DNA from: a virus | Virus record (IMG/VR): IMGVR_UViG_3300032323_001800 | Span: 64,001 to 128,000 of that record | Length of the DNA stretch: 64,000 bases | Reading direction: 5' to 3' (one strand) | Part shown: positions 1 through 64,000 of the stretch, one piece after another | Layout of the letters: every line of letters starts with the position of its first letter | Numbering within the stretch: the first letter of the stretch is position 1 | Translations under genes and position numbers: made by a program | The notes under the pieces: model-generated | The model's input: the letters and a program-made list of their open reading frames with translations, nothing else | Database searches by the model: none | What the model was told of the DNA's origin: nothing

Positions 1-92
1 CCGATAAAACTTAAATCAGTAGTTCGATCAACTGTGCCCGGGGCAACAGTTGTTAAAAATGTTCCGCTATATCTATCAACTCTATATGACAT
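1..92 (-). CDS. 5' end of a fifth fibre/baseplate-appendage paralogue (runs off the window edge)
   Basis: Not in the ORF track. ATG at 92 reads MSYRVDRYSGTFLTTVAPGTVDRTTDLSFIG, matching the N-termini of the four paralogues at 1086-9391 (e.g. MPYQIDRFNGTVFTTVPDQTVDTTSSDLKLIG). GATAAATA lies upstream at 111-118. Confidence 0.85.
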   Translation of the reverse strand, partial: MSYRVDRYSGTFLTTVAPGTVDRTTDLSFI

Positions 93-110
93 GTTAGTTC
101 CAGTTTCGTT

Positions 111-118
111 TATTTATC
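111..118 (-). promoter_or_regulatory. T4-type late promoter (GATAAATA)
   Basis: TAAATA core in the short intergenic gap upstream of the ATG at 92; T4 late consensus is TATAAATA. Confidence 0.6.
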
Positions 119-126
119 GGCTTATT

Positions 127-597
127 TTATTCTAAATTTAGCTTTTTACTTGTTGTGGTTTTTTCTTCTTCTAAAGAAACCCAAGTATAAGCGTTGGTAT
201 TAGTAGAATAGGCTGCTATCTGTTCTTGGTGTGTAGATCTAATTGTATCTAAAAATTCTTTCATTTCTGTAAATTTTTCAGTTTTTGGTATGTCGGATTG
301 AGCTAACATATCAATAATAATATTCAATTGAGAATGTATAGGATATTTGTCTAAAACAGTAACGTTGGTTGTGTATCTAACATAGGACTCAGTTATTACT
401 GGTTTATCTGTTCTTGCTCTAATTTCACCTGAAGCAAAATCTCCGTACCAATACTCTCCGAGAGATTCGTCAAGCTCGACTATTTTAGTATCAAATTTAG
501 TTAAATCTAATTTTGATTTGTCATTGTCACTGGTTAATTCACCTATAAAAACCCCAGTGCTCTTTAAAAATAGTAATTCTCTAGATTGCTTTGCCAT
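127..597 (-). CDS. hypothetical protein in the fibre operon (156 aa)
   Basis: Clean ORF that starts 1 nt after the oxygenase stop; no motif recognised. Confidence 0.75.
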   Translation of the reverse strand: MAKQSRELLFLKSTGVFIGELTSDNDKSKLDLTKFDTKIVELDESLGEYWYGDFASGEIRARTDKPVITESYVRYTTNVTVLDKYPIHSQLNIIIDMLAQSDIPKTEKFTEMKEFLDTIRSTHQEQIAAYSTNTNAYTWVSLEEEKTTTSKKLNLE

Positions 598-598
598 T

Positions 599-1099
599 TT
601 AATTTCCTATATTTCCCCAAGCTAGCACTAAACTGTACTTAGGGGTTTCATTCTCTGTTATCTTTGTAACTTCATGTTCTATGTGTATGGGCATTTCCAA
701 TAACGCACCCGGTTCTTCTTGCACAAGGTTAGCGTTTCCGTTTTCATCAAACCATTGAAAATGAGGTTTATCGCTTTGAAGAAAAATTAGTTTAAACTTC
801 CAATAGCCGCCTGCACTGTCTCGGTGTCGCAACAAATAATCACCCGGGTCATATCTGTTAATTGTAAAGCTCGTTACAGTTTTCTTATTATCGGGAATTG
901 TTTTAAAAATAGCATCAATTAATTCGTCATTCATATTAAAATGAAATAAACTTTTTATTTTGCTATCTCCGTATGCCGTTGAAAAATTATATGTTTTACC
1001 TAAACTCCTGTCAGAAAATTTATCTCTATGCTTTTCAGCAATAGCTATAATTTCATCAGAATTAGTAAGATAATTTTTCACAAGATTAACCTGATACAT
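599..1099 (-). CDS. 2OG-Fe(II) oxygenase
   Basis: FTINRYDPGDYLLRHRDS (HxD), distal HEV and KYSLV strands. Start moved to the ATG at 1099 (MYQVNL); the track start at 1117 is a TTG further inside the upstream gene. Confidence 0.8.
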   Translation of the reverse strand: MYQVNLVKNYLTNSDEIIAIAEKHRDKFSDRSLGKTYNFSTAYGDSKIKSLFHFNMNDELIDAIFKTIPDNKKTVTSFTINRYDPGDYLLRHRDSAGGYWKFKLIFLQSDKPHFQWFDENGNANLVQEEPGALLEMPIHIEHEVTKITENETPKYSLVLAWGNIGN

Positions 1100-2825
1100 A
1101 TTCCCAACTTGTTCCAATACTATTAACTCTAAACACTAAATTATTAATTCTAGTTGGGTTATTCACTGTTGTAGTTACAGATACCGCATTAACAAAACTT
1201 ACGCTAATCCATCCGCCATACCCTAAACTAACAGCACTAGAAACATTCTGAACTGTTCCGGCTATTCTTGCTTGTTGGCCTGGTTGATAATTTCCGGTAG
1301 GTGCTAGTGTATTCAACAATGAAGCTATATTTGTATTTGTAAGTCCTCTAACATCTAAAGAAAATACCAAAGGTTTTAATGTATAGAAATCTTGCACATA
1401 CTCATCAACATATTGTTTAGTTGCAGCGTGATTTGGTTCTACTGGATCTCCGGGAAGTGTTAGATATCCGGTCATAACGCTACCAGACTTGGCAACTTTA
1501 GTATTATCAAATACTGTTATGTTTTGAGTGCCGTCAAATTCTTCGCCATTTATAAAAACTTCAGATGCCAATCTTACTGCTGAATCGGCTCGACCTTGAA
1601 ATTCTACCCCTATAAAAGTTTTTGTAACATGGTTATAAGCTAGGTCATCGTTAATATCAAACAGATCGCCTGTATGGTCGCCTTCGGTATCACCGATTAA
1701 ATTACCTGCTACATTACCTGTTAAGTTTCCTGAAAAATTTCCAATGAATGTTTTAGTAGAAGAATTATACGATACACTTAAATCTTGTGCTTGAATATTT
1801 CCTCTATGAGTGCCTATCGAATTGCCAGTAAGACTACCAACAACATTGCCTTGAACATTACCTTCAACATCTGCTAGTATGTTTGTAGCATATATATTGT
1901 TCCATCGCTTACTGACGCTTCCGATGTTTAAATTACCGTTAGTTCCGGGTATAAATCCGTCCGGATTAAAAACGTAATCTAATACTTCAGTATTATCGAC
2001 TATTCTTAAAACAAAATCTGTTCCTGATAGGTTACTAAGAACAGGACTATTACCGTTTTCGACATATATTCTTAAATCGCTTCCGTCACCTACATAGAAT
2101 CCAGCATCATCAAAACCTGATCCATTATTGGTTCGCAATACAAAACTTTCTATACCGTAGCCGTCTAATTTTTTTGAATTACTCGATGATCCCCAATACC
2201 AATAATCCCCCGATGTTACTCCAGATGATCCTGTATTGATTAGCGTGAAGCCCTTTTTAATTGTTGTAAAACCAGTTATTCCCTCAATAATTCCAATATC
2301 AAATTGGTCATTAGATATCGTTGCAATTACATCACTGTCCATAAACACTTTAACAATAGCATGTTCAGTGTTTCCGTTGTCTCGAATAGTGTCCGAAACT
2401 AGTCTAGTAACTCCAAATCCTGGAGATTGTTCTGGCCCAACAGTGACAAATTCTATACCATTCCATACGCTGACTTGATTTTTATTCGAATCAAACCAAA
2501 GATTTCCTTGATCTTTAATAGTAAGACCAGTTGGCGGTGTAGCTTCAACTTCAGTAACCGTTAAACTTCTCCATGCGTTTGTAGAATCTCTATATTTTAT
2601 TTTATTGTTTGCTTCGTCAAACCATAGTTGCCCAATTACTGGTTTTCTAGGAGCTGTGGTATTTCTAAAATTTTCTAATAAATGTAGAAAGTTTTCGTTC
2701 TGAACTTCACCATACCCGGCATAGTTTTTACCAATTAGTTTTAAATCACTACTGGTTGTATCGACTGTTTGATCAGGGACCGTTGTAAATACAGTTCCGT
2801 TAAATCTATCAATTTGGTATGGCAT
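1086..2825 (-). CDS. tail fibre / baseplate appendage paralogue (579 aa)
   Basis: Shared N-terminal GKNYAGYGEVQNENFLHLLENF domain, G-N-x-x repeats, HAATKQYVD motif. Confidence 0.75.
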   Translation of the reverse strand: MPYQIDRFNGTVFTTVPDQTVDTTSSDLKLIGKNYAGYGEVQNENFLHLLENFRNTTAPRKPVIGQLWFDEANNKIKYRDSTNAWRSLTVTEVEATPPTGLTIKDQGNLWFDSNKNQVSVWNGIEFVTVGPEQSPGFGVTRLVSDTIRDNGNTEHAIVKVFMDSDVIATISNDQFDIGIIEGITGFTTIKKGFTLINTGSSGVTSGDYWYWGSSSNSKKLDGYGIESFVLRTNNGSGFDDAGFYVGDGSDLRIYVENGNSPVLSNLSGTDFVLRIVDNTEVLDYVFNPDGFIPGTNGNLNIGSVSKRWNNIYATNILADVEGNVQGNVVGSLTGNSIGTHRGNIQAQDLSVSYNSSTKTFIGNFSGNLTGNVAGNLIGDTEGDHTGDLFDINDDLAYNHVTKTFIGVEFQGRADSAVRLASEVFINGEEFDGTQNITVFDNTKVAKSGSVMTGYLTLPGDPVEPNHAATKQYVDEYVQDFYTLKPLVFSLDVRGLTNTNIASLLNTLAPTGNYQPGQQARIAGTVQNVSSAVSLGYGGWISVSFVNAVSVTTTVNNPTRINNLVFRVNSIGTSWEYVSG

Positions 2826-2837
2826 CTGTTCGCTCCG

Positions 2838-3197
2838 TTATTCTGTTATACTTTTAGCAATTTCTTGACGTTGATTTTCTAAATCTAAATATTCTTGCTC
2901 GGTCATAGTTGTGTCAATAGTTAATGCTTTTTCTCTTAGGTGTCTTAATATTTTCCAATCAGTAGAATTTAAAAATTCACGTTTTTCATTATTTTCATTG
3001 AAAGTTTGTTGTTGTATTAATTGTTCTGGTGGTATAGTATCTACTGTTCTAGAATTTATATTAAAGTAGTGAGTTTTATTTTCAATTTTAGTAAAATCAT
3101 TGTCAGAAATCTCTACAACAGTAACAGTTTGTGGCACCGACGGTTGATAATTTAATATCGATATAACTTGATTATTTTCTAAACATACGTAGTGCAT
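2838..3197 (-). CDS. tail fibre assembly chaperone-like protein
   Basis: C-terminal FLNSTDWKILRH...RQEI pattern of fibre-chaperone type, located directly after a fibre gene. Start moved to the ATG at 3197 (MHYVCLE). Confidence 0.55.
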   Translation of the reverse strand: MHYVCLENNQVISILNYQPSVPQTVTVVEISDNDFTKIENKTHYFNINSRTVDTIPPEQLIQQQTFNENNEKREFLNSTDWKILRHLREKALTIDTTMTEQEYLDLENQRQEIAKSITE

Positions 3198-3199
3198 TT

Positions 3200-5164
3200 T
3201 TAACTCCAAATAGCTAGCCAGTTGGCTGCAGGTGTTGATCTTTGTTCTGTATTTTGTACATAAACTCTAATTCTATCTCCCAAATTACTCCAAGTACAAC
3301 GTAAAGAGTCGTTACCATCAACTCGTCCGGCATAATGAATCACTGCTATACTAGGTATAAAAGCTACTAAATTAGACATAGTTTTATTTCCAGTACCGGA
3401 TACTGAAAAATCATACATTATAACTGTATGTTGATATGTTCCACTTCCAAGAGTAAATTCGAAAACTCCAGAAAAAACTATCGACCCTCTAGTATATCGT
3501 CTTTCACTATCACTTAGAATTGTAGCTGTTTGCAACGGAGAAGACACTTCAAATGTATTATTAAAATTTACATAGGTAGCCACGCCGTAAAATTCTGTTC
3601 CTAAAAATTCAGGAGCAGACAATGGAGGATCTATTACTATCCATTCGTTTGGAACTACAGAATTAACGTCGTTTAATGCTGCTGCATAATCGTTAATATT
3701 TCTTATTGTTGATGTAACTGACACAGTTGGTTGAGAACCTGGAGGAAATACATCAAAAAAGTTTGCACTATTATTCCAAGAACCTACTTGATTAGTAAAT
3801 CCAGCTGTGCTATACGTTGTGTTTCCGTACGTTATTGTATAATTGGATGGTATAGCTGCTAGTGCTCCTTGAAGCACTATATTATCACGAGTATCAACAT
3901 ATCGCTTAGTGGCAGCATGTAAGGCAGATGTAGGATCAACTGGTAACGTTAATATTCCAGTCAATGTTCCACCGTTGATAGGAAGCTTTGTGTTATCGAC
4001 AATTGTTATATTTCCAGTACCATCAAACGCTTCACCGTTTATTGTTCTTGGTGTTTGTAATCTAGTAGCGGTTGTAGAATTTCCAGAAACATCTCCAGTA
4101 ACATTACCTATAACATTCCCTGTGACATTTCCTAGATGATCTCCTGCTAGATTTCCTGTAACGTTACCTGTTAAATTACCAGTGACGGTGCCTGTAACAT
4201 TACCTGTAACATTACCTGTAACATTACCCTGTAAATTTCCAACCACATCACCTTGAACATCACCAAACACTGCTACAGCAGATGCTCCTGTTAATGTTCC
4301 TACAAAGTTATTTGCTGTGATTGTTCCTGCAGAAAAATTTCCGCTGCTATCACGTTTAACAATAGTATCATCTAAATTATTCGAACTAGCATCTACTGAC
4401 CAAGTAACCGATGTTGATCCAGTATAATTACTGCCAATCAAATGCTCCCCTGGAATTAACGGATTTGGAGATACAGCATTAATTGTTATATCTGCTGATC
4501 CGTTAAATGCTACTCCATTTATATTTCTAGCAGTTGCTAATGCAGTAGCGGTAGTAGCATTGCCATTGACCTGTCCGTTAAAAACTGACGTTGAGGAAAC
4601 TGTTATACCTTTTTTAAGATTAGTAAATCCTGCTACGGCATCCAAGGAATTAATTTCAAAATCTCTTTCGGCAAATATTGCTACCACAGTATCATTAAGA
4701 GTAGCCTTTATAATCGGCCAATAATTTCCAGATATATCTCGAGCCTTAGACGATATCAATCTAGTATCGCCAAATCCAAGCACTATCTCGGGCCCAATAA
4801 ATTGCCAAGCAGTTCCTGTATAAACATATAATTTTTTATTACCATCTAACCATTGGTCGCCTGCTGCCGGTGTGGTTGGTTGAGTTGATGATATTTCTAC
4901 ACCGCCAATAGTGTTCCACTCGTTGCCGCTATAGACCTTAATTCTTCCCTCGGTAGCATTGAACCATAATTGTCCAATTATTGGTCTGCCAGGTGCGTTT
5001 TCACCAGCAAAATTTTCTAGTAACCATAGGAAATTTTCGTTTTGAATTTCTCCATATCCGGCAAAGTTTTTTCCTACTAGTCCAACACTGGTAGTTGAGT
5101 CCAAAGTACCATCTTCTAGTACAACTAGAGGGTCTCCGTTAAATTTATTAATTTGATATGGCAT
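3200..5164 (-). CDS. tail fibre paralogue (654 aa)
   Basis: Shared N-terminal domain, two NATTAT..L.T.R.INGV.FDG repeats, GNVT repeats, HAATKRYVD, distinct C-terminal tip. Confidence 0.75.
   Translation of the reverse strand: MPYQINKFNGDPLVVLEDGTLDSTTSVGLVGKNFAGYGEIQNENFLWLLENFAGENAPGRPIIGQLWFNATEGRIKVYSGNEWNTIGGVEISSTQPTTPAAGDQWLDGNKKLYVYTGTAWQFIGPEIVLGFGDTRLISSKARDISGNYWPIIKATLNDTVVAIFAERDFEINSLDAVAGFTNLKKGITVSSTSVFNGQVNGNATTATALATARNINGVAFNGSADITINAVSPNPLIPGEHLIGSNYTGSTSVTWSVDASSNNLDDTIVKRDSSGNFSAGTITANNFVGTLTGASAVAVFGDVQGDVVGNLQGNVTGNVTGNVTGTVTGNLTGNVTGNLAGDHLGNVTGNVIGNVTGDVSGNSTTATRLQTPRTINGEAFDGTGNITIVDNTKLPINGGTLTGILTLPVDPTSALHAATKRYVDTRDNIVLQGALAAIPSNYTITYGNTTYSTAGFTNQVGSWNNSANFFDVFPPGSQPTVSVTSTIRNINDYAAALNDVNSVVPNEWIVIDPPLSAPEFLGTEFYGVATYVNFNNTFEVSSPLQTATILSDSERRYTRGSIVFSGVFEFTLGSGTYQHTVIMYDFSVSGTGNKTMSNLVAFIPSIAVIHYAGRVDGNDSLRCTWSNLGDRIRVYVQNTEQRSTPAANWLAIWS
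4191..4228. repeat. in-frame 12-bp tandem repeat (cctgtaacatta x3) within a GNVT-repeat shaft
   Basis: Exact copies at 4191-4202, 4203-4214 and 4215-4226, with degenerate copies on both sides. Confidence 0.9.
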
Positions 5165-5185
5165 GGTTTAATCCGCTGTTTGTAA

Positions 5186-5192
5186 TATTTAA
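5186..5192 (-). promoter_or_regulatory. late promoter-like TTAAATA
   Basis: Intergenic TAAATA upstream of the ATG at 5164. Confidence 0.5.
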
Positions 5193-5193
5193 C

Positions 5194-7173
5194 TTAAACA
5201 TAAGTTCCAAAAAGTGCTGAGTTAGTTGTTGTTGGAGAATCGTCTTCATCAATAAAGGTTCTTACCCAAGATTTGCCGCTAGGTGCTCCAGATGCTGTTA
5301 ATGTAAATACCTGACGACCTCTTCTTACTAACGGTCTAGCAAATGCTCGTCTTGGAAACTCTTCAGCTGCTACTGTTTGAATATATCCGTCAGCAGTAGT
5401 CGTTAAAAGATTTATCTGCATAGGTAATTGATCAGGCAAATAATATCTCATAGTTGATATTCTTGTTTCTGTACCCACATCGTATTCTGTAGTTGGTGCT
5501 ATGCTTTCAATGATAGCAGCAATTTCAGATTCAGTTAATGGAGTATCAATTAACGGATCGTCGCCTGTGATGTCTAATGTCAAAGGAATATTTCTTGTTC
5601 TTACTAGTCCAGCAACGTATTTTTTAGATGTTGCTTCCGAAAGCTCTGTTGATGTTAAAATATTTCCCGCTTCAACTGTTTGATCAATACTGTCTTCGCT
5701 AGTAGTTTGCACACCAATAATTTTTGGTTTTGTTGCGCCTTCTAAAATTACATTGCCTAACGGTTCTATAATTATATTGGCAGGATTAGCACTACCGCCA
5801 TCTATGTAAGCCGCAGATCTAGCATTATTAGAAATTCTATTATTATTAATTGTAATGTTATCAGATGTAACAGAAGTTTGAGCACCGAATGATGTTAATC
5901 CTGGAGCAGAACTAACTGCGCTGGTTAATTCTATACCCGACCCAGTATCTCTTAGTACTTCAATTCCGCCAATTTTATAAGATTTAAGTGCTGGAATATC
6001 GATAGTTTCTGTAAAGTCCCAATCGCTTGTAGATTGATTCCATAGAATTGAATGATCGGTTGTGCCTTTTAGAACAATGCCGCCGCCATTAGCAGTGGTG
6101 TCTGTAGCAGATCCAGATTCTGGTACTCCTAATTCTATTGTCTTATCTAATAATCGTATAGTCTCTGATGCTACAAAAACAGTAGATCCTTCTACTGTTA
6201 AATTACCTTTTACTGTTAGTGCGCCGCCGACTGTGGTAATACTGTTTAAGTTTGATGGATATATATTAAACTCGTCTGGATTGCTTGTTAAAAGATCACC
6301 AGGTTTAATCACTAACGAATTTCCAACAATATTATCTCTAGTAGTTCTAAAAACTATCTGTCTATTATCGGAAATGTTTGACATAATTACATCGCCGGAT
6401 CCCTCTACTGATAAGTTACCTTGTGGCCCAGGACCCCACGATATTCCAGCAACGTTTTGAATAGTAATTGGTTGAGTGAATGTATTAGCAATGCCCTTTC
6501 TAGGATATTCGGCTGCTACGTAAGTTCCTAGTCTTTCTGCATCTTCTACTATCCCTCGATATTTAAAATCAGCAGGGTTAGCTGGATTGAATCCAATTCT
6601 GATAACAGGGCTCGGATTCGATGGATCTGCATTATATCCTGCTGGTCTGGTTCTAATAACAAATTCAACTGAACTAAAATAACCGGACAGCGAACCTGCT
6701 GTATATAATGATGTTACTGTTCTAAATCGTCGATTATTATCTTCAATCTGTTCAACCCGAATTCCACTGATACCTTGATTGAATGAAAAATCAGGACCTA
6801 ACAAGTAATCACGGACTCCGTCAAAGAAATATAATTGTTTATCTACACTGTTAAACCAAAAATCACCAACACCTACTTGTAATGGTCTAGATTCCGATAA
6901 TACCGCAGTTCCAATTGATTTCCAACCCGAACCGGAATATACTTTAATTCTTGCTTCTGCTGTATCATACCATAGTTGTCCTTCTAACGGATTACCTGGT
7001 TGTGACTGGCTGGCGAAGTTTTCTAATATTTTAACAAAATTTTCATTGATAAATTCACCAAACCCACTGTAATTTTTTCCAACCAACGTTATATCAGTAG
7101 TTGCTTGATCGATTTGACCGTCAGCAACTACTACTATTGGTGTTCCGTCAGTTTTATTAATTGTATATGCCAT
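5194..7173 (-). CDS. tail fibre / baseplate appendage paralogue (659 aa)
   Basis: Shared N-terminal GKNYSGFGEFINENFVKILENF domain; C-terminus resembles that of 1086-2825 (PLTLDITG vs PLVFSLDVRG). Confidence 0.75.
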   Translation of the reverse strand: MAYTINKTDGTPIVVVADGQIDQATTDITLVGKNYSGFGEFINENFVKILENFASQSQPGNPLEGQLWYDTAEARIKVYSGSGWKSIGTAVLSESRPLQVGVGDFWFNSVDKQLYFFDGVRDYLLGPDFSFNQGISGIRVEQIEDNNRRFRTVTSLYTAGSLSGYFSSVEFVIRTRPAGYNADPSNPSPVIRIGFNPANPADFKYRGIVEDAERLGTYVAAEYPRKGIANTFTQPITIQNVAGISWGPGPQGNLSVEGSGDVIMSNISDNRQIVFRTTRDNIVGNSLVIKPGDLLTSNPDEFNIYPSNLNSITTVGGALTVKGNLTVEGSTVFVASETIRLLDKTIELGVPESGSATDTTANGGGIVLKGTTDHSILWNQSTSDWDFTETIDIPALKSYKIGGIEVLRDTGSGIELTSAVSSAPGLTSFGAQTSVTSDNITINNNRISNNARSAAYIDGGSANPANIIIEPLGNVILEGATKPKIIGVQTTSEDSIDQTVEAGNILTSTELSEATSKKYVAGLVRTRNIPLTLDITGDDPLIDTPLTESEIAAIIESIAPTTEYDVGTETRISTMRYYLPDQLPMQINLLTTTADGYIQTVAAEEFPRRAFARPLVRRGRQVFTLTASGAPSGKSWVRTFIDEDDSPTTTNSALFGTYV

Positions 7174-7183
7174 ATTTTATACC

Positions 7184-9391
7184 TTAAACAGTTTGTTCTT
7201 CAATTGGTTTTCCAGATCTAATAATGTAATTTAAAGTTATAAAAGGATTTAACACTTCAAACGGACGACCTGTTAATGATGTTGATGCGCCAGGAGCTCT
7301 TCTATTTTCATCAGCGATCCTAACAAGTCCTGAAGATGTCATTTTTCTACTTTGATTAATCAATGTACCATATGCTGTAGATGAGTTTGGCACCTGTGGA
7401 GGACCAATCGGTGTTTGTGGTGTAAAATCAACCACCGATGTTGCTCGATCATGCAGTACATAATATTGAATGTTAGACGGTTGATTGTCAGATCGTCTTC
7501 CTTGTAAATCATGATCGTGATCTGGAATATTAAATGGTTCAATGATATACTCAGATGCTCCGCCGCTGTCACCTAAAATGTTAGCTGCGCCGTCACTCTT
7601 AACTCTATATGTTGTAGCTGTTAGATCAATTGTAGCTGGGATTCCGCCCGGAAACGGCATGTCTAAATCGTTGTTCATGGTCTGCAGACCGAGAACAAAT
7701 CGTCCTCGTAAATCAGGTAATCTAAAAGATCCACCCGATGTAGTAACAGGTGTTAATGGAACCGATCCGTTATAAATTGAACCGATAACTTCAAAAAGTG
7801 CTCGATATCGATATACTTCAACTTCCGACCCGTCACATAATAAGTAACCGGGTGGTAAATTTCTCCAGGCATCTGAGCCCGATCCTTGACCAGCATAAGG
7901 TAAAATTGTTCCAATCGGAACTGATAAGTCATCAAAAAACACCGCTCTGGTTGTTTTTCTTAAACCTGTACTTGATCTATAGACTAGAATTTCATCTGAA
8001 TCTTTAGACGTTCCTATTGATGGTTTATTTGAAATAATATCAGCAGTAAGCTGAGTAGTAAAAACTTTGTTTAAATTACCAGTACCATTAAAAGAAACAA
8101 CGTTACTTTGTACGTCGCCCTCAAGTTTAAAGTTAGTAGCAGATCTTAGACTTGTTGCCGAATTGGCATTACCGCCAATGTCTCCATCTAAGTTTCCTTC
8201 GATAGTGTTTGCTACAATAGTGTCAGCATAAATTGTGTTGTATCTATTTGTTACTTTTCCAATTGTTTCTGATGCTGTTCTTGGTTCTAAAGATTTAGTT
8301 TTTAATGTACCATTTAATAATTCAAGATCACCGCCGACGATAATATTCTTAGAAACTGCTAGTCCGCCTAATGTTCTTACTGATCCATTTTCTAAGTTAG
8401 TTGCATCGTCTGTAGAATTACTTAAAATTGTACCAGTTAATTCTAGATTTCCTAAAATGTCTAATGCTTCAGTAGGAGACTGAGTATTAATTCCAACCTT
8501 GTCCTCAACTACACGAATAATTGTATTGGGCTGACCTGATCGACTTGTTTGGATATCAATAGCAGCACCTGCTGTTGAATTGTAAATTGTAGAATTAGCA
8601 TTTGAAACACTTAAACGGAAGTTACCGTCAGTACCAACAGTAAGCCCTGCGTTATCCTTAACGTTAAATTGCTTTTGAATTGTTCCGATTTCGTCAGTTC
8701 TTAAAAAACTTGTAGAAGGAATTGTATTTGTACCAACTACTAGTCCTTCAGCTGATGTAGCAATACCAACAAACTTTGGTGTAAAAGCTCCTGCGCCAAT
8801 GTCTGTTCTAGTTGTTAAGTTAATACCTGTTCTAATTAAAGAAAATCCCTGAATTGATATTTTTGGTACAAACTGATCTCTACTGATAATAGATACTGGG
8901 ATGTCATCAGTATAGAATATGATAACTGTTCTTTTTAAGTTATCGATGTCGAACAACGATTCAACTAGCGGGCCTGAACGTGTGCCTTCGCTGAATTGCG
9001 GGCCAACTAATATCCAGTTTGTGCCCGACCAAAGATATAACTGTTGAGTTGATGTATTGACCCACAAGTCGCCCACATCAGCATCTGTCGGTTCATTAAC
9101 CGCAGTCTTAATGTTACTGGTGGTTTTCCAACCAATACCATCAAAAACAAATAATCTGTTTTCATTAGAATTATACCACAGTTGCCCAATTACTGCTTTT
9201 GCTGTAGAAGGTGCAACATCACTGGCAAAATTTTCTAATAAATGTAAAAAGTTTTCAGCAATTAATTTACCATATCCTGTTTGATTTCTTCCAGGCAACG
9301 TTAAACTAGTTGCTGTATTTGGTGTGTTATCAACGACTTCTAACGGTTCTGGATTTAAATTGTCGTCTGTAAAGAATACGCTATATGTCAT
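7184..9391 (-). CDS. paralogue with phage tail-collar domain (gp10/gp12-like short fibre, 735 aa)
   Basis: Shared N-terminal domain plus collar motif PIGTILPYAG...PGYLLCDG...LFEVIG...FRLPDLRGRF and terminal NPFITLNYIIR. Confidence 0.8.
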   Translation of the reverse strand: MTYSVFFTDDNLNPEPLEVVDNTPNTATSLTLPGRNQTGYGKLIAENFLHLLENFASDVAPSTAKAVIGQLWYNSNENRLFVFDGIGWKTTSNIKTAVNEPTDADVGDLWVNTSTQQLYLWSGTNWILVGPQFSEGTRSGPLVESLFDIDNLKRTVIIFYTDDIPVSIISRDQFVPKISIQGFSLIRTGINLTTRTDIGAGAFTPKFVGIATSAEGLVVGTNTIPSTSFLRTDEIGTIQKQFNVKDNAGLTVGTDGNFRLSVSNANSTIYNSTAGAAIDIQTSRSGQPNTIIRVVEDKVGINTQSPTEALDILGNLELTGTILSNSTDDATNLENGSVRTLGGLAVSKNIIVGGDLELLNGTLKTKSLEPRTASETIGKVTNRYNTIYADTIVANTIEGNLDGDIGGNANSATSLRSATNFKLEGDVQSNVVSFNGTGNLNKVFTTQLTADIISNKPSIGTSKDSDEILVYRSSTGLRKTTRAVFFDDLSVPIGTILPYAGQGSGSDAWRNLPPGYLLCDGSEVEVYRYRALFEVIGSIYNGSVPLTPVTTSGGSFRLPDLRGRFVLGLQTMNNDLDMPFPGGIPATIDLTATTYRVKSDGAANILGDSGGASEYIIEPFNIPDHDHDLQGRRSDNQPSNIQYYVLHDRATSVVDFTPQTPIGPPQVPNSSTAYGTLINQSRKMTSSGLVRIADENRRAPGASTSLTGRPFEVLNPFITLNYIIRSGKPIEEQTV

Positions 9392-9393
9392 TT

Positions 9394-10050
9394 TTATACC
9401 TCAGTAAAACCGGTTAAGCTTTGTACTCGAACGGTATAATCTATTTGAATTAATCGATTTAATGATTTTTGCACAGGGTGAAAAATAACATGAGTTAAAA
9501 GCCTGCCAGTTCCGGCTGCTTTTAATCCCAATTCATCAAATACAAATTCGCCGGACAAGTCAGTTGAATTGTCAAACGCCTCTTGGCCGCTTGGTTCGCC
9601 GTAGTCTAATAAACAGGAAACTAAAATATCAGAATAAGTTGCTCCGCTGATATGTCTAACTTCCATTTTATTTCTAATGTTATCAGTATTAATAGCAGAA
9701 TTTTGATCAACAACTTTTAGATAAGTTTGATTATATAAACTTGAATTTATACCCACAGTGTTTGGAGTCAAATAGGTAATTAACCCTGTTGGATCTACCA
9801 CTGTACCTCCGTTGCCAAATACCATTTCTGATATCCATCCTTGACCTTGGTTTGATAACGCACTAGCCATTGCTACTGACATATTTTCGTAGTGTATAGC
9901 GTTTCGTTTATCTATGAAAACTTCTTTAGTTTCAGGGTCAAATATTTTAATATGACCTTCAACATGAAATCCCATATTCTCGTCAGGGCGAGAAATTGGT
10001 ATATTTTTATCTGTATTTTGTGGCATAATTTTAGACTCGTCTTTTTCCAT
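9394..10050 (-). CDS. baseplate / fibre-attachment structural protein (218 aa)
   Basis: Lies between the giant wedge gene and the collar fibre; FDELGL...LLTHVIFHPVQK pattern. Confidence 0.55.
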   Translation of the reverse strand: MEKDESKIMPQNTDKNIPISRPDENMGFHVEGHIKIFDPETKEVFIDKRNAIHYENMSVAMASALSNQGQGWISEMVFGNGGTVVDPTGLITYLTPNTVGINSSLYNQTYLKVVDQNSAINTDNIRNKMEVRHISGATYSDILVSCLLDYGEPSGQEAFDNSTDLSGEFVFDELGLKAAGTGRLLTHVIFHPVQKSLNRLIQIDYTVRVQSLTGFTEV

Positions 10051-10055
10051 ATATG

Positions 10056-10063
10056 TATTTATT
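10056..10063 (-). promoter_or_regulatory. late promoter AATAAATA overlapping the upstream stop codon
   Basis: TAAATA ends 5 nt before the ATG at 10050. Confidence 0.55.
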
Positions 10064-13000
10064 AGAGCAATTTTGTTGTTCGCTGTTGCAGGAATTTAGC
10101 AATAGGTGTAGTATTTTGGCTCAGCGTAACGCCTGTTGTAACTTCGTCGGCGCCTTGATTATACCAAACTTTTCCAGTTCGTTTAATAACTGTAATACGT
10201 GCTCCGGCTGGCGGAGTTTGGGTAATTCTTATAGCATTTGTTTGATTATCAACTGAAAATTCTGCTTCTAAAGTGACATCTCCCGCTGGACTGTAAGATC
10301 CTACTGTAGAATCATACACTGTAATTGGATCCTTTCTCAAGCGGCGACCTTGAACAAAAACTTCAATAGTATCGCAAGGATAAAAATTGTCCGGAATAGA
10401 ATTTGTATATGTAAATTCTACTAAGATTCCTTGCTGATTTTTTCTTGCTGCTGGAACAAACGGTAATCCTGTATAAATTTCAGAACTACCATCTGCTACA
10501 AAATCGTACCTATCTTGTGATTCTTTGTAAGGAACAATTTCTCGATATCCTACATCCACAACATAAGATTCTACAGGATGGGTAATTGCTATAGAAGTTC
10601 CTAATGTTCCTCTTCTTAGATCCTTTAACACATTTCCAACTTTGCGTAGATACTCAATTCTTTCACCGTTAATTGTTACAATTCCCGGCAATTTTAATTG
10701 AGGAGTACTTAATGTAGTAGCATCATTAACTTCCATTTCGTCATCGTAATAGTTAAGTTCTTTAGTTAGCTTAACATCCGTAACTGTATATCTATTATAG
10801 TGATGACTATTTAAAATATCTTTAAAAATTTCAAAAGCAAATGGTTGTTTATAAACCTCAGTAGCAAAAGAAATTATTTCTATTTCATCATCTTCTGTAT
10901 TACTATCTTTTAGATAAACAGTATTTCTTGGATAGTCAATATAGAAATCCACATCTGGAGTTAATCTGTCTCCGTTTTTATAAACCCAAACATAAGACAC
11001 TCCTAACGGAGCTCGTTGAAGTGGGTAATTTAATTGGCCACCAGTTCTAACATCTTTAACTAAATCTACTGACGAGTAACGATCAAACCAAATAATATCA
11101 ATTTTATCACCGGCTGTTAAAATTACATCATTAGATAACACAAGATTATTATCAATAATTTCATATTGCACTGCTTCGTATGTTTCTACTCGGATAACAT
11201 CACCGTGGTTTATATTTTGTTTAATAACATTAACACTGTTTGTAGCAGCTGAGAATTCATATTCAATACCAAATATTAGTGGAATATTGTTAATATAAGC
11301 TCTTACCTGAGCTTGAACAATTCCGCCAAATGTTTTTAATGGATCTCGTCCAACATTAACTATTCTATTTGTTCCGTCATATGTCTGTATAACGGTGTCA
11401 GCACATCTTAACAACTTATTGTTTAACTCAACAATAACGTTACCTGTAGCTGACGCTTGTAATTCAACAAAATCAGTCACAGCATATGTACGCTGAGAAG
11501 TATTAGTAACTGTTATAGTTTGATAGTTTGCTCTCACAATAGAATTGTCAGTTCCTGATTCGCCTGAAAGAACAATAATAGATACTTTAGATCCATTAGG
11601 TGGGGCAATACCAAACTCAACTAATGCTTTGTCGATATTATTAACAACACCGTTACTGTTAACAAATGCTACAGGAGTTGTTGAATAATCCACGGTAGCA
11701 AACACTCGACCGGCTTCTGCGTAAGATGCTGCTGTTAAGAAATATCGATTTGAACCGTCGCCTACAAATTCTCTATAATCTAAAATTTCAACACCGCCGA
11801 TACTTATTGAAAATATTTCAATTAATGAATTATTAATCGGTGCTGTTAAAAATCTTATTTGTTGTGTATCTGATACAAATGTATAATCAACATCAACTTC
11901 TTGTTTCACCTTATCAACAAACACAATAACAGAAGAATTTTCAAGAATAGTTTGTCCTATATTGTATAAAATAGTTGTGCCATCAGCGGTATAAATTCTT
12001 GACAATATCGCAGGTGCTCCTTGTCGATCTGAATGGAATACTTTTATGCTTACAGATTCTAGTACTTGCCCCGGAATGTTTTCTTCAGGAGCAGGAACTT
12101 GATCAGGACTTATAAACTTATCACCTTCGATAACTATCTCAGCTGCGGTTAACCCTGTTGCCGTTGAATAGGCTCCATTAATTGCGTTTGGTGCAACTAA
12201 GTTTCCTGTAGTATTGCTAGATAACAATCCACCGCTAACGTCGGCGTCGATTAGGTTAGCGTCTGTAATTGATAAAGAACCATCGCTAGTATCTGGACGG
12301 AATATCAGCACGTCGCCGTCTTGTATCGTTACCGCTGGAGGAATTACTATTGACCGCGTTGATCCATCACCAATAAATGTATCCATTACTGCTGTATCTA
12401 TCGGAGCATCACTCAATACTAGTATATTTTGCAATACTTGATCTAATGTTTGTTCCAACAAAACTACTGACTGAGTAGCGGTATTGTATTCTGTAGTTGC
12501 CGTTGCTAGTGCTGAATTAGCATTAGATAATGCTAAAATCAACGGTGCTTCAGCAGCCTCTAATGCGTCTAAAGTTACATTTAACGCATCAATTTCATCT
12601 TGCTTATCATTGATTTCTGTTTGTTTATCATCAATTGCAGAAACTATAGCATCAAGTTGATTCACCAATGTCTGATATGCTGGATTAGGAATAACATTCG
12701 ATGGTGGAACAAAAATTGTAGGCGGAGTTGAAGCAATTTGTATTTCTATCGACGATTTTTGATTATTTAAAACACTCAACTCGACCTGTAAATCTCCTCG
12801 ATCGTTTTCGGCCTGTGTAATGTCGCTTTCAATAGATGAAATTTCTAGTTGTTTGTTCAACAATAGTGTATTAGCAGAATTTCTATCAATCTGAGCTTGA
12901 TTTAACAAATTTAATTTTTGTTGTTTAATAAGATTTTGATTAATAATTTGAGATTCTAATGTAGTCTGTTGATCTTCTAAATTGTTTCTTCTCTCATTTA

Positions 13001-16000
13001 AATTTTGTCCCTGAAGAACTGTCACAAACTCAGTATAATTTGTATCGTCAATTCTTTCGTAAATTCCTGTAACAGAATTTCTTAGATAAATGTTGATTGC
13101 TTGCCCATCTAGTGGCACTTCGGGCAATACAAACATATTTGTAGTTCCGTCGGCAGTAATATAAAAATCTGAATTTAAAGAATCAACGCTATCCCAGCCT
13201 TCCGTAAACCAAGGCAGTGCATCCCAGCCGCCGCTGACGTCTAGTGTGGCACCTTGAACTACTACTCCACCAAAGTCTATTCCTGTTATTAGTTGAGAAT
13301 AGTCGTAATCAATCTTAATGATTTCTTGCGTAATATCATCTCTAATAACAGTTTTTTCTAATCCTATCATTCCATCTGTAGGATTATAATATTTGTCTAT
13401 CCTGTTGAGAGAATCTAATGATTGGTCATTTTTCTCATATTCAACAGTTACAAGAATGGTTTTTGCTGGTGCTGAATTAAGTGTTAGTTTTCCTACTTGG
13501 ATAGTTAATCCATTAACTTTAGTAGTATCAATAGATACACTGTACTGGCCGGTTAATAGCTTTTGTCCTGGTGAAGTAGTTGTATCAGTTATTAATTTTG
13601 TATAGACATTTACCTTTGTCTTGTCAAGTGCTGCAGGATATTTTAACTCAAATACAGTCTTACTTCCAGTGCCAGTAAAGGTTTGAATTTCTTTAAATTT
13701 CTCATCCAACGCCTTGGCTGTAAATGTAGATGATTTACTTACTCTATCAAATTTCATCGATACATCAAAAGTTCTTGCTTTTGTGTTTCCAATTACCGCA
13801 ATAGCAGTTGCAGCGTTTGATAAGTTAGTTCCAACCCCGCCTACTAATTTTACCGTTGGCGCAGAAATATATCCAGTTCCGCTGTTAGTTAATACTATTC
13901 GACTAACTTTTCCATTAGAGATAAATGCTCTAGCAGACGCACCTGTGCCACCGCCTCCTTCAAATACCACAATCGGAACAGTTTTATATCCGGATCCAAC
14001 GTTAGATATTTGAATGTCTATTACTGAGTATTTGTAATTGTCTAACCAGTATTTCCATGGATATGTATCAATTTCAGTAGAAATAATTTTAACAGGTTCA
14101 ATACTGTTAGTATCAGGATTATATACCGAAGGAACATCGAAGTCGCTGAAACTTGTCGATGTATTTTCAGTTCTAATATATCTACTTGTATATTCTCGTA
14201 TCTTAGTTCGGTACGGTTTGACTTCTTCTATATACTTTTGATAGCTAGGTAAATTGTCACTCTTGTAAGTGATCTTTTGTGTTAAATTTCCAACGTTATG
14301 GATGGCATTAACAAAACTTGTTTTAAACGCCCAATCTACATATAACTGTTCTGAAAATGCATAATGAATATTAGCAAAGAAAAGTTTATTCCATTCTACT
14401 CGCAGATCATCTAAGAAAATATCATTCTTAACAGATTCTAAAATAATTCTAAACTCTCTAGCCGAAGACTGATCGTATCCATTACTATCAAATGATGTAG
14501 TCTTATCATATCCTGTAGAATTACTTTCAGTGTTTATAAAACTGTCATTTATTTGTATTGTTCCGTTTGATCTACCAACAAGTCGATACTTATCGAGTAT
14601 AGTTGAATTTTCTATAGACGTTCTTTCTAGTACTGCCCAGTTGCCAGCACCATACTCTCGTATTCTTAGCAATTGACCAATTGTTAAATTAACTTCAGAT
14701 TCTTGATATAGTCCTACAATTTCATTAGTGATTCTAGATTTTTCTGAGAACCCTTCAGCCCACCAATCAATAGTAGTCCAGTAATTTCTTGTGTTGTATG
14801 ATTGAGTAGCAGTTCTATAAAACTCTTTTGCTTTTTCATTCCAGCTGTAGATGCTCCAATAATTTCTCACAGTTGAATCAGATTTAACTAAAACTGCAAA
14901 TTGTCTAACAGACAACGCTGCTGAAAGATATTTTGCTCCAGAATTTACAACAGTCACAGATATTACTCTACCCAATCGATCAATGTTGGCACGCAATATC
15001 GCGCCTGATCCTGATCCAGTAACTATAATTGGAGGAGATACCCTATATCCATATCCGGCTTCAATAACATCTACAGTATCAATTTTTCCATTAGCAATAT
15101 TTGCTTTTAAAATTGCGGGAGATATCTTTGACGTAGAAACTAATGCTAATTCTTCTTTAGTTTCTACCGTTCTATCATATAGATTTTTAACATCTGCCGG
15201 GGCAACTTCAAAAGAATTTAATCTAGTAGTATTAATAATTTCTGCAAACGGTCTTGTTTTTAAAATATTATTAATAAAATCTAAAGTTATTTGTGTTGCT
15301 TTGTTTCTATCAACAAACATACTCTGACGAGGTCTGCTTGATAAACCATACTTAAATTTTGTTGGCAGTTTAAAATCTGGAACATCTTTTCCTGTAATAT
15401 CGTAACCAATTAATGAATCAATCCATTTATTTTCTAGTTCAGGAGACGGCAGGCTGTCTGCTACTCCTTCGGTTAGAAGCTGATATTCTCTATGGACTTG
15501 ATTAATTTGTTTGCTGTTTTTATAGAACTGAATAGTAACAGATACATTATTTCCAGTAATTGCTATTGTCGGATTATATACTGCAATTTTTTCGTTGTCT
15601 ATTAATGCCGCAAAAGTTATTCCTGTACCTAAAGGATTTTGAATGTATTGAGCTACTGAACTTGCAGCAATCTTTCTAAAGTTTTTATTAGTTGGTAACG
15701 TTATTTTATCTTTAACCCAGTAATAATAAATTCGAGAACTTACTCTTCCAGTCAAAATATCTACATTTTCTTTAACAGAGTATGAACTATTATCAGGGTA
15801 TAGTGGTGTTCCCGATACTCCAACACTGAATGCGTCAGCTGTGACTGTTATATCAGCCCACTCACTAGGAAGATATTCAGTTTCAACCCATTCATACACA
15901 TCAATCGACGATCCGTATGCTAAAGAGTTCCATCCTCCTAACTTGTAAGAAATGTCACCCTGGTTATAATTTGCCCACTTAACTGTGCTTGTGTCCCACC

Positions 16001-19000
16001 ACAAATAACCTACCATGTTGTCAAACCAGGCTCTAGATGCGTCAGCAGAAGTACCAACTGAATAAACTGCAGGATCGTAGGATGTTTTAAATTTTAATTC
16101 TTGTTCAGCGACTGATAAAATTTTTCCGTTTAACGGATCTATTACATCAACGTCTAATAGTTTAATATTTGAATCGGAATCGAATAAAGATAACGATTTT
16201 AATAATGTTAAATCAACTACAGGCTCTTGGCTACGTAACGGTGACCAGGCATTGATATTTTTATATTTTCTAAATGTTTGAACCTTACCTATGACTGAAC
16301 CAAGAAATGCATCTTCCGAAGATGTAAATGCAGGAGATCCTATAATCACTCGATCGTCAAAACATGCTAAAGATTTTCCAAAATTTTCTCCAGTGATTAA
16401 ACCTTCATCAAAAGATTCAGATAATATAAACGTATCACCGTATCTATTATAGATATAAACTTTACCAGTAATTCCTACCGGGTCTCTAAATCTTGTTAGC
16501 AAGTAGTCAAAGTTAGTTTCGCCTCTATCAAAATTTATTAATGTAGATGCTACAGCCGAACCTGCAGTAATGGCTATTGTGTCAGCCGTTGGAGATACTG
16601 ATATTTCGTCTCCGAATCTTTCAAAGAAATCAAAAGAGTAACTTTCTAATCGTTGAATATATTCAAATCTATTATTAACATTTTTAAAGACGAACACAGC
16701 ACCTTTGTCTTTTTCTTTAATGTCGGCATCCGGAGCTGAAACAAATAATAAATTTCCTTCACGGCTTAATACAACCTTAAATCCAAGCTCGTCTCCGGAC
16801 TCTAGATCGTCAGTGATAATATCATTATCGTCGATCGTTTGAACTAGTTCATAAATGTTTTCTTGATTTTTTAGATAAACAAATACTGCTCCAGTATTAT
16901 ATTCAGATGCGTTCGATACCTTTTCCCATACTGTTCCACTAACTGGAAGTTGATTTAAACTTTCAATAGCTAGTAATTTATAATATGTTGGTTGTGCTGA
17001 CTCGACAATTTTTACAACATCGTTACGATTATATTCTTGATAAGACTTCCATGTACCTTTATAATTTTCTAAATCCGCAGTATCGGCAAACGGAGCTCCT
17101 ACTACTAACAACGACGCATCTGAGGACATTGTTGTAGAATATCCATATCGATCTCCTACATTTAATAACTCAGGAGTTTGATCTCCAACCAAACCAACTT
17201 CAATAGATGAACCATCATTCGGATAAGCAGGCTGTATTGGCAATATACCAGCATTGAGAGAATTAACTAATTCCCAACCAACTGTGTCTGTTGTAATCGT
17301 TGTACCGCTATTTTTAAAATACGGAACAGTTGATCTCCAATAGTTATTATTATACCATACTATCGATCCAGTTGCATAATCGTTGGCTGGGTTAAAAATC
17401 CCTACAAAGTTATTATCATCCGATTGTGTCCAATTAATACCGTCAAAACTGTATAGATAAATTCTTCCTTTGCTATCTAACGCACCAGGAGCAGAAATAG
17501 CCATATAATATGCTTCTGATGCTCCTCCTATGTTAGATCCTAAAATTCTAATTTGGTCTCCAACGTTATATCGTGTTCCTCGAACATTAACCGTAGCAGC
17601 ATATCTGCCGTTAGATCTAACCAGTTCAAAAATTGCTCCTGAACCGCTTTGACTAATGTCAGTACCAATAATATCCGAATATGACCCTAACCCTACTGAT
17701 GTTCCTACGAAACTAACTCCGGATTTAGCAACACCTGAGATAGTAAAGTTTCTGATACTGTTATCAATAAACTTCATTGGATTAGCAGATGGCGATGATG
17801 CTGATGTTAAAGTTACAATTTGTTTTGTTAAAGGGTCACTGTAAATTGTAAAAGATGTACTGTTAATAATCTCTTTTACAAAGTACTGGCTTCCTGAAGA
17901 AATCCCGCCGACCGCACTGCCTGTAAAGACAATAGGCATATCAACTCTTAATGTAGCTGTAGATCCTACAACAACCGTTGAGTTAGTTTCAAATGTTCCA
18001 ACAGTGGTTATTGGTAAGTTTGGGCTTACTCTAATTAAAAGATCGTTAGCCGGTGTGTCACCGCCCAGTGTTGTACCCGGAACCAAAATAGTAGATCCCG
18101 ATCTATATTTTGTCAAGTCTCCTAAATTGCCATCCGATGTTGATGTTACATAGGCTTTCCATGGAGTTGCTAAACTTAAAAATGTGCCTGCTGAAACTTC
18201 TTCCCAATATTCAAGATTAGTAGGGAGAATCGGTTCTGATACTTCCCAATAGTCAGTATCAGTTGGTAACACAAATTGTACTTCTTGTATTGATCCATCC
18301 AGTCCATTTTTAACTCTATAGTACGAAGACGATCTAAACGGATACTTAACCACATCTCCTGTATAGTAAGTGGCGTTCGAGTCCCACACACCTCGATCTG
18401 TCTGGGTATCTTTTATACAGCCATAATATCTTAAACCTAATCCTGGAGCAGAATATGAAACAATACTTCTTCCAGTGTATCCCACACCTCTGTTGATTAT
18501 TGCTACTGCGTATGTATTTCTAGTACGTGTTACATTAAACACAGCCTCATTAGTTGGAATAGTGGAGTTAATACCTGTAAGATTAGAATATGTTTCAGAT
18601 CCAATAATTGAACCGCCGGTGTCAATGGCTGTTACTGTAATTAACAAATCGTTTTCTGGAGACGACCCACCTACCTGTGTTCCTAATACATTTATTTGAT
18701 CACCTAACGCATATCTTGTACCGCCGTTTCTCACGGTTACTACATATGTGCCACCGGATTTTGTAATGTTAAACGAAGCGCCATTTCCTGAATCACTGAT
18801 GTCTGTACCACCAATGTTTTGGTATGTGGCATCTTTTAATCCGCTAGTTCCCACAGCATCAACAATAGTAATACCGCCGTTAGGGTCAATTGCTTTAACA
18901 ATTAACGTTACATCACCGCTGGTGCCTTCAATACCTTCTTGTTTTCCGATTGAAACACTGCTACCAAATAGTTCGTTAGCTTCCGGGCGAGGACTGATAA

Positions 19001-22000
19001 TTGTTTTTCTATATGTCCATTGACCTTGTGTAAATTCAAAAATATCAACACATCCCTGTTTAGGGTATCCTGGATTAGTACCTATTAAGTTCTTAGCTGC
19101 AGGTTGTGCTTCATGTAGATCAACTGGGCTCCAGTCATCGCTACTTAGGTTGATTGTGCTGCCGTCACCTAAAATAGGTTTGTTAGCTTTCCATAATTTT
19201 CCTGTGTAAATCACAGTGTCGTTGGTATTATATTCTGCCGAGGTACTATACTGCCCTTTAAATCCAGAAGGAATTCCAGAAGCAGTTGGTGACGCAACAA
19301 GTAACCATCTTCCGTCCGGACTTACCGATAACACAGTTCCGTATGATCCTAATAGCTCAGGTGCAATTTCAAATATAGGACTTAATACTTGACTAGGTAC
19401 TAGGCCGTCTAAACTCTGTGTATAAACAATTACAGCAGAATCTCTCGATGTATCGTTAGAAGCAACTCTAGCACCAGGATTAGACACAATAGTCTGATCC
19501 CTTGACGGAACGTAAGCAACCGCACTGCCCATGCTTGCTGGGAACGAAACACCATATTCTGATATTCCTGTTTTAGAATATTGTTTTGTACGCTGTAATA
19601 CTTCCCAATTTCCGGTAGCATTTTTATCTAACCATACTTTAGAACCTAATGGAAGAATTGAAAAATCTTCCTTTATTAATTCGTCAGTGCTGGATATTCT
19701 CGCTGGCAGGAAAACACCAACATTACAGAAAGAACTTTGATCTATTTCTGGTGGTTCTTCAAATCCCAATACCTCTATAACGATTGTTGTAGTGTTTGAC
19801 GCTTTAATTTTATAAAAACCTGTCAACCCTTTAATATTTGTTAAACCAATAATAGTTCCGGTTGTTAAACGATGTGGTCTGTTAGTTGTTATAACTGCAT
19901 TTCGTTGATCAATGGCCGCAACCGCAATTACTGTTACATTGGTTATTTTATATCGTAAAATATCCCAACCACCCGTTTCATACGTTATCCAAATTACAGA
20001 ACCATCATTAAACTGTGTTACATCGTTTCCGATTAATTCATCAAAATTCTTAATTACAAAATCTACGTCATCGACATTAACATACCCTGCTCCGGAATTA
20101 GGAACAGAAATATTTTTAGTTTGAATAATTTGATTTTTACTATCACCAATTTGATAATTTTGGTCTGATAATACTATGTAATTTTTATATTCATTTTGAT
20201 CAATTGAACGATCATTTAAAATAATAGGTTGAGGATTTAGTTTAAATTGGTCTTTGCCTATTTTAAATTCAATTTCATTAAATTGATCTGTTCCACCAAT
20301 TTGTCCTAATCTAAATGCCCATTCTTCATTTATTTCAATAGCATCGCTATCAACAGAACTTATTTTATCAAATATTTTTTTGATAGAATTGTTAGTTCCT
20401 TTTTCTCTAATAAATCCTTGATATAATCTGTATTGTGTTACATCGTCTTCGGCAAGATCTCGTAGATAATCTCTAGATTGATATCCAATAGAATGTCTAG
20501 CTAATTCTCGCTGACTAGATCCCAACCCTTCCGAATCTAAATCATAAAAGTCTTCAAACTGACTTATCCTATAATCAAAATTTGCTACTAAACCAGTTTC
20601 AGGACGACTATCTAATTTTTCCCAGTTGCTAGGATTAAATTCAGCCTCTCCCGATTGTGCTACTTTGCTTACGTAATTAAATTCTTTATAGGTAGCAATA
20701 TCTCCTAATTTGTAATCAACAAACGGTGACCACGGTTGGATATTGACATCGTCGAATAAAAATCCAGGGCTAGTATAATCGCCATCCCAATCAGTTGTTC
20801 TAAAACCTAAAACTTTGATTCTCTGCTGTCTATATCCTGGACCCTTGTCAAACATGACATCATTGAACATAGTTCTATCAGAAAATACAACTACGTGTTC
20901 TTTTAACACATAGTTAATTCTAGCAAAATATATGCCGTCTCTGATATTAACTGGAGCTATAGCAAATTCGTTGTATCGTCTTATAACATCAATGTTTGCC
21001 GGTAATAATTTAGTTCCGTCGCTCTTTAAAATTGTATATTCATAAAATGAATCTAAAAGGTTATCTGCAACTCCGCCGGTAGATATTAATTTTAATTTAA
21101 TGGCTGCAGGGCTTACTGATAAGATTGCTCCCGGTGCCCAGTTATGACTGGTCCAGAACATAAATTCTTTTGATGTAGTTTCCCAGTTAGCAACTGATTG
21201 AAGTTCGCTGCTGAACTCGTCGAATACAAATCCAAGATCTTTTAATCGTTCTCCGTATCCTAATAAGAAATCAACAACATCTTGAACTGTTTCTAACGCT
21301 GTTCCGTATGATAATCTCTTTAAATCTGTCTTGTCAAAATATGTTCTTTTGGTTGCTTCAATAGCACCAACAAGAGGAATTTGAGTTATTCTAACCCATT
21401 TAGTTGCATCAAACTGGTCTTCCGATGTGTGGGCTGTTACAGATCTAAAAAATTGCTCGTTGTATCTTACAATTATACCTTTGGTATAGAATTGATTGTT
21501 TTGCCACGCAACGTATGTTTCGCTAACACCGCCTACAAATATTTTAGGATCTGCGTTGGTTGGTAACGAAGGATAATATTCAAAATATGTGTTTAGTCGA
21601 TCATATCCTCTAATAATCCATGCTCTAGCCGACTTTTCAAGTATAACTCCGGAATATGTAAGACTCTGTACAGATGATCCGATGTTAAAAAATATGTCAT
21701 AATTTTCTGGAGGTATAAAAACACTGCTTGTAGATGCCTGTGGATTTTTAGAATCTAAAATATATTTCTGTTGTGACTTATCAACAAATCCGCCAATTCT
21801 ATTAGACATGTTAATATCAAAATTTTCTAATTTTTCAATTAATGATGTTTTGTCTTTTAGATCAACTTTTAAATAATTGTCAATATAGTAAAACAATCCA
21901 GACGGAGTAATATCGCCATTAAGGATTTCCAGTAAGTCAGAAATTTTAACAAAATAATTACTGTTAGAACTTACAAGCTGACCTAATTTATTTTTCTTAA

Positions 22001-25000
22001 CTTTAGTTTTATCTAAACTTGCAGGAATAAATTCAAAAGGTCTTAATAAGCACAAAGCAAAAATAACACTGAACGGATAAGCAGAACTTTTTCTCCAAGC
22101 ATACTCTGCCGGAGCGACATCACCAAATTTAAAATCTAGTTGATTATTAAATGTAGAATAATTGTCAAGAACATTTAATAGTAACGGATTTTTTAATTCA
22201 CCGTCTTCATCTGTAGGAATAATATCTAGTAAATTAGATCTCTTATATCTGTCATGCTGGCCGGCTCGTGGGCCTTGACGAATTATACCGTCCTTTAAGT
22301 CTTCCCATAAAATTAAGTTTCCGCTGGTATATGGAGCAGGACCGTATTCATCTTCCCACCATAGTGGTTTTTGTGTAAAGCCCAACATTTCCCAAGGTGA
22401 AATATGTGGTCTGTCAGTATCATATAAAGATAAAAACATACCTCGCCAAAAGCTAGGCAATTCTTCTCGAGTAGTTTTATCGACTACTTGAGAATATGTA
22501 TAAGTGAATGGGTTTGACACTTGATAAAAATTATTACCAAATAGATCAATGTCAGTAGTGGATGCCCATCTTAAAAATTCTTGATTTATTACTGTATTAA
22601 AATTAGACTGTGTAAAGATTCCAGTTTTATAAAATGACGATAATGTTTTATCAATATCAAATGTTTCTTCGTCATATTCAATTTTTATGTTATTATAAAT
22701 TCGTTTTTCTAATTCTAATAATAAATCGTCTCTAAAGTCGTTGAATGCAATTGTTATACTGCCGTCGTGGCCTCTTATTACCTTTTTAGGTTCTAGGTAT
22801 GTAGTATCAACATAGATTTCTGGTTCGTATTTTTTATACATTCCCATCTTGGTAGGTGTGGGAGGTACAAAGTTAAATGCTGTTGAAAAATATTCTTTAA
22901 TTTGAATATTATCGTTTTCATTTAATGGTTTTAAAATTTTAACAAAACCAAACGTAGCATCAAACTCGTAGTCTTTACCGTTAATGCCTTGTTGATTGTT
23001 TATATACACATAGGTTGCTTTCGATGATATTACCGATAGATCAAATTTGTCACCTAAGGAAAACACATTGATACCAGTGTCTTCAACAGTATAATCAATA
23101 GTCGTAAACGCACCAGAACCTACCATGTCAGAATCAACAAATGGTGATTTAATTGTTTTTGCCTGAGAAATAGTTGTTAAAATATCATCAACAAATTTAA
23201 CAGGATCTCCGTTATCATATGGCAATTCTATAGCTAATGTTAAAAAATTATTTTTAAACTTTTCGTATTCAGCTGAAGCAAATCTAATCGAATTTATTAT
23301 ATTTGTTTCTTTATTGCACAACAAATTAATCGACAAAGTTGGAATACCGGAATGTTTTAAAAATCTTCTTCCGTACTGTTCATAATCAATTAAATCTCTT
23401 AAATTGCCGCTACCGGGATATGTTCCTTCAAATCCATCGACTAGCTCAACCATTGATCCTAAATGATCGTTAAGCTGTCCTAAAGTAAATGACTGTAGAT
23501 CTTGATTTAACGGATTTCTTTCAAGACCAAACGGGATTTCATAATAACCATCAACTGGTTCAGCGTCTGAATAAACTTTAAAGGTCACAGTGTCACCTGA
23601 TATCAGTTTATTACTAACAGTTATTTTCTTTTTATTGTTTTCAATAACAGTACTAATAGGAGTTACTAAATTTCCATTAACATAGCAAATTGTTTTATCT
23701 CTAGTAGATGAATTCCAATCACATGCTGTTGAAATTACAACATTGGTATCTTCTAATACTGTAATCGTTTGAATAATTGCCTGCAAATATTTGCTGTCAA
23801 TCAGTGTCCATCCGTTTTCGTATGTGTATTCAGTTAATGATCTATTATTTCTATAATACCCTTTATTCACTAATTCTGTGATAATTTGAAAATTTTCTTG
23901 GTATGAGAAGTTATCACGGTCCCAGTCAAATTCAAACTGGATGTCTCCTGAATTGTTAATATTCAGATAGCTTAATGGAAACTCGAGTTCGGTATCATTA
24001 TTTCCCGTACCAATCACATAACTAATAATTTCTGATCCAGTAAATGACGAAGTGTTGTACTTTGTTAAATCTCCTACAGATACCCCGTCAATGTCAAATA
24101 CATCAAATAGTGGCGGTTGATTTACCTTTGTTTTTTCTTGGCTTCTAATCCATGATTCACCGTTAAAGTGAAACATCTTATTTCTATTTTCTACACCACG
24201 TTTAACAACCAGCCCTTCACCGGGATTAGAAACAGTGTCTGTAGTCTCTATCAAACTAATTTGTCGTCTATTAACAATATTAGTACTAGCTTGTACTGTA
24301 ATAAATTTAACTTCAAATATTTTATTTTTTACTAAAGGATCAGTGTCTGCTGTAAAAAGAATTCGATATCCGTCTGTTAAAGGCTCTCCGTCAATGTTAT
24401 AACCAGATGACCCTTCGATGACTGAAAATATATCAGTAGTAAAGTCGTCAATTAAATCAACACTGGTTTTAGCAACAACGCCATGATTAAACAGTTGAAG
24501 GTCGGCATTAAATTCAATAATTGGTCTTTTTGCTCTTAGATTTTCATCTATTTTTGCATCAGTGTTATTGAGCTCTCCGGTATATTCTAATACAGATCTA
24601 TGGAACCATCTATTATATCTGCTCCATGGATTTTTATCTAAACTAGATCGATTAATTGTGATATAGTCTTTGCTTCTTGGATACGATAGTGATTCATCAA
24701 ACGGTTGGTCATCGAATCCGCCATCGTCAAACAACACTTCTGGATTAGGATTCGAAATAGGTGGAAGTTCAATGGTTTCCCAATTAATTAATCGTATAGC
24801 ATCTCCAACACCCTCGATTACCCAAGATCCTTGTTTATAAATTGAAGGTGATGTTTGTCCTTCAAATTTAACTCTTAGACCATTGGTAAATTTAACTCCG
24901 TTCGAACTAATATATTTTTGCTTGCCTATAACATCTTTCTCAATATCTAAGAAAGTGTTTTCTTTAATTTCAGCGATCCTAAATGTTCCAACTCTATCTC

Positions 25001-25760
25001 GAGTGGTCGAACTTTGATAATATAATAATTCAGGAGCATCGTTAGGTACTTCAAATATAACTTTTCCTACTTGAGTTCCGCTGTTAGTCACTCCCTTGGT
25101 ATAATTTGATTGCTCACCTAATACATTTGAGGTTCTGATAAAAAACGGGTCGCCTGGCGAATTTACGTCAAATTCGTAAGTTTGGCCGCGGTATAAAGTA
25201 ATTGACGGATTTTTCTTAAGTCCGTCTGGATAAAAAATCCACTCTGATGTTCCGCTGGTTCTCACACGGTACGATGATATTGTTTCTCTTGCTTGTCCTT
25301 GAACAGCAACCGAATCAACTCCAACTGGTTGCCAATAATATTCTCTGTAATTAACAAATTTGTCCCAGTCAATAGGAGGAGCCCAAGCATATGAATCATT
25401 GCCTGTAATTTGATCATCTCTTTCTAGACTGTTGCCAAAGAATTTTAATTGATTTTTAAAATCAATATAATCGTTGAATTCAGAGATTCTATTGTTTTTT
25501 CTAACAACTACAGCAGGTTCTAATTGATAAGCATCACGTAATGTATCGGCTCTATCTATATAGACATCAGTCGAGTTAAAAGTTTTTCCGTACTTTCTTC
25601 CAATGTATCCAGATAACTTTTCTAAAGTACCTGGTTGTACAAGAGCGTCTAACGTAGCACCTAAGAATTTTTCATTGGCGTTAGTCTGAAAAATATCAGG
25701 TAACAGTTCAATAGTTCTTCTAATAGGCAATCCGCTAGATTTAAAAACTTTATTTTCCAT
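10062..25760 (-). CDS. giant baseplate wedge protein in the gp7 position (5232 aa)
   Basis: Uninterrupted ORF directly after gp6. Contains a cupredoxin-like segment (ITLYRGQTYEFDVNSPGDPFFI), FG-GAP-like propeller blades, CBM5/12-like W-x6-Y-x2-G-x2-V motifs, GSGA-type repeats and a coiled coil. The gp7 call rests on synteny. Confidence 0.7.
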   Translation of the reverse strand: MENKVFKSSGLPIRRTIELLPDIFQTNANEKFLGATLDALVQPGTLEKLSGYIGRKYGKTFNSTDVYIDRADTLRDAYQLEPAVVVRKNNRISEFNDYIDFKNQLKFFGNSLERDDQITGNDSYAWAPPIDWDKFVNYREYYWQPVGVDSVAVQGQARETISSYRVRTSGTSEWIFYPDGLKKNPSITLYRGQTYEFDVNSPGDPFFIRTSNVLGEQSNYTKGVTNSGTQVGKVIFEVPNDAPELLYYQSSTTRDRVGTFRIAEIKENTFLDIEKDVIGKQKYISSNGVKFTNGLRVKFEGQTSPSIYKQGSWVIEGVGDAIRLINWETIELPPISNPNPEVLFDDGGFDDQPFDESLSYPRSKDYITINRSSLDKNPWSRYNRWFHRSVLEYTGELNNTDAKIDENLRAKRPIIEFNADLQLFNHGVVAKTSVDLIDDFTTDIFSVIEGSSGYNIDGEPLTDGYRILFTADTDPLVKNKIFEVKFITVQASTNIVNRRQISLIETTDTVSNPGEGLVVKRGVENRNKMFHFNGESWIRSQEKTKVNQPPLFDVFDIDGVSVGDLTKYNTSSFTGSEIISYVIGTGNNDTELEFPLSYLNINNSGDIQFEFDWDRDNFSYQENFQIITELVNKGYYRNNRSLTEYTYENGWTLIDSKYLQAIIQTITVLEDTNVVISTACDWNSSTRDKTICYVNGNLVTPISTVIENNKKKITVSNKLISGDTVTFKVYSDAEPVDGYYEIPFGLERNPLNQDLQSFTLGQLNDHLGSMVELVDGFEGTYPGSGNLRDLIDYEQYGRRFLKHSGIPTLSINLLCNKETNIINSIRFASAEYEKFKNNFLTLAIELPYDNGDPVKFVDDILTTISQAKTIKSPFVDSDMVGSGAFTTIDYTVEDTGINVFSLGDKFDLSVISSKATYVYINNQQGINGKDYEFDATFGFVKILKPLNENDNIQIKEYFSTAFNFVPPTPTKMGMYKKYEPEIYVDTTYLEPKKVIRGHDGSITIAFNDFRDDLLLELEKRIYNNIKIEYDEETFDIDKTLSSFYKTGIFTQSNFNTVINQEFLRWASTTDIDLFGNNFYQVSNPFTYTYSQVVDKTTREELPSFWRGMFLSLYDTDRPHISPWEMLGFTQKPLWWEDEYGPAPYTSGNLILWEDLKDGIIRQGPRAGQHDRYKRSNLLDIIPTDEDGELKNPLLLNVLDNYSTFNNQLDFKFGDVAPAEYAWRKSSAYPFSVIFALCLLRPFEFIPASLDKTKVKKNKLGQLVSSNSNYFVKISDLLEILNGDITPSGLFYYIDNYLKVDLKDKTSLIEKLENFDINMSNRIGGFVDKSQQKYILDSKNPQASTSSVFIPPENYDIFFNIGSSVQSLTYSGVILEKSARAWIIRGYDRLNTYFEYYPSLPTNADPKIFVGGVSETYVAWQNNQFYTKGIIVRYNEQFFRSVTAHTSEDQFDATKWVRITQIPLVGAIEATKRTYFDKTDLKRLSYGTALETVQDVVDFLLGYGERLKDLGFVFDEFSSELQSVANWETTSKEFMFWTSHNWAPGAILSVSPAAIKLKLISTGGVADNLLDSFYEYTILKSDGTKLLPANIDVIRRYNEFAIAPVNIRDGIYFARINYVLKEHVVVFSDRTMFNDVMFDKGPGYRQQRIKVLGFRTTDWDGDYTSPGFLFDDVNIQPWSPFVDYKLGDIATYKEFNYVSKVAQSGEAEFNPSNWEKLDSRPETGLVANFDYRISQFEDFYDLDSEGLGSSQRELARHSIGYQSRDYLRDLAEDDVTQYRLYQGFIREKGTNNSIKKIFDKISSVDSDAIEINEEWAFRLGQIGGTDQFNEIEFKIGKDQFKLNPQPIILNDRSIDQNEYKNYIVLSDQNYQIGDSKNQIIQTKNISVPNSGAGYVNVDDVDFVIKNFDELIGNDVTQFNDGSVIWITYETGGWDILRYKITNVTVIAVAAIDQRNAVITTNRPHRLTTGTIIGLTNIKGLTGFYKIKASNTTTIVIEVLGFEEPPEIDQSSFCNVGVFLPARISSTDELIKEDFSILPLGSKVWLDKNATGNWEVLQRTKQYSKTGISEYGVSFPASMGSAVAYVPSRDQTIVSNPGARVASNDTSRDSAVIVYTQSLDGLVPSQVLSPIFEIAPELLGSYGTVLSVSPDGRWLLVASPTASGIPSGFKGQYSTSAEYNTNDTVIYTGKLWKANKPILGDGSTINLSSDDWSPVDLHEAQPAAKNLIGTNPGYPKQGCVDIFEFTQGQWTYRKTIISPRPEANELFGSSVSIGKQEGIEGTSGDVTLIVKAIDPNGGITIVDAVGTSGLKDATYQNIGGTDISDSGNGASFNITKSGGTYVVTVRNGGTRYALGDQINVLGTQVGGSSPENDLLITVTAIDTGGSIIGSETYSNLTGINSTIPTNEAVFNVTRTRNTYAVAIINRGVGYTGRSIVSYSAPGLGLRYYGCIKDTQTDRGVWDSNATYYTGDVVKYPFRSSSYYRVKNGLDGSIQEVQFVLPTDTDYWEVSEPILPTNLEYWEEVSAGTFLSLATPWKAYVTSTSDGNLGDLTKYRSGSTILVPGTTLGGDTPANDLLIRVSPNLPITTVGTFETNSTVVVGSTATLRVDMPIVFTGSAVGGISSGSQYFVKEIINSTSFTIYSDPLTKQIVTLTSASSPSANPMKFIDNSIRNFTISGVAKSGVSFVGTSVGLGSYSDIIGTDISQSGSGAIFELVRSNGRYAATVNVRGTRYNVGDQIRILGSNIGGASEAYYMAISAPGALDSKGRIYLYSFDGINWTQSDDNNFVGIFNPANDYATGSIVWYNNNYWRSTVPYFKNSGTTITTDTVGWELVNSLNAGILPIQPAYPNDGSSIEVGLVGDQTPELLNVGDRYGYSTTMSSDASLLVVGAPFADTADLENYKGTWKSYQEYNRNDVVKIVESAQPTYYKLLAIESLNQLPVSGTVWEKVSNASEYNTGAVFVYLKNQENIYELVQTIDDNDIITDDLESGDELGFKVVLSREGNLLFVSAPDADIKEKDKGAVFVFKNVNNRFEYIQRLESYSFDFFERFGDEISVSPTADTIAITAGSAVASTLINFDRGETNFDYLLTRFRDPVGITGKVYIYNRYGDTFILSESFDEGLITGENFGKSLACFDDRVIIGSPAFTSSEDAFLGSVIGKVQTFRKYKNINAWSPLRSQEPVVDLTLLKSLSLFDSDSNIKLLDVDVIDPLNGKILSVAEQELKFKTSYDPAVYSVGTSADASRAWFDNMVGYLWWDTSTVKWANYNQGDISYKLGGWNSLAYGSSIDVYEWVETEYLPSEWADITVTADAFSVGVSGTPLYPDNSSYSVKENVDILTGRVSSRIYYYWVKDKITLPTNKNFRKIAASSVAQYIQNPLGTGITFAALIDNEKIAVYNPTIAITGNNVSVTIQFYKNSKQINQVHREYQLLTEGVADSLPSPELENKWIDSLIGYDITGKDVPDFKLPTKFKYGLSSRPRQSMFVDRNKATQITLDFINNILKTRPFAEIINTTRLNSFEVAPADVKNLYDRTVETKEELALVSTSKISPAILKANIANGKIDTVDVIEAGYGYRVSPPIIVTGSGSGAILRANIDRLGRVISVTVVNSGAKYLSAALSVRQFAVLVKSDSTVRNYWSIYSWNEKAKEFYRTATQSYNTRNYWTTIDWWAEGFSEKSRITNEIVGLYQESEVNLTIGQLLRIREYGAGNWAVLERTSIENSTILDKYRLVGRSNGTIQINDSFINTESNSTGYDKTTSFDSNGYDQSSAREFRIILESVKNDIFLDDLRVEWNKLFFANIHYAFSEQLYVDWAFKTSFVNAIHNVGNLTQKITYKSDNLPSYQKYIEEVKPYRTKIREYTSRYIRTENTSTSFSDFDVPSVYNPDTNSIEPVKIISTEIDTYPWKYWLDNYKYSVIDIQISNVGSGYKTVPIVVFEGGGGTGASARAFISNGKVSRIVLTNSGTGYISAPTVKLVGGVGTNLSNAATAIAVIGNTKARTFDVSMKFDRVSKSSTFTAKALDEKFKEIQTFTGTGSKTVFELKYPAALDKTKVNVYTKLITDTTTSPGQKLLTGQYSVSIDTTKVNGLTIQVGKLTLNSAPAKTILVTVEYEKNDQSLDSLNRIDKYYNPTDGMIGLEKTVIRDDITQEIIKIDYDYSQLITGIDFGGVVVQGATLDVSGGWDALPWFTEGWDSVDSLNSDFYITADGTTNMFVLPEVPLDGQAINIYLRNSVTGIYERIDDTNYTEFVTVLQGQNLNERRNNLEDQQTTLESQIINQNLIKQQKLNLLNQAQIDRNSANTLLLNKQLEISSIESDITQAENDRGDLQVELSVLNNQKSSIEIQIASTPPTIFVPPSNVIPNPAYQTLVNQLDAIVSAIDDKQTEINDKQDEIDALNVTLDALEAAEAPLILALSNANSALATATTEYNTATQSVVLLEQTLDQVLQNILVLSDAPIDTAVMDTFIGDGSTRSIVIPPAVTIQDGDVLIFRPDTSDGSLSITDANLIDADVSGGLLSSNTTGNLVAPNAINGAYSTATGLTAAEIVIEGDKFISPDQVPAPEENIPGQVLESVSIKVFHSDRQGAPAILSRIYTADGTTILYNIGQTILENSSVIVFVDKVKQEVDVDYTFVSDTQQIRFLTAPINNSLIEIFSISIGGVEILDYREFVGDGSNRYFLTAASYAEAGRVFATVDYSTTPVAFVNSNGVVNNIDKALVEFGIAPPNGSKVSIIVLSGESGTDNSIVRANYQTITVTNTSQRTYAVTDFVELQASATGNVIVELNNKLLRCADTVIQTYDGTNRIVNVGRDPLKTFGGIVQAQVRAYINNIPLIFGIEYEFSAATNSVNVIKQNINHGDVIRVETYEAVQYEIIDNNLVLSNDVILTAGDKIDIIWFDRYSSVDLVKDVRTGGQLNYPLQRAPLGVSYVWVYKNGDRLTPDVDFYIDYPRNTVYLKDSNTEDDEIEIISFATEVYKQPFAFEIFKDILNSHHYNRYTVTDVKLTKELNYYDDEMEVNDATTLSTPQLKLPGIVTINGERIEYLRKVGNVLKDLRRGTLGTSIAITHPVESYVVDVGYREIVPYKESQDRYDFVADGSSEIYTGLPFVPAARKNQQGILVEFTYTNSIPDNFYPCDTIEVFVQGRRLRKDPITVYDSTVGSYSPAGDVTLEAEFSVDNQTNAIRITQTPPAGARITVIKRTGKVWYNQGADEVTTGVTLSQNTTPIAKFLQQRTTKLL

Positions 25761-25762
25761 CT

Positions 25763-28700
25763 TTATCTACTCGTTGTTGTAATGATTTGATTTGCTGACA
25801 AATTTAATTCAGTAGCTGTGATATTTGAAATAATTTCAATATTATCAACGTTTGCTGAACTAATAAAAATTTCATCGGGCCTTGATTGAATTTCTAACAA
25901 ACTTCCAAACACTTGATTAGGCTGTTTAGGTACTAACACCATGTTACTAATGTCAGGTGAATTTTGTGTAATAACGTATGTAATCAATTCGCTGGCAAAA
26001 AACTTATCGCCAAAGTCCCAATTTTCAATTGAAAAGAACTGTGCTATAGAGTTAATTATCCTAACTTTAAGGTCGTTATTATTAATCGACTTGGATGGAT
26101 TCTTGACCACTTTAAACGTAGCTTGAAACTCTGATTGTGCTATGTCACCAAACAATGAAAAATATCTCACCGGATGATAAACGATTTCATCACTGAGTGA
26201 TTTAATATCGTCTAATGTTGATCCAAACTGGATTTTTAATTCTTCGCTTGTTGGCGATGGCGGTTCAATGGTTCGATTTCCAGCAATCCACTGTCTGTAT
26301 TCAGTATCGTAAATTCTTGTTAGAAGATAGATATCAATAATATTACTTGAGCTAGGATCTATTCTTCTATCAACTCCGGCATTATGTATATACTGAAACT
26401 TAAGATTTGATCGGCCAACATATGCTACATATACTGGTTCTAATATAAAGGATCTTGTGATTAGGTCAGTTCTTTTAATAACATTTTCAGCAGAGTCGTA
26501 GAAATAAACTAGCTGGTTGTGCTCAAAGTCATTAACATTTGTATTAACTTCTCTATCACGAATAATGATTAGGCCATTTACATTAGGAACGTAAATTAAT
26601 TGTTTAGAACCAAAATCATCTAATTCTTCTTTAAAGAACAAATATCTATCGTTGTTATCAAATCCAACAACTTCGTCAAAACTATCTGGATTGTCAATTA
26701 CTCCGTCGTTGTCGGAATCATAATAGACAACTTTTATCGAATCAGTACTTTGATATCCATCATCATATCTCACAGAATCATAAATTTCAAAAGGCACGTC
26801 TTGTTTTAATACTTGATTTTGATCAACAATAGCCAACACCTCGTTAAACGTAAATGTTGGATTTGCGTTTCTTAATGTAACAATGTCTTGAGCAATCTCA
26901 ATAATGCTGCGATCTCTTCCTTCTGGAACTCTATTAATTCCTAGAATCTTAATTTGATCTTTAATTACCTGTCTAGTTTTACTATCATAAATTTTTTCAT
27001 TTTTGTCAAAATAGAATCTATTTTGTAGTTCGCTGGCAAAAATATAGTCAGATGATCTAACTCTAATAATATATTCGTCACCATCAAAAATAAACGCAGC
27101 TAACCACGAACTATCAATATTTGTATTTCGAGTGTCGCCTGCTTGTCCTAAACTAAAATTACCATTTAAGTCAAGATTTGAGCTTGTTACAATTTTCCAT
27201 TGTCTTGTTGATATGTCATATCGAATACCAAAAATTCTTGACGCAAACATCAACTCCACTACTTCAGTTTCAAACTCCGATGAAAAGTTATTAACAAACT
27301 TAGGGACTACTTGTGTAGGTAGAGCATTCGATGGAATTGGATCGCTTAATATGATTGGTCCAAATCCAGTATTAAGATTACCGCGACCGGCGTTAGTTCC
27401 GTCTCCAGCAACGCTAACAATTTTAGTCCATATATATTTTCTTTGATCTACATCAGCAGGATCGTATTCTACAACTTCATTATTTTTAAATGCTTGAGAT
27501 TCTTGAGGTGGAATAAATTTTACCAATGCGCCGGCTTCGACAAATCTCATGTTACTATTTGTGTAGATGCCTACCTGAACTGGTGTTCTATCAAACACAT
27601 TACCAAAATATCCGGTTGTTGATGTTTCGTCTGTAGTAGTTTGACTCCACGATACATTAACGTCAGATGTAAAAATTTTATCAAAGTTAGTAATGTAAAA
27701 ATTATAAATTTCACCTGAATCAATTATAGGCTCAAATGTATTTCTTATAAAATTTAAAATTGTATTTTTATTTTTTGATTTAAATGTAAAAGTTTTTTCG
27801 TAGTTTTTTCTATAAATTAACCCATCATCAGCAAACACATTTACCTTAGAATATTTTCCAGAGGCATCGATAATATCAAAATTTCTACTAATTCCACTGC
27901 TGGTTCTGTTAATGGATTTTACTTTTAAAATCTCTTGCGAACTGCCTAACGGAGCAAGATTATAATCTTCTCCGGTAATCATTCTGTTCTGTGTATAATA
28001 TATTGCCGGAGCATTGGTTCTTATTGATTCGATATCTTCCGACGGAGCACTGTTAGCTACGGTATAATTTAAACTCAATGAAAGTGTTAGAGTATGCTGT
28101 ATTCCTAACTTATTGACATAAGGTACCGCAATTGCAATTCCCTTAACTTCGCTTGGCTCTATTGAATATCTTAAACCATTCGATACTCTATAATAAACTC
28201 GCATAGCGCCAACTGGTAAATTTCCATATACACCGTCAGCAAAATTTAAATCAACAGCATCATCAGTTTTAGTAATAATTGAATAGATGTTTCGTTGATT
28301 ATTTTTTAAACTGTTGTAAGCAATATTGTTACCAACTACAGCCGAAACTTGTGTCCATAAATCTGTTTCAATATTTTGAGAATCAAGTTTGTACAGCCAT
28401 ATATCGTTGTTGTTAATCCCTGTGGTGTTTATGCTTACTTTTTCGTTAGGTACGGGCTGTGTTACCTGGAAGTCAGCAAGTTCTAAACTTCCTTGTTTAA
28501 ACATCATAAAGAATCCAGTATTAGGACTGGCATTACCTTTGCCGTCTTGTTTATAAACAAACCCTAATTTATTTCCTGGAAACGGTGCTTCTTCATAAAT
28601 TTTATTTTCGTCTTTGAATGTTGTACTAACGATTTCAAAGGCCATAAAGCGGCCGGCCACTGTCTTACTAAACGTATAAACAGGAACGTCTGCTGTAGAT

Positions 28701-29272
28701 GTATTAAATCTGTATTGATCAGTTTGAATACCGTCAATAACTGATGATAATTGGCTTCTGCCGAATTCTACATTATCGACCATCGATGAATTCATAACCA
28801 ACAAAAACTGTTCGAACCAGTTAGGGTTAGTAGGATCATTCCATTGGACTGACTGTCTTGCTAAATTTCTTCCGTTACTATCAATTAATGTGTCCGTGGT
28901 GCTGATAGTATCAAATTTTAATAGGCCACTAGCTCCGATATTTCTTTTAGCGTTATATGCCAATGTTCTGGCAAGTCGTAAAACACTTTCTTTACGTTCT
29001 GCTAGTTCAATAAAGTTTTCTCTAGATGCTAGATCAATGCGGAATGAAAGGCTTTGCCCTAAGAATGCAATTAAGTCAATTAAAGCAACATATTCGGAAC
29101 TTTCAATGTAATCGTTAAAATCTTCGGGATAGTTTTCTCTGAGATAAGAAATCATAACACGACGAAGATTTTCAAAATCGTATGATTTGAAATCTGCGTT
29201 TTTAAATGTTTGATAAACTCTAGTCCAATCTTCTGCTAGAATTAAATTATTTTGCCTTGCTGTTGTGGTCAT
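25763..29272 (-). CDS. gp6: baseplate wedge subunit (T4 gp6-like)
   Basis: N-terminal DFKSYDFENLRRVMISYLR...FNDYIESSE...IDLIAF...ENFIELAERKESVLRLARTLAY; ESIRTNAP...QNRMITGEDY. Confidence 0.85.
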   Translation of the reverse strand: MTTTARQNNLILAEDWTRVYQTFKNADFKSYDFENLRRVMISYLRENYPEDFNDYIESSEYVALIDLIAFLGQSLSFRIDLASRENFIELAERKESVLRLARTLAYNAKRNIGASGLLKFDTISTTDTLIDSNGRNLARQSVQWNDPTNPNWFEQFLLVMNSSMVDNVEFGRSQLSSVIDGIQTDQYRFNTSTADVPVYTFSKTVAGRFMAFEIVSTTFKDENKIYEEAPFPGNKLGFVYKQDGKGNASPNTGFFMMFKQGSLELADFQVTQPVPNEKVSINTTGINNNDIWLYKLDSQNIETDLWTQVSAVVGNNIAYNSLKNNQRNIYSIITKTDDAVDLNFADGVYGNLPVGAMRVYYRVSNGLRYSIEPSEVKGIAIAVPYVNKLGIQHTLTLSLSLNYTVANSAPSEDIESIRTNAPAIYYTQNRMITGEDYNLAPLGSSQEILKVKSINRTSSGISRNFDIIDASGKYSKVNVFADDGLIYRKNYEKTFTFKSKNKNTILNFIRNTFEPIIDSGEIYNFYITNFDKIFTSDVNVSWSQTTTDETSTTGYFGNVFDRTPVQVGIYTNSNMRFVEAGALVKFIPPQESQAFKNNEVVEYDPADVDQRKYIWTKIVSVAGDGTNAGRGNLNTGFGPIILSDPIPSNALPTQVVPKFVNNFSSEFETEVVELMFASRIFGIRYDISTRQWKIVTSSNLDLNGNFSLGQAGDTRNTNIDSSWLAAFIFDGDEYIIRVRSSDYIFASELQNRFYFDKNEKIYDSKTRQVIKDQIKILGINRVPEGRDRSIIEIAQDIVTLRNANPTFTFNEVLAIVDQNQVLKQDVPFEIYDSVRYDDGYQSTDSIKVVYYDSDNDGVIDNPDSFDEVVGFDNNDRYLFFKEELDDFGSKQLIYVPNVNGLIIIRDREVNTNVNDFEHNQLVYFYDSAENVIKRTDLITRSFILEPVYVAYVGRSNLKFQYIHNAGVDRRIDPSSSNIIDIYLLTRIYDTEYRQWIAGNRTIEPPSPTSEELKIQFGSTLDDIKSLSDEIVYHPVRYFSLFGDIAQSEFQATFKVVKNPSKSINNNDLKVRIINSIAQFFSIENWDFGDKFFASELITYVITQNSPDISNMVLVPKQPNQVFGSLLEIQSRPDEIFISSANVDNIEIISNITATELNLSANQIITTTSR

Positions 29273-29290
29273 ATTTCTTATCCTGTCTAA

Positions 29291-29298
29291 TATTTATT
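29291..29298 (-). promoter_or_regulatory. late promoter AATAAATA
   Basis: Intergenic, upstream of gp6, followed by an AGGA Shine-Dalgarno (SD) site. Confidence 0.6.
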
Positions 29299-29319
29299 TT
29301 GATTTATTATGTACGCATA

Positions 29320-29757
29320 TTAAATCGTAGGAATATTTCTACTGTCAAAATCTAAAATCATGCTATCAACCACGTTAAATGGAAGATACATCAGTTCAAC
29401 TTGTATTCGTATGCCGTGCTCTGTAGCTTCTATTACTACGTTATTAACCTTTGTTCTAGGATCATTATTAACGATTGCTTCAACATCATCGGCAACAACT
29501 TTTTTATTTGATTCACTCATTGGTTCAAAAATCATATCCCAAATTGCTGTTCCAAACTCTGGATTTTCTACTTTCTGTCCTCGTTTGATGTGGAAATGAT
29601 TAAGCAAATCTTGTTTGATTAAATCAATATCATACTGTTTAAACCCAGCTTTAGCATTTCTAGAATTAAATCCTTTGTATGTGAATGGCTTAGGATTAAT
29701 GTTTCCTATACTAGCTTGATTTGTAGCAACTGTTTTTTGATTATATAATTTTGCCAT
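29320..29757 (-). CDS. gp25: baseplate wedge subunit gp25 (GPW/gp25 family)
   Basis: DLIKQDLLNHFHIKRGQKVENPEFGTAIWDMIFEP...NDPR. Confidence 0.9.
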   Translation of the reverse strand: MAKLYNQKTVATNQASIGNINPKPFTYKGFNSRNAKAGFKQYDIDLIKQDLLNHFHIKRGQKVENPEFGTAIWDMIFEPMSESNKKVVADDVEAIVNNDPRTKVNNVVIEATEHGIRIQVELMYLPFNVVDSMILDFDSRNIPTI

Positions 29758-29758
29758 A

Positions 29759-31384
29759 TTATTCTCCTGTTACATCTCGGTCTGTTTTTTCTGGTGTAAC
29801 TTTTGTAGGGTCTAGATGTTCATGATCTGCCCACGGTTCGTGCATTGGTATTCTTTTCATTATAGATAATACAGTTTCTTGGCTCTTGTACTGTGTGTCT
29901 TTCCATGTCAATGTATCATCAATAACTGCTAGATTAAATGTTGTTAGTGCTGTCGGCTTAACTGATGCTGTTGCGACTTCTGCTGCTGATGCTGGATCGC
30001 AGTTCATTTCGATCCGTGCTGCTTCTTCGATATGTTTTCCTGCCGATTTGATATTAGTGTTTGTTCCTGCCTGTAATCTTAAATCTACAGATGTTTTTAA
30101 ACTAATTGTTCCAGTTGAAGAAATTTTAATTTTTCCATCGACTGTAGAATTACTATCGCCCATCACTTTAGAAAAAACATTAGTATCTACAGTTTGATGA
30201 TAGTTTCCTTTAATATATTCTTTTACATCCTTAGTAACAATGTTAATTAAATCAGTAGCTACTTCTGTCTGTACTCTACCTTCAAGAGTTTTAATATTAA
30301 TATTTCTTTTAGCTTCCATGTTGATATCTCGATCAGCACGAATGTTTAAATCATTTTTTGTATGAATTGAAATGCTATCTTCAGCAAAAATATCAACCTT
30401 TCCATTACTGGTTAATTCAATCCAAGTGGTTCCTTTAGCGTTACCAATGTAGATTAAATCTTCTGAGTTGTGTAATAAGATTTGATGGCCGGTGCGAGTT
30501 CTAATACGAAAGTATTCACTAGCTACTACTGTTGGGTCGCCTTTTTCATTGTTATCTAGATCAGCATATAACATCGGTCCTTCACTAGCTGGAGTTTTTC
30601 GTTGGAATCTTGAGTCACCGTCATCCATAACAAATGTGGTTCCGCCTAATCGACTTACCGGAACTTGGGTTTCGGACTTAGATTCTTTCTTACCGATATA
30701 GGCTTTTTTACCTAAGGGATCAATCGGACCGGGCGTACTGATTCCAAATACACTTCCGGGTAAATTTCTTCGCGGAGTAGAGGTTGATGGGCCCCTGATG
30801 TCATCCATTAACAGTCCCTGTTTTAGGTATGTTTCGGCAACTGGATGCACTGGTTTTTTTGCTGCGCTGATATTTGCACCAACTGCTACGTTAGCCGCTC
30901 GATTAACTTCTGCAACCGGTAATCCAACATTGGGCTCGTATTTTTGTCTATCTGCCTGAGCATAGTCAATGTTTTTACTCGACGCTATCGCAGGAACCAT
31001 GTGGTTCGCAAATCTGTCAGGAATACATGCGATCCAGTATCCTTCAGCCGGGTCACCGTCAATGAATACAACTAATACAGTAACACCGATATCTGGAGGA
31101 ACAAACCACATACCATACGATTTTTGTGTGTCGTTGAACGCTTGATCGTTGCCTTTATTTTCTCCCTGAAAAGAAAAATTTGTAACTCCGTAAAATGGAG
31201 TAGCGCATCTTACACTAAATGTTTGATTATCATTACCGAACTGATTACCGTTATCTTTTAATAAGGTAACTTCTAGTCCTCCCATGAAACTAGGATCTAG
31301 ATGGCCAACTACCTTAGCTTTGTACGGACCTCCGTTACCTAAGATAGTTTTTGAATTATACTGTTTTCTGATTTCTTGTGCCAT
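29759..31384 (-). CDS. gp5: central spike gp5/VgrG-like protein (OB fold plus beta-helix, no lysozyme domain recognised)
   Basis: YGMWFVPPDIGVTVLVVFIDGDPAEGYWIACI OB-fold motif; RIRTRTGHQILLHNSEDLIYI; 8-residue-type beta-helix repeats. Confidence 0.8.
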   Translation of the reverse strand: MAQEIRKQYNSKTILGNGGPYKAKVVGHLDPSFMGGLEVTLLKDNGNQFGNDNQTFSVRCATPFYGVTNFSFQGENKGNDQAFNDTQKSYGMWFVPPDIGVTVLVVFIDGDPAEGYWIACIPDRFANHMVPAIASSKNIDYAQADRQKYEPNVGLPVAEVNRAANVAVGANISAAKKPVHPVAETYLKQGLLMDDIRGPSTSTPRRNLPGSVFGISTPGPIDPLGKKAYIGKKESKSETQVPVSRLGGTTFVMDDGDSRFQRKTPASEGPMLYADLDNNEKGDPTVVASEYFRIRTRTGHQILLHNSEDLIYIGNAKGTTWIELTSNGKVDIFAEDSISIHTKNDLNIRADRDINMEAKRNINIKTLEGRVQTEVATDLINIVTKDVKEYIKGNYHQTVDTNVFSKVMGDSNSTVDGKIKISSTGTISLKTSVDLRLQAGTNTNIKSAGKHIEEAARIEMNCDPASAAEVATASVKPTALTTFNLAVIDDTLTWKDTQYKSQETVLSIMKRIPMHEPWADHEHLDPTKVTPEKTDRDVTGE

Positions 31385-31392
31385 GTTTGTCC

Positions 31393-33474
31393 TTAAGCGT
31401 ATGAGTACCCTTCGTTAGCATCCCCAGTCAATGGATTAAAGTTTGAGTTAGCAGGAACTTCTCCAATTTCTTTTGCTGGTTTAGAATCATCGTTATTACC
31501 AGCGACTGCGGTATCAAAGTCTTTAGGTTGTCCTTTCATACGAACAGCTTTAATAGTCTGTTTAAACACAGCATCTTTGGCCATTTCTGTTTCTACTTCT
31601 GTTACCATGTAGATTCCACTAAACGGACTTTCTTTTTCTTTAAAATTATATAGACCCTCATCGCCAGATTCATCGATATCTAAAGGTGTTTGAAAAGAAA
31701 CATAAACATAAACTTGATTAGTTTCATATGTCATTGCACCATCAATATTAACTGACGGATTATCTGTTGAGGGAGGTCCGTAGTAGTTGCCCACACCACT
31801 ATCGACCAAATAGTAAGGATCTCCCATAATGTCAAACTCTACTGATATCAAATCAGCATTACTGGCTAAGACTGCGTTTTGAAAATCTCTTGCTACCGCG
31901 GCCGCAACATCATCATTGTTTGCGCCACCCGGTTTATAAGCCGCCACTGAACCATCTTTGGCAAATCTAGGAGTTGCTGTTTTCGATAGCAACTGTCTGG
32001 CCGAAGGTAGTGTCGCTACCTTAACTTGATTAGAATCAGCTGCTGCTTGTTGAGAGGCATCGGTACTGGCTTTTTCTTCTTTAAGGCCGGGACTAATTGC
32101 GTTATAAAATGTGGTATCAAATCTTAAATTAAATTTTAAAAGATCGTTATTTGCACCAGTATAGATATAATTGTATTTCTTTGCAATTATTTTTTGTAAC
32201 TCACCATACCCACTACCGGCTGCGTTAGGTTTTAGAAAAATACTCGAATGGACTTTGTACGGATAGACTTCATATATTACAATTTTTTGATAGTCACCTC
32301 GAGATACATCGTATTCTTTTAATTGAATTTTGACATTGATTTTAAACCAGTCAATTAATCCTTTTCCGTCTGCCTTTTCTATAGCTTTTTTTCCGTACTC
32401 ACTAGCTAAGATAACTTCTGTAATGATATCTACAATAGTTTGTCCTTGGCCAAACTGAAATGCTCTAGACTTAGGATCAATAGTTATTTGTGATGATCTA
32501 ACCCGACCGTCTGGAGATACTACCTCTGATTCTTTTCCAAATGTGTAATTGCCGCCCCTTGTCATGTCAAATGCCATACTAGTTTCTGCTATAGGGTTAT
32601 CACCTTTTGATTTTCCATCTAGTGTTGGAAATGTAATTACAAATGTATCTGCTAATGCCTGTTGAGCGTTTGCTGCCATTCTTTTACTTTCCTTTGTTAA
32701 TGCCACTGACAATGAATTTTCTCCTGTGGAAAGTAACTCTTTAATTGTGCCGCCCTGTATTCTAATATCTGTCCAAACACTATTAATGATAGTGGTAAAT
32801 CCCTTATGATTGTGGGGAGATAACTCCATTTTATATCTGCTACCGCCCTCATCAACATCAAAATCAATACCTATTAGTGTTACGCCGAATTGTCTAGTTA
32901 GATTTTTTACTACAAAGCTATTTCCATTTTCATCAAACCCTAAAAAGTCTATCTGTATAAGATAAGGAGCATTATTCAGATAGTTAATATAGCCTGCATT
33001 TAAAGCAGCTACCTGCAGAGATTGTAGAAATAATCCCATACTATAAGGTTCATAAATTTCTAGAGTAAATCCAATAGCATTTGTATTTCCTAATTCTTTT
33101 CTTGGAGAAATAAGATTGGTCATCTTAAAGCTTTCTACAAAATATTCGGGTCGGAGACCCGGCTCTGCTAATACTCTTTCTTTATCATATCTGCCAGCAG
33201 ATGAAAATATAACATTTTTAAGAGATGCTGGATTATTTCTTAGCGTGATAGGGTTGTTATACTGCTCAGGATCTAATGCTGCCATCGTGAATAATGTAGT
33301 ATAAGACGCAAATTTTTCTAAAGGATTAGGAACAAGATTTGGAAAATTATAATCTCTAATTCTATTTGCGGTGACCACAACTGTATCAAGCCGCTGATTC
33401 CCATTCACATCAACAGTTGCTTTTTTTACTTCTCCTTCCACATTAACTGATGCGGAACCAACATTAACTGGCAT
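31393..33474 (-). CDS. baseplate hub protein (gp27/late-control-D-like, 693 aa)
   Basis: Lies between gp53 and gp5; C-terminal DIMGDPYY...FSGIYMVTEVE...FKQTIKAVR hub pattern. Confidence 0.65.
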   Translation of the reverse strand: MPVNVGSASVNVEGEVKKATVDVNGNQRLDTVVVTANRIRDYNFPNLVPNPLEKFASYTTLFTMAALDPEQYNNPITLRNNPASLKNVIFSSAGRYDKERVLAEPGLRPEYFVESFKMTNLISPRKELGNTNAIGFTLEIYEPYSMGLFLQSLQVAALNAGYINYLNNAPYLIQIDFLGFDENGNSFVVKNLTRQFGVTLIGIDFDVDEGGSRYKMELSPHNHKGFTTIINSVWTDIRIQGGTIKELLSTGENSLSVALTKESKRMAANAQQALADTFVITFPTLDGKSKGDNPIAETSMAFDMTRGGNYTFGKESEVVSPDGRVRSSQITIDPKSRAFQFGQGQTIVDIITEVILASEYGKKAIEKADGKGLIDWFKINVKIQLKEYDVSRGDYQKIVIYEVYPYKVHSSIFLKPNAAGSGYGELQKIIAKKYNYIYTGANNDLLKFNLRFDTTFYNAISPGLKEEKASTDASQQAAADSNQVKVATLPSARQLLSKTATPRFAKDGSVAAYKPGGANNDDVAAAVARDFQNAVLASNADLISVEFDIMGDPYYLVDSGVGNYYGPPSTDNPSVNIDGAMTYETNQVYVYVSFQTPLDIDESGDEGLYNFKEKESPFSGIYMVTEVETEMAKDAVFKQTIKAVRMKGQPKDFDTAVAGNNDDSKPAKEIGEVPANSNFNPLTGDANEGYSYA

Positions 33475-33475
33475 A

Positions 33476-33775
33476 TTAATTTCCTAGATATTTGTTAAGG
33501 TTGCTTTGTTTTGGTATTTTAATTTTTTTACCTGGTTCAAAATCGTATATAGGATCTTTTAGTACATCCATATTTCGTTGAACAAATACCCACCATAATC
33601 TGGATGTTCCATACAGGTCGTATGCCAGTAGATCGGGGCGATGTCTATATTGAGGTTCAATTGTATATACAAAATCGTCAGCATCGGACGGGACCGGTCT
33701 AATTTCCAGCATTTCGAGATATAAACTATTCGACGCTGTGTTATACCAAGGACTAGTTGAACTATACTTTGCCAT
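33476..33775 (-). CDS. gp53: baseplate wedge LysM-like protein (gp53-like)
   Basis: HRPDLLAYDLYGTSRLWWVF...FEPGKKIKIP. Confidence 0.8.
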   Translation of the reverse strand: MAKYSSTSPWYNTASNSLYLEMLEIRPVPSDADDFVYTIEPQYRHRPDLLAYDLYGTSRLWWVFVQRNMDVLKDPIYDFEPGKKIKIPKQSNLNKYLGN

Positions 33776-33776
33776 A

Positions 33777-34871
33777 TTACATCATTCCTTTTGATAGAGC
33801 GCCACCTTGGGCAAAATCTTGGAGGCTAAACGATCTTATTTTTTCTCTGCTATAGACAGGAGCCACTGTTACTGATATTGTGCTAACTGCAGGAACCCAT
33901 TGATTAGAATTATTAATAGATACATTAATATAATTTACATCTTCTGGCATTTCAACAGAATACGATTTAACCACAACCGGAACGTTATTAAAAATAAAAC
34001 TACCGTAACCGTTTAATCTACAAATAACCGGCGGGTTTCCTTGAAGGCCACCGCTGCCTGTTCCATAAAACATTTTAGTTGAAGTTTTTAAGAAGTGGGT
34101 GGCAGCAATCCAGTATCTAGCATCATCTTCAGTCTGCACTGAAAATTCTCCAGATATTTGAACATCATCGACTGCGCTGTTTTTATATGCTTGGAACGGA
34201 AAGTTTGAATGCACTGGGTCAATTGTAGAATAGTTTGCTTTGTATGCTATAGTCACTCTAGGAACAAATGGCCAGGCTACCCCGGATGTTTTTTTAAGCG
34301 GATCAAAAATAGTCGAAGAGGCTTCTAAAAACGGTGACGATATTCTTACACGCCAGTCTCGATCGTTAGTTGCTAACACTCTTGTTGAAGCAGTTTGCTG
34401 CATTAACTGACCGCCCTGAGGCAATGCCTTTGCTCTAGCGGCACTAACTGCATCATTGGCTTTACCGGCTGCTGCCGTGATTCCAGCTTGTGCTTCAGCG
34501 ATACCTGCTCCAATTTTTTTAGCAGCTCCTATTAATCCTAATCCTAATCCAATAGCACCTAACACTTTATCAATTCCTGAGGTGCCGCCTCTACCACCGG
34601 ATACTGCGCCCGATCCAGAAGATCCAGTAGCAGCGGTTGTTGCTACTGTATTAACACCAGTAGAATTATTATTTTGGTTGGGGGCTCCGTTAGCTATATA
34701 ATTAATGTTTGATCCCGGACCGCCGGATAAATTAGCAATTTTTTGATCTAGTTCAAATTGAGTAGTACCACCATAAGGTATATTTCCCCCTCCGTTAGCT
34801 TGGGAGATTGCATCAACAGTGGCCCACGAAGTACCGACATATTGAAAGTCTGGATTTGTTGGTAATGGCAT
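33777..34871 (-). CDS. baseplate tail-tube initiator/cap (gp48/gp54-like) with Gly-rich N-terminal extension
   Basis: VAWPFVP...SGEFSVQT...GNPPVICRLNGYG.FIFNNVPVVVKSYSVEMP tube-fold motif. Confidence 0.7.
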   Translation of the reverse strand: MPLPTNPDFQYVGTSWATVDAISQANGGGNIPYGGTTQFELDQKIANLSGGPGSNINYIANGAPNQNNNSTGVNTVATTAATGSSGSGAVSGGRGGTSGIDKVLGAIGLGLGLIGAAKKIGAGIAEAQAGITAAAGKANDAVSAARAKALPQGGQLMQQTASTRVLATNDRDWRVRISSPFLEASSTIFDPLKKTSGVAWPFVPRVTIAYKANYSTIDPVHSNFPFQAYKNSAVDDVQISGEFSVQTEDDARYWIAATHFLKTSTKMFYGTGSGGLQGNPPVICRLNGYGSFIFNNVPVVVKSYSVEMPEDVNYINVSINNSNQWVPAVSTISVTVAPVYSREKIRSFSLQDFAQGGALSKGMM

Positions 34872-34888
34872 TTTGGTATCCTTTTTAC

Positions 34889-34896
34889 TATTTATT
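34889..34896 (-). promoter_or_regulatory. late promoter AATAAATA for the baseplate operon
   Basis: In the 69-nt divergent gap, followed by an AAGGA SD and the ATG at 34871. Confidence 0.65.
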
Positions 34897-34917
34897 CGAC
34901 AAAAAATGTGCTATTAT
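34896..34917 (+). promoter_or_regulatory. host sigma70-type extended -10 promoter for gp55
   Basis: TG-C-TATTAT at 34909-34917. TCGACA at 34896-34901 is too close for canonical -35 spacing. GAGG SD at 34928-34931. Confidence 0.45.
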
Positions 34918-34940
34918 ATTACTAATAGAGGAAAAAATTA

Positions 34941-35828
34941 ATGACGACATTAGTACAACCAAAAGTAAAATATCTAACAAATAAAGACCTTTTAAAAGAA
35001 ATACACAGAAGCAAAAACACATATTGTTCATACATACAAAAAGAGTACGGTGATTATGATCTCATTTTACCTAATTTAAGTAAAATCAATGTAAGAACAG
35101 TAGCCGAAGCTAAAAGAAATAGAGCAATATTAATGGGCAAACAAGCACATGCCCAAGCACAGCTTACAGATAAAAAAGCTTCAGCAAAAGATTTTGAAGT
35201 TGATTATAAAAAAGTTAATAAAAAAGATTTAATTTTTAGAATCATGACATTTGAACACATCCCGCTTGCTCCGGGTCGTAAAAAGACGTTAAAGAATACT
35301 GCAGACAGTCACGAAAAAGTAAATTTTCCTCCGTTCCAACATTGGAAGTTCGACGATAACGATAACCTTGTATGCGTGGGCAAAAGTCACTGGAAGGGCG
35401 ATTTATCAATTGGACAATTTAGCAAGGACCACGGTCAAATGACTAATGACCTAGCTAGGATGTTTATCAAACTATGCGAACGATATGCTACTAGAGGCAA
35501 CGTTCGAGGCTATACCTACAACGACGAAATGCGGGGACAAGCTATTTTACAACTAACTCAGATAGGACTACAATTTGATGAGAGCAAATCTAATAATCCT
35601 TTTGCTTACTATACTGCTGCTGTCACTAATTCATTCGTTAGAATTATCAACATTGAGAAACGCAATCAAAACATTCGAGACGACATTCTCGAAATGAATG
35701 GTATGAATCCAAGTTGGACTAGACAAAACAGCGGAGGGGGTGGGGCTGCATATCCTGCGTCTGGGGTTGATGCAAACTATGATGGTGGTGGTGGCGGTGG
35801 TGGCGGTGGCAGCATCGATTGGGATTGA
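34941..35828 (+). CDS. gp55: late-transcription sigma factor (T4 gp55-like)
   Basis: YLTNKDLL; RGNVRGYTYNDEM; FDESKSNNPFAYYTAAVTNSFVRIINIEKR. Confidence 0.85.
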   Translation: MTTLVQPKVKYLTNKDLLKEIHRSKNTYCSYIQKEYGDYDLILPNLSKINVRTVAEAKRNRAILMGKQAHAQAQLTDKKASAKDFEVDYKKVNKKDLIFRIMTFEHIPLAPGRKKTLKNTADSHEKVNFPPFQHWKFDDNDNLVCVGKSHWKGDLSIGQFSKDHGQMTNDLARMFIKLCERYATRGNVRGYTYNDEMRGQAILQLTQIGLQFDESKSNNPFAYYTAAVTNSFVRIINIEKRNQNIRDDILEMNGMNPSWTRQNSGGGGAAYPASGVDANYDGGGGGGGGGSIDWD

Positions 35829-35853
35829 CCTTAACCTCTATAACTGTTATAAT
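35825..35853 (+). promoter_or_regulatory. sigma70 promoter TTGACC-N17-TATAAT (with TG extension) for gp47
   Basis: -35 at 35825-35830 overlaps the gp55 stop; 17-nt spacer; TG at 35845-35846; -10 at 35848-35853. Confidence 0.75.
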
Positions 35854-35859
35854 AACTCT

Positions 35860-36870
35860 ATGAATCTATTCAAAAAAGCAGCATGTTTTACAGATATACA
35901 TTTTGGACTAAAGTCAGGCAGCAGAACACATAATACAGATTGTGAAGATTTTGTTAAATGGTTCTGCGATACTGCTCAGGCAGAAGGATGTGAAACTGCC
36001 ATATTTTTAGGCGACTGGCATCATAATCGTGCGACCACTGATGTCAGCACGATGAATTATACTGTTTCAAATTTAGAACGGTTAAGCCAGAGCTTTGAAA
36101 AAGTCTATTTCATATTAGGCAATCATGATTTGTTCTATAAAGACAAACGTGAAATTAACTCTATTGAGTTTATGCGACTATTTCCTAATGTTATTCCTAT
36201 TAAAGAAACACTCACAGAAGGTGATGTTACAATCATGCCTTGGTTAGTGGGTGAAGAATGGAAAAACATTCCTAACATTAAGAGTCGGTATATATTTGGT
36301 CATTTAGAATTGCCTAGCTTTTATATGAATGCTATGGTACAGATGCCAGATCACGGTCAATTGCAGAGCACACATTTTGTAAATCAAGAATATGTGTTTA
36401 GTGGCCACTTTCATAAACGCCAAACTGGTCGCAATATCACTTATATTGGTAATGCGTTTCCTCACAACTATGCCGATGCCGGTGACGATGATCGAGGCAT
36501 GATGATTCTAGACTGGGGCAAAGAACCAGAATATCGATCATGGCCTGATCAGCCTGTGTATAGAGTTTATAAACTTAGTCAAATTATTGATCAACCCGAT
36601 AAGCTACTTCGTGAAAAGATGCATTGTCGTGTTACTATCGATTTGCCTATCACGTTTGAAGAAGCAAACTTCATCAAAGAACAGTTTATTCCTCAATACA
36701 AACTACGTGAGCTCATGCTGATACCAGAGAAGGTAGAGGTTGAATCTAATGCGGTGTCTATCGACATTAACTTCGAATCAGTAGATACTATTGTTATGAA
36801 TCAGATCAACGCTATCGAAAGCGAAAATTACGATAAAAAAATGCTTTTGGATATCTATAAAGACTTATGA
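35860..36870 (+). CDS. gp47: recombination endonuclease subunit (Mre11/SbcD-like)
   Basis: FTDIHFG, FLGDWHH, LGNHD, GHLE, SGHFH metallophosphoesterase motifs. Start moved to MNLFKK (35860); the track extension overlaps gp55. Confidence 0.92.
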   Translation: MNLFKKAACFTDIHFGLKSGSRTHNTDCEDFVKWFCDTAQAEGCETAIFLGDWHHNRATTDVSTMNYTVSNLERLSQSFEKVYFILGNHDLFYKDKREINSIEFMRLFPNVIPIKETLTEGDVTIMPWLVGEEWKNIPNIKSRYIFGHLELPSFYMNAMVQMPDHGQLQSTHFVNQEYVFSGHFHKRQTGRNITYIGNAFPHNYADAGDDDRGMMILDWGKEPEYRSWPDQPVYRVYKLSQIIDQPDKLLREKMHCRVTIDLPITFEEANFIKEQFIPQYKLRELMLIPEKVEVESNAVSIDINFESVDTIVMNQINAIESENYDKKMLLDIYKDL

Positions 36871-38645
36871 TTAAAATAAAAAATTTAACAGTTCGTAACT
36901 TCATGAGTGTGGGTAATCAAACCCAAGCAATTGACTTTGACAAAGGACAATTAACTCTAGTCTTAGGTGAGAACCTGGATCTAGGCGGTGACGATAGCGG
37001 AGCCCGTAATGGTACGGGTAAGACTACTATTATTAACGGCCTTAGCTACGCTATCTACGGCCAAGCATTGACGAACATTAAGCGTGATAACTTAATCAAT
37101 AAAATTAACAGCAAAGGCATGTTGGTTACTGTTACCTTTGAAAAAGACGGAGTTGAATATCACATTGAACGCGGTCGCAAACCTAATTTATTGAAGTTTA
37201 GTATTAACGGTCATGAGCAAGAGCTTAAGGATCTAGACGAATCACAAGGTGATAGTAGAGAAACACAAAAAGCCATTGACGAAATGATGGGCATGAGTCA
37301 CGAAATGTTCAAACATCTCGTAGCATTAAACACATATACCGAGCCGTTTCTATCAATGAAGGCTGCTGATCAACGTGCCATCATTGAACAACTTTTAGGT
37401 ATTACTCTTTTATCAGAAAAAGCCGATGCTCTTAAAGATTCTATTAAGATTTCTAAAGAAGCAATTGCCACTGAGAACACACGAATTGAAACTGTTAAAG
37501 TTAGTAACGAAAGAATACAGCAAAGTATCGACGCACTAATTAGAAAACAAAAGATTTGGGAAGATACTAAAGAGAAAGCTCTTGAAGATCTTAGAAAGAG
37601 TATTGATGTTTTAGAAACTATCGATATTGACAAAGAAGTTATCGCACAAAAAGCACTAGTTGAATGGAATAAAAATAAAAAAGAACATACTAATTTAACA
37701 TCTATGATTGCTAAACAAACAGCAACATTAGAAAAAGAACAAAAAAACTTAGAAAAGTTAGAAAAAGAATTAGTAAGTCTCGCCGATCATAAGTGTCATG
37801 CGTGTGGGCAGGATCTGCATGACACAAAACATGAAGATATGCTTGCTTCTAAAGTTAAACAAGTCGAAGAAACGGCAGAATCTGTCAAGGAACATTTAAC
37901 AGAACTTAACGCACTCAATGAAGCAGTATCGTTATTAGGCGAGTTGGGTGTATGTCCTAGTGTTACGTATGATAATTTAGAAGAAGCACTTAATCATAAA
38001 AATACATTAGCTGGTTTAGAAAAAGATCTTTCTATCAAAGAAGTAGAAACTAATCCATACGAAGAACAAATTACAGAACTCCAATCAACTGCTGTTCAAG
38101 AAATAGACTGGAACACAGTAAATGACTTAACCAAAGTAAAAGATCATCAAGAATTTTTATATAAACTGCTGACTAACAAAGATAGTTTCGTAAGAAAACG
38201 TATTATTGATCAAAACTTAGCATTCCTAAATCAAAGACTAACGTATTATCTTGATAAGATCGGGTTGCCGCATCTTGTTGAATTCCAAAACGATCTAAGT
38301 GTTATTATCACTCAGCTAGGACAAGATTTGGACTTTGATAATTTAAGTCGTGGCGAACGCAATAGATTAATTTTAAGTATGAGTTGGGCTTTCCGCGATG
38401 TGTGGGAAAATCTATATCATCCTATCAACTTGTTATTCATTGACGAATTAGTAGATAGCGGAATGGATGCTAGTGGTGTTGAATCAAGTATTGCCGTACT
38501 TAAAAAGATGACTAGAGAGCGAAATAAGAATGTATTTTTAATTAGCCATCGAGACGATTTAACAAGCAGGGTAAATCATGTGCTTAAAGTTATTAAAGAA
38601 AACGGATTTACTAGTTACTCTAACGATGTAGAGATTGTTGAATGA
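36867..38645 (+). CDS. gp46: recombination endonuclease ATPase subunit (Rad50/SbcC-like)
   Basis: Walker A NGTGKT, zinc hook CHAC, signature LSRGE, Walker B LLFIDE, H-loop ISHR. Confidence 0.93.
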   Translation: MIKIKNLTVRNFMSVGNQTQAIDFDKGQLTLVLGENLDLGGDDSGARNGTGKTTIINGLSYAIYGQALTNIKRDNLINKINSKGMLVTVTFEKDGVEYHIERGRKPNLLKFSINGHEQELKDLDESQGDSRETQKAIDEMMGMSHEMFKHLVALNTYTEPFLSMKAADQRAIIEQLLGITLLSEKADALKDSIKISKEAIATENTRIETVKVSNERIQQSIDALIRKQKIWEDTKEKALEDLRKSIDVLETIDIDKEVIAQKALVEWNKNKKEHTNLTSMIAKQTATLEKEQKNLEKLEKELVSLADHKCHACGQDLHDTKHEDMLASKVKQVEETAESVKEHLTELNALNEAVSLLGELGVCPSVTYDNLEEALNHKNTLAGLEKDLSIKEVETNPYEEQITELQSTAVQEIDWNTVNDLTKVKDHQEFLYKLLTNKDSFVRKRIIDQNLAFLNQRLTYYLDKIGLPHLVEFQNDLSVIITQLGQDLDFDNLSRGERNRLILSMSWAFRDVWENLYHPINLLFIDELVDSGMDASGVESSIAVLKKMTRERNKNVFLISHRDDLTSRVNHVLKVIKENGFTSYSNDVEIVE

Positions 38646-39193
38646 AATATCAATACTATCTAATTTCAGATTTTTTAGATTGTGAAGAAATTAAAGAACT
38701 TAATCGAACATTAGAAAATAATGTTTCTAAAAATAATCAAGAAGTGCTGTTTGATGGAAACTATAAAAAAACTAGTGTTGTGTATTCTATACAACACAGC
38801 CATGTCTGGGATCAACTTGATAGATTTAGAAATATGATTCATTACACGAACAGAAATTATTTTGGATTAGATCTTTTTGAAATTTCAAAATATAGTACAG
38901 TAAATTATAATGTATATAATGGAGATGACTATGGTCAATATACATGGCATTCTGATGCTGAATTTAATCAATGTTATGACTTAAAATTAACTGCATTATT
39001 AAATTTATCAACTGAAGAGTTTTTAGGTGGTGATCTTATTTTATTTTTATCAGGCGAATATAAGATAGACGATTTTAATAAACCGGGATCATTATTAATT
39101 TTTCCAGCATGGACCCAACATAAAGTTACTCCCGTTACCAGTGGGGTTAGAAAAACGTTAAGTTTTTGGGCAGCAGGACCAAATTTGAAATGA
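38642..39193 (+). CDS. 2OG-Fe(II) oxygenase (PKHD/prolyl-hydroxylase-like)
   Basis: YTWHSD (HxD), LTALLNLS..F.GG.L, HKVTPVTSGVRKTL. Confidence 0.88.
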   Translation: MKYQYYLISDFLDCEEIKELNRTLENNVSKNNQEVLFDGNYKKTSVVYSIQHSHVWDQLDRFRNMIHYTNRNYFGLDLFEISKYSTVNYNVYNGDDYGQYTWHSDAEFNQCYDLKLTALLNLSTEEFLGGDLILFLSGEYKIDDFNKPGSLLIFPAWTQHKVTPVTSGVRKTLSFWAAGPNLK

Positions 39194-39426
39194 GCACGGA
39201 CAGTCACGATCGAATGATCAAAGCATTTCAAGAATATTTCAAATGGCAAGAGCGATTTGAATACAAAGGCTCAGACGAAGCAGGCATCAAGGCACGATAT
39301 TGGTTATCAGAAATACGTAACGAGGCATCAACTAGGCGTGTAGAAATACAAGATAAAAGAGAACAAAGAAAAGCAGCCAGAAAAGGCATACTAGGCAGAC
39401 CTCCCAAGGTAACTAAAGGTACATGA
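39190..39426 (+). CDS. small basic helical protein, histone H1-like Hc1-type
   Basis: KGSDEAGIKARYWLSEI...RRVEIQ resembles the G.KAAG.RARK...EI pattern of short Hc1-like proteins as I recall it; ATGA overlaps at both ends. Confidence 0.5.
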   Translation: MSTDSHDRMIKAFQEYFKWQERFEYKGSDEAGIKARYWLSEIRNEASTRRVEIQDKREQRKAARKGILGRPPKVTKGT

Positions 39427-39911
39427 CATGGATATATCAGAATCAAACTGTAGAAGAACTACCCGAAGAATGCGTGGGCTTCGTCTATGTCATTGTCAAT
39501 AATATCTCTGGTAGAAAATACATAGGCAAAAAATTAGCAAAGTTTGCAAAAACTACCTACAAAGTAGTCAAACTAAAGAACGGAACTAAGAAAAAGAAAA
39601 AAATTAGAGGCAAAATAGAAAGCGATTGGCGTGATTATTACGGTTCAAACATAGAACTTAATAAGGACGTTGAACAGCTAGGCAAAGAAAACTTCACCAG
39701 AGAAATCATCTATTACTGTAATTCTAAAGCAGAATGCAGTTACATCGAGGCAAGAGAACAATTTAATCGTAAAGTTTTAGAATCTAATGACTGGTACAAC
39801 GGTCATATACAGGTTCGAGTTCATGGCTCTCACATAATAAAATCCCAACTTTTAATAGAATCACAGACAGACCAAAGTACTACACAGGCTCAAGAGAAAA
39901 AGGCAAAATAA
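39423..39911 (+). CDS. GIY-YIG endonuclease
   Basis: GFVY...KYIGKK, Lys-rich hairpin, DWRDYYGS, REII, E..EQF, WYN. Confidence 0.85.
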   Translation: MTWIYQNQTVEELPEECVGFVYVIVNNISGRKYIGKKLAKFAKTTYKVVKLKNGTKKKKKIRGKIESDWRDYYGSNIELNKDVEQLGKENFTREIIYYCNSKAECSYIEAREQFNRKVLESNDWYNGHIQVRVHGSHIIKSQLLIESQTDQSTTQAQEKKAK

Positions 39912-40290
39912 AGCGGTTTTTTGGCTTGCGCAGGCCTAAGTTCGTGCGCTCTAAACCTGGTCAATCGTGGTCACAGGGACGGAATTCCATGCCGCAATGG
40001 TACTCAGCAACTACCCATAATGGATGAAGATCGCTCAAAGCCTGCGATTGTGCTGTTTGAAAAGGAAAAACAAAGGTAAAATGAGGGGAGAGAAACCCCG
40101 GATTATTAGATCAGTTAGCGTTGATTTAATAATTGCCGTCATATAAAGACGCAGCTCGTGGTACAGGATGACCGCCACTGTAATGCTGTAACGCTAAGTG
40201 ATATTGTTCGACTCGGATAATGTTTTTATCTTTGCCCGGCCTGGGCAAAGTGTGACTGAACGATCTGGATAATACTTAAAATGCTTCGCA
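39912..40290 (+). ncRNA. candidate large structured non-coding RNA (family not recognised)
   Basis: No plus-strand ORF longer than about 21 codons. About 46% GC by hand count (161/349 nt, 39912-40260). Long-range helix 39964-39975/40251-40264; 14-bp stem 40101-40114/40121-40134 with G-U pairs; 8-nt pseudoknot 40115-40122/40190-40197; hairpins at 40085-40099, 40137-40151 and 40230-40250. Confidence 0.65.
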
Positions 40291-40328
40291 TACTATAAGT
40301 ACATCAGTATTAAAGAAAGAAACAAAAT

Positions 40329-40372
40329 GTGTTTGAGCGAAGCGATAAACACGAGTGAGCGTAAGCTCACTC
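40329..40372. repeat. two adjacent inverted repeats (GCGAAGC-containing; GTAA-loop)
   Basis: gtgttt..gcgaagc..aaacac at 40329-40352; gagtgagc-gtaa-gctcactc at 40353-40372. Confidence 0.85.
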
Positions 40373-40376
40373 TTAT

Positions 40377-40384
40377 AATAAATA
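40377..40384 (+). promoter_or_regulatory. late promoter AATAAATA
   Basis: Upstream of an AGGA SD and the ATG at 40412. Confidence 0.6.
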
Positions 40385-40411
40385 AGACTATTATCTTGCA
40401 GGAAATATAAA

Positions 40412-41590
40412 ATGAAAATTACTGACTTAATCGTAGAACAACAATTAGATGAAAAGCCTATGGGAGCTCTATCTGGTATAGGAAATAAAATAGCTTCTAA
40501 ATTTGGTAGTGGCAAAGCTATAGGTAAGTTAGATACTGGGAAGATCGCTAACGATTTAAGAAAGCAGTTTGACATATATCTAGGAAAGACTGGAGAACCA
40601 GCTGAACCTCAAGCTATTATTGATTTCTTATCATCAATGGGGTTACCTACTGATGCTGTTAATGCTAGCTCTGCTGCTGCAACAACAACAGCTCCTGCTA
40701 AAGATATGAAATCAACATTGGGTATCGGTAAAAATGCCGGACAACCAATGGCAACACCTAATCAACCTAAACGAGTTGATCCTACATTAGATCCTAGCGC
40801 ACCAATAGCAGCACCAAATCAACCATCAAGAGTTGATCCTACATTAGATCCTGCTGCGGGTGATACAACCAACTACGATATTCCTACCTTCCAACGCAAG
40901 GGCATGGCACCTCCTGTAACACAGCCAATGGATAAAAATAAATTTAATCAATCTGCTCTTAAAGCTAGATTAAAAGCAGGCTCTGGTGCTGGAAAAGTTA
41001 AAACAGGATTTGGTGGTTACAAAGCTGCCGCGGCTGCTAAAGGACTAAAAGCAGGCATGTATGACTCTGTGTCATACGACGATCTTAAACAAGAATTATT
41101 TTTAACAGAAGCACTAAGCGGTGGGCAAATAGATAAAATATTTCTTGCTACAGCACAATTAATGGCCAAACAAGGATTTGCAGGCGGAAATAACGCAGCA
41201 GCACCGGGTTCTAGCGCAGCAGCACCATCCGGCGCATCAAATACAGCAGCACCGGGTCCAGGCAGCAATCCTCAAAGTTTAGCAAAATCATTCTTGCAAG
41301 GATATAAAGATACACCTGGTGGCCAAAAAGGACAATCTAGTGCCTTTAATAAAACACAAGATCCAAACCAAGACTTTGCTGGAAATTTAAATTTCAATCA
41401 ATTGGCAAAACTATTGCCTAACACTGATCAACAAACATTAATCAGAGCACTGCGATTAGTTATTGGTGGTGGAAAATTAAATCAACAGCAGCTAGGTGTG
41501 TTAGGTGTTGCGATGACAGACATTGTTAAAGCAGATGCCCAAACAACTACTAAAATTATGCAGACTTTGAAAAGAATTAGTGCTGAATAA
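40412..41590 (+). CDS. low-complexity protein, probable internal head/ejected protein (392 aa)
   Basis: MKITDLIVE start, L/I-x-E sites, Ala/Pro/Gly-rich linkers, late promoter upstream; function is inferred. Confidence 0.55.
   Translation: MKITDLIVEQQLDEKPMGALSGIGNKIASKFGSGKAIGKLDTGKIANDLRKQFDIYLGKTGEPAEPQAIIDFLSSMGLPTDAVNASSAAATTTAPAKDMKSTLGIGKNAGQPMATPNQPKRVDPTLDPSAPIAAPNQPSRVDPTLDPAAGDTTNYDIPTFQRKGMAPPVTQPMDKNKFNQSALKARLKAGSGAGKVKTGFGGYKAAAAAKGLKAGMYDSVSYDDLKQELFLTEALSGGQIDKIFLATAQLMAKQGFAGGNNAAAPGSSAAAPSGASNTAAPGPGSNPQSLAKSFLQGYKDTPGGQKGQSSAFNKTQDPNQDFAGNLNFNQLAKLLPNTDQQTLIRALRLVIGGGKLNQQQLGVLGVAMTDIVKADAQTTTKIMQTLKRISAE
40773..40852 (+). repeat. 23-bp direct repeat, 57-nt period (RVDPTLDP x2)
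   Basis: gagttgatcctacattagatcct at 40773-40795 and 40830-40852. Confidence 0.9.
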
Positions 41591-41785
41591 TTAAAAGAAC
41601 GGTAGTCCTGATTTTTTAGTTGTTTCAAAATTTTCTTTGATTATATCGTCTATAATATCTCTTTCGTCAGAAGTTAAATTCATAGACTCGGCGTAGCTAA
41701 TACCGCCTCTCATATACCAAACAGTTCTAAGAGCGTTAGCTTTTATTATCTTGACTTCTTTTTCCATGGCCTCCGACTCCGCCAA
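41591..41785 (-). CDS. gp51-like tail/hub chaperone domain, probably made as the -1 frameshift extension of the upstream gene
   Basis: VWYMRGGISYAESMNLT...II..N motif; the frame stays open upstream to the slippery site at 41821-41827. Confidence 0.65.
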   Translation of the reverse strand: MAESEAMEKEVKIIKANALRTVWYMRGGISYAESMNLTSDERDIIDDIIKENFETTKKSGLPFF

Positions 41786-41805
41786 GATGCTAGGGATATC
41801 TAGTG

Positions 41806-42660
41806 TCAGGAGGCGGCGCCGAAAAAATCGGCTTGGTCAAACGATAAATTAACTTGATACTGATGCTTACAATGTGGGCATTCAGTTGATAACGCATCAA
41901 TCTTTCCAGCATCTCTTGATTTAGATACAGCATCCTGTACTAAAGAAAATATCTTTTTATCTGTGTTAGCTAAAAATTCTTTAATAAACGCAGTATCAGT
42001 AACAATACCCGCAGAACATTCAATCTTGTCAATTGAATCAGACACAGTGTCTATGGTTAATTCAGTTAATTTAATAAAACTAGTTTGAAATAATTCTAAT
42101 TTTTTATCATCGGATATTGATTCATCATTGACGATTGAAAAAATTCTCTGTTGTTCAAAGGTTTTTAATGCTGTTCTTGTAATTTGATCATAGGTTAAAG
42201 GTCTGATCCAAAGCAGCATGTCATTATCTACTTCAAGACGAGTTGAAAACTCTATCTGTCTTAGGCTGTCTAATAGATTTCGAAGATCAACCATTTTTTC
42301 GTCTTGCTCATTACAGTTAGGACATGTAGTACCTACCTCCATTTCTTGACCAAATGTAGCATATCTTATAGATATTAGTACTGCATCGACGTCGATAGCT
42401 GGCATGAACCAAGGATTTTTAATATTGGGCACACAGCTTTTTATAACTTCGACCGTTGAAGCGCCATTCATAAGCGCATCCGGTGTGCGCATCAACAGCT
42501 CGTCTTTAGCAGTCATGGCAAACACCGGTAACTCTCCATTTTCCGGCATGTCTAATGCGTTTGGTGGATAGAATTTTCCTTTGCTAGGCAAGGTCATATA
42601 GATCTTTGGTTGTCTAAAAAACTGCGATAGCGGATTTTTTACCTGATTGTTTTGTTCCAT
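41806..42660 (-). CDS. gp26: gp26-like baseplate hub / tape-measure chaperone
   Basis: NPLSQFFRQPKIYMTLPSKG, MTAKDELL, DVDAVLISIRYATFG, two CxxC pairs (CPNC, CPHC). Start at 42660 or 42672; the track start at 42837 lies inside the divergent tape measure gene. Confidence 0.75.
   Translation of the reverse strand: MEQNNQVKNPLSQFFRQPKIYMTLPSKGKFYPPNALDMPENGELPVFAMTAKDELLMRTPDALMNGASTVEVIKSCVPNIKNPWFMPAIDVDAVLISIRYATFGQEMEVGTTCPNCNEQDEKMVDLRNLLDSLRQIEFSTRLEVDNDMLLWIRPLTYDQITRTALKTFEQQRIFSIVNDESISDDKKLELFQTSFIKLTELTIDTVSDSIDKIECSAGIVTDTAFIKEFLANTDKKIFSLVQDAVSKSRDAGKIDALSTECPHCKHQYQVNLSFDQADFFGAAS
41821..41827 (-). promoter_or_regulatory. candidate -1 programmed frameshift heptamer T TTT TTC
   Basis: X XXY YYZ in the correct phase, four sense codons before the stop (GAT TTT TTC GGC GCC GCC TCC TGA); GC-rich stem begins 7 nt downstream. 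Confidence 0.7.
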
Positions 42661-42669
42661 TTTTTTATC

Positions 42670-42677
42670 CATAAATA
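42670..42677 (+). promoter_or_regulatory. late promoter CATAAATA for the tape measure gene
   Basis: TAAATA in the divergent gap; AGGA SD before the ATG at 42740. Confidence 0.55.
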
Positions 42678-42695
42678 AGTGTATATCTTGAAAAG

Positions 42696-42703
42696 TATTT
42701 ATA
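42696..42703 (-). promoter_or_regulatory. late promoter TATAAATA for the gp26-like gene
   Basis: Exact T4 late consensus on the minus strand. Confidence 0.65.
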
Positions 42704-42739
42704 TACGTAGTTTTCAGTGAAAAATATTTAGGACTATAA

Positions 42740-45427
42740 ATGACCGGAAGAGTTGAAATATTTGGTGGGCAATTAGATGGATCAGTGTTATCCAATGCTG
42801 CTACCGAATCTACCTTAAGAGAATTAGTTAATGCCATTAACGGGGTTACTGGCGCAGGTGGTCAAGGCGGTGGCGCTGGCGGAGGTGGTAGCGGAGCTGC
42901 TGGTGGAGTTACCGGTGGGTTTAAAGGCATATCAAAAGTAGCATCAACACTAGCTGGCAGTTTAGGTTCTATGACTAAACTTGTGGTTTCTGGAAATCAA
43001 AGCTTAGGCACATTTGTAGGATCATTAAAAACCGGTATCAAAGGTATTGATAAATTTACAGATGCTGCCGCAGGATTTGTAAAATACTTTGAAGAAGCAC
43101 AGGGAACTTTAAGAGATTTAAGTAAAAACGGTGCTGCATTTAATAACAGTGTATTAGATTTAAAAGAAGCAGCCAGCACAGCTGAAATGGAATTAACACA
43201 ATTTCAAAAGGCTATTCAAATGAACGCCAAAGGATTGCTAGGATACGGTTTAACTTTAACACAGAGTGCGCAACGTGCCTCTAGAATTATCAAAGCAGGC
43301 AGCGATTCAGGTGTAACTACTGCTTTGATGAATTTGGGAATGAGTTCCGAAGAAAGCAGAGAATACATTATGGAATTTTCTGCGTCATTGGCAAAAAGTA
43401 ATAGAGTTCGTGCAACATCGGACGTAACGTTAGCACAAGCATCATTATCATATTATAAAGAACTTGATGCTATAGCAAAAATTACGGGTAAGTCACGCGA
43501 GCAGCAAGAAGAACAACTGAAAGAATTAACTGCTGAAGCAGTGTTTAAATCAAAATTAGCTAGATTAGATGTAGATAAACAGAAAGAAATTCGAATAACA
43601 ATGGCTAAGATACAGGCCAAACAAGGAATGGAAGCAGCACGAATATATAGAGACCAGATAATCGGAGTTTCAGTTCCATTAAGAAAGGCTGCTAGAATGC
43701 AGACAGCATTGTTTAGTGACTCAACAGAAGCTAATAGAAGATTAGCAGATGCTCAATTACGAGGTGTTGTTGGTCAAGAACGAATTAATGAAGTTGTGAA
43801 TAACGGAACAGTTACTAACGCAAAAGCTGCACAGGGATTAGAACATCTTGCTGCCGTAGGAGTAGCAGGTGGCGAATCTGCTGCTGCGGTAGCGGACGCA
43901 TACAAGAGTGTTGTTACACCTATTCTAGACATGGGTGAAAACGTCGATGAAGTTAGTAACGCATCGTTGACGGCTAAAGATAAAGAAGCAAAGGCAGAAC
44001 AGGAACGTATAGGAGTAATGGATAAGACCTTAAATCAATTCCAGGACGCAGTCACACGAGTTCAGGCAGCTCTTGAACGATTAAAAAATACAATTATGCG
44101 AGTAACTACTGAGGCATTAGAACCATTAATTACATGGGCTGGAGAGTTTTTTACAAAAGCATCTCATCTAGCGTCGCAGGGATTAGACAAATTAGCAGAT
44201 TGGATCGAAAGATCGTCTCATCAGTTTGGAACATATGTCGATAAATGGTGGTTTTCTATTAAAGAATTCTTTGGGCCTAAGCTTTTTGTTAAGGTAGGGT
44301 TAGTTTTAGAAAATGGATTTTTAAATATCATGGCCAATGTCATGGAAGCAATTGGAAAGCAGCTCGATAGGGTTGGGTTAGGCGGGCCTATGCTACGGGC
44401 TGCTAAAAATATGAGAGATGCTATAGTAGAAAATACCAGAGCATTTGAGGAAGCTAAGGAAGCAGAAAAGGATCAACTAACTAAAGACAAAGAAGCATTA
44501 GATGCTAGGTTGAGAGTTAGAGAAGCTGAACAAAGAGCAATTGTAGCTGCGCAGCAACAAAGAAGTGCAGGCCGGAGGGAAGCTGCTAGCGCAAGAACTG
44601 CTCCGGCAGAAGCGCAAGCAGGAGTTATTGCTCATTTACAAAAATCAGGTATAACAGATCCTAGAGCAATCGCTAACGTTCTAGCAATGATTCAGGGTGA
44701 AACTGGATTTAGACAAAGAAGTGAGGATTCGCTTGCCGGCACATCAGTTGGTGATATTAGAAATCGAATATTTAAAGGTAATCGAGGTATAGCATCACTA
44801 ACTGATGATCAAATCAACGAAATGAAAAAAGGTGATTCTGCTGGAATATACAATATTGCCTATGACGACAAATATAGAGATCCAAAACATAGACTGGGCA
44901 ATACACAATATGGAGAAGGATTTAAATATCGAGGACGAGGATACCATCAACTTACTGGCAAAGGAAATTACGCAGCAGCATCTAAAGCATTGTTTGGAGA
45001 TGATAGATTAGTTCAAAATCCAGATTTAGTTAATGATCCAAAAATAGCCGGAATGGTAGCAGGTTGGTATTACTCAACAAGCAGTCATGCTAAGGGAAGA
45101 GATCTTACTAATTTTAAAGATGTATACGGTATGACTTCGGGCAACAGTAATAACACCGCTGAGTTATCACGAAGACAGGGATATGCTGACCAATTTTTAC
45201 AACAAATGGGTCCTCAACGAATGGGAAATACCAATCAAGGACCTGCAATTACTGTACCGCCTCCACAATCATCAACAAACCAAGAATCAGCAGTAAATCC
45301 TGTTGCTAATTTAAATAGTAGTATAGACAATATGGTTGCTCTGATGCGAGAACAAATTACACAACAGAAAAATTTAGTTACTGCTGTCAAACGATTAAAC
45401 GGTAATGTACAGACATCAGTTACATAA
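42740..45427 (+). CDS. tape measure-like protein with C-terminal GH19 (lysozyme/chitinase-fold) domain
   Basis: Long Ala/Gln/Lys-rich helical region, then IANVLAMIQGETGF...GEGFKYRGRGYHQLTGKGNY...NPDLV...AGWYY. Confidence 0.8.
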   Translation: MTGRVEIFGGQLDGSVLSNAATESTLRELVNAINGVTGAGGQGGGAGGGGSGAAGGVTGGFKGISKVASTLAGSLGSMTKLVVSGNQSLGTFVGSLKTGIKGIDKFTDAAAGFVKYFEEAQGTLRDLSKNGAAFNNSVLDLKEAASTAEMELTQFQKAIQMNAKGLLGYGLTLTQSAQRASRIIKAGSDSGVTTALMNLGMSSEESREYIMEFSASLAKSNRVRATSDVTLAQASLSYYKELDAIAKITGKSREQQEEQLKELTAEAVFKSKLARLDVDKQKEIRITMAKIQAKQGMEAARIYRDQIIGVSVPLRKAARMQTALFSDSTEANRRLADAQLRGVVGQERINEVVNNGTVTNAKAAQGLEHLAAVGVAGGESAAAVADAYKSVVTPILDMGENVDEVSNASLTAKDKEAKAEQERIGVMDKTLNQFQDAVTRVQAALERLKNTIMRVTTEALEPLITWAGEFFTKASHLASQGLDKLADWIERSSHQFGTYVDKWWFSIKEFFGPKLFVKVGLVLENGFLNIMANVMEAIGKQLDRVGLGGPMLRAAKNMRDAIVENTRAFEEAKEAEKDQLTKDKEALDARLRVREAEQRAIVAAQQQRSAGRREAASARTAPAEAQAGVIAHLQKSGITDPRAIANVLAMIQGETGFRQRSEDSLAGTSVGDIRNRIFKGNRGIASLTDDQINEMKKGDSAGIYNIAYDDKYRDPKHRLGNTQYGEGFKYRGRGYHQLTGKGNYAAASKALFGDDRLVQNPDLVNDPKIAGMVAGWYYSTSSHAKGRDLTNFKDVYGMTSGNSNNTAELSRRQGYADQFLQQMGPQRMGNTNQGPAITVPPPQSSTNQESAVNPVANLNSSIDNMVALMREQITQQKNLVTAVKRLNGNVQTSVT

Positions 45428-45441
45428 AATAGGACAATGAC

Positions 45442-47151
45442 ATGAGTTGGAAAAAACATTTTACACCTGTATCAACAGGCAAACAATCTGGATCGCTAAG
45501 TCCGTTAGGAAATGGATCGCGTCCCGGGCCAGCTCGTGCTAATTATTCCAGTTACCTACCAGATGTGTATGCAGGTACACCTAATCGTGTTGAACGATAC
45601 ACGCAGTATGACACAATGGATATGGACAGCGAAGTTAATGCTGCTCTAGACATTCTAGCAGAGTTTTGTACGCAGGCAAACAAAGAAAACAACACACCGT
45701 TTCAAATTTTCTTTAAAGGATCACCTACTTCAACTGAAGTTAAAATTCTCAAAGAAGGTCTTCAAAAATGGTCTAAGACACAGCAATTTGAAACTCGCAT
45801 GTTTAGAATTTTAAGAAGTACGTTCAAATATGGAGATATGTTTTTTATTAGAGATCCAGAAACACAAAAATGGTTCTATGTTGATCCTGCTAAAGTTGTA
45901 AAAATTATTGTTAATGAAAGCGAAGGTAAGAAGCCCGAGCAATATGTAATTCGAGATATCAATATTAATTTTAGAGATTTAGTTGCTACATCAATAGCAC
46001 CTAACACTAACTCAACACCATCAGGCACATCTTCGTATGTTAGTGGTGGTGCCTTTGGTCGCGGCATGGTTGGATCAGCTCCACAACAAACCGGATCAAG
46101 ATTTTCAACAGGGACTAATGAATTTCCAATTGATGCTAAACATATAATTCATTTAAGCATGAGTGAAGGATTAGATAATAATTATCCTTTTGGTAACTCA
46201 TTATTAGAATCAGTTTTTAAAGTTTATAAACAAAAAGAATTGTTAGAAGATGCGATTATTATCTATCGTGTCCAACGTGCTCCTGAACGTAGAGTGTTTT
46301 ACGTTGATGTAGGTAACATGCCAGCACACATGGCTATGAGTTTCGTTGAACGTGTTAAAAATGAAATACACCAAAGACGCATTCCAAGTCAAACTGGCGG
46401 CGGATCTTCAGTAGTTGATGCTAGTTACAATCCACTAAGCATTTCAGAAGACTACTTCTTTCCGCAAACAGCAGAAGGTCGTGGATCTAAAGTTGATACA
46501 CTACCGGGCGGTACTAATCTAGGTGAAATTGACGATTTAAAATTCTTTACAAACAAATTGTTTAGAGCGTTACGTATTCCTAGCAGCTATTTGCCTACTG
46601 GACCAGACGATGGCCAAGCAGCATTTACTGACGGTAAAGTAGGCACAGCATATATTCAAGAATTAAGATTTAACGAATATTGTAAAAGATTACAAAATAG
46701 CGTTATTGGTGAGTTTGATACAGAATTTAAATTATGGTTGATCAACAGCGGAATCACTATTGACAACAGTTTATTTGAACTAAAATTAAATCCCCCACAA
46801 AACTTTGCTGCGTATCGTCAATCAGAATTAGATAATGCTCGAGTACAGACTTTTGCTGCTTTACAAGAAGTTCCGTACATGAGTAAGAGATTTGCTCTTA
46901 AACGATTCTTAGGTTTAACCCAAGAAGAAATTACGGAAAACGAACGCCAATGGAAAGAAGAAAACGGTGCTAAGATTGCTGCCGATCTTGATGCAGCAGC
47001 CGAAATGCGATCAGTTGGAGTAAGTCCAGCTGGTATATCTGCTGATATGGAAGCATCAGCAGCCGAAGCACCAGACGATCTTGCTGCTCAAGCAGCACCA
47101 GCTGATGGCGGAATAGATCAAACAGCAGCACCAGCTACTCCTGCAGCCTAA
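45442..47151 (+). CDS. gp20: portal vertex protein
   Basis: LLEDAIIIYRVQRAPERRVFYVDVGNMP, EDYFFPQTAEGRGSKVDTLPGG, ELRFNEYCKRLQ. Confidence 0.95.
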   Translation: MSWKKHFTPVSTGKQSGSLSPLGNGSRPGPARANYSSYLPDVYAGTPNRVERYTQYDTMDMDSEVNAALDILAEFCTQANKENNTPFQIFFKGSPTSTEVKILKEGLQKWSKTQQFETRMFRILRSTFKYGDMFFIRDPETQKWFYVDPAKVVKIIVNESEGKKPEQYVIRDININFRDLVATSIAPNTNSTPSGTSSYVSGGAFGRGMVGSAPQQTGSRFSTGTNEFPIDAKHIIHLSMSEGLDNNYPFGNSLLESVFKVYKQKELLEDAIIIYRVQRAPERRVFYVDVGNMPAHMAMSFVERVKNEIHQRRIPSQTGGGSSVVDASYNPLSISEDYFFPQTAEGRGSKVDTLPGGTNLGEIDDLKFFTNKLFRALRIPSSYLPTGPDDGQAAFTDGKVGTAYIQELRFNEYCKRLQNSVIGEFDTEFKLWLINSGITIDNSLFELKLNPPQNFAAYRQSELDNARVQTFAALQEVPYMSKRFALKRFLGLTQEEITENERQWKEENGAKIAADLDAAAEMRSVGVSPAGISADMEASAAEAPDDLAAQAAPADGGIDQTAAPATPAA

Positions 47152-47153
47152 AC

Positions 47154-47161
47154 GATAAATA
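47154..47161 (+). promoter_or_regulatory. late promoter GATAAATA
   Basis: Ends 4 nt before the ATG at 47166. Confidence 0.55.
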
Positions 47162-47165
47162 CAAG

Positions 47166-47411
47166 ATGAAACTTTTAGAATTCTTTTATTTTAACGATCA
47201 AGCAAACGATTTTATCGATGATAAACGTTATGATAGCAGTCGCGACTCTGATGTAATGCAGAAAAGTGATACTAGAAAAGTTCGTTTGACACTAAAAGAC
47301 ATCAATATGCTTCGCAAACAAAGCGAAGCTCATCAGTTTGAGCAGGAGTCCGAAATGGAATTTGTAAGACAAATGTATGGACAACCACCTGCAGAACAAG
47401 CCCCAGTATAA
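47166..47411 (+). CDS. hypothetical protein downstream of portal (81 aa)
   Basis: Clean ORF, DTRKVRLTLKDINMLRK motif; function unknown. Confidence 0.75.
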   Translation: MKLLEFFYFNDQANDFIDDKRYDSSRDSDVMQKSDTRKVRLTLKDINMLRKQSEAHQFEQESEMEFVRQMYGQPPAEQAPV

Positions 47412-48000
47412 TACAGCATTCGTTTTAGGTAATGGTAAAAGTAGGTTACGTCTAAAGTTAGACGAACTTAAATTTCACGCATCTGTATATGGGTGTAATG
47501 CTTTATTTCGTGAATACACTCCTGATTATCTCATAGCCGTTGATGAAAAAATGGTTAGAGAAATAGAAAAAACTGGATACCATTTAAAGAACACAGTTTG
47601 GACTAACCCCAATAAAGGGGTATTAAAAATTTCTGGTTTAAACTATTTTAAACCTCATAAGGGATGGAGCAGTGGGCCAACAGCATTATGGTTAGCAGCA
47701 AAAAACAATCATGAAACAATATATATTTTTGGATTTGATTACGAGGGTATCGATCGAAAAGTAAATAATGTTTATGCTGATACAGCAAATTATAAAAAAA
47801 GCACAGATATTGCTACATATTATGGTAACTGGTTACATCAAACTGAACAGGTGATTCGAGACAATAAACACATTAAATTTGTTAGAGTTATTGATACACT
47901 TAACTTTAGACCACCAACGTTAAATCAAATTACCACTAACTTTGAACATATAAGTTATGATGAGTTTGAAAAGAAATTTCCAGGAATAATAATTAAATAA
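47377..48000 (+). CDS. DUF115/MptE-like or GT29/GT42-like Rossmann protein
   Basis: AFVLGNGKSR, VYGCNAL, PDYLIAVD, SSGPTAL, IYIFGFD. Confidence 0.6.
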   Translation: MDNHLQNKPQYNTAFVLGNGKSRLRLKLDELKFHASVYGCNALFREYTPDYLIAVDEKMVREIEKTGYHLKNTVWTNPNKGVLKISGLNYFKPHKGWSSGPTALWLAAKNNHETIYIFGFDYEGIDRKVNNVYADTANYKKSTDIATYYGNWLHQTEQVIRDNKHIKFVRVIDTLNFRPPTLNQITTNFEHISYDEFEKKFPGIIIK

Positions 48001-48011
48001 GCAGAAACGAT

Positions 48012-48040
48012 CAAAAAAGCGTCATTTGACGCTGATTTTT
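48012..48040 (+). terminator. probable intrinsic terminator
   Basis: agcgtc-attt-gacgct stem (48018-48033), A-run before and gattttt after. Confidence 0.5.
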
Positions 48041-48050
48041 AATCTACGTA

Positions 48051-48057
48051 GTAAATA
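48051..48057 (+). promoter_or_regulatory. late promoter GTAAATA
   Basis: Upstream of an AGGAGG SD and the ATG at 48097. Confidence 0.55.
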
Positions 48058-48096
48058 AAACTGACAGCTTTATAACCAATTTTTAGGAGGAATACC

Positions 48097-48909
48097 ATGG
48101 CAGATCAAAACAAAATTGCCGAGATGTTAGAACATCTTGTTAATGACGACCAAGCAAAAGCAGAAGAGCTTTTCCACGAATACATTGTTGCAAAATCAAG
48201 AGAAATCTATGAAGATTTAATTGAATCAGAAATTGAAGAAGTTTCTGACGAAGAAGTTGATGAAGCAGCAGAAAAAGACGAAGATCAAGAAGATGAAGAT
48301 CTTGACGAGAATTTTGAAGATTTAAATTTCGCTGAAGCCGACGACGAAACAGACGACCTAGTAGCTGATACAGAAATGGACGGTGAAGAAGACGGTGAAG
48401 AAATGGGCGACGAAGAAGGCGATGAGTCTGACGACAGCATTGAAGACCGTGTTATGGATTTAGAAGATCACATGGCAGAATTAGAAGCAGAATTTGCTAA
48501 ACTACAGGGCGATGAAGAAGGTGAAGAGCACATGGGCGGTGATGACATGGGCGACATGGGCGACATGCCAATGAAAGACGAGTTCGAACTATCAACTGTT
48601 CGTGAATACGTTGAAAAAGTTGCACCAGCTAAAATGGGCGACAACGGCACAAACGCTAAGAGCACTGTAGCAGGCAAGAACGATATGGGTGGCACTACTG
48701 CAAATATTGCTAAAGGCGGAGAGTCTAAAGGCGAAGGTACTAAAGGCGGTTTATTAAATCCTGCAACTAAGGAAGATAACGCTGGCAATATCAACGTTCC
48801 AGGCGGCAAAGCAGGTAATTCTTTTAGCAAGAAAGAACCAGGTCATGGCGCAGAAAAGAAAGGCGCAGCTGAACAAGCTGAAAACAAGCAAAGTCTTTTC
48901 CGTAAGTGA
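48097..48909 (+). CDS. acidic prohead core protein
   Basis: Very Asp/Glu-rich, directly upstream of the protease, strong SD; call rests on synteny. Confidence 0.65.
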   Translation: MADQNKIAEMLEHLVNDDQAKAEELFHEYIVAKSREIYEDLIESEIEEVSDEEVDEAAEKDEDQEDEDLDENFEDLNFAEADDETDDLVADTEMDGEEDGEEMGDEEGDESDDSIEDRVMDLEDHMAELEAEFAKLQGDEEGEEHMGGDDMGDMGDMPMKDEFELSTVREYVEKVAPAKMGDNGTNAKSTVAGKNDMGGTTANIAKGGESKGEGTKGGLLNPATKEDNAGNINVPGGKAGNSFSKKEPGHGAEKKGAAEQAENKQSLFRK

Positions 48910-48922
48910 TTGGAGCGAATAG

Positions 48923-49558
48923 GTGAAAAACTATCTTAGAGAAAATTTGAGTTTTGACCAAGCTGGTCTGGTCCTTGAGAGTACCGAAGATGACAAGGGA
49001 GGAAAAACTCTCCATCTAAATGGTATTTGCATTCAAGGCGACATCAGGAATGCTAATCAGAGAGTTTATCCATCTTCTGAAATTGGTAGGGCTGTCAAAA
49101 CTGTCAATGAACAGATTGCTGGCGGGTACTCAGTTCTCGGAGAAGTCGATCACCCTGCAGATTTACGCATTAACTTAGACCGTGTATCACACATGATTAC
49201 AAAAATGTGGATGGACGGTCCTAATGGTTACGGCAAAATGAAGATTCTACCAACTCCTATGGGACAATTAATTCAAACCATGTTGGAGAGTGGAGTCAAA
49301 CTAGGCGTATCAAGCAGAGGATCAGGTAACGTATCAGAAGACGGTGATGGCAAAGTTTCTGACTTTGAAATCATCACTGTTGATATTGTTGCTCAACCAT
49401 CTGCTCCTGGTGCTTACCCAACCCCAGTTTATGAACACCTAATGAATAATGTAGGTGGTATGAAGGCATTTAATATAGCAAGGGAAGTTCAAGGCGACTC
49501 TAAGGCACAGCAATACATAGCAGAAAGTCTTAAGAAAATTATTTCGAGACTAAACTAA
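48923..49558 (+). CDS. gp21: prohead protease
   Basis: GICIQGDIRNANQRVYP, LGEVDHP, LGVSSRGSG, DIVAQPSAPGA. Confidence 0.95.
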   Translation: MKNYLRENLSFDQAGLVLESTEDDKGGKTLHLNGICIQGDIRNANQRVYPSSEIGRAVKTVNEQIAGGYSVLGEVDHPADLRINLDRVSHMITKMWMDGPNGYGKMKILPTPMGQLIQTMLESGVKLGVSSRGSGNVSEDGDGKVSDFEIITVDIVAQPSAPGAYPTPVYEHLMNNVGGMKAFNIAREVQGDSKAQQYIAESLKKIISRLN

Positions 49559-49573
49559 CAGTAGGAGAATCAC

Positions 49574-50665
49574 ATGCTAGATTTTGTAAAACAACTCTTT
49601 GAAAACAATGTGATTTCCGAAGAAATGAAATCGGAAATTGAAACCGCTTGGCAAAGCAGAATTCAAGAGAACCGTGATCATGTCACAGCAGAACTACGTG
49701 AAGAATTTGCTCAGAAATATGAGCATGACAAACAAGCTATGGTTGAAGCCGTAGATAAGATGATCGTTGATCGCCTTAACACTGAAATTTCAGAGTTAGC
49801 CGAAGACCGCAATCAACTAATCGAAGCTAAAGCCAAGTACGCTAAGAAAATGAAAGATGATGCTAAGAAAATGGAAGAATTCGTTCTCCGTAAATTAGCA
49901 ACAGAACTTTCTGAACTTCACGAAGACCGCAAAGCAGTAGCAGATAATTTTGCTAAACTAGAGGGCTTCATTGTAGGCTCACTAGCTAAAGAAATCGCAG
50001 AATTCCACTCAGACAAGAAAGACCTAGCTGAAACAAAAGTCAAACTTGTCCGTGAAAGCAAAGCAAAATTTGAACAAGTTCGTAAGGACTTTATCTCTAA
50101 ATCATCTAAAATCGTTGAAGGTGTAGTTGCTAAAACACTACGCACTGAAATGGTTCAATTAAAAGAAGATATTGAAGCTGCTCGTAAAAATGACTTTGGT
50201 CGCAGAATCTTTGAAAGCTTCGCAAGCGAATATGCTTCAAGCCACTTGAATGAGAAGTCTGAAACAGCAAAACTATTAAAAGTAGTTGCTGAAAAAGAAG
50301 CTGCTCTAAAAGAAGCTAAGAAAGCAGTTGCTGAAAAAGAAACAATTGTTGAAAGCAAGGAAAAAGAAATCCGTGTCGCAAATGACATGGCAGCTCGTAA
50401 AGAAGTAATGAGCGAATTACTTGGACCTTTAGCTAGAGATAGTAAAGCAGTAATGTCAGAGTTGCTAGAATCTGTAGCAACAGACAAGTTACGAGGAGCA
50501 TACGATAAGTATCTACCAGCTGTAATGGCCGGCGACGCTCCAAAGAAAAAGGCATTAGTCGAAGGCAAAGAAATTACAGGCAATAAAGAGGCTACACAGC
50601 ACAGCGGAGAGGAAAAAACCGCTGAAATATTTACAATCCGCAAGCTCGCGGGACTTAAAGTTTAA
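49574..50665 (+). CDS. gp22: prohead scaffolding protein
   Basis: Coiled-coil protein between protease and capsid genes; FGRRIFESF motif. Confidence 0.85.
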   Translation: MLDFVKQLFENNVISEEMKSEIETAWQSRIQENRDHVTAELREEFAQKYEHDKQAMVEAVDKMIVDRLNTEISELAEDRNQLIEAKAKYAKKMKDDAKKMEEFVLRKLATELSELHEDRKAVADNFAKLEGFIVGSLAKEIAEFHSDKKDLAETKVKLVRESKAKFEQVRKDFISKSSKIVEGVVAKTLRTEMVQLKEDIEAARKNDFGRRIFESFASEYASSHLNEKSETAKLLKVVAEKEAALKEAKKAVAEKETIVESKEKEIRVANDMAARKEVMSELLGPLARDSKAVMSELLESVATDKLRGAYDKYLPAVMAGDAPKKKALVEGKEITGNKEATQHSGEEKTAEIFTIRKLAGLKV

Positions 50666-50677
50666 GGAGAACTACAA

Positions 50678-51847
50678 ATGTCAGAACTACTCGAGTCACG
50701 CTGGCAGGAAACCAGAGAGGCACTATTAGAAGGCCTTCAAGGTACAAAGCGTACAGTAATGGCGACTACTCTAGAAAATACCCGCAAGTATTTGTCGGAG
50801 AGTGCTACTGCTGGTGCTACATCTGCCGGTAACGTTGCAACCCTAAATCGTGTGATCCTTCCAGTGATCAGACGTGTGATGCCTACGGTCATCGCTAATG
50901 AATTAGTTGGCGTACAGCCAATGACTGGCCCAGTTGGTCAAATCCACACTCTACGTGTTCGCTATGCAGATACATTTGCTGGCAGCACTGGTGGTGCGAC
51001 TACAGCAGGTGAAGAAGCACTAAGCCCATTCAAAATTGCTGAAGGCTATGCTGGTACAACTTCTGGTAAGGCCGCTGCTACTGCTGCCCTAGAAGGTAAT
51101 GCTGGTAACAAGATGAGCATTCAAATCTTGAAACAAACTGTTGAAGCAAAGACACGCAAGCTATCAGCTCGCTGGACTTTCGAAGCAGCTCAAGATGCAC
51201 AAGCTCAACAAGGTATTGATATCGAAGCAGAAATCATGGCTGCTCTTGCACAAGAGATTACAGCTGAGATCGATCAAGAAGTTCTACGTAGCCTACGCAC
51301 TTTAGCAGGCTCACAGAACAATATCAACTACAACCAAGCAGCAGTTTCTGGTACAGCTACATTCGTCGGTGACGAACACGCTGCTCTAGCAGTTGCTATT
51401 AACCGTGTTGCTAACACAATCGCTCAACGCACACGTCGTGGTGCAGGTAACTGGGCAGTTGTTTCCCCAACAGCATTAACAATTCTTCAATCTGCTACTA
51501 CTAGCGCATTTGCTCGTACAACAGAAGGCACTTTCGAAGCACCTACAAACACTAAGTTTGCTGGTACATTGAACAATGCTATGAAGATCTATGTTAATAC
51601 ATATGCTGAAGATGACACAGTTCTAGTTGGTTACAAAGGCTCTTCTGAGTCTGATGCAGCAGCATTCTATTGCCCATACATTCCATTGATGAGCAGTGGT
51701 GTTGTTCTTGATCCATCAACTTTTGAACCAGTTGTAAGCTTCATGACAAGATATGGCTATGTTGAATTAACTAACACAGCATCATCTCTTGGTAACGCAG
51801 CTGACTACTTAGGTACTGTTGGTATTTCCAACGCTTCATTCACCTAA
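50678..51847 (+). CDS. gp23: major capsid protein
   Basis: IANELVGVQPMTGPVGQI, VEAKTRKLSARWTFEAAQD, EITAEIDQE, AFYCPYIPL, MTRYG. Confidence 0.95.
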   Translation: MSELLESRWQETREALLEGLQGTKRTVMATTLENTRKYLSESATAGATSAGNVATLNRVILPVIRRVMPTVIANELVGVQPMTGPVGQIHTLRVRYADTFAGSTGGATTAGEEALSPFKIAEGYAGTTSGKAAATAALEGNAGNKMSIQILKQTVEAKTRKLSARWTFEAAQDAQAQQGIDIEAEIMAALAQEITAEIDQEVLRSLRTLAGSQNNINYNQAAVSGTATFVGDEHAALAVAINRVANTIAQRTRRGAGNWAVVSPTALTILQSATTSAFARTTEGTFEAPTNTKFAGTLNNAMKIYVNTYAEDDTVLVGYKGSSESDAAAFYCPYIPLMSSGVVLDPSTFEPVVSFMTRYGYVELTNTASSLGNAADYLGTVGISNASFT

Positions 51848-51874
51848 TCAAAGGTCAAACGTTTTATACGTTTC

Positions 51875-51898
51875 AAAAAGGCTCTTCGGAGCCTTTTT
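51875..51898 (+). terminator. intrinsic terminator with C(UUCG)G loop
   Basis: aaaaaggctc-ttcg-gagccttttt directly after gp23. Confidence 0.9.
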
Positions 51899-51905
51899 GT
51901 TTGAC

Positions 51906-51912
51906 TTAAATA
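51906..51912 (+). promoter_or_regulatory. late promoter-like TTAAATA
   Basis: Lies after the terminator, 8 nt before the ATG at 51921. Confidence 0.45.
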
Positions 51913-51920
51913 TCTGAGAT

Positions 51921-52190
51921 ATGCAGATAGAATCGGATAAAGATTTCCCTCAATTACGAAAACAATTTGATGTTTGGCGCAAACGATTTCCTATGTTTAA
52001 ACATGATGTAACACATATAGAAAAAATCATAGAAACACACATTCAAAATCACAGTATTATTATGGTACATTATCGACAGACAAAAAGTAAGTCGTGGTTA
52101 GAAAAAGCACAGAACGAAATTAATGAAATTAATCGGGTTGTTAATACTGTGGAAAAAATTGAGTTGATGTCAATGCTGAGCCGTGGATAA
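51921..52190 (+). CDS. hypothetical protein (89 aa)
   Basis: Clean ORF; no motif recognised. Confidence 0.7.
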   Translation: MQIESDKDFPQLRKQFDVWRKRFPMFKHDVTHIEKIIETHIQNHSIIMVHYRQTKSKSWLEKAQNEINEINRVVNTVEKIELMSMLSRG

Positions 52191-52277
52191 ATAAAGTATC
52201 TAGAGCGTACTTATAGTAAGTAACTTATGGGGTAACCATCCTCGTAGACCTAGAACGTCAAATTAAGGAGAAACAAA
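52186..52277 (+). promoter_or_regulatory. late promoter GATAAATA (52186-52193) plus structured 5' leader
   Basis: Stems tctag/ctaga (52199-52203/52250-52254), tactta/taagta (52208-52222) and atgg-ggtaa-ccat (52227-52239). Confidence 0.5.
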
Positions 52278-52673
52278 ATGGGACGTCCATTAAGAAAAGA
52301 TATATTAGGTACTGATGTTATTGGTACATTCACAAGTGATACCGGTGTTAGAGTTGATTACCATGACGGTAGTTCTTTAGTAAGCACAGGTATTATCAAA
52401 AAACAACGTGGCGCAAAAACATTTGTATGCGCACCTAACGCAACACCTACAGATACTACATCATTTAGAACTGTTGTATTAACTAATGCTGCTGCTGGAG
52501 CACTAACAAGCGGCCAAATGAGATTAACTGGCTATGTTGGCGGCAACGCTGATTCAGGCCGTGCTCTAGCAAAGATTACAAAACGTGTGGCTGTTGATTT
52601 CAGCGGCAATCGTTATACCTGGGTTCTTGCTAACGATTCAACAAACGATTATATTGTTTTAACAGCTATCTAA
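52278..52673 (+). CDS. probable virion structural protein (131 aa)
   Basis: Strong AAGGAG SD, late promoter, beta-rich, located after the capsid gene. Confidence 0.6.
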   Translation: MGRPLRKDILGTDVIGTFTSDTGVRVDYHDGSSLVSTGIIKKQRGAKTFVCAPNATPTDTTSFRTVVLTNAAAGALTSGQMRLTGYVGGNADSGRALAKITKRVAVDFSGNRYTWVLANDSTNDYIVLTAI

Positions 52674-52687
52674 ATCGAGATCGATAA

Positions 52688-54220
52688 ATGAGTCAAGTAT
52701 TACAAACTAATTGCGATTATAAAATAAAGACGCAGTCCGGTGGAACAATAACACTAGACACTAGTCCAGTCGCTGGAAGTAATGGTACTGTAAGAATTAC
52801 AGGTAACTTATTAGTTGAAGGTGAGCAATTAACAATTAATACCACTGACTTGTTTGTCGAAGATAATATTATTAGATTGAACATCGGCGAAACTGGTAAC
52901 GGAGTAACTGAAGGTTACTCCGGTATTGAAATCGATCGAGGAGTTGATGGTAGCGAAACAAATCTCTATGCTACATTTTGGTTTAATGAAAGCACAGACA
53001 GCTGGGAAATCGTTCAACAATCTGGTGGTCCAACACCAGTCATACGCTTTGATAACAGTACATTAAAGCTTCGAGCAATTACTACAAATGCAACTACAGA
53101 TGAAGGCGACTTAACTCTAATAGGAGCAGGAACCGGAGTTGTTAAAGTAGAAGGTACTATTAACTACGAACAACAAGTTACCAGCGACGATGATATTCCA
53201 AACAAGAGATATGTAGATTTAACTGTTAGAAATAGAGAGCCTGCCAATAGAATTCAACGTAGCAACTCGTATGTTAAAGTTCAAGACGTTGATGGAGGTG
53301 CTACTGGCCGTGCTGTACTTGGAGTACTAGCAGGTGTTATTAACCAGCCAGGTTTAAATTACGAAGTTGGTGATTTAATTTATCTTACTTCGGGAACATA
53401 CAGCGAACCAGCCTTGTGGGAAGTAACTGGAGTTGTATTCGGTACTGGTGCTATTTCAGCAATTGATCCAATTGAACAGGGATTTTATACAGAACTTTCT
53501 GTAACAAATACCAGTTCGCCCACAACTACCGACAGTACAAATGGTTTCGGAGCTACACTAAATCTAGAATGGGTTGTAAGAACTGTTGAAATAATTAATG
53601 CTGGTAACGACTACGAAGCAGCTAACGTGTTTTTTAGTTTTAATTCACCTAGTGAAACTCAAGCAACAGGCACAGTTGTTATAGATACCGACCCGCTATC
53701 AGAAGACTATCGTAGAATTACTGACGTAACTATTGTGGGTGGTGGTGAATATTTTGCAATACCTGCAGTTACATTCTCGGCAGGATCTACAACAGATTTA
53801 ACTGAAAGTCAGATAAGCATAGTTGTTGAAGATGCAGTGTCTGCGGTGTTCTATGAAAATAGAGTTGAGATTGGTGGTCTTGAAATTATTGACAATGCTA
53901 TTGTAACTAAGGCAGGTAGAACTAACGACAACATTTTATTAGATCCTAACGGTACTGGTAAAGTTGAAATCAATTACGGTATTCAATTAAACAACGCAGA
54001 TTATGCCCTAATAGCTGTGGCAAACTCCACAGTTGTTTTTGGCGACTCTCCACTAGTTGGTGAAGCAGGAGTATTTTATAATAATACACAGCAAGAAACA
54101 AGATGGAGTCAGTGGGTAACAAACAACAATAATTTTGATGCTACGGATCTAGCAGCAAGACCGGTAAGAAACGAATTAATAAGCAAGAATAAAGCACTTG
54201 TAATGAGTATGCTATTCTAA
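52688..54220 (+). CDS. virion fibre/neck-appendage-like protein (510 aa)
   Basis: VEDNIIRLN.GE..GV..GYSGIEIDRG motif, DIPNKRYVD, G.GY repeats, hydrophobic C-terminus. Confidence 0.6.
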   Translation: MSQVLQTNCDYKIKTQSGGTITLDTSPVAGSNGTVRITGNLLVEGEQLTINTTDLFVEDNIIRLNIGETGNGVTEGYSGIEIDRGVDGSETNLYATFWFNESTDSWEIVQQSGGPTPVIRFDNSTLKLRAITTNATTDEGDLTLIGAGTGVVKVEGTINYEQQVTSDDDIPNKRYVDLTVRNREPANRIQRSNSYVKVQDVDGGATGRAVLGVLAGVINQPGLNYEVGDLIYLTSGTYSEPALWEVTGVVFGTGAISAIDPIEQGFYTELSVTNTSSPTTTDSTNGFGATLNLEWVVRTVEIINAGNDYEAANVFFSFNSPSETQATGTVVIDTDPLSEDYRRITDVTIVGGGEYFAIPAVTFSAGSTTDLTESQISIVVEDAVSAVFYENRVEIGGLEIIDNAIVTKAGRTNDNILLDPNGTGKVEINYGIQLNNADYALIAVANSTVVFGDSPLVGEAGVFYNNTQQETRWSQWVTNNNNFDATDLAARPVRNELISKNKALVMSMLF

Positions 54221-54229
54221 GGATTGAAA

Positions 54230-54592
54230 ATGATAGATAACGCACTTTTAACAACTAGTACAGCAACAATTTTTACAGCACCGGGCGATCCGGGAGATTT
54301 AAATGTCCAGAGCGCCATTACTACAATGATTTTTTGTAATGTACTGACACCAGATGTATCGGCTCCGATAGATGATACTACTAACGAAACATTTATCGAT
54401 GTGTATATTGTAAAATCAGGACAGGCCGCCAGTGACCTAGTTAATGCTGTTGTTAAAAATTTAAGAGTACCTGCAGGCGAAACAGTATTTTTTGATACAG
54501 AAAGATTGGTATTATCATCAGGTGATACTATACAAGCAAAAGCATTAAACAATAATACTGTAGTAGCAACTATTAGTGTATTGCCAGTATGA
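54230..54592 (+). CDS. small beta-sandwich virion protein
   Basis: ITTMIFCNV...IDVYIV...VPAGETV...LVLSSGDTI; start moved to the ATG at 54230. Confidence 0.6.
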   Translation: MIDNALLTTSTATIFTAPGDPGDLNVQSAITTMIFCNVLTPDVSAPIDDTTNETFIDVYIVKSGQAASDLVNAVVKNLRVPAGETVFFDTERLVLSSGDTIQAKALNNNTVVATISVLPV

Positions 54593-55578
54593 AATATTTA
54601 AAAACTAAAAACATTTCTAAATTTAGTATTGCCGACAGATCATTTATTGTCGAGCAGCCTAGCGGAAAAATTACCACAAACTCTCAAGATAGTATAAAAA
54701 TTCCTACAGGGTCCATAGAAAGACGACCTATCGTACCAGATCAAGGTATGATTAGATTTACCACAGACGATACTAATAATCACGAAGATGTGAATACTGC
54801 TACGTATTTTCCAACAAGACCCGTTGGAGTTGAAGCATACTTTGATGGAGAATGGCGTCCTGTAAGATTGCAAGGCCCTGCTGCTATTACTAAAACTTTA
54901 TTAGGTACAGGTAACTGGGATGCGATCCTTCAACCTAACGAAGACCTAAGTAGATTTTTTCCAGCCAGCGGCGAACCATTGGCTATCATTCCAAACAGCG
55001 GTGATAGTGTTATTGTCTTAGTTGAAAACGTATTTCAAATACACGGCGCAGGTAATAACTTTCAATTAATAGAAAGTTCTGGCCAAGTAAGAGCAGTTGA
55101 AATTACCAACGAAGGTTCTAACTATGACACACCAGGAAATGTAACAGTTGCATTTGCTGACCCCTTTACTGGAGGCGGTTGGACTTCTGGCGGAAGCGTA
55201 ACTGTGGGCGATTATGTATCATTTGTTGATAGCTCGGATAAAAACTGGTATTATGTAACTACTGGCACAACGTTAGGTACATCGGGTCCTACACATACTA
55301 GTGGTTCTGCAGCAAACGGTAATACATCTCTAACCTATGTTGGAACCACAGCCCGTGGTATTGTTACTATTGTCGCAGGTGAAATTACAGAAGTTACAAT
55401 AACTGATATCGGTGCTGGATATACAACAGTGCCGGCAGTATCATTTAACGACAGCGGAGCAGAAGGTGCAGGCGCTGCCGGAACAGCAGTGATAACTAAA
55501 CCAGGTTGGCACATTGAATTCTTCTCAGCAGTACCCGACACTAAAAAAGTATATATCTACCACGGTTTCGATCAATAA
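54589..55578 (+). CDS. virion structural protein (329 aa)
   Basis: IP.G...RP...GMIRF module shared with the two giant fibres; GSGA/G.GY-type repeats. Confidence 0.6.
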   Translation: MKYLKTKNISKFSIADRSFIVEQPSGKITTNSQDSIKIPTGSIERRPIVPDQGMIRFTTDDTNNHEDVNTATYFPTRPVGVEAYFDGEWRPVRLQGPAAITKTLLGTGNWDAILQPNEDLSRFFPASGEPLAIIPNSGDSVIVLVENVFQIHGAGNNFQLIESSGQVRAVEITNEGSNYDTPGNVTVAFADPFTGGGWTSGGSVTVGDYVSFVDSSDKNWYYVTTGTTLGTSGPTHTSGSAANGNTSLTYVGTTARGIVTIVAGEITEVTITDIGAGYTTVPAVSFNDSGAEGAGAAGTAVITKPGWHIEFFSAVPDTKKVYIYHGFDQ

Positions 55579-55589
55579 ACTACTGCCAA

Positions 55590-55614
55590 TCTTACGGTAA
55601 ATATCTGTAAGGAG
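55590..55614 (+). promoter_or_regulatory. late promoter GTAAATA inside a hairpin that covers the SD
   Basis: cttacg (55591-55596) pairs with tgtaag (55606-55611); GTAAATA in the loop at 55597-55603; SD aaggag at 55609-55614. Confidence 0.55.
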
Positions 55615-55619
55615 CTCAC

Positions 55620-58600
55620 ATGGCAGATCTAGGTAGAATTTCCGGTCCAATGTTAAAAGACAACCTCTTACGAGGTGGTGTTGATCTTGTCTTTGAAAAT
55701 AGATTAGGCGATAATAATCTTTATCTTGATGTTAATACTACTAAAATTGGTATTAACACAGATTCTATTACTAGAGAATTAACAATTAATGATGCAGTAA
55801 AAACTGATTATTTGATTGTTGATAATTTATTTAGATCCAATAATGTAAGATTTGAAGCATCCTCTATAGAATCCTTGCTTGGAGATTTAGTGTTCAACCC
55901 AGCATCGGGAATTACTAATCTTTCTAGTATATCGACATATGGATTAACAATACAAGATAACATTATTCAAAGTTTAAATTCAAATGAAACTATTGAATTA
56001 AGACCCGACGGTTCAGGTGATGTAAATTTTACAACTGTCGAATTAGATATCGATGGTAATTTACATACTACCGGAGATATTACGTTAGACGGAACAATTA
56101 CTATCGGAAACAGTGATACAGATTCTGTGTCGTTTGCCTCTGATATCGACAGCGATATTATTCCAGATATAAATGAAACATTTAATTTAGGCTCAACATC
56201 TAAAAAATGGTTAGGGGTTCATACTGAATTTGTTAATGGCCAATTATTAGAGACTTCTGGAATATCGGTATCTGGTGTCAATAGTATCTCGTTACGTCAA
56301 GGTAATATTTGGTATGTTGCTGTTAATGGTTCAGACACAAACGTTGGAGATCATCAAAACGGTCCGTTCCTAACTGTTAAACACGCTTTGGAAAATGCCA
56401 ACGGCGGTGATACTGTTTATATCTACCCAGGGGAATATCAAGAAGAATTTCCACTTACGGTGCCAGATGGCGTAACAGTTCGAGGTGCCGGACTACGAGC
56501 TGTTAAAATAACACCCACAGTATTAACTCAAACTAAAGATGCGTTTTTATTACACGGTGATACAACTGTCTCTGATTTAACAGTTGGTGATTTTTATTAC
56601 AACAGTTCTCTAAACACCGGGTACGGATTTAGATTCGCACCTAATTACACAATACCATCTAGATCTCCGTACATTCAGAACATATCAGTTATAACACAAG
56701 AGGTTGCTGGAAATGTATCACCTACATCAATAACAGTGGGTCCATCATCTACCGGAGTGTCTTTAACTAGTAATAGTGTAACTTTATCTAAGACATTTTA
56801 TAGTCAATCTCTCGTAGATTCTCTAGTAGGGCAGACAGCAGTAATTGATAGATATCCTAATCCTCCGTTAATCTATACTGTCGTATCGATTGAAACAGAG
56901 TCACTATCTCCTACAGAATGGAGAATGACAGTTGATACAACTTTTAATCCAACCGGTCAAATTAAGCCTATTAGTTTTTACCCAGACGCCGGATCAATAG
57001 AGATAGTTACTAACGATATCTGGGATACTACAGGAAATTCAGTTGGAGAAAAGTGGGTAGCTTGGTTTAAAACTAATTTACCTGTGGATTTTGAAAATAC
57101 AGTAGAGCCCGGATGGACTATCAATGTAGCAGGCACTATCTATATCGTCGATTATGTAATTGAAGATCCTGTCAATACTAATATGTGGAGAATATATGTT
57201 ACTACTTCATTAGTTGCTGGTACAGGTATTCCAATTTTTTCATCTCCTACTATCGGACCCCCATTACTAGCAGGTCGAGGAGCACTAGCAGACGGAGCAT
57301 ATGCTAATACAGCAACCACTGACTTAACATCTATATCAACTGATAACATTTTTGTTACTGTTAATGGTGAACAAATCGTTACATCCTACGGCGAAGCATC
57401 GATGTTATTCCATTCTGTGACATTTATTGTTCCTAATGCTATTGGACTATATGCTACAAATGGTGTTAGAATAGAATGGTTAAACTCATTCACGTATTTT
57501 GCCAGCAAAGGTCTATATGCTGTAAATGGTGTCGAAGGCCGAGTAAGCATTGACGGTTCTTCAATCAAATACGGTGCCGAGATTCGTAGTATTGGATCAG
57601 CAAACGTGTATGGTCTAGTAGGAGCAGAAGCTGACGGTAATCAAACTTTAATGTATTTGATTAATCACAATTTTGCCTATATTGGTTCCGGACTCGATTC
57701 TACAAACAATCCTTCGAATGTGATACAGACTAACGAAACTATAGAATTAAATTCTGGAAAAATTTATTATCAAAGTTTAGATCATAAAGGCACGTATCGA
57801 GTAGGAGATGTTTTTGTTGTTGATCTAGAGACCGGAGAAATATCAATAGATGGTGTTTCAACATCTTTTGGCGGTATAACAGCACTAAATTTTGTTGACG
57901 AAGACTCCGAAACATTAATAAATGCTTCAACAGTTGATGCTAATAATATAAGAATTTCCGGAAATACAATTTCAAGCATCTCGGGCGATGTTATAATAAC
58001 ATCTCAATCAGATCAGATTAATTTAACACAAAACGTTAATATTGATAAAAACTTAGATATTTCTAATGATTTTATTATCAAAGGACAATTAACAGTTGGT
58101 AACCAACTAGTTGATACAGTTAATTTTGTATCTAAATTAGACGAAGATTTAATTCCTAAACTTGATAACACATATTCAATTGGCTCAAATTTATTAAAGT
58201 GGGATGCTTCTAATATTGAAAATATTGAATTAGACAATTTAAAGTTTTTTGATAATAGAATAAAAACCATAGAGACTAACAGCGATGTAGAATTAACAGC
58301 TCAAGGCACCGGAAGGATTTATACCAGCGTTACGGACGTAGAAATCGAACAGAGTTTAACTGTTAATGGAATTACTGATTTAAAAAATACAAATGTATTA
58401 GGTACTGTAACACATACTGGCAATACACTTCAAACAGGAAATTCTTTCCAAACTGGTGATTATAATCTAACTGGAAGCTTATCTGTAAGTAATGATTTTT
58501 TTACAGAAGATATTGCCTTTATTGACAATAGAGTCATTACTCAAAATTCCAATTCTGATTTAGATTTACGAGCAGCAGGCACTGGTAGAGTATATGTTCC

Positions 58601-59549
58601 TAACGATAATGTGCAAATTGATCAAAATCTAACAGTTACGGGTTTAACATCTACTACAAATATAACAAATTCTAATACAGTAACTTCGGATCAATTTTAT
58701 GTCGATGACGTTTTAATCAAAGACAATTACATAACAACATATAATTCAAATTCTAACTTAGAATTATTTGCTAATAATGCAGGCGGTGTATTTTTAGAAA
58801 CTTTAAAATTTACTGATAACACAATTTCAACTGTTTCTGGAAATACTAATATCAGCATTGCTACATTATCTAGTGGTAGTGTTCTTATTAATGATGAAAA
58901 AGCATTAAAAATTCCTGTAGGATCTGGATCTGCTAGACCTGTTGGAGTTCAAGGTGATTTTAGATACGATTCAACTGACGGATTGTATAGTGGTTGGAGT
59001 TCTAACAGAGTTACATTTGGTGGGGTATTTTCAGCTGATCGTAGAACAAACGTAACAGCGCATCCTACTAATAACACACTTAATTTTATTGCAAATTTAG
59101 TACCAACTATAACTATTAGTGAATCTGGTATTAGATCAAATGGATTAGGCACTGACAATAATTTGTTATTTAATGGAAATATTATTTCAACACAATTATT
59201 AAATTCAAACATTAATATAACACCAAACGGAACAGGGCAAACTGACCTAGGCGAAATACACATATATCAAAATGAGTTTATTAATCAAAATAACTCTACT
59301 CCTATAACCTTAGCGACCACTGCTGGCGGCCATGTAAAATTTAACGGAACTAAAGCAGTACAAATTCCATTTGGTCCTAGTGATGAACGCCCTTTTACTG
59401 AAGTAGGCGATATAAGATGGAATACTGATAACAATGCTACTGAGATTTTTGACGGGGTTAATTACGTCAGCATCGCTGGAGTTACTGAATCGGCCTCTCC
59501 TGAACAGGTACAAGAACTCAACGAGATCTACGCCATACTCCTTGGTTAA
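55620..59549 (+). CDS. giant fibre-like virion protein, paralogue A (1309 aa)
   Basis: GRISGPMLKDNLLR.GVDL.FE N-terminus, DUF1565/pectin-lyase-like entry (YVAVNGSD..GPFLTVKHAL..GDTVYIYPGEY), NSDL.L.A.GTG repeats. Confidence 0.7.
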   Translation: MADLGRISGPMLKDNLLRGGVDLVFENRLGDNNLYLDVNTTKIGINTDSITRELTINDAVKTDYLIVDNLFRSNNVRFEASSIESLLGDLVFNPASGITNLSSISTYGLTIQDNIIQSLNSNETIELRPDGSGDVNFTTVELDIDGNLHTTGDITLDGTITIGNSDTDSVSFASDIDSDIIPDINETFNLGSTSKKWLGVHTEFVNGQLLETSGISVSGVNSISLRQGNIWYVAVNGSDTNVGDHQNGPFLTVKHALENANGGDTVYIYPGEYQEEFPLTVPDGVTVRGAGLRAVKITPTVLTQTKDAFLLHGDTTVSDLTVGDFYYNSSLNTGYGFRFAPNYTIPSRSPYIQNISVITQEVAGNVSPTSITVGPSSTGVSLTSNSVTLSKTFYSQSLVDSLVGQTAVIDRYPNPPLIYTVVSIETESLSPTEWRMTVDTTFNPTGQIKPISFYPDAGSIEIVTNDIWDTTGNSVGEKWVAWFKTNLPVDFENTVEPGWTINVAGTIYIVDYVIEDPVNTNMWRIYVTTSLVAGTGIPIFSSPTIGPPLLAGRGALADGAYANTATTDLTSISTDNIFVTVNGEQIVTSYGEASMLFHSVTFIVPNAIGLYATNGVRIEWLNSFTYFASKGLYAVNGVEGRVSIDGSSIKYGAEIRSIGSANVYGLVGAEADGNQTLMYLINHNFAYIGSGLDSTNNPSNVIQTNETIELNSGKIYYQSLDHKGTYRVGDVFVVDLETGEISIDGVSTSFGGITALNFVDEDSETLINASTVDANNIRISGNTISSISGDVIITSQSDQINLTQNVNIDKNLDISNDFIIKGQLTVGNQLVDTVNFVSKLDEDLIPKLDNTYSIGSNLLKWDASNIENIELDNLKFFDNRIKTIETNSDVELTAQGTGRIYTSVTDVEIEQSLTVNGITDLKNTNVLGTVTHTGNTLQTGNSFQTGDYNLTGSLSVSNDFFTEDIAFIDNRVITQNSNSDLDLRAAGTGRVYVPNDNVQIDQNLTVTGLTSTTNITNSNTVTSDQFYVDDVLIKDNYITTYNSNSNLELFANNAGGVFLETLKFTDNTISTVSGNTNISIATLSSGSVLINDEKALKIPVGSGSARPVGVQGDFRYDSTDGLYSGWSSNRVTFGGVFSADRRTNVTAHPTNNTLNFIANLVPTITISESGIRSNGLGTDNNLLFNGNIISTQLLNSNINITPNGTGQTDLGEIHIYQNEFINQNNSTPITLATTAGGHVKFNGTKAVQIPFGPSDERPFTEVGDIRWNTDNNATEIFDGVNYVSIAGVTESASPEQVQELNEIYAILLG

Positions 59550-59560
59550 TTTACAAAACA

Positions 59561-59686
59561 TATAAATACATTTGATTACGAAAAATGACCAATTTTTCGT
59601 ATGGTTAAACTGTGGTAACCCAGCAAAGAGCCCGTAAGGGATGAAAATTAGGGTAACCGTGAAACGCGGGGTAAAAAGGAGAGCGA
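59561..59686 (+). promoter_or_regulatory. late promoter TATAAATA (59561-59568) plus structured 5' leader
   Basis: 10-bp perfect stem at 59577-59601, ggtta/taacc (59603-59620), ccc-gtaa-ggg (59631-59640), two GGTAACC copies, SD at 59676-59681. Confidence 0.6.
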
Positions 59687-62600
59687 ATGAGCCAGCTTGG
59701 TCGTATTAGCGGTCCGCTCTTAAAGGCAAACCTTCTACGCCAAGGTGTGGATTTAGCTTTTGAGACCGACCTACTTTATCTTGATGTTAATAATCTCCGG
59801 GTTGGAATAAAAACAACTTCTCCTACACACGACCTACAAGTTGTCGGCACAACAAGAACCACAGATTTAGAAGTTACTAATCAAACAATAGTAGGTAACA
59901 ATCTTACTATTACCAATAACACAATTTCCACAGCTGCAGGTGATATTACAATTAATACACCTGCAGGATCAACCGTTTATAATTCTAAAATTGTTGTAGA
60001 TGATATTGATATTGAACAAAATATCATATCCACTAATGTTACAAATCAAAATTTAGAAATACGCACCAGCGGCACAGGTCAAGTTGAAATATACGCCAAT
60101 ACCTTAGTTGATGGCAATTTACATGTGACTGGAAATATTACCGCAGACGGTGATATTCAAATCGGTGACGCTAACACTGATTCTGTAACATTTAACGCAG
60201 ACGTTTCTAGTAATTTAATCCCCAATGTTAATGAATTATACAGCCTAGGTAGCAATCCTAGTACCGGTGGCAAACGTTGGAAAGACTTATGGGTTGAAAC
60301 TATCTACAGTGATGCTATAGATACAGGAACTGCCATAATTGACGGCATCGATATCGGATTAAATCAAGGAAATATTATCTATGTTGCTGCTAACGGAGAT
60401 GATCTTTATAGCGGCACACATCAAAACGATCCGTTCGCTACAATAACCAAAGCACTGAGTATAGCAACTTCCGGTGATACCGTGTTTATCTATCCAGGAA
60501 CTTATACAGAAATCTTTCCAATGACTGTTCCTGTGGGTGTTACTGTTAAAGGTGCCGGACTACGATCAGTACTGATTGTTCCTACAGTGGGAACTAACGA
60601 TAACAACGCATTTTTACTCAACGGAGAAACTACTGTTGAGGATGTAACTATAGCAGATTTCTTTTACGACAGCATAAACGATACCGGGTATGCTTTTAGC
60701 TTTGCTAACAACTTTACTGTATCTACTAGAAGTCCCTATGTTAGAAATATTTCTGTACTAACCAAAGGCAGTGTTACCAGTCCTAGCGATCCTTTGGGAT
60801 TTGATCAAGGCGATGCAGGCCGCGGAGCAAAAGCAGATGGTAGTTTAGCCAATGCTTCTAGCAACGAAGCCAGCATGTTGTTTAATTCAGTAACATTTAT
60901 CTGTCCAGCTGCAGATGCCCTAATAGGAACTAACGGTGTTAGAATTGAATGGTTAAATTCATTTACCTATTATGCAAATAAAGGTATGTACCTACTCAGC
61001 GGATCTAGTGGGTTTGCTGGCAACGGTAAAACAAAAATAAAAATATCATCTAGATCCGGAGCATGGGCCATAGGAAACACGATTACCTACTATGACACAG
61101 ACGGAACTACTGTACTAGCATCGGGTGTAATTGAAAGCATCGACGGTGATACGTTTATAATCGACGGAAAACAAGTTGGATTTGAACTGCCACAAGATCG
61201 TGCTGGCAAAACAGCAACAGTATTTGGCAATGCTCAGTTAGATACCGGAATTAAAAAATTCGGAACTGCTAGTCTGCAGTTAGACGGCACAGGAGATTAC
61301 GTTTCTTATGCCAGTCAGCCAGATTTTGAATTTGGTACTGGTGATTTTACAATCGAACTTCAGTATTATCCAAACAACTTTTCAAACTTTAGAGTCTTAT
61401 ATGATCAAAGATCGTCGGCGCCCGATAATGCTGCTTACATCGATGTTACTCCTTCGGGTACTGTAAGATACATTGTTGGAAGTTCTATAATTATTTCAAC
61501 TTCGGTTCTAAGTTTAACAGCATGGAATCATATTGCTGTTTCTAGACAATCCGGAACGACAAGATTGTTTATTAACGGAACTGTACAATCTACAACACTA
61601 AGTGATTCAACAGTCTATGCTCAACGAGGCATATATTTAGGTAGAGATTATCCCGGAAATGCTGCTTATTTTGTAAATGGCTATTTCGATGAAATTCGAA
61701 TTACAAAAGGATCAGCAAGATATACCGGAACATTTGTTCCACCGACTAATGCCTTTACTAGTGATAGTTCGACTGTTCTATTATTGCACTTTAACGGAGC
61801 AGATGGTTCAACTGTAATTACAGACGACGGAATTGGCACACAGGATTTAAGAACATCAGTAGGCGGCACTGCTTCAGCAATAGACTTTGCTGATTATTCT
61901 GAGTTTGGTGCAGAAGTTCGCAGTATTGGATCAGCAGCAGTTTATGGAAACTATGGTATATACGGTGACGGTGACGGAGTAATTGCTTACCTTATAGGTC
62001 AAAATTTAGCCTACATTGGTAATGGTGGTGAATCTACAAACGATCCATCTACAGTTATACAAGCCAATGAGGTTGTAGAATTAAACAGAGCAAAAATTTA
62101 TTATTCGTCAGTGGATCACAACGGTGATTTCCGTGTAGGCGATTTATTTTATGTTAATCAACAAACTGGTGAAGTTCAATTTTCTAATTCTAATATTAGT
62201 TTTAGTGGCGGTATTACATTCGACGACGGTGCTGGAAATGTTACTATAGTTGATAGTAATAAAGTTCAAACAGGAAATATTAGAATTAGTGGAAACACTA
62301 TTGAAAGCTTAACTGGTGATGTTAATGTTCTTTCAGCTAGTGATGAAATTAATTTACAGAATAATGTTAATATTACCGGAGACTTAGATGTCACTGGAAA
62401 TGTAACTATTGGTGGTAACATACAAATTGGCGACGCTAATACAGACTCTGTTAATATTGTTGCTAAAATTGACAGTGATTTAATCCCTAGAGTTACTGAT
62501 ACATACGATCTAGGAACACCTGCACTACGTTGGAAAACAGTTCATACTACTCAAGTTACAACTGATGCTATTGACATCAATGATAACAGAATTAGAACTA

Positions 62601-63895
62601 TAAATTCTAATTCTGATTTGGAATTAGAAGCAGCAGGCACGGGTAGAATCTATGTGCCAAACAATAATGTACAAATTGATCAAAACTTAACTGTTAATAC
62701 AACAACTAATTTACAAAATACTAATATAGTCGGTACTGTAAATCAAACAGGGGCGTATAATCAAACAGGCAATAGAACTCAAACAGGTAATCTAACAGTA
62801 ACTGGAAATATTACTGTTACTGAAGCATTACAATTTGAAGATATTAGAATTTCAGGTAATGTTTTAACAACTACGATCGGTAATAACGATCTAAGATTAG
62901 AAGCAGCCGGAACCGGCAGGATATATGTTCCGAGCGACAATGTACAAATTGATCGAAACTTAACAGTTACTGGTTTGACATCAACTAGTAATATTAACAA
63001 TTCAAGTACTGTTACATCTGCAACATTTAGAACCAGCGATATTAGAATCAACGGAAATAGATTAGAAACTACTTTATCTAACAGCAATTTAGAACTTAGA
63101 GCAAACGGTACTGGTTATATTGTTCTTGAACAATTTGATGTACAAGAAAATGAAATTAGATCGAACAGTAATAACGATATTACACTAACACCTAACGGTA
63201 CCGGTATTGTTTCTATTAATTCTACACAGAGTTTAAAACTTCCTGTGGGTATAACATCAGAAAGACCACTAACACCGCAAGTGGGTATGGTTCGTTTTAA
63301 TTCTGAGTTAAACAGATACGAAGGATTTAGTGCCAGCGGTTGGATTAAACTAGAAGGTGTAGGCGACCAAGATGAAAATACCTACATAACAGCAGAGCTA
63401 ACTCCTGGGGCAAATGACAACACCATTAGATTTTACACTAACGGATCGCTAGTAGCTGATTTAAATTCTACAAGATTAAACACAGTTAGAATTGATGTTG
63501 ATGATATTAGTATAGACGGAAATACTATTTCTACAACCACAACAAATACTAATCTCGTGCTCCAACCTAACGGAACCGGATCTTTGGTAATTGGTAATTT
63601 TGCTATTCGTAGCAATACTATAACTAATACCGTTGTTGATAGTATAACTACGTTTAATCAAATTGGAGACGGTTATTTTAAAATAGCTGGCGCGAACGGA
63701 TTTGTTATTCCTAGTGGAACTGATTTACAAAGACCTGGTTTAGTTGATACTGGATTGATGAGATTTAATACTACAGATAGTCGAGTAGAAGTCTATGATG
63801 GCGTACAATGGGTATCAGCAGCAGGTTCCTCAGGCGGTATCAGCGTAGTTGATGCTGAAGATCTTTCGATTAGAAACGCATTAATATTTGGATAA
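59687..63895 (+). CDS. giant fibre-like virion protein, paralogue B, with LamG/ConA-like domain (1402 aa)
   Basis: Same scaffold as 55620-59549, plus KFGTASLQLDG...GTGDFTIE...WNHIAVSR...LFING...GYFDEIRITKG..RY (LamG). Confidence 0.72.
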   Translation: MSQLGRISGPLLKANLLRQGVDLAFETDLLYLDVNNLRVGIKTTSPTHDLQVVGTTRTTDLEVTNQTIVGNNLTITNNTISTAAGDITINTPAGSTVYNSKIVVDDIDIEQNIISTNVTNQNLEIRTSGTGQVEIYANTLVDGNLHVTGNITADGDIQIGDANTDSVTFNADVSSNLIPNVNELYSLGSNPSTGGKRWKDLWVETIYSDAIDTGTAIIDGIDIGLNQGNIIYVAANGDDLYSGTHQNDPFATITKALSIATSGDTVFIYPGTYTEIFPMTVPVGVTVKGAGLRSVLIVPTVGTNDNNAFLLNGETTVEDVTIADFFYDSINDTGYAFSFANNFTVSTRSPYVRNISVLTKGSVTSPSDPLGFDQGDAGRGAKADGSLANASSNEASMLFNSVTFICPAADALIGTNGVRIEWLNSFTYYANKGMYLLSGSSGFAGNGKTKIKISSRSGAWAIGNTITYYDTDGTTVLASGVIESIDGDTFIIDGKQVGFELPQDRAGKTATVFGNAQLDTGIKKFGTASLQLDGTGDYVSYASQPDFEFGTGDFTIELQYYPNNFSNFRVLYDQRSSAPDNAAYIDVTPSGTVRYIVGSSIIISTSVLSLTAWNHIAVSRQSGTTRLFINGTVQSTTLSDSTVYAQRGIYLGRDYPGNAAYFVNGYFDEIRITKGSARYTGTFVPPTNAFTSDSSTVLLLHFNGADGSTVITDDGIGTQDLRTSVGGTASAIDFADYSEFGAEVRSIGSAAVYGNYGIYGDGDGVIAYLIGQNLAYIGNGGESTNDPSTVIQANEVVELNRAKIYYSSVDHNGDFRVGDLFYVNQQTGEVQFSNSNISFSGGITFDDGAGNVTIVDSNKVQTGNIRISGNTIESLTGDVNVLSASDEINLQNNVNITGDLDVTGNVTIGGNIQIGDANTDSVNIVAKIDSDLIPRVTDTYDLGTPALRWKTVHTTQVTTDAIDINDNRIRTINSNSDLELEAAGTGRIYVPNNNVQIDQNLTVNTTTNLQNTNIVGTVNQTGAYNQTGNRTQTGNLTVTGNITVTEALQFEDIRISGNVLTTTIGNNDLRLEAAGTGRIYVPSDNVQIDRNLTVTGLTSTSNINNSSTVTSATFRTSDIRINGNRLETTLSNSNLELRANGTGYIVLEQFDVQENEIRSNSNNDITLTPNGTGIVSINSTQSLKLPVGITSERPLTPQVGMVRFNSELNRYEGFSASGWIKLEGVGDQDENTYITAELTPGANDNTIRFYTNGSLVADLNSTRLNTVRIDVDDISIDGNTISTTTTNTNLVLQPNGTGSLVIGNFAIRSNTITNTVVDSITTFNQIGDGYFKIAGANGFVIPSGTDLQRPGLVDTGLMRFNTTDSRVEVYDGVQWVSAAGSSGGISVVDAEDLSIRNALIFG

Positions 63896-63900
63896 AAATT

Positions 63901-64000
63901 ATGGCAACCTTTTTTAGAAACACAGTAGCAAAAGATATCGGCACAACGGCCAGGGAAGTTATTGAAACCGCAGACAATGCCAGAGTAACAGTGATTGGGT
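63901..64000 (+). CDS. 5' part of a small virion protein (runs off the window)
   Basis: Not in the track. ATG 5 nt after the previous stop reads MATFFRNTVAKDIGTTAREVIETADNARVTVIG. Confidence 0.7.
   Translation, partial: MATFFRNTVAKDIGTTAREVIETADNARVTVIG

What the first reader, a model, noticed from the sequence alone, without database searches (positions are those of the whole stretch)
33361..33390. TonB-box mimic at the N-terminus of the baseplate hub protein
Seen: the hub ORF starts 1 nt after the gp53 stop, which supports the N-terminal extension, and residues ~29-37 read DTVVVTANR. Established: the E. coli BtuB TonB box region is DTLVVTANR (8/9 identical), and group B colicins use their own TonB boxes for import. 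The T4 gp27/gp5 hub enters the periplasm on sheath contraction, and TonB acts in the periplasm. Inference: the phage may engage host TonB directly through a virion protein, to pull the tube toward the inner membrane or to energise entry. I know of no described example.
Basis: partly seen in the sequence, partly recalled or inferred. Interest (0 to 1): 0.75.

Follow-up and report, generated by a model that had tools for sequence, protein, structure and literature searches.

The report
TonB-box motif on a phage hub
A giant freshwater phage carries, on a floppy arm of the protein that caps its tail tube, a near-perfect copy of the short peptide that bacterial outer-membrane transporters use to dock the energy-transducing protein TonB, so the phage may borrow host energy to get its DNA in; binding has not been tested.

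Summary
Observation confirmed. The 693-aa ORF (31393-33474, minus strand) reads L29-DTVVVTANR-38. It matches the BtuB Ton box peptide PDTLVVTANR at 8 of 9 positions.

The protein is a gp27/VgrG-type baseplate hub by fold. The hub core starts near residue 50. Residues 1-41 are predicted disordered.

I built a profile from 70 real TonB boxes of Burkholderiales transporters. The hub motif scores 23.0 bits against it, where real boxes have a median of 13.7. That gives P = 2.7e-9 per position. It is the top 10-mer in the phage proteome by about 10 bits.

Relatives down to 46% identity keep a box at the same spot, in both natural flavours (LD[TE]VVVTA[ND]R and LPxVTV[TYI][AG]). All six VVVTAN codons differ synonymously from a relative at 69% identity. 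Three close lineages have lost the box, so it is an accessory motif, not a structural necessity.

LDEVVVTA is also 7-10 times more frequent in viral contigs than scrambled controls. It lies mostly in linkers of non-transporter phage proteins.

TonB binding, the host, and how the arm sits in the virion are all untested. I found no published description of this. The scan noted a similar motif before on other DNA (e1-5708076, e1-5708092), and those notes are unchecked.

Verdict: this is a real, selected TonB-box mimic at the sequence level. I put the odds at about 50% that it engages host TonB during entry.

The parts
33361..33390 (-). TonB-box-like motif L29-DTVVVTANR-38
   Evidence: Read directly. 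It scores 23.0 bits on a profile of 70 real TonB boxes, P 2.65e-9 per position. It is 8/9 identical to the BtuB Ton box peptide.
33325..33474 (-). N-terminal extension (residues 1-50) ahead of the canonical hub fold. Residues 1-41 are predicted disordered.
   Evidence: AF2 pLDDT is below 50 for residues 1-41. Structural alignments to hub proteins start at model residues 44-63, and T4 gp27 residue 4 aligns to model residue 54.
31393..33474 (-). gp27/VgrG-type baseplate hub protein, 693 aa
   Evidence: Foldseek and VIA matches to P1, Mu gp44, T4 gp27 (1k28_D, Z 10.7), VgrG, and PVC/AFP hubs. It matches phrog_11190, 'virion structural protein'. The PA5oct homologue is marked as detected in virions by ESI-MS/MS.
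33476..33775 (-). gp53-like baseplate wedge protein, 99 aa, immediately upstream
   Evidence: PF11246 at E 2.3e-4 (21.3 bits, cut-off 21) and phrog_7145 at E 4e-29.
29759..31384 (-). gp5-like spike (OB domain plus beta-helix, no lysozyme domain detected), immediately downstream
   Evidence: phrog_13211 'baseplate hub subunit and tail lysozyme' at E 3e-39. Weak Pfam hits to Phage_base_V and Gp5_trimer_C.
29320..29757 (-). gp25-like baseplate protein, 145 aa
   Evidence: The ORF is. The syntenic 145-aa gene of relatives carries PF04965 GPW_gp25 (weak).

Best explanation
The hub protein forms the gp27-like cup that caps the tail tube and holds the spike. By analogy with other hubs it is a trimer. 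Each copy carries a flexible N-terminal arm of about 40-50 residues with a functional TonB box (L29-R38). On sheath contraction the spike-hub complex is pushed through the outer membrane into the periplasm. There the arms bind the C-terminal domain of host TonB by beta-strand addition. Transporter Ton boxes and the disordered N-termini of group B colicins, pyocins and pesticin bind TonB the same way. The proton-motive-force-driven ExbB-ExbD-TonB machine then pulls on the hub. The most likely effect is to remove the hub-spike 'cork' from the tube end, much as TonB pulls on a transporter's plug. An alternative effect is to tether the tube tip to the inner membrane. Either way, genome release would be coupled to an energised host. 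Shown here: the motif, its TonB-box quality, purifying selection on it, its position on a predicted disordered extension, and the hub fold. Inferred: exposure in the periplasm, TonB binding, pulling, and the consequence.
For: 1. The motif scores 23.0 bits on a profile built from 70 authentic TonB boxes lying just upstream of Plug domains. Real boxes, left out one at a time, score a median of 13.7 bits (IQR 7.6-18). P is 2.65e-9 per position. The next best 10-mer in this beta-rich phage proteome scores 13.3 bits.
2. Relatives keep a box 18-23 residues before the conserved NPLE core while the rest of the arm diverges. Examples are LDEVVVTANR at 25.3 bits, LAEVVVTANR at 23.5 (69% identity), LPAVTVTASR at 23.3 (52% identity), and LPAVTVYG, LPTVTVIG, LPPVTVYG and LPPVNVTAG at 12.8-14.8 (46-51% identity). 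These are the two flavours seen in real transporters, such as LDEVVVTATR, LPEVIVTARR, LPPVYVTA and LPPVQVEG.
3. Against the gene of P0007, all six VVVTAN codons differ only synonymously.
4. The box is lost or degenerate in P0004, P0005 and P0006 (69-83% identity) and absent from PA5oct's hub. It is therefore not needed to build a baseplate.
5. Residues 1-41 are predicted disordered, and the hub fold begins near residue 50.
6. In T4 the gp5-gp27 complex is released after contraction.
7. Independent support comes from viral contigs. The DNA pattern for LDEVVVTA hits 65 IMG/VR loci, against 6 and 9 for the reversed and shuffled controls. There are 23 carrier families against 4 and 6, and only about 3 of the 23 are transporters. 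Carriers include a crAss cargo-domain protein, a tail protein, a tail tube protein and a PG-binding virion protein.
8. In the family of the PG-binding virion protein, 16 of 120 homologues have a site of at least 16 bits, where 0.3 are expected. The sites lie in variable linkers.
Against: There is no binding or genetic evidence of any kind. The host is unknown; only distant hub homologues are binned with Polynucleobacter and Verrucomicrobiales MAGs. Other clades of the hub family carry a weak, non-hydrophobic motif at the same aligned spot (VPKVTKTATK and LPDTKTTAGS, about 8.6 bits). The box may therefore have evolved from an older strand that has some other role. Whether the arm is accessible, buried or removed in the virion is unknown. 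Only three copies per virion are expected. Loss of the box in close relatives shows that any TonB step is dispensable. T4 hub release needs no TonB.
Confidence: 0.5

Rival explanations
1. The motif is a structural strand. It is a beta-strand of the hub's N-terminal arm that zips onto another virion protein (wedge, tube initiator, tape measure or spike) during assembly. Its likeness to a TonB box is convergence between two strand-addition motifs.
For: The N-terminal arm carries several conserved short motifs across the whole family (G-x-A-x-V-T-T-G-L, K-A-T-D-x-L-x-N-G). Distant clades have a weak motif at the same aligned position (VPKVTKTATK, LPDTKTTAGS) at the same distance from the core.
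Against: Generic strand propensity does not explain a 23-25 bit match that includes the flanking L, D/P, A and R. It also does not explain drift that stays inside the two natural TonB-box flavours. Close relatives with the same baseplate genes have lost the motif (P0004, P0005, P0006). The other beta-rich virion proteins of this phage reach only 13.3 bits. The segment is predicted disordered.
Confidence: 0.25
2. The motif binds another host partner. It is a selected linear motif that docks onto a different periplasmic or envelope protein with an exposed sheet edge. Candidates are a TonB paralogue of other function, a TolA-like domain, a chaperone, or a decoy TonB-C-terminal-domain lipoprotein. 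The outcome would be something other than force transduction.
For: The selection and disorder evidence is the same as for the main explanation. Many bacteria have several TonB-like proteins (general knowledge). Earlier scan notes describe prophage lipoproteins made only of a TonB C-terminal domain (unchecked).
Against: The only known readers of this exact consensus are TonB-family C-terminal domains. No alternative partner is suggested by any result here.
Confidence: 0.12
3. The match is chance: a fortuitous 9-10 residue resemblance with no function.
For: Across a scan of billions of residues, a few sites of at least 23 bits are expected somewhere. At P 2.65e-9 per position that is roughly 13 per 5e9 positions (my estimate).
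Against: About 1.5e-4 such sites are expected in this proteome. The motif is retained with synonymous codon turnover. TonB-box quality persists in homologues at 46-52% identity whose arms are otherwise rewritten.
Confidence: 0.03

Closest known systems
Ton box of TonB-dependent transporters (E. coli BtuB, PDTLVVTANR)
   Same: The sequence is 8/9 identical. It lies near the N-terminus in a flexible segment ahead of the folded domain, and it scores like the best authentic boxes.
   Different: There is no signal peptide, Plug domain or beta-barrel. The carrier is a cytoplasmically made virion hub protein.
Group B colicins, S-type pyocins and pesticin (TonB boxes in disordered N-terminal translocation domains)
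   Same: An exogenous protein carries its own TonB box on a disordered N-terminal arm in order to use the host TonB system. This is established knowledge; reviews PMC11658791 and PMC12927319 and paper PMC3390615 were listed.
   Different: Bacteriocins thread through a transporter and deliver a toxin domain. Here the carrier would reach the periplasm by mechanical puncture, and the presumed cargo is the phage genome.
Filamentous phage g3p with TolA/TolQR
   Same: A virion protein directly engages a proton-motive-force-linked trans-envelope system of the host during entry (PMC10424213, listed).
   Different: It uses the Tol system rather than the Ton system, folded domains rather than a short linear motif, and a non-tailed phage.
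T4 gp27 / Mu gp44 / VgrG baseplate hub
   Same: The fold matches (Z 10-13). The gene order is gp53-hub-gp5-gp25.
   Different: This hub has an extra 50-residue N-terminal arm carrying the box, and large insertions (693 aa against 391 aa).
TonB-dependent phages T1 and phi80
   Same: The infection step depends on TonB and proton-motive force (PMC11658791).
   Different: There the dependence is attributed to the receptor FhuA. No phage-borne TonB box is described in the papers I could search.

Membership tests
TonB box (Ton box) motif of TonB-dependent transporters | PROSITE-type pattern [DENF]-[ST]-[LIVMF]-[LIVSTEQ]-V-x-[AGP]-[STANEQPK] within roughly the first 10-115 residues (pattern recalled from memory) | tested here: met
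   DTVVVTAN at residues 30-37 matches. The pattern alone is weak: 6 matches in about 68,000 aa of ORFs.
TonB box (Ton box) motif of TonB-dependent transporters | Scores within the range of authentic boxes on a profile built from real transporters | tested here: met
   The score is 23.0 bits, against a median of 13.7 and a maximum of 26.4 for 70 real boxes. P is 2.65e-9 per position.
TonB box (Ton box) motif of TonB-dependent transporters | Lies in an extended, flexible segment N-terminal to the folded domain | tested here: met
   pLDDT is below 50 for residues 1-41, and the hub fold starts near residue 50. This is a prediction only.
TonB box (Ton box) motif of TonB-dependent transporters | Binds the TonB C-terminal domain by beta-strand addition | not testable with these tools
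   This needs a binding assay with the host's TonB. No usable computational answer was obtained (see Tried and rejected).
TonB-dependent transporter (protein family) | Signal peptide, Plug domain and 22-strand barrel after the box | tested here: not met
   There is no Pfam or NCBIfam transporter hit. The fold is a gp27-type hub.
Group B colicin / pyocin / pesticin-type TonB-box translocation arm | TonB box on a disordered N-terminal arm of a protein that enters from outside | tested here: met
   The box is at residues 29-38 of a predicted disordered arm. Hub release into the envelope is known for T4; for this phage it is inferred.
Group B colicin / pyocin / pesticin-type TonB-box translocation arm | Transporter-binding receptor domain and a cytotoxic domain | tested here: not met
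   Only the hub fold is detected.
gp27 / VgrG / Mu gp44 baseplate hub | Hub fold (two tube-like barrels plus insertion domains) | tested here: met
   Foldseek probability 1.0. VIA Z is 12.9 to the P1 hub, 11.2 to Mu gp44, and 10.7 to T4 gp27 over model residues 54-666.
gp27 / VgrG / Mu gp44 baseplate hub | Baseplate gene neighbourhood | tested here: met
   gp53-like upstream, gp5-like and gp25-like downstream. PA5oct has the same order.
gp27 / VgrG / Mu gp44 baseplate hub | Present in virions as a trimer bound to the spike | not tested
   The only evidence is the 22%-identical PA5oct homologue, annotated as detected by ESI-MS/MS.

The most novel reading that the evidence does not exclude
Carrying a TonB box on a disordered arm or linker of a protein that enters the periplasm is a widespread and so far unrecognised phage strategy. 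It would occur in hubs, tail proteins, cargo or ejection proteins and virion-associated cell-wall hydrolases of phages infecting Gram-negative bacteria. The phage would hook the host ExbB-ExbD-TonB motor, so that proton-motive force uncorks the tail or pulls penetration proteins and the membrane into place. This would give a molecular reason why DNA entry of many phages needs an energised cell. It would also explain why prophages encode stand-alone TonB C-terminal-domain decoys.
Probability: 0.35. Interest if true: 0.9.

Novelty: new variant of a known kind. Interest (0 to 1): 0.76.

Why it matters
How tailed phages cross the periplasm and why DNA entry often needs an energised membrane are old open questions. 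A virion protein that carries its own TonB box would be the tailed-phage counterpart of colicin and pyocin piracy of the Ton system, and of filamentous-phage use of Tol. It would name a concrete host factor (TonB-ExbBD) acting after puncture, and predict a new class of phage-resistance mutations and decoys. It would also make the question testable with a ten-residue peptide. The same motif recurs in unrelated phage proteins in metagenomes, which suggests this is not a one-off.

Tried and rejected
1. Complex prediction of hub residues 1-60 with E. coli TonB residues 150-239 returned 'no answer': score 0.17, under the mark, and controls were not run. It counts neither for nor against binding.
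2. HMM and sequence searches with the 50-residue arm alone found nothing meaningful (NCBIfam, PDB sequences). This is expected for a 10-residue motif.
3. No TonB_C domain is encoded in the 188-kb phage record, which is 53% complete.
4. Host identification failed. There are no tRNAs. The only hints are two distant hub homologues binned with Polynucleobacter and Verrucomicrobiales MAGs and lake metagenome sources.
5. The IMG/VR search for close relatives returned only homologues of 44% identity or less, without the box. Close relatives came from the protein database instead.
6. The PA5oct hub has a short arm without a box.
7. The crAss001 genome from 1 to 74 kb, including its cargo genes, has no site of at least 11 bits. 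The motif is therefore not general among crAss-like phages, although one crAss cargo-domain protein in IMG/VR has it.
8. No cultured-phage homologue was found for two metagenomic carrier proteins.
9. Literature searches for a phage-borne TonB box found none. The library lacks most subscription journals.
10. One genome in the transporter survey (G028) is unpublished.

Full report
**What is there.** The window lies in a 187,929-bp IMG/VR virus record with 37% GC, estimated 53% complete. The ORF at 31393..33474 on the minus strand encodes 693 aa. It starts one base after the stop codon of a 99-aa gp53-like wedge gene. A 541-aa gp5-like spike gene and a 145-aa gp25-like gene follow it. Residues 29-38 read LDTVVVTANR, encoded at 33361-33390.

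**What the protein is.** Pfam finds nothing, and PHROGs calls it a virion structural protein. An AlphaFold2 model built from 65 homologues has mean pLDDT 66.7, with the core at 70-90. Foldseek matches it with probability 1.0 to baseplate hubs. VIA-align gives Z 12.9 to the phage P1 hub, 11.2 to Mu gp44, and 10.7 to T4 gp27 (model residues 54-666 against gp27 residues 4-369), with further matches to VgrG and PVC/AFP hubs. All alignments begin at model residues 44-63, and residues 1-41 have pLDDT below 50. The protein is therefore a gp27-type hub with an extra, probably disordered, N-terminal arm of about 50 residues, and the motif lies on that arm. Pseudomonas jumbo phage PA5oct has the same gene order. 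Its homologue (22% identity) is annotated as found in virions by mass spectrometry, but it has a short arm without the motif.

**Is the resemblance more than chance?**
- I collected real TonB boxes instead of relying on memory. Plug-domain matches were found in 31 genomes of the order that contains a Polynucleobacter MAG.
- The 45 residues upstream of each Plug domain were read for 70 transporters. One locus from an unpublished genome was excluded.
- A 10-column profile was refined on these sequences. Its consensus is L-[DP]-E-V-V-V-T-A-T-R, with a second flavour L-P-x-V-x-V-x-G.
- Left out one at a time, real boxes score a median of 13.7 bits (IQR 7.6-18, maximum 26.4).
- The hub motif scores 23.0 bits. 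The exact tail probability is 2.65e-9 per position, which gives about 1.5e-4 expected in the 57,189 positions of this phage's proteome.
- The next best site in this beta-rich proteome scores 13.3 bits, about what chance predicts.

**Conservation.**
- Of 757 homologues, the 120 best were read.
- Within the 90% cluster the motif is LD[TE]VVVTA[ND]R (20.5-25.3 bits), with one LDLAAVTANR variant.
- P0007 (69% identity) has LAEVVVTANR (23.5 bits).
- P0008 (52% identity) has LPAVTVTASR (23.3 bits).
- P0009-P0012 (46-51% identity) have LPAVTVYG, LPTVTVIG, LPPVTVYG and LPPVNVTAG (12.8-14.8 bits).
- The motif always lies 18-23 residues before the conserved FPN-x-V-x-NPLE start of the core, while the rest of the arm is largely rewritten.
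- These variants mirror the two flavours of authentic boxes.
- Between the window and the gene of P0007, all six VVVTAN codons differ only at synonymous sites. This shows purifying selection on the peptide.
- P0004 and P0005 (82-83% identity) have a different arm without a box. P0006 (69% identity) has a degenerate EEVVKADKK. All keep the same neighbouring baseplate genes.
- The box is therefore selected where it is present but dispensable for building a hub. That fits a host-interaction motif better than an assembly strand.
- One caveat: more distant clades carry a weak, lysine-containing motif at the same aligned position (VPKVTKTATK and LPDTKTTAGS, about 8.6 bits). The box may have evolved from an older strand of unknown role.

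**An independent line of evidence.**
- I asked whether other phage proteins carry the commonest real box. The degenerate DNA pattern for L-D-E-V-V-V-T-A hits 65 IMG/VR loci. The reversed peptide hits 6 and a shuffled peptide hits 9.
- Fifty-seven of the 65 hits lie in frame in open frames of at least 100 aa. They fall into 23 families, against 4 and 6 for the controls. Only about three of the 23 families are transporters.
- Carriers include a 1266-aa protein with a crAss cargo-protein domain, a 1374-aa tail protein, a tail tube protein with the box at residue 27, and a 1450-aa virion protein with a peptidoglycan-binding domain.
- The motif typically sits in Pro/Gly/charged linkers, for example ...TQHLDEVVVTAPKVEAG... 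and ...LQQLDEVVVTAPRRRQP....
- Homologues of the 1450-aa protein form a modular family with LysM, YkuD, SLT and PG-binding domains. Sixteen of 120 have a site of at least 16 bits, where 0.3 are expected.
- Those sites occur in about 13 different contexts, in both flavours, and in variable linkers between shuffled conserved modules.
- The motif is not universal. The structural and cargo region of crAss001 has none.

**Mechanism.**
- In T4 the gp5.4-gp5-gp27 complex is released from the tube after contraction, and the tape measure then engages the inner membrane (bioRxiv 10.64898/2026.03.06.709160).
- By analogy, this hub reaches the periplasm, where TonB's C-terminal domain operates.
- The most economical reading is that the arm binds TonB as a transporter Ton box or a colicin arm does. 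ExbBD-driven pulling then acts on the hub, either uncorking the tube or tethering it to the inner membrane.
- This step is inference. No tool here could test binding. The one complex-prediction job gave no verdict and is listed only under things tried.

**Rivals.** The rivals are a virion-internal structural strand (0.25), another envelope partner (0.12) and chance (0.03). I put the TonB reading at 0.5.

**Known or new?** TonB-box piracy by bacteriocins, and Tol piracy by filamentous phage, are established. T1 and phi80 depend on TonB through their receptor FhuA. Eight literature searches found no description of a TonB box on a tailed-phage virion protein. The library is incomplete, so this is not proof of novelty.

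Earlier first-reader notes of this scan flagged TonB-box-like peptides in a hub/M15-peptidase protein of another genome (e1-5708076, e1-5708092). They also flagged prophage lipoproteins made only of a TonB C-terminal domain (for example e1-463370). I did not test any of these. They fit the picture of a wider phage-TonB interplay.

I class the finding as a new variant of a known kind. It has high interest because a ten-residue peptide makes it directly testable.

Noticed in passing
IMG/VR loci L112-L176 (e.g. L113:527-5701:-, L115:2159-8941:+, L120:9329-13450:-, L168:4160-7957:+): The octapeptide LDEVVVTA is 7-10 times more frequent in viral contigs than reversed or shuffled controls. It lies mostly in disordered-looking linkers of large non-transporter phage proteins, including a crAss cargo-domain protein, a tail protein and proteins of unknown function up to 2261 aa.
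   Followed up: partly
L160:3171-7520:+ and proteins P0136-P0255: This is a modular family of 840-2416 aa proteins from viral contigs with LysM, YkuD, SLT and PG-binding domains. TonB-box-like sites (LDEV.V and LPEV.V flavours) recur in variable linkers between shuffled modules: 16 of 120 have a site of at least 16 bits against 0.3 expected. No homologue was found in cultured phages.
   Followed up: partly
L141:3497-4438:-: A 314-aa phage tail tube protein (PF23849, phrog_45) has LDEVVVTARR (24.9 bits) at residues 27-36 of its N-terminal arm.
   Followed up: no
L121:4229-5101:+, L123:730-1584:+: Small proteins (285-291 aa) on viral contigs have a signal peptide directly followed by LDEVVVTAK and no Plug domain match. 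They may be mini outer-membrane proteins or secreted TonB binders. They were found on seven contigs.
   Followed up: no
window 33349-33474 (-) and alignment A1, N-terminal columns: The hub family's N-terminal arms (20 to about 250 residues) share other short conserved motifs of unknown role: G-x-A-x-V-[TI]-T-G-L, K-A-T-D-x-L-x-N-G and K-K-P-D-G-T. In the window the first appears as VGSASVNVEG.
   Followed up: no
window 33777-34871 (-): A 364-aa virion structural protein (phrog_12050) upstream of gp53 has a Gly/Ala-rich hydrophobic stretch (…VLGAIGLGLGLIGAAKKIGAGIAEAQAG…). It may be membrane-active.
   Followed up: no
window 29759-31384 (-): The gp5-like spike shows the OB domain and beta-helix but no lysozyme domain in Pfam or PHROGs.
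   Followed up: no

What the first reader, a model, noticed from the sequence alone, without database searches (positions are those of the whole stretch)
39912..40290. Candidate novel large structured ncRNA with a long-range closing helix and a pseudoknot
Seen: this is the only large non-coding gap in an otherwise densely coding window, about 46% GC by hand count. atcgt-ggtcaca (39964-39975) pairs with tgtgact-ga-acgat (40251-40264), closing a ~300-nt domain. Inside it are a 14-bp stem with three G-U pairs (40101-40134), whose loop region ttagcgtt (40115-40122) is the exact complement of aacgctaa (40190-40197). Also inside: gggg/cccc (40085-40099), cgtc/gacg (40137-40151), gcagc/gctgt enclosing gtgg/ccac, a T-loop-like gttcgactc (40206-40214) and a 9-bp hairpin (40230-40250). 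cgcaggc (39929-39935) can pair with gcctgcg (40040-40046) as an alternative to local hairpins. The G-U pairs point to a plus-strand RNA. Established: phages carry large ornate RNAs (GOLLD, ROOL) of mostly unknown function. I cannot match this one to a family from memory.
Basis: partly seen in the sequence, partly recalled or inferred. Interest (0 to 1): 0.85.

Follow-up and report, generated by a model that had tools for sequence, protein, structure and literature searches.

The report
Full-length twin-box phage RNA (Polynucleobacter-1)
The gene-free gap in this uncultured freshwater T4-like phage encodes a real, roughly 460-base, triple-knotted non-coding RNA: its first third is the catalogued but unexplained Polynucleobacter-1 motif, and the uncatalogued rest carries one short word twice, for a reader I could not find.

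Summary
The gap (39912-40411) has 45% GC against 36.5% for the window. It holds a plus-strand structured RNA.

Rfam places 39923-40058 in Polynucleobacter-1 (RF01718, 95 bits, cut-off 37). The rest, to about 40375, is not in Rfam but is equally conserved in hundreds of IMG/VR contigs.

On 73 homologues, 77 pairs in 18 helices are 94% paired, against 37-42% in slid controls. 62 pairs change on both sides.

- **Not supported:** the long-range closing helix, the T-loop and the CGCAGGC/GCCTGCG alternative.
- **New here:** two further pseudoknots.

Two 13-nt boxes (40210-22 and 40262-74) have identical 7-nt cores in 153 of 154 loci across 11 variants, with at least 48 paired changes. No partner was found.

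The RNA always ends the gp55-gp47-gp46 operon. The gene just upstream is usually the GIY-YIG nuclease, but in over 50 contigs it is an unrelated PDDEXK protein. The nuclease therefore looks like a neighbour, not a partner.

Function is unknown. This scan has already reported the same family on other genomes.

The parts
39912..40375 (+). Full conserved non-coding RNA, about 464 nt. It starts at the base after the GIY-YIG stop codon and ends with a terminal hairpin.
   Evidence: Conservation profile over 91 homologues. Alignment A1. Pair counts. No conserved ORF after the stop codon.
39923..40058 (+). 5' domain, the Polynucleobacter-1 motif (Rfam RF01718). Helices are 39928-32/39945-49, 39956-64/39969-78, 39987-90/39997-40000, 40005-10/40050-55, 40011/40026 and 40029-34/40044-49.
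   Evidence: cmscan gives 95.3 bits against a gathering score of 37, E 3e-19, model positions 1-141 of 141. Helices 2-8 are 89-100% paired and most pairs change on both sides.
39913..39995 (+). Pseudoknot PK0. The leader just after the stop codon (39913-17, GCGGT) pairs with the loop of the third hairpin (39991-95). It lies outside the Rfam model.
   Evidence: MI ranks 19 and 30. Helix 1 is 84.5% paired and 2 of 3 pairs change on both sides. In the window's own subfamily the register is shifted by one column.
40085..40099 (+). Hairpin H1 (GGGG...CCCC).
   Evidence: Helix 9, for example 40087/40098 with GC 34, UA 14, CG 12.
40101..40134 (+). Long hairpin H2, whose loop forms PK1.
   Evidence: Helices 10 and 11. 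All 10 pairs change on both sides and 92-93% of cells are paired.
40115..40197 (+). Pseudoknot PK1. The H2 loop 40115-21 (UUAGCGU) pairs with 40191-97 (ACGCUAA).
   Evidence: Helix 12: 7 of 7 pairs change on both sides and 97.4% of cells are paired. MI ranks 17, 24 and 31.
40138..40172 (+). Pseudoknot PK2. 40138-42 (GUCAU) pairs with 40168-72 (AUGAC), which lies in the loop of the inner hairpin.
   Evidence: Helix 13: 4 of 5 pairs change on both sides and 95.3% of cells are paired.
40151..40189 (+). Nested helices H4 (40151-55/40185-89) and H5 (40158-62/40174-78). The nearly invariant loop GGUAC.GG...ACCGCC lies here.
   Evidence: Helices 14 and 15. MI ranks 1, 15, 23 and 25. The loop is also kept in the divergent variant L292.
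40210..40222 (+). Box A (GACUCGGAUAAUG). The 7-nt core is 40215-21.
   Evidence: Identity covariation with box B.
40230..40250 (+). GC-rich hairpin H6 between the two boxes.
   Evidence: Helix 16. 40233/40247 shows UA 44, AU 11, CG 8.
40262..40274 (+). Box B (GAUCUGGAUAAUA). The 7-nt core is 40267-73.
   Evidence: The core is identical to box A in 153 of 154 loci. The boxes differ only by transitions at -3 to -1 and at +8.
40281..40320 (+). Variable zone with a small UUCG-loop hairpin (AUGCUUCGCAU). Its length and sequence differ between relatives.
   Evidence: Occupancy falls to 0.2-0.4. See also alignment A1.
40326..40372 (+). 3' module. A stem (40330-33/40349-52) encloses the conserved loop GAGCG..AGCGA. 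It is followed by the terminal hairpin GAGUGAGC-GUAA-GCUCACUC (40353-72).
   Evidence: Helices 17 and 18. In 25 of 89 relatives a T4-type late promoter, TATAAATA, follows directly, and it occurs nowhere else within -600 to +700.
39423..39911 (+). Neighbouring gene: a 162-aa stand-alone GIY-YIG nuclease (SegE-like). It is not part of the RNA.
   Evidence: Pfam PF19835, E 5e-31. In other contigs a PDDEXK protein or another gene takes its place.

Best explanation
This is the full-length form of the orphan Polynucleobacter-1 RNA. It is a non-coding RNA of about 460 nt in aquatic T4-like phages.

**Shown**
- It is transcribed on the plus strand.
- It folds into at least 18 helices with three pseudoknots.
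- It holds a fixed genomic place, as the last element of the rightward gp55-gp47-gp46 gene block, facing the leftward baseplate-hub genes.
- It does not depend on the GIY-YIG gene beside it.
- Its 3' half is more widely kept than the catalogued 5' domain. This half comprises the GGUACCGG..ACCGCC pseudoknot core, the twin boxes around a GC hairpin, and the terminal module.

**Inferred**
- It is made by read-through of the early/middle operon, because no promoter consensus lies in front of it.
- Its 3' end is set by the last hairpin.
- It then acts in trans as a folded scaffold. This scaffold holds out two equivalent segments with no conserved pairing partner, the twin boxes, on either side of a hairpin. 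One bivalent reader, or two copies of one reader, binds them.
- The boxes differ from each other only by transitions. They are identical at every position that shows transversions. This pattern fits both boxes base-pairing to the same kind of partner strand, one carrying GGG and U opposite the transition sites.

That partner is not in the cassette and not in a complete phage genome.
For: **It is a known family plus an uncatalogued extension**
- The Rfam match is at full length.

**It is conserved and widespread in phage contigs**
- 595 or more contigs were found through the GIY protein, and nearly all of the 80 fetched carry the RNA blocks.
- At least 50 of 80 contigs found through the PDDEXK protein carry the RNA, and none of them has a GIY gene.

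**It is structured**
- 94.4% of cells are paired, against 37-42% in slid controls.
- 62 of 77 pairs change on both sides.
- The covariation score is 0.473 against 0.05-0.08 in slid controls, and 0 of 500 shuffles reach it.

**It is not coding**
- Frames after the stop codon and in front of the boxes are not kept open.

**It has a fixed genomic place**
- gp46 lies upstream on the same strand in 88 loci, and within 4.5 kb in 63 of 74 loci with enough flank.
- The baseplate hub lies downstream on the opposite strand in 65 loci.

**It is independent of the nuclease**
- The upstream gene can be a PDDEXK protein, a 344-aa ORF or a 151-aa ORF.
- GIY homologues in cultured phages have no such gap and no Rfam hit.

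**The twin boxes covary by identity**
- 153 of 154 loci have identical cores, over 11 variants.
- On the protein tree there are at least 22, 9, 9 and 8 paired changes at core positions 1, 2, 5 and 7.
- They are kept in variants whose 5' domain is different.

**It belongs to phages, not bacteria**
- A specific pattern found only two short contigs of one MAG among 185,579 species genomes.
Against: - There are no expression data, so the transcript ends and its stability are inferred.
- No reader of the boxes was found. The searches covered the cassette, 1.2 kb on each side, all held loci, the window's own 188-kb record and a 354-kb record rated 100% complete.
- A common partner would need three-way changes about 48 times, which is demanding.
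- The terminal hairpin has only a weak U-tract on the plus strand. The terminator scan flagged it only on the minus strand.
- MFE z-scores of the single sequence are unremarkable.
Confidence: 0.55

Rival explanations
1. Nuclease-RNA system. The RNA is the dedicated partner of the small nuclease encoded just upstream, acting as its guide, scaffold, inhibitor or antitoxin. The nuclease has no DNA-binding domain of its own.
For: - The RNA starts within about 10 nt of the stop codon of the upstream gene in both contexts.
- The GIY-YIG protein is a bare catalytic domain of about 140 aa plus a short tail.
- A GIY-YIG gene precedes the RNA in about 100 of the loci found through the RNA.
- In the other direction, nearly all close GIY relatives are followed by the RNA.
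- Two different nucleases in the same slot could be read as an interchangeable effector.
Against: - The slot is filled by unrelated proteins. These are a PDDEXK protein that PHROGs names a RusA-like resolvase, and a 151-aa protein with no family. A 344-aa ORF can also lie between the PDDEXK gene and the RNA.
- The GIY family is common in cultured cyanophages and other T4-like phages (495 records) without any RNA gap.
- No guide-like segment matches anything.
- The variable box positions have no complement nearby.
- The adjacency is explained by fixed synteny at the end of the gp46 operon.
Confidence: 0.1
2. Purely cis-acting operon end. The RNA is a 3'-UTR structure that stabilises the gp55-47-46 transcript. 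It also terminates or insulates transcription where the rightward early operon meets leftward or late transcription.
For: - It always lies at the end of the rightward block, facing the baseplate-hub genes.
- It ends with a hairpin that is followed by a late promoter in 25 of 89 loci.
- The hairpin scores as a terminator on the minus strand.
- Weinberg et al. 2010 rated the motif as probably cis-regulatory (PMC2864571).
Against: - About 460 nt with three covarying pseudoknots, nearly invariant loops and identity-covarying boxes is far more than stabilisers or terminators need.
- Sequence conservation of the loops points to specific contacts.
Confidence: 0.2
3. DNA-level element. The direct repeats around an inverted repeat, next to the recombination genes, act as an origin, a recombination hotspot or a nuclease target, and not as RNA.
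For: - It lies next to gp46/gp47 (SbcCD-like) genes.
- It has 13-bp direct repeats about 5 helical turns apart, flanking a GC-rich palindrome.
- Identity between two sites is what recombination cores or template switching require.
Against: - Strand-specific G-U pairs and compensatory changes occur in 62 pairs, including three pseudoknots. This indicates a folded single strand of plus polarity.
- The boxes keep fixed transition differences, which argues against gene conversion.
- No one-box deletion forms were seen among the loci examined.
Confidence: 0.05
4. Translated element. The boxes read as sense codon + UAA/UGA (NNA-URA). Matched codons about 50 nt apart around a hairpin recall the take-off and landing sites of T4 gene 60 ribosomal bypassing.
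For: - All 11 core variants read NNA followed by UAA or UGA.
- Spacing is 47-60 nt with a hairpin in between.
Against: - No frame is kept open in front of box A. The median is 7 codons and the minimum is 1.
- The spacing is not a multiple of 3.
- The landing codon would itself be followed by the same stop.
- The frame after the GIY stop codon is not conserved.
Confidence: 0.01

Closest known systems
Polynucleobacter-1 RNA motif (Rfam RF01718; Weinberg et al. 2010, Genome Biol 11:R31, PMC2864571)
   Same: - 39923-40058 matches the whole 141-position model at 95 bits.
- The paper's supplement says most examples lie downstream of one gene family with possible homology to a cyanophage P-SSM2 gene. 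That agrees with the GIY-YIG neighbour seen here.
- The samples are freshwater and estuarine.
   Different: - The published motif is 141 nt, has no function and was 'not detected in any sequenced purified phage'.
- Here it is the 5' third of a phage RNA of about 460 nt.
- There is an extra leader pseudoknot outside the model and about 320 nt of conserved uncatalogued structure.
- Relatives replace this 5' domain while keeping the 3' half.
Large 'ornate' RNAs of phages and prophages (GOLLD RF01998, ROOL RF03087)
   Same: It is a large, intricately folded, phage-borne RNA of unknown function, found by comparative analysis.
   Different: - No Rfam match to either, even at E up to 10.
- It is shorter.
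- It has a different genomic setting, the end of the gp46 operon and not tRNA clusters.
- The twin boxes have no counterpart known to me in those RNAs. That statement rests on my own knowledge.
Free-standing nuclease genes next to RNA genes in T4-like phages (for example segB among the T4 tRNA genes; my own knowledge)
   Same: A small GIY-YIG gene sits directly beside a conserved RNA gene, and different nuclease families alternate in the slot.
   Different: - No homing has been shown.
- Almost no RNA copies without an upstream small gene were seen, so the patchy distribution typical of homing genes is missing.
- The PDDEXK protein may be an ordinary resolvase of the operon.
cow-rumen-2 RNA (Rfam RF02947)
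   Same: A weak match at 40101-40196 shares UUAGC, GCCG.CA and ACAGGAUGACC.
   Different: The match scores 23 bits against a cut-off of 66. It is not reproduced in 20 relatives scanned at E up to 0.1. I treat it as chance or very remote.

Membership tests
Polynucleobacter-1 (Rfam RF01718) | Covariance-model score at or above the gathering score, over the whole model | tested here: met
   95.3 bits against 37, model positions 1-141 of 141, E 3e-19.
Polynucleobacter-1 (Rfam RF01718) | The model's helices are kept by compensatory changes in homologues | tested here: met
   Helices 2-8 are 89-100% paired. For example, 40009/40051 shows CG 41, UA 20, AU 8.
Polynucleobacter-1 (Rfam RF01718) | Lies downstream of the GOS11034 / PSSM2_218-like gene family (Weinberg 2010 supplement) | tested here: inconclusive
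   The upstream GIY-YIG protein has homologues in 495 phage records, mostly cyanophages. I did not check that PSSM2_218 itself is one of them.
cow-rumen-2 (Rfam RF02947) | Score at or above the gathering score | tested here: not met
   23.2 bits against 66. No hit in 20 relatives.
GOLLD / ROOL / other Rfam large RNAs, group I introns | Any covariance-model match | tested here: not met
   No such hit at E up to 10 in 39800-40500, and none at gathering score in the window.
RNA-guided or RNA-partnered nuclease module | One nuclease family obligately linked to the RNA | tested here: not met
   A GIY-YIG gene, a PDDEXK gene, a 151-aa ORF or a 344-aa ORF precedes the RNA. GIY homologues occur without the RNA.
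RNA-guided or RNA-partnered nuclease module | A variable guide segment with a matching target | tested here: not met
   No complement to the variable box positions in the cassette, the held loci, the window's own record or a complete 354-kb genome. Host genomes could not be tested.
Translational bypass element (T4 gene 60 type) | An open reading frame that delivers ribosomes to the take-off codon and continues after the landing codon | tested here: not met
   The median open frame in front of box A is 7 codons. The landing codon is followed by the same stop.
Type III toxin-antitoxin RNA (ToxI-like) | Tandem array of full-length identical repeats upstream of the toxin gene | tested here: not met
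   There are only two 13-nt boxes, they lie downstream of the gene, and the flanks are not repeated.

The most novel reading that the evidence does not exclude
The twin boxes are two copies of one recognition word, through which the phage RNA base-pairs with, or is bound by, a host factor that differs between hosts. On this reading the RNA is a programmable host-directed sponge or decoy. Its word is retuned in both copies each time the target changes, which happened at least 48 times in this family. A still bolder version is that whichever nuclease sits upstream is aimed or restrained by it.
Probability: 0.08. Interest if true: 0.85.

Novelty: new variant of a known kind. Interest (0 to 1): 0.6.

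Why it matters
- **An orphan motif gains a home.** Polynucleobacter-1 has been in Rfam since 2010 with no function and no organism beyond one bacterium and some metagenomes. It now appears as one optional 5' domain of a much larger RNA. That RNA is a fixed feature of a large clade of uncultured aquatic T4-like phages, seen in hundreds of contigs.
- **It suggests where to look for function.** The more widely conserved part is the uncatalogued 3' half. Any search for the function, and any Rfam model, should centre there.
- **The twin boxes are an unusual signal.** Two words are kept identical through dozens of independent changes, and ordinary RNA base-pairing does not explain this. The signal gives a direct handle for experiments: single-box against double-box mutants, and pull-downs.
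- **It removes a tempting false lead.** The RNA-guided GIY-YIG nuclease idea is weakened, because an unrelated protein occupies the same slot.

Tried and rejected
1. **Cultured phages.** blastn of the gap and its flanks against 50,697 phage records found no match.
2. **First bacterial pattern scan.** It was too loose and returned only chance hits in unrelated taxa. A stricter pattern found two short contigs of one MAG.
3. **Cis partner for the boxes.**
   - MI against all cassette columns found none above background.
   - Exact complements within 1.2 kb on either side: none.
   - A G-U-tolerant scan picked only the invariant UGUUUGA at 40052-60. That is about what chance gives and it does not covary.
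4. **Trans partner for the boxes.**
   - The predicted common strand (complement of the core + GGG + complement of positions -4 and -5) is absent from all held loci, apart from the antisense of box A itself.
   - It is absent from the window's own record.
   - In four large records, one rated 100% complete, only G-U-rich hits appeared (11, against 6 for the reversed-pattern control) and no Watson-Crick match.
5. **Coding readings.** Read-through after the GIY stop codon, a small ORF ending at box A, and gene-60-like bypass are all rejected. A coding target of the boxes is also rejected, because no frame makes the changes synonymous. That last argument is mine and rests on the variants.
6. **Stems enclosing the boxes.** Own pairings are hardly better than cross-sequence pairings, at -1.8 against -1.2 kcal/mol for box A, with no difference for box B.
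7. **Antiparallel pairing of box A with box B.** This fails for the variant cores, by inspection of the variants.
8. **CsrA-type GGA sites.** More than a third of the cores lack GGA (AGA, GCA, ACA, GAA).
9. **cow-rumen-2 kinship.** Not reproduced in relatives.
10. **Mobile cassette idea.** The RNA's position is syntenic, not scattered.
11. **tRNA or tmRNA.** ARAGORN finds none in the window.

Full report
**What is in the window.** The window is part of a 188-kb IMG/VR record of an uncultured T4-like phage, estimated about 53% complete. The gene order around the finding is as follows:
- gp55-like late sigma factor
- gp47-like and gp46-like (SbcD/SbcC-like) nuclease subunits
- a 2OG-Fe(II) oxygenase
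- an 86-aa ORF
- a 162-aa stand-alone GIY-YIG protein at 39423-39911 (Pfam SegE_GIY-YIG, E 5e-31)
- the 500-nt gap at 39912-40411
- a 392-aa ORF of no known family
- a baseplate-hub gene on the other strand

The gap has 45.4% GC against 36.5% for the window.

**Identity of the 5' third.** cmscan against Rfam 15 places 39923-40058 on the plus strand in Polynucleobacter-1 (RF01718). The score is 95.3 bits against a gathering score of 37, covering model positions 1-141 of 141. The only paper in the library that names this motif is Weinberg et al. 2010. Its supplement says that:
- the 3' half is not always detected;
- most examples lie downstream of one gene family possibly related to a cyanophage P-SSM2 gene;
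- none had been seen in a purified phage.

Nothing else in the gap reaches a family threshold. A 23-bit match to cow-rumen-2 (cut-off 66) at 40101-40196 was not reproduced in 20 relatives.

**Relatives.**
blastn shows that the DNA downstream of the Rfam match is conserved in most of them at 72-96% identity. A per-column profile shows unbroken conservation from 39911 to about 40290, a variable zone at 40291-40320, and a second conserved block at 40321-40372.
- *Found through the GIY protein.* 595 or more contigs encode a close relative of the GIY protein. Nearly all of the 80 fetched carry the RNA blocks behind the gene, and most of the missing blocks are at contig ends.
- *The Rfam domain is not universal.* Rfam finds its motif in only 13 of 20 of these loci. 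The others, such as L292 and L248, have a different 5' domain. L292 keeps the GGUACCGG..ACCGCC element, and both keep the two boxes and the 3' module.
- *Cultured phages.* They have GIY homologues, with Methylophilales phage Melnitz the closest at 47% identity. These are often annotated 'NAD synthetase', apparently by mistake. There is no gap and no RNA behind them.
- *Bacteria.* A specific pattern found the RNA in only two short contigs of one MAG among 185,579 species genomes. This is therefore an RNA of phages.

**Structure.** Single-sequence folding is unremarkable, with z-scores of -1.8 to -1.35. The comparative evidence is strong. I aligned 73 sequences that are less than 93% identical (A1) and ranked column pairs by corrected mutual information. 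The helices this recovered were then counted with the dedicated tool:
- 77 pairs in 18 helices were counted.
- 94.4% of cells are paired, against 37-42% when the partners are slid by 1-3 columns.
- 62 pairs change on both sides.
- The covariation score is 0.473 against 0.05-0.08 in slid controls, and no shuffle out of 500 reaches the observed values.

Three helices are pseudoknots:
- **PK0** joins the leader right after the stop codon (39913-17) to the loop of the third hairpin (39991-95). It lies outside the Rfam model.
All 7 pairs are compensatory.
- **PK2** joins 40138-42 to 40168-72.

Frequent G-U pairs fix the strand as plus. Half of it pairs in only 24-66% of sequences. In the other half the variable positions break instead of compensating, and 39971 covaries with 39961 inside the Rfam stem. 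The CGCAGGC/GCCTGCG alternative and the T-loop are also not supported.

**Not coding.** The frame that is open after the GIY stop codon in the window (55 codons) is not kept in relatives, where the median is 15 codons. The position of the stop codon relative to the RNA also varies.

**The twin boxes.** Mutual information also flagged pairs of columns 52 nt apart that covary by identity and not by complementarity.
- The 7 nt after ACUC (40215-21) and the 7 nt after AUCU (40267-73) are identical in 153 of 154 loci, over 11 variants such as GGAUAAU, AGAUAAU, GCAUAAU, GGAUGAU and AGAUGAA.
- On a tree of the neighbouring protein, the four variable core positions change at least 22, 9, 9 and 8 times, each time in both boxes.
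- Positions -5 and -4 are also identical.
- The boxes differ from each other consistently at -3 to -1 (CUC against UCU) and at +8 (G against A), and always by transitions.

My inference is that this fits two sites which both pair with the same kind of strand, one carrying G opposite the pyrimidines and U opposite the purine.

I could not find that strand. It is not in the cassette, in the flanks, in any held locus, in the window's own record, or in a 354-kb record rated 100% complete.

The cores read as a sense codon followed by UAA or UGA, which recalls T4 gene 60 bypassing. However, no frame leads into box A and the spacing (47-60 nt) is not in frame, so I reject a translational reading.

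No conserved stem encloses either box. The boxes look like exposed segments on either side of hairpin H6.

**Relation to the nuclease.** I first read the invariable GIY-RNA adjacency as a sign of a functional pair. Notes from earlier reports of this scan claimed that the nuclease is only a neighbour, so I tested this.
- Among loci found through the RNA, L120 has a PDDEXK protein in the slot (Pfam PF24608, E 3e-28; PHROGs names it a RusA-like resolvase). L098 has a 151-aa protein with no family.
- Searching with the PDDEXK protein gave 80 loci. At least 50 carry the RNA with its twin boxes downstream, none has a GIY gene, and in some a 344-aa ORF lies between.
- The RNA's position is fixed. gp46 lies upstream on the same strand in 88 loci, and the baseplate hub lies downstream on the opposite strand in 65.
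- The T4 late-promoter consensus occurs only right after the terminal hairpin, in 25 of 89 loci, and never in front of the RNA.

The RNA is therefore the last element of the gp55-gp47-gp46 block. Whatever small gene sits before it varies.

Function remains unknown. My best reading is a trans-acting scaffold that presents two identical words to one reader, and the weaker rivals are listed above. The same 'twin-box / extended Polynucleobacter-1' family has already been reported by this scan on many other genomes. My results were obtained independently up to and agree with those reports.

Noticed in passing
window 52207-52280 (+): A second Rfam match above threshold: freshwater-2 RNA (RF02980), 58.1 bits against a cut-off of 49.9. 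It lies just upstream of the 131-aa ORF at 52278-52673.
   Followed up: no
L120:13755-14273 (-), and L324-L403: A PDDEXK protein (Pfam PF24608; PHROGs names it a RusA-like resolvase) takes the place of the GIY-YIG gene directly upstream of the RNA. This is seen in at least 50 IMG/VR contigs, and none of them has a GIY gene.
   Followed up: yes
L292:1918-2350 and L248:1925-2420: These are variants of the RNA whose 5' domain is unrelated to Polynucleobacter-1 and gives no Rfam hit. Both keep the twin boxes and the terminal module. L248 has a new box core, ACAUGAA, again identical in both boxes.
   Followed up: partly
window 40145 with 40233/40247: Position 40145 covaries with the H6 base pair 40233:40247. 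It is complementary to 40233 in 85% of sequences and identical to 40247 in 85%. This could be a base triple or an alternative pairing. The neighbouring positions do not support a full alternative helix.
   Followed up: partly
window 39423-39911 and GenBank records: Homologues of this GIY-YIG protein in many cyanophage records are annotated 'NAD synthetase'. PHROG 447 carries the same name. The Pfam match is to the SegE GIY-YIG nuclease domain, so this looks like a propagated misannotation.
   Followed up: no
window 10062-25760 (-): There is a single ORF of 5232 aa on the minus strand, followed by ORFs of 1169 aa and other large sizes, in the structural region.
   Followed up: no
window 40353-40372: The terminal hairpin GAGUGAGC-GUAA-GCUCACUC was flagged as terminator-like only on the minus strand. 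It may stop transcription coming from either direction at this junction.
   Followed up: no

Follow-up and report, generated by a model that had tools for sequence, protein, structure and literature searches.

A gp26/gp51-family baseplate hub gene with a probable programmed −1 ribosomal frameshift at its 3′ end in an uncultured freshwater jumbo T4-like phage

The site and its two reading frames

The gene under study is carried on the minus strand of the window—the whole stretch of 64,000 nucleotides that was analysed—and encodes a gp26/gp51-family protein whose last codons overlap a second, open reading frame. The locus features the following elements.

42696..42703, minus strand: TATAAATA, possible late promoter of the T4 type ahead of the gene, as judged by motif match
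41806..42660, minus strand: 0-frame ORF encoding the short form (284 aa, baseplate hub assembly protein of the gp26/gp51 family), start ATG 42660
41821..41827, minus strand: slippery heptamer T_TTT_TTC, GA[T TTT TTC], in X_XXY_YYZ phase, read directly
41806..41808, minus strand: 0-frame TGA, four codons past the heptamer
41769..41814, minus strand: putative stimulatory stem-loop, spacer 6 nt, as judged by fold energy and an arm-pairing test
41591..41821, minus strand: −1-frame extension, 76 codons and TAA, by translation

Read directly on the minus strand, the 3′ end of the gp26-like gene is CAA GCC GAT TTT TTC GGC GCC GCC TCC TGA. In the −1 frame from 41821, the extension translates as RRRLLTLDIPSILAESEAMEKE... 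and ends with the TAA at 41593-41591. The long form, counted from ATG 42660, comprises residues 1-280 and the extension (280 + 76 = 356 aa), with ..HQYQVNLSFDQADFFR as its predicted tryptic junction peptide. The heptamer, the open −1 frame and the deduced products of 284 and 356 aa, which the preliminary description had proposed, are all borne out by the sequence and its translation. An alternative ATG for the short-form ORF occurs at 42672.

The late-promoter motif has two matches in the window against 10.6 expected in shuffles; since shuffles give more matches than the window, the match listed above is not significant in itself. A scan for sigma-70 promoters and terminators found none. In an Rfam scan of 41500-42000, the single match, to U11, was rejected as chance.

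Family and fold of the short form

The label of the upstream ORF as gp26-like is confirmed by a match to PF12322 (T4_baseplate) at 51.8 bits, where the cut-off is 24.5 (E 1.1e-13); the score is 55.5 bits in the profile search of the genome record. On phrog_150, "baseplate hub", the short form covers profile positions 4-232 of 282. Its AlphaFold2 model has a pLDDT of 86.9 and a pTM of 0.82, and a BFVD fold search returns T4-like baseplate hub assembly proteins with E values down to 8e-15. PDB fold searches with this model and with the model of an in-frame long form described below (Foldseek, VIA-align wide) yielded nothing beyond generic helical hairpins, with Z about 8. Local HMMs of the body, the extension and the fusion were uninformative against single T4 proteins, even for gp26. 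The sequence features two zinc-ribbon-like Cys pairs, CPNC at 113-116 and CPHC at 261-264, which are invariant in cultured relatives and in in-frame long forms; the first pair is not retained in the closest IMG/VR clade.

Conservation of the heptamer and the extension

Relatives were collected in two independently seeded samples, one of 87 loci and one containing 73 split-frame loci. The pooled split-frame set consists of 158 loci, of which 138 are unique, and falls into 11 clusters below 40% identity. TTTTTTC is present in phase in 87/87 loci of the first sample and in 73/73 split-frame loci of the second. The heptamer is invariant and in phase throughout the pooled set (158/158), down to about 29% identity, and its bearers include the phages PA5oct, CBB and Atu_ph07. 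The base after the heptamer is G in 137 of the 138 unique sequences, and the 0-frame stop follows 1, 3, 4, 6 or 11 codons past the heptamer.

This constancy holds at positions free to change silently. Elsewhere in these genes, Phe-Phe pairs (n=44) are spelt TTTTTT in 26 cases, TTCTTT in 15, TTCTTC in two and TTTTTC in one, making TTT-TTC the rarest spelling outside the heptamer, and TTT accounts for 76% of Phe codons. NNT-TTT-TTC is expected with a probability of ~0.12 per sequence or lineage. Three synonymous sites are fixed in all 158 loci against the codon bias.

The −1 frame is likewise open for 70-77 aa in all split-frame relatives, as the preliminary description would lead one to expect. 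Conservation of the extension sets in at codon 1: R1 is invariant, L5, I12 and L13 are conserved at 90% or more, and W35, R38, G39 and K69 are invariant further on. In 26 of 138 sequences, the heptamer is the very point at which the −1 frame becomes open. A search with the extension against 1.84 billion representatives yielded 449 matches at E<=1e-3, among them proteins of 319-351 aa in which the extension forms the C-terminal part in a single frame.

The putative downstream stem-loop

The putative stem-loop is formed by the 5′ arm GCCTCC-T-GAC (41814-41805) and the 3′ arm GTCGGAGGC (41777-41769), enclosing a 27-nt loop that contains a small CTAG hairpin. The stem described before, CCTCC-T-GAC (41813-41805) with GTCGGAGG (41777-41770), is present and can be extended by one G-C pair (41814/41769), which leaves a spacer of 6 nt. 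The stem has an energy of -12.8 kcal/mol alone and of -17.1 kcal/mol with the loop hairpin, the first 5 nt being held unpaired. The GC-rich patch noted around it is also found: the GC content is 0.567 at 41770-41829 vs 0.23-0.45 in the flanks.

An 81-nt downstream segment of the window folds no better than its shuffles (z -0.34). In the arm-pairing test, the 15 nt from +4 past the heptamer are paired with their best partner and compared with shuffles, separately for each sequence; for the window sequence, this gives p = 0.045. The weight of the case therefore rests on the relatives, in which the heptamer is invariant. Of the 76 unique relatives put through the arm-pairing test, 83% give p<=0.05, with a mean z of -3.5, and the hairpin lies ~4-7 nt downstream of the heptamer; at canonical sites, a stimulatory structure is expected 5-9 nt downstream. 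The mean MFE downstream of the heptamer is -17.9 kcal/mol vs -8.1 kcal/mol for gene-internal windows in these relatives. The distance of the 3′ arm differs between clades, and no single consensus structure emerged when 69 aligned downstream segments were analysed with RNAalifold; because of this variable placement of the 3′ arm, the per-sequence test was used instead.

Lineages with an in-frame extension

A metagenomic sister lineage carries body and extension in a single frame, and the heptamer is absent from 7/7 of its loci. These in-frame long forms of 319-351 aa have the junction ..F-R-x-K-L-I, with freely spelt Phe and Arg codons. The junction contains one Phe and corresponds to the frameshift junction with two T removed. 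AlphaFold2 modelling of one in-frame long form (pLDDT 96.2, pTM 0.92) gives a helix, 259-268, that crosses the junction, and an extension packed on the body. On this model, the extension probably forms an integral, helical portion of the folded protein, the helix running straight across the junction.

The tandem partner of the in-frame gene is an upstream copy lacking the extension, which stops just past a ..F(F/L) motif. Gene counts follow the same division. A single PF12322 gene was found in 10/10 frameshift-type genomes (Atu_ph07, PA5oct, CBB, Vibrio 2.275.O, the window's record and five IMG/VR records), a count to be read with the proviso that a very divergent second paralogue could escape the HMM and that the window's record is only 53% complete. 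Two PF12322 genes are present in T4 (26 and 51) and, in tandem, in 5/5 in-frame-type records. As judged by profile search, one gene thus goes with the predicted frameshift, and two paralogous genes, a short and a long one, go without it; this is the strongest point, and the preliminary description lacks it.

The extension and the tail of T4 gp51

T4 gp26 and gp51 both match PF12322 and phrog_150. On the latter profile, gp51 appears as the gp26 domain with a C-terminal tail, reaching ~45 profile positions further than gp26. The 64-aa ORF had been called gp51-like, a label that is moderately supported: a profile alignment to the gp51 tail speaks for it, and a Pfam or PHROG family match is lacking. 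In hhalign, the extension aligns to gp51 residues about 222-250 with P 0.0016-0.022, a weak match at an HH probability of 2-16%, whose score was reached by 0/150 and 0/200 column permutations. The extension alone matches nothing in Pfam, PHROG (including 634 and 150) or NCBIfam, and PF28602, which models the gp51 C-terminus in Pfam, has no record on the natural in-frame long forms.

Proposed mechanism and alternative explanations

Taken together, the 3′ end of this single PF12322 gene very probably directs a programmed −1 ribosomal frameshift, as judged from its sequence signals and their conservation. Most ribosomes would read U UUU UUC and four more codons, terminate at UGA and release the 284-aa short form. 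A fraction would stall on the heptamer upon meeting the hairpin 6 nt downstream; the two tRNA-Phe would then re-pair one base back, from UUU UUC to U-UUU-UU, and translation of 76 codons in the −1 frame would complete the 356-aa long form. This slip mechanism is proposed by analogy with canonical X_XXY_YYZ sites. Judging from T4 genetics, both forms would act in baseplate hub assembly, the short form corresponding to gp26 and the long form to gp51. The frameshift would set the ratio of short to long form from one gene, where other lineages use two paralogous genes.

The long form could also arise through transcriptional slippage, with RNA polymerase adding one U to the U6 run and a subset of mRNAs encoding the long form in a single frame. 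The run of six T is invariant, and an mRNA with one additional U would give the identical D-F-F-R junction. This origin is nevertheless quite unlikely: the heptamer keeps strictly to X_XXY_YYZ phase, its position 7 is always C and a hairpin lies ~4-7 nt downstream, all hallmarks of a ribosomal event, and six residues are short for slippage by bacterial RNA polymerase.

A further reading takes the two frames as separate genes, with the small ORF translated by re-initiation or coupling or from an internal start (TTG 41785, ATG 41767) and the T-run merely encoding a conserved Phe-Phe. It agrees with the GenBank annotation of CBB_249, XaC1_326, NVP2275O_435 and Phosso 319, with the hundreds of ORFs of 40-98 aa predicted by gene callers, with an ATGA overlap in Atu_ph07 and Phosso that could permit coupled re-initiation and, in the window, with a GGAG 9 nt ahead of ATG 41767. 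The start codons themselves argue against it. A canonical start (ATG, GTG, TTG) no later than extension codon 3 is present in only 17/138 sequences and absent from 121/138 (88%); the starts are scattered from codon 2 to 47, the first ATG falling at codon 37 in 47/138, and the residues ahead of these starts are conserved. Separate translation is also at odds with the three synonymous sites fixed against codon bias, with the existence of natural in-frame fusions and their modelled helix across the junction, and with a loss of the heptamer that coincides with the in-frame architecture. We consider it very improbable.

A sequencing indel in the T-run—homopolymers are error-prone, and the source of the window is an assembled metagenome—or decay of a former long-form gene is effectively refuted by the comparative data, since the same arrangement recurs in 158 independent loci, complete genomes of cultured phages among them, and the true in-frame forms have one Phe rather than two, a difference of 2 nt and not a 1-nt error.

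A literature search for the ribosomal frameshift proposed here found no published report of it, and the word "frameshift" is absent from the CBB and Atu_ph07 papers. The proteome papers on phAPEC6, CBB and Atu_ph07 offer no evidence on whether virions contain the long form. In GenBank, the extension is a separate small ORF or unannotated in the cultured relatives inspected, and the frameshift is not annotated.

Implications

Xu, Hendrix and Duda (2004) reportedly found frameshifted chaperone pairs among the tail-assembly genes of most long-tailed phages; we know of none described for T4-like phages, and to our knowledge the roles of T4 gp26 and gp51 have been obscure for decades. The strict conservation of the recoding signal within the family suggests that short and long forms are both needed, a suggestion supported by the exact replacement of the signal in the two-gene lineages. 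These lineages amount to a natural experiment, in which recoding would have been exchanged for gene duplication. The question can be tested in tractable cultured phages, namely PA5oct, CBB, Atu_ph07 and T4. If the frameshift is real, the orphan small-ORF annotations in cultured phages, and hundreds more in metagenomes, would need correcting.

Comparison with known systems

T4 gp26 and gp51 are listed as hub assembly chaperones (Leiman et al. 2010, PMC3004832). They are encoded by the divergent neighbouring genes 26 and 51 (208 aa and 249 aa), whereas the window has one gene. T4 gp26 ends three residues past the conserved Phe-Phe and the short form of the window four residues past it; unlike the window, T4 lacks the heptamer and has TTC TTT instead. 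The helical tail of gp51, to which the extension profile aligns weakly, is ~25 residues shorter than the extension of the window. The two T4 proteins form one group in the tree, so the T4 duplication may be independent.

The tandem PF12322 paralogues of uncultured phages (L089-L095) have the same body and extension domain as the window. Their short copy ends where the 0-frame product of the window does, and their long copy carries the extension. They consist of two genes without a heptamer, in contrast to the one gene with a heptamer in the window.

The dnaX gene of E. coli, which encodes tau and gamma, features the heptamer A_AAA_AAG and a downstream hairpin (PMC7412058). As in dnaX, a −1 frameshift of the bacterial type, together with a stem-loop downstream, would set the ratio of two products from one gene in the window. 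Unlike the window, dnaX yields a shifted product that is shorter, has an upstream Shine-Dalgarno stimulator and serves an unrelated function.

The tail assembly chaperones of the G/GT type are produced by a −1 frameshift in phage lambda (Levin, Hendrix & Casjens 1993; Xu, Hendrix & Duda 2004). In such pairs, the shared body binds the tape measure and the extension the tube protein. Among phages with contractile tails, frameshifted chaperone pairs occur in P2 (E/E+E′) and Mu. The window resembles lambda G/GT in having a −1 frameshift, here predicted from sequence signals, close to the 3′ end of a gene for tail assembly, and in the short and C-terminally extended forms that would share an N-terminal body within a family regarded as assembly chaperones. 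No match to tail-assembly-chaperone families was found in Pfam, PHROG or NCBIfam. Unlike lambda G/GT, which normally sits directly ahead of the tape-measure gene, the gene does not lie between tube and tape-measure genes. It had been described as divergent from the tape measure gene; it is indeed divergent from an 895-aa neighbour, whose identity as the tape measure is not confirmed. Searches of Pfam, PHROGs and NCBIfam gave no tape-measure family for this neighbour; its matches are to GH19 and an "endolysin" PHROG (phrog_181), T4 gp29 being phrog_1283. The convergent neighbour of 392 aa has no match in NCBIfam or Pfam.

Supply by frameshift would apply to PA5oct, Rak2-like phages, Atu_ph07 and many uncultured phages, and supply by paralogues to T4 26/51 and the tandem-gene lineage. 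We tentatively propose, by analogy and as a possibility that we hold with some doubt, that the gp26/gp51 family is the counterpart of the frameshifted G/GT pair in T4-like and jumbo phages with contractile tails: short and extended forms might both be needed for the hub to assemble around the tape measure, and could be supplied interchangeably by a frameshift or by paralogues.

The gp26-like gene and its probable shift site

The parent IMG/VR record of the window comprises 187,929 bp at an estimated completeness of 53%. Its closest cultured relatives, at 29–36% protein identity, are the jumbo phages Atu_ph07, Phosso, PA5oct, XaC1, CBB, and Rak2-like phages. The gp26-like gene features a body in the 0 frame and a putative C-terminal extension in the −1 frame:

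42660 (ATG) to 41808–41806 (stop), minus: gp26-like 0-frame ORF, short form of 284 aa, Pfam and PHROG matches
41827–41821, minus: slippery heptamer T_TTT_TTC in X_XXY_YYZ phase
Last base of the heptamer to 41593–41591 (TAA), minus: extension, 76 open codons, −1-frame translation

The 0-frame ORF, for which 42672 is an alternative ATG, ends with ...CAA GCC GAT TTT TTC GGC GCC GCC TCC TGA. Its product matches PF12322 "T4_baseplate" (E 1.1e-13; 51.8 bits, cut-off 24.5) and positions 4–232 of the 282 in phrog_150 "baseplate hub". The extension reads RRRLLTLDIPSIL...GLPFF from the last base of the heptamer, and its frame has no canonical start before TTG 41785 (extension codon 13). The frames read in the window bear out the preliminary description in its predicted products of 284 and 356 aa and in a −1 frame without a stop behind T_TTT_TTC; the GC-rich patch it noted is likewise present (0.567 in the 60 nt 3′ of the heptamer vs 0.23–0.45 nearby). 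The T4 late-promoter consensus TATAAATA occurs exactly only twice in the window, at 42696–42703 (minus), just upstream of the gp26-like gene, and at 59561–59568 (plus), vs approximately 10.6 expected in shuffles.

Conservation of the heptamer and the extension

In all six cultured relatives that form the directly read comparison set, NNT TTT TTC occupies the equivalent place of the gp26-like gene, the 0-frame stop follows 1–11 codons past it, and a conserved FF-R-x-(K/R)-L-L..(P)EE.. begins in the −1 frame at the heptamer itself. The same result was obtained from 80 IMG/VR loci (87/87 with the window included), and a gap-free alignment of 69 unique sequences shows no variation in TTTTTTCG. Another 80-locus sample, seeded with different proteins, contains 73 with body and extension in separate frames, all 73 with the heptamer in phase. 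Retention of the heptamer and the open −1 frame in relatives, named as a check in the preliminary description, holds in the first sample and in the split-frame loci of the second. The pooled set comprises 158 loci with 138 unique fusion sequences in 11 clusters below 40% identity. The base after the heptamer is G in 137 of the unique sequences and A in one, PA5oct (L003:2351–2360, TTTTTTCAG); in this sole exception, the first −1 residue is Gln and not the otherwise invariant Arg.

Phe is encoded by TTT in 76% of cases in these genes, other Phe–Phe pairs are spelled TTTTTT (26), TTCTTT (15), TTCTTC (2), and TTTTTC (1), and T as third base of the preceding NNT codon reaches a usage of only 61–71%. 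By chance, the heptamer would be expected with a probability of approximately 0.12 per sequence and 1e-10 over the 11 deeply separated clusters. As judged by codon usage, the heptamer spelling is unexplained by protein conservation.

The putative downstream hairpin

In the window, the fold of the 81-nt downstream segment is no more stable than that of its shuffles (z −0.34), and RNAalifold found no consensus structure in the aligned downstream segments. Arm pairing was assessed by taking 15 nt from +4 past the heptamer and seeking their complement within the next 80 nt, relative to shuffles. Of 76 unique sequences, 83% have a significantly better complement (mean z −3.5; p≤0.01 in 63%), with the 3′ arm lying at approximately 25, 40–45, or 60 nt depending on the clade. 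The mean folding energy of the downstream segments is −17.9 kcal/mol vs −8.1 kcal/mol for windows within the gene, the former being richer in GC (0.43 vs 0.33). The stem pointed out in the preliminary description exists, GCCUCC-U-GAC / GUC-GGAGGC with a spacer of 6 nt (p 0.045 in the window), and has a predicted energy of −12.8 kcal/mol, or −17.1 kcal/mol with a loop hairpin. At the equivalent place, the related loci L009–L016 carry GGCUUUCGA / UCGAAAGCC. The putative stem of the window is its version of the downstream pairing feature of the family, and we read this feature as a conserved structural requirement satisfied by shifting pairing partners.

Transcriptional slippage in the T6 run would yield an identical protein; the invariant phase and C and the hairpin downstream speak against it, and it is considered very improbable. 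An extension that is a separate gene with its own initiation can be regarded as highly unlikely: ATG, GTG, or TTG occurs at or before extension codon 3 in only 17 of the 138 unique sequences, and a −1-frame stop directly precedes the heptamer in 26. The first ATG is scattered between extension codons 2 and 47, with 47 sequences having it at codon 37; three sequences outside this range have it upstream of the heptamer. Despite the scattered starts, the initial residues are conserved, with R1 invariant and L5, I12, and L13 at 90% or more. Independent initiation fits these patterns poorly. The probability of an artefact is negligible.

In keeping with the scattered starts, orphan ORFs are called at 40–98 aa with ragged N-termini; in GenBank records, the extension is a hypothetical small ORF or unannotated. 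A full-text search, with most subscription journals outside its reach, found no published account of frameshifting in gp26-like genes, and the word "frameshift" is absent from the CBB and Atu_ph07 genome papers.

In-frame long forms and gene number

A search of 1.84 billion representative proteins with the extension profile yielded 449 matches at E≤1e-3. Approximately 18 of these are proteins of 319–351 aa with a gp26-like body and the extension as C-terminus in one frame. Their junction, ..DLDFSxxF-R-x-K-L-I, has a single Phe, so that the frameshift junction equals the in-frame junction plus two T. The heptamer is absent from all seven in-frame loci inspected at the DNA level, which encode Phe by either TTT or TTC, and Arg by AGA or CGN. 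The AlphaFold2 model of one such long form, P0132, with bodies and extensions supplied as partial alignment rows, has a pLDDT of 96.2 and a pTM of 0.92. A helix (259–268) crosses the junction, followed by helices 272–299, 306–309, and 314–334; the extension is thus predicted to be integral to the fold. In the 0-frame model of the window, the last turn is poorly ordered (pLDDT 53–68).

Frameshift-type records carry one PF12322 gene each (10/10: Atu_ph07, PA5oct, CBB, Vibrio 2.275.O, the record of the window, and five IMG/VR records of 151–250 kb). T4 has two, genes 26 and 51, and records with the in-frame long form have two in tandem (5/5). Abutting PF12322 paralogues are seen in the uncultured phages L089–L095, e.g., L094:4992–7014 and L095:5078–6972. 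The tandem lineage has a short upstream copy without extension, adjoined by a long downstream copy with the extension in frame. The upstream copy matches the long-form profile over positions 4–230 (E 1e-29 to 1e-34) and ends ..TFMGSSFLPE.., just past the Phe motif. In the maximum-likelihood tree, the short tandem copies are nested inside the frameshift-type bodies (support 100/97), and T4 gp26 and gp51 make up a clade by themselves (100/98), gp26 on a long branch. By this placement, switching between the frameshift and two-gene arrangements seems to have happened on more than one occasion; no direction is claimed.

Relation to T4 gp26 and gp51

PF12322 scores 215.6 bits on T4 gp26 and 177.5 bits on gp51. 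Coverage of phrog_150 is 14–235 for gp26 and 13–280 for gp51, and the 0-frame product of the window ends at 232. T4 gp26 ends KEFFELL, just past the Phe motif like the upstream tandem copy, as if truncated from a long form three residues beyond the junction. The last residues of T4 gp26 (L087:3803–4429) resemble the extension start R-x-K-L-L and the FKLL of gp51.

Alignment of the fusion profile with the gp51 family extends up to the C-terminus (E 3e-4). The preliminary description had called the 64-aa ORF of the extension gp51-like: The extension profile does align with gp51 residues ~222–250 (P 0.0016–0.022), but HH probabilities are low, and PF28602, the Pfam gp51 C-terminal model, is recorded on gp51 relatives and not on in-frame long forms. 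Column permutations reached the observed score in 0/150 and 0/200 cases (20.4–20.6 vs 10.2–10.3 ± 2). Common to the extension and the gp51 tail are the motifs (F)F-x-(K/R)-L-L..P-(D/E)-E-(I/V) and Y..L...M.P.(E/D)R..(L/V). On balance, homology of the extension with the tail of gp51 is somewhat more likely than not.

Of the CxxC pairs in the gp26-like body, the first (CPNC in the window) does not vary among cultured relatives or in-frame long forms. The closest IMG/VR clade does not conserve it and keeps P114 alone (protein alignment A3 vs A1 and A6), so that part of the family may do without metal binding.

Neighbouring genes and comparison with lambda G/GT

Two genes flank the gp26-like gene and its extension:

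42740–45427, plus: 895-aa protein, in divergent orientation to the gp26-like gene, GH19 and "endolysin" phrog_181 matches
40412–41590, plus: 392-aa Ala/Gly/Pro-rich protein, convergent on the extension ORF, stop codons adjacent

The 895-aa protein is rich in Gly at its N-terminus and has a GH19 chitinase-like domain (residues 725–785); for its homologue CBB_251, a virion protein, the CBB paper reports 29 peptides. The 895-aa protein had been taken for the tape measure protein; the divergent orientation is correct, but it matches neither a tape-measure family in Pfam, PHROG, or NCBIfam nor the T4 gp29 family. The 392-aa protein has no match in Pfam, PHROG, or NCBIfam. Within the baseplate region of the window lies one continuous ORF of 5232 aa at 10062–25760 (minus).

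T4 gp26 and gp51 are listed as hub assembly chaperones by Leiman et al. (PMC3004832). No match to tail-assembly-chaperone families was found in Pfam, PHROG, or NCBIfam, nor to solved folds. That the gp26/gp51 family represents the G/GT equivalents, as initially proposed, is conceivable by analogy but rather doubtful. In contrast to G/GT, the gp26-like gene is not positioned between the tube and tape-measure genes. The likeness to lambda G/GT would lie in a short and an extended tail-assembly factor, produced by −1 slippage towards the 3′ end of the gene.
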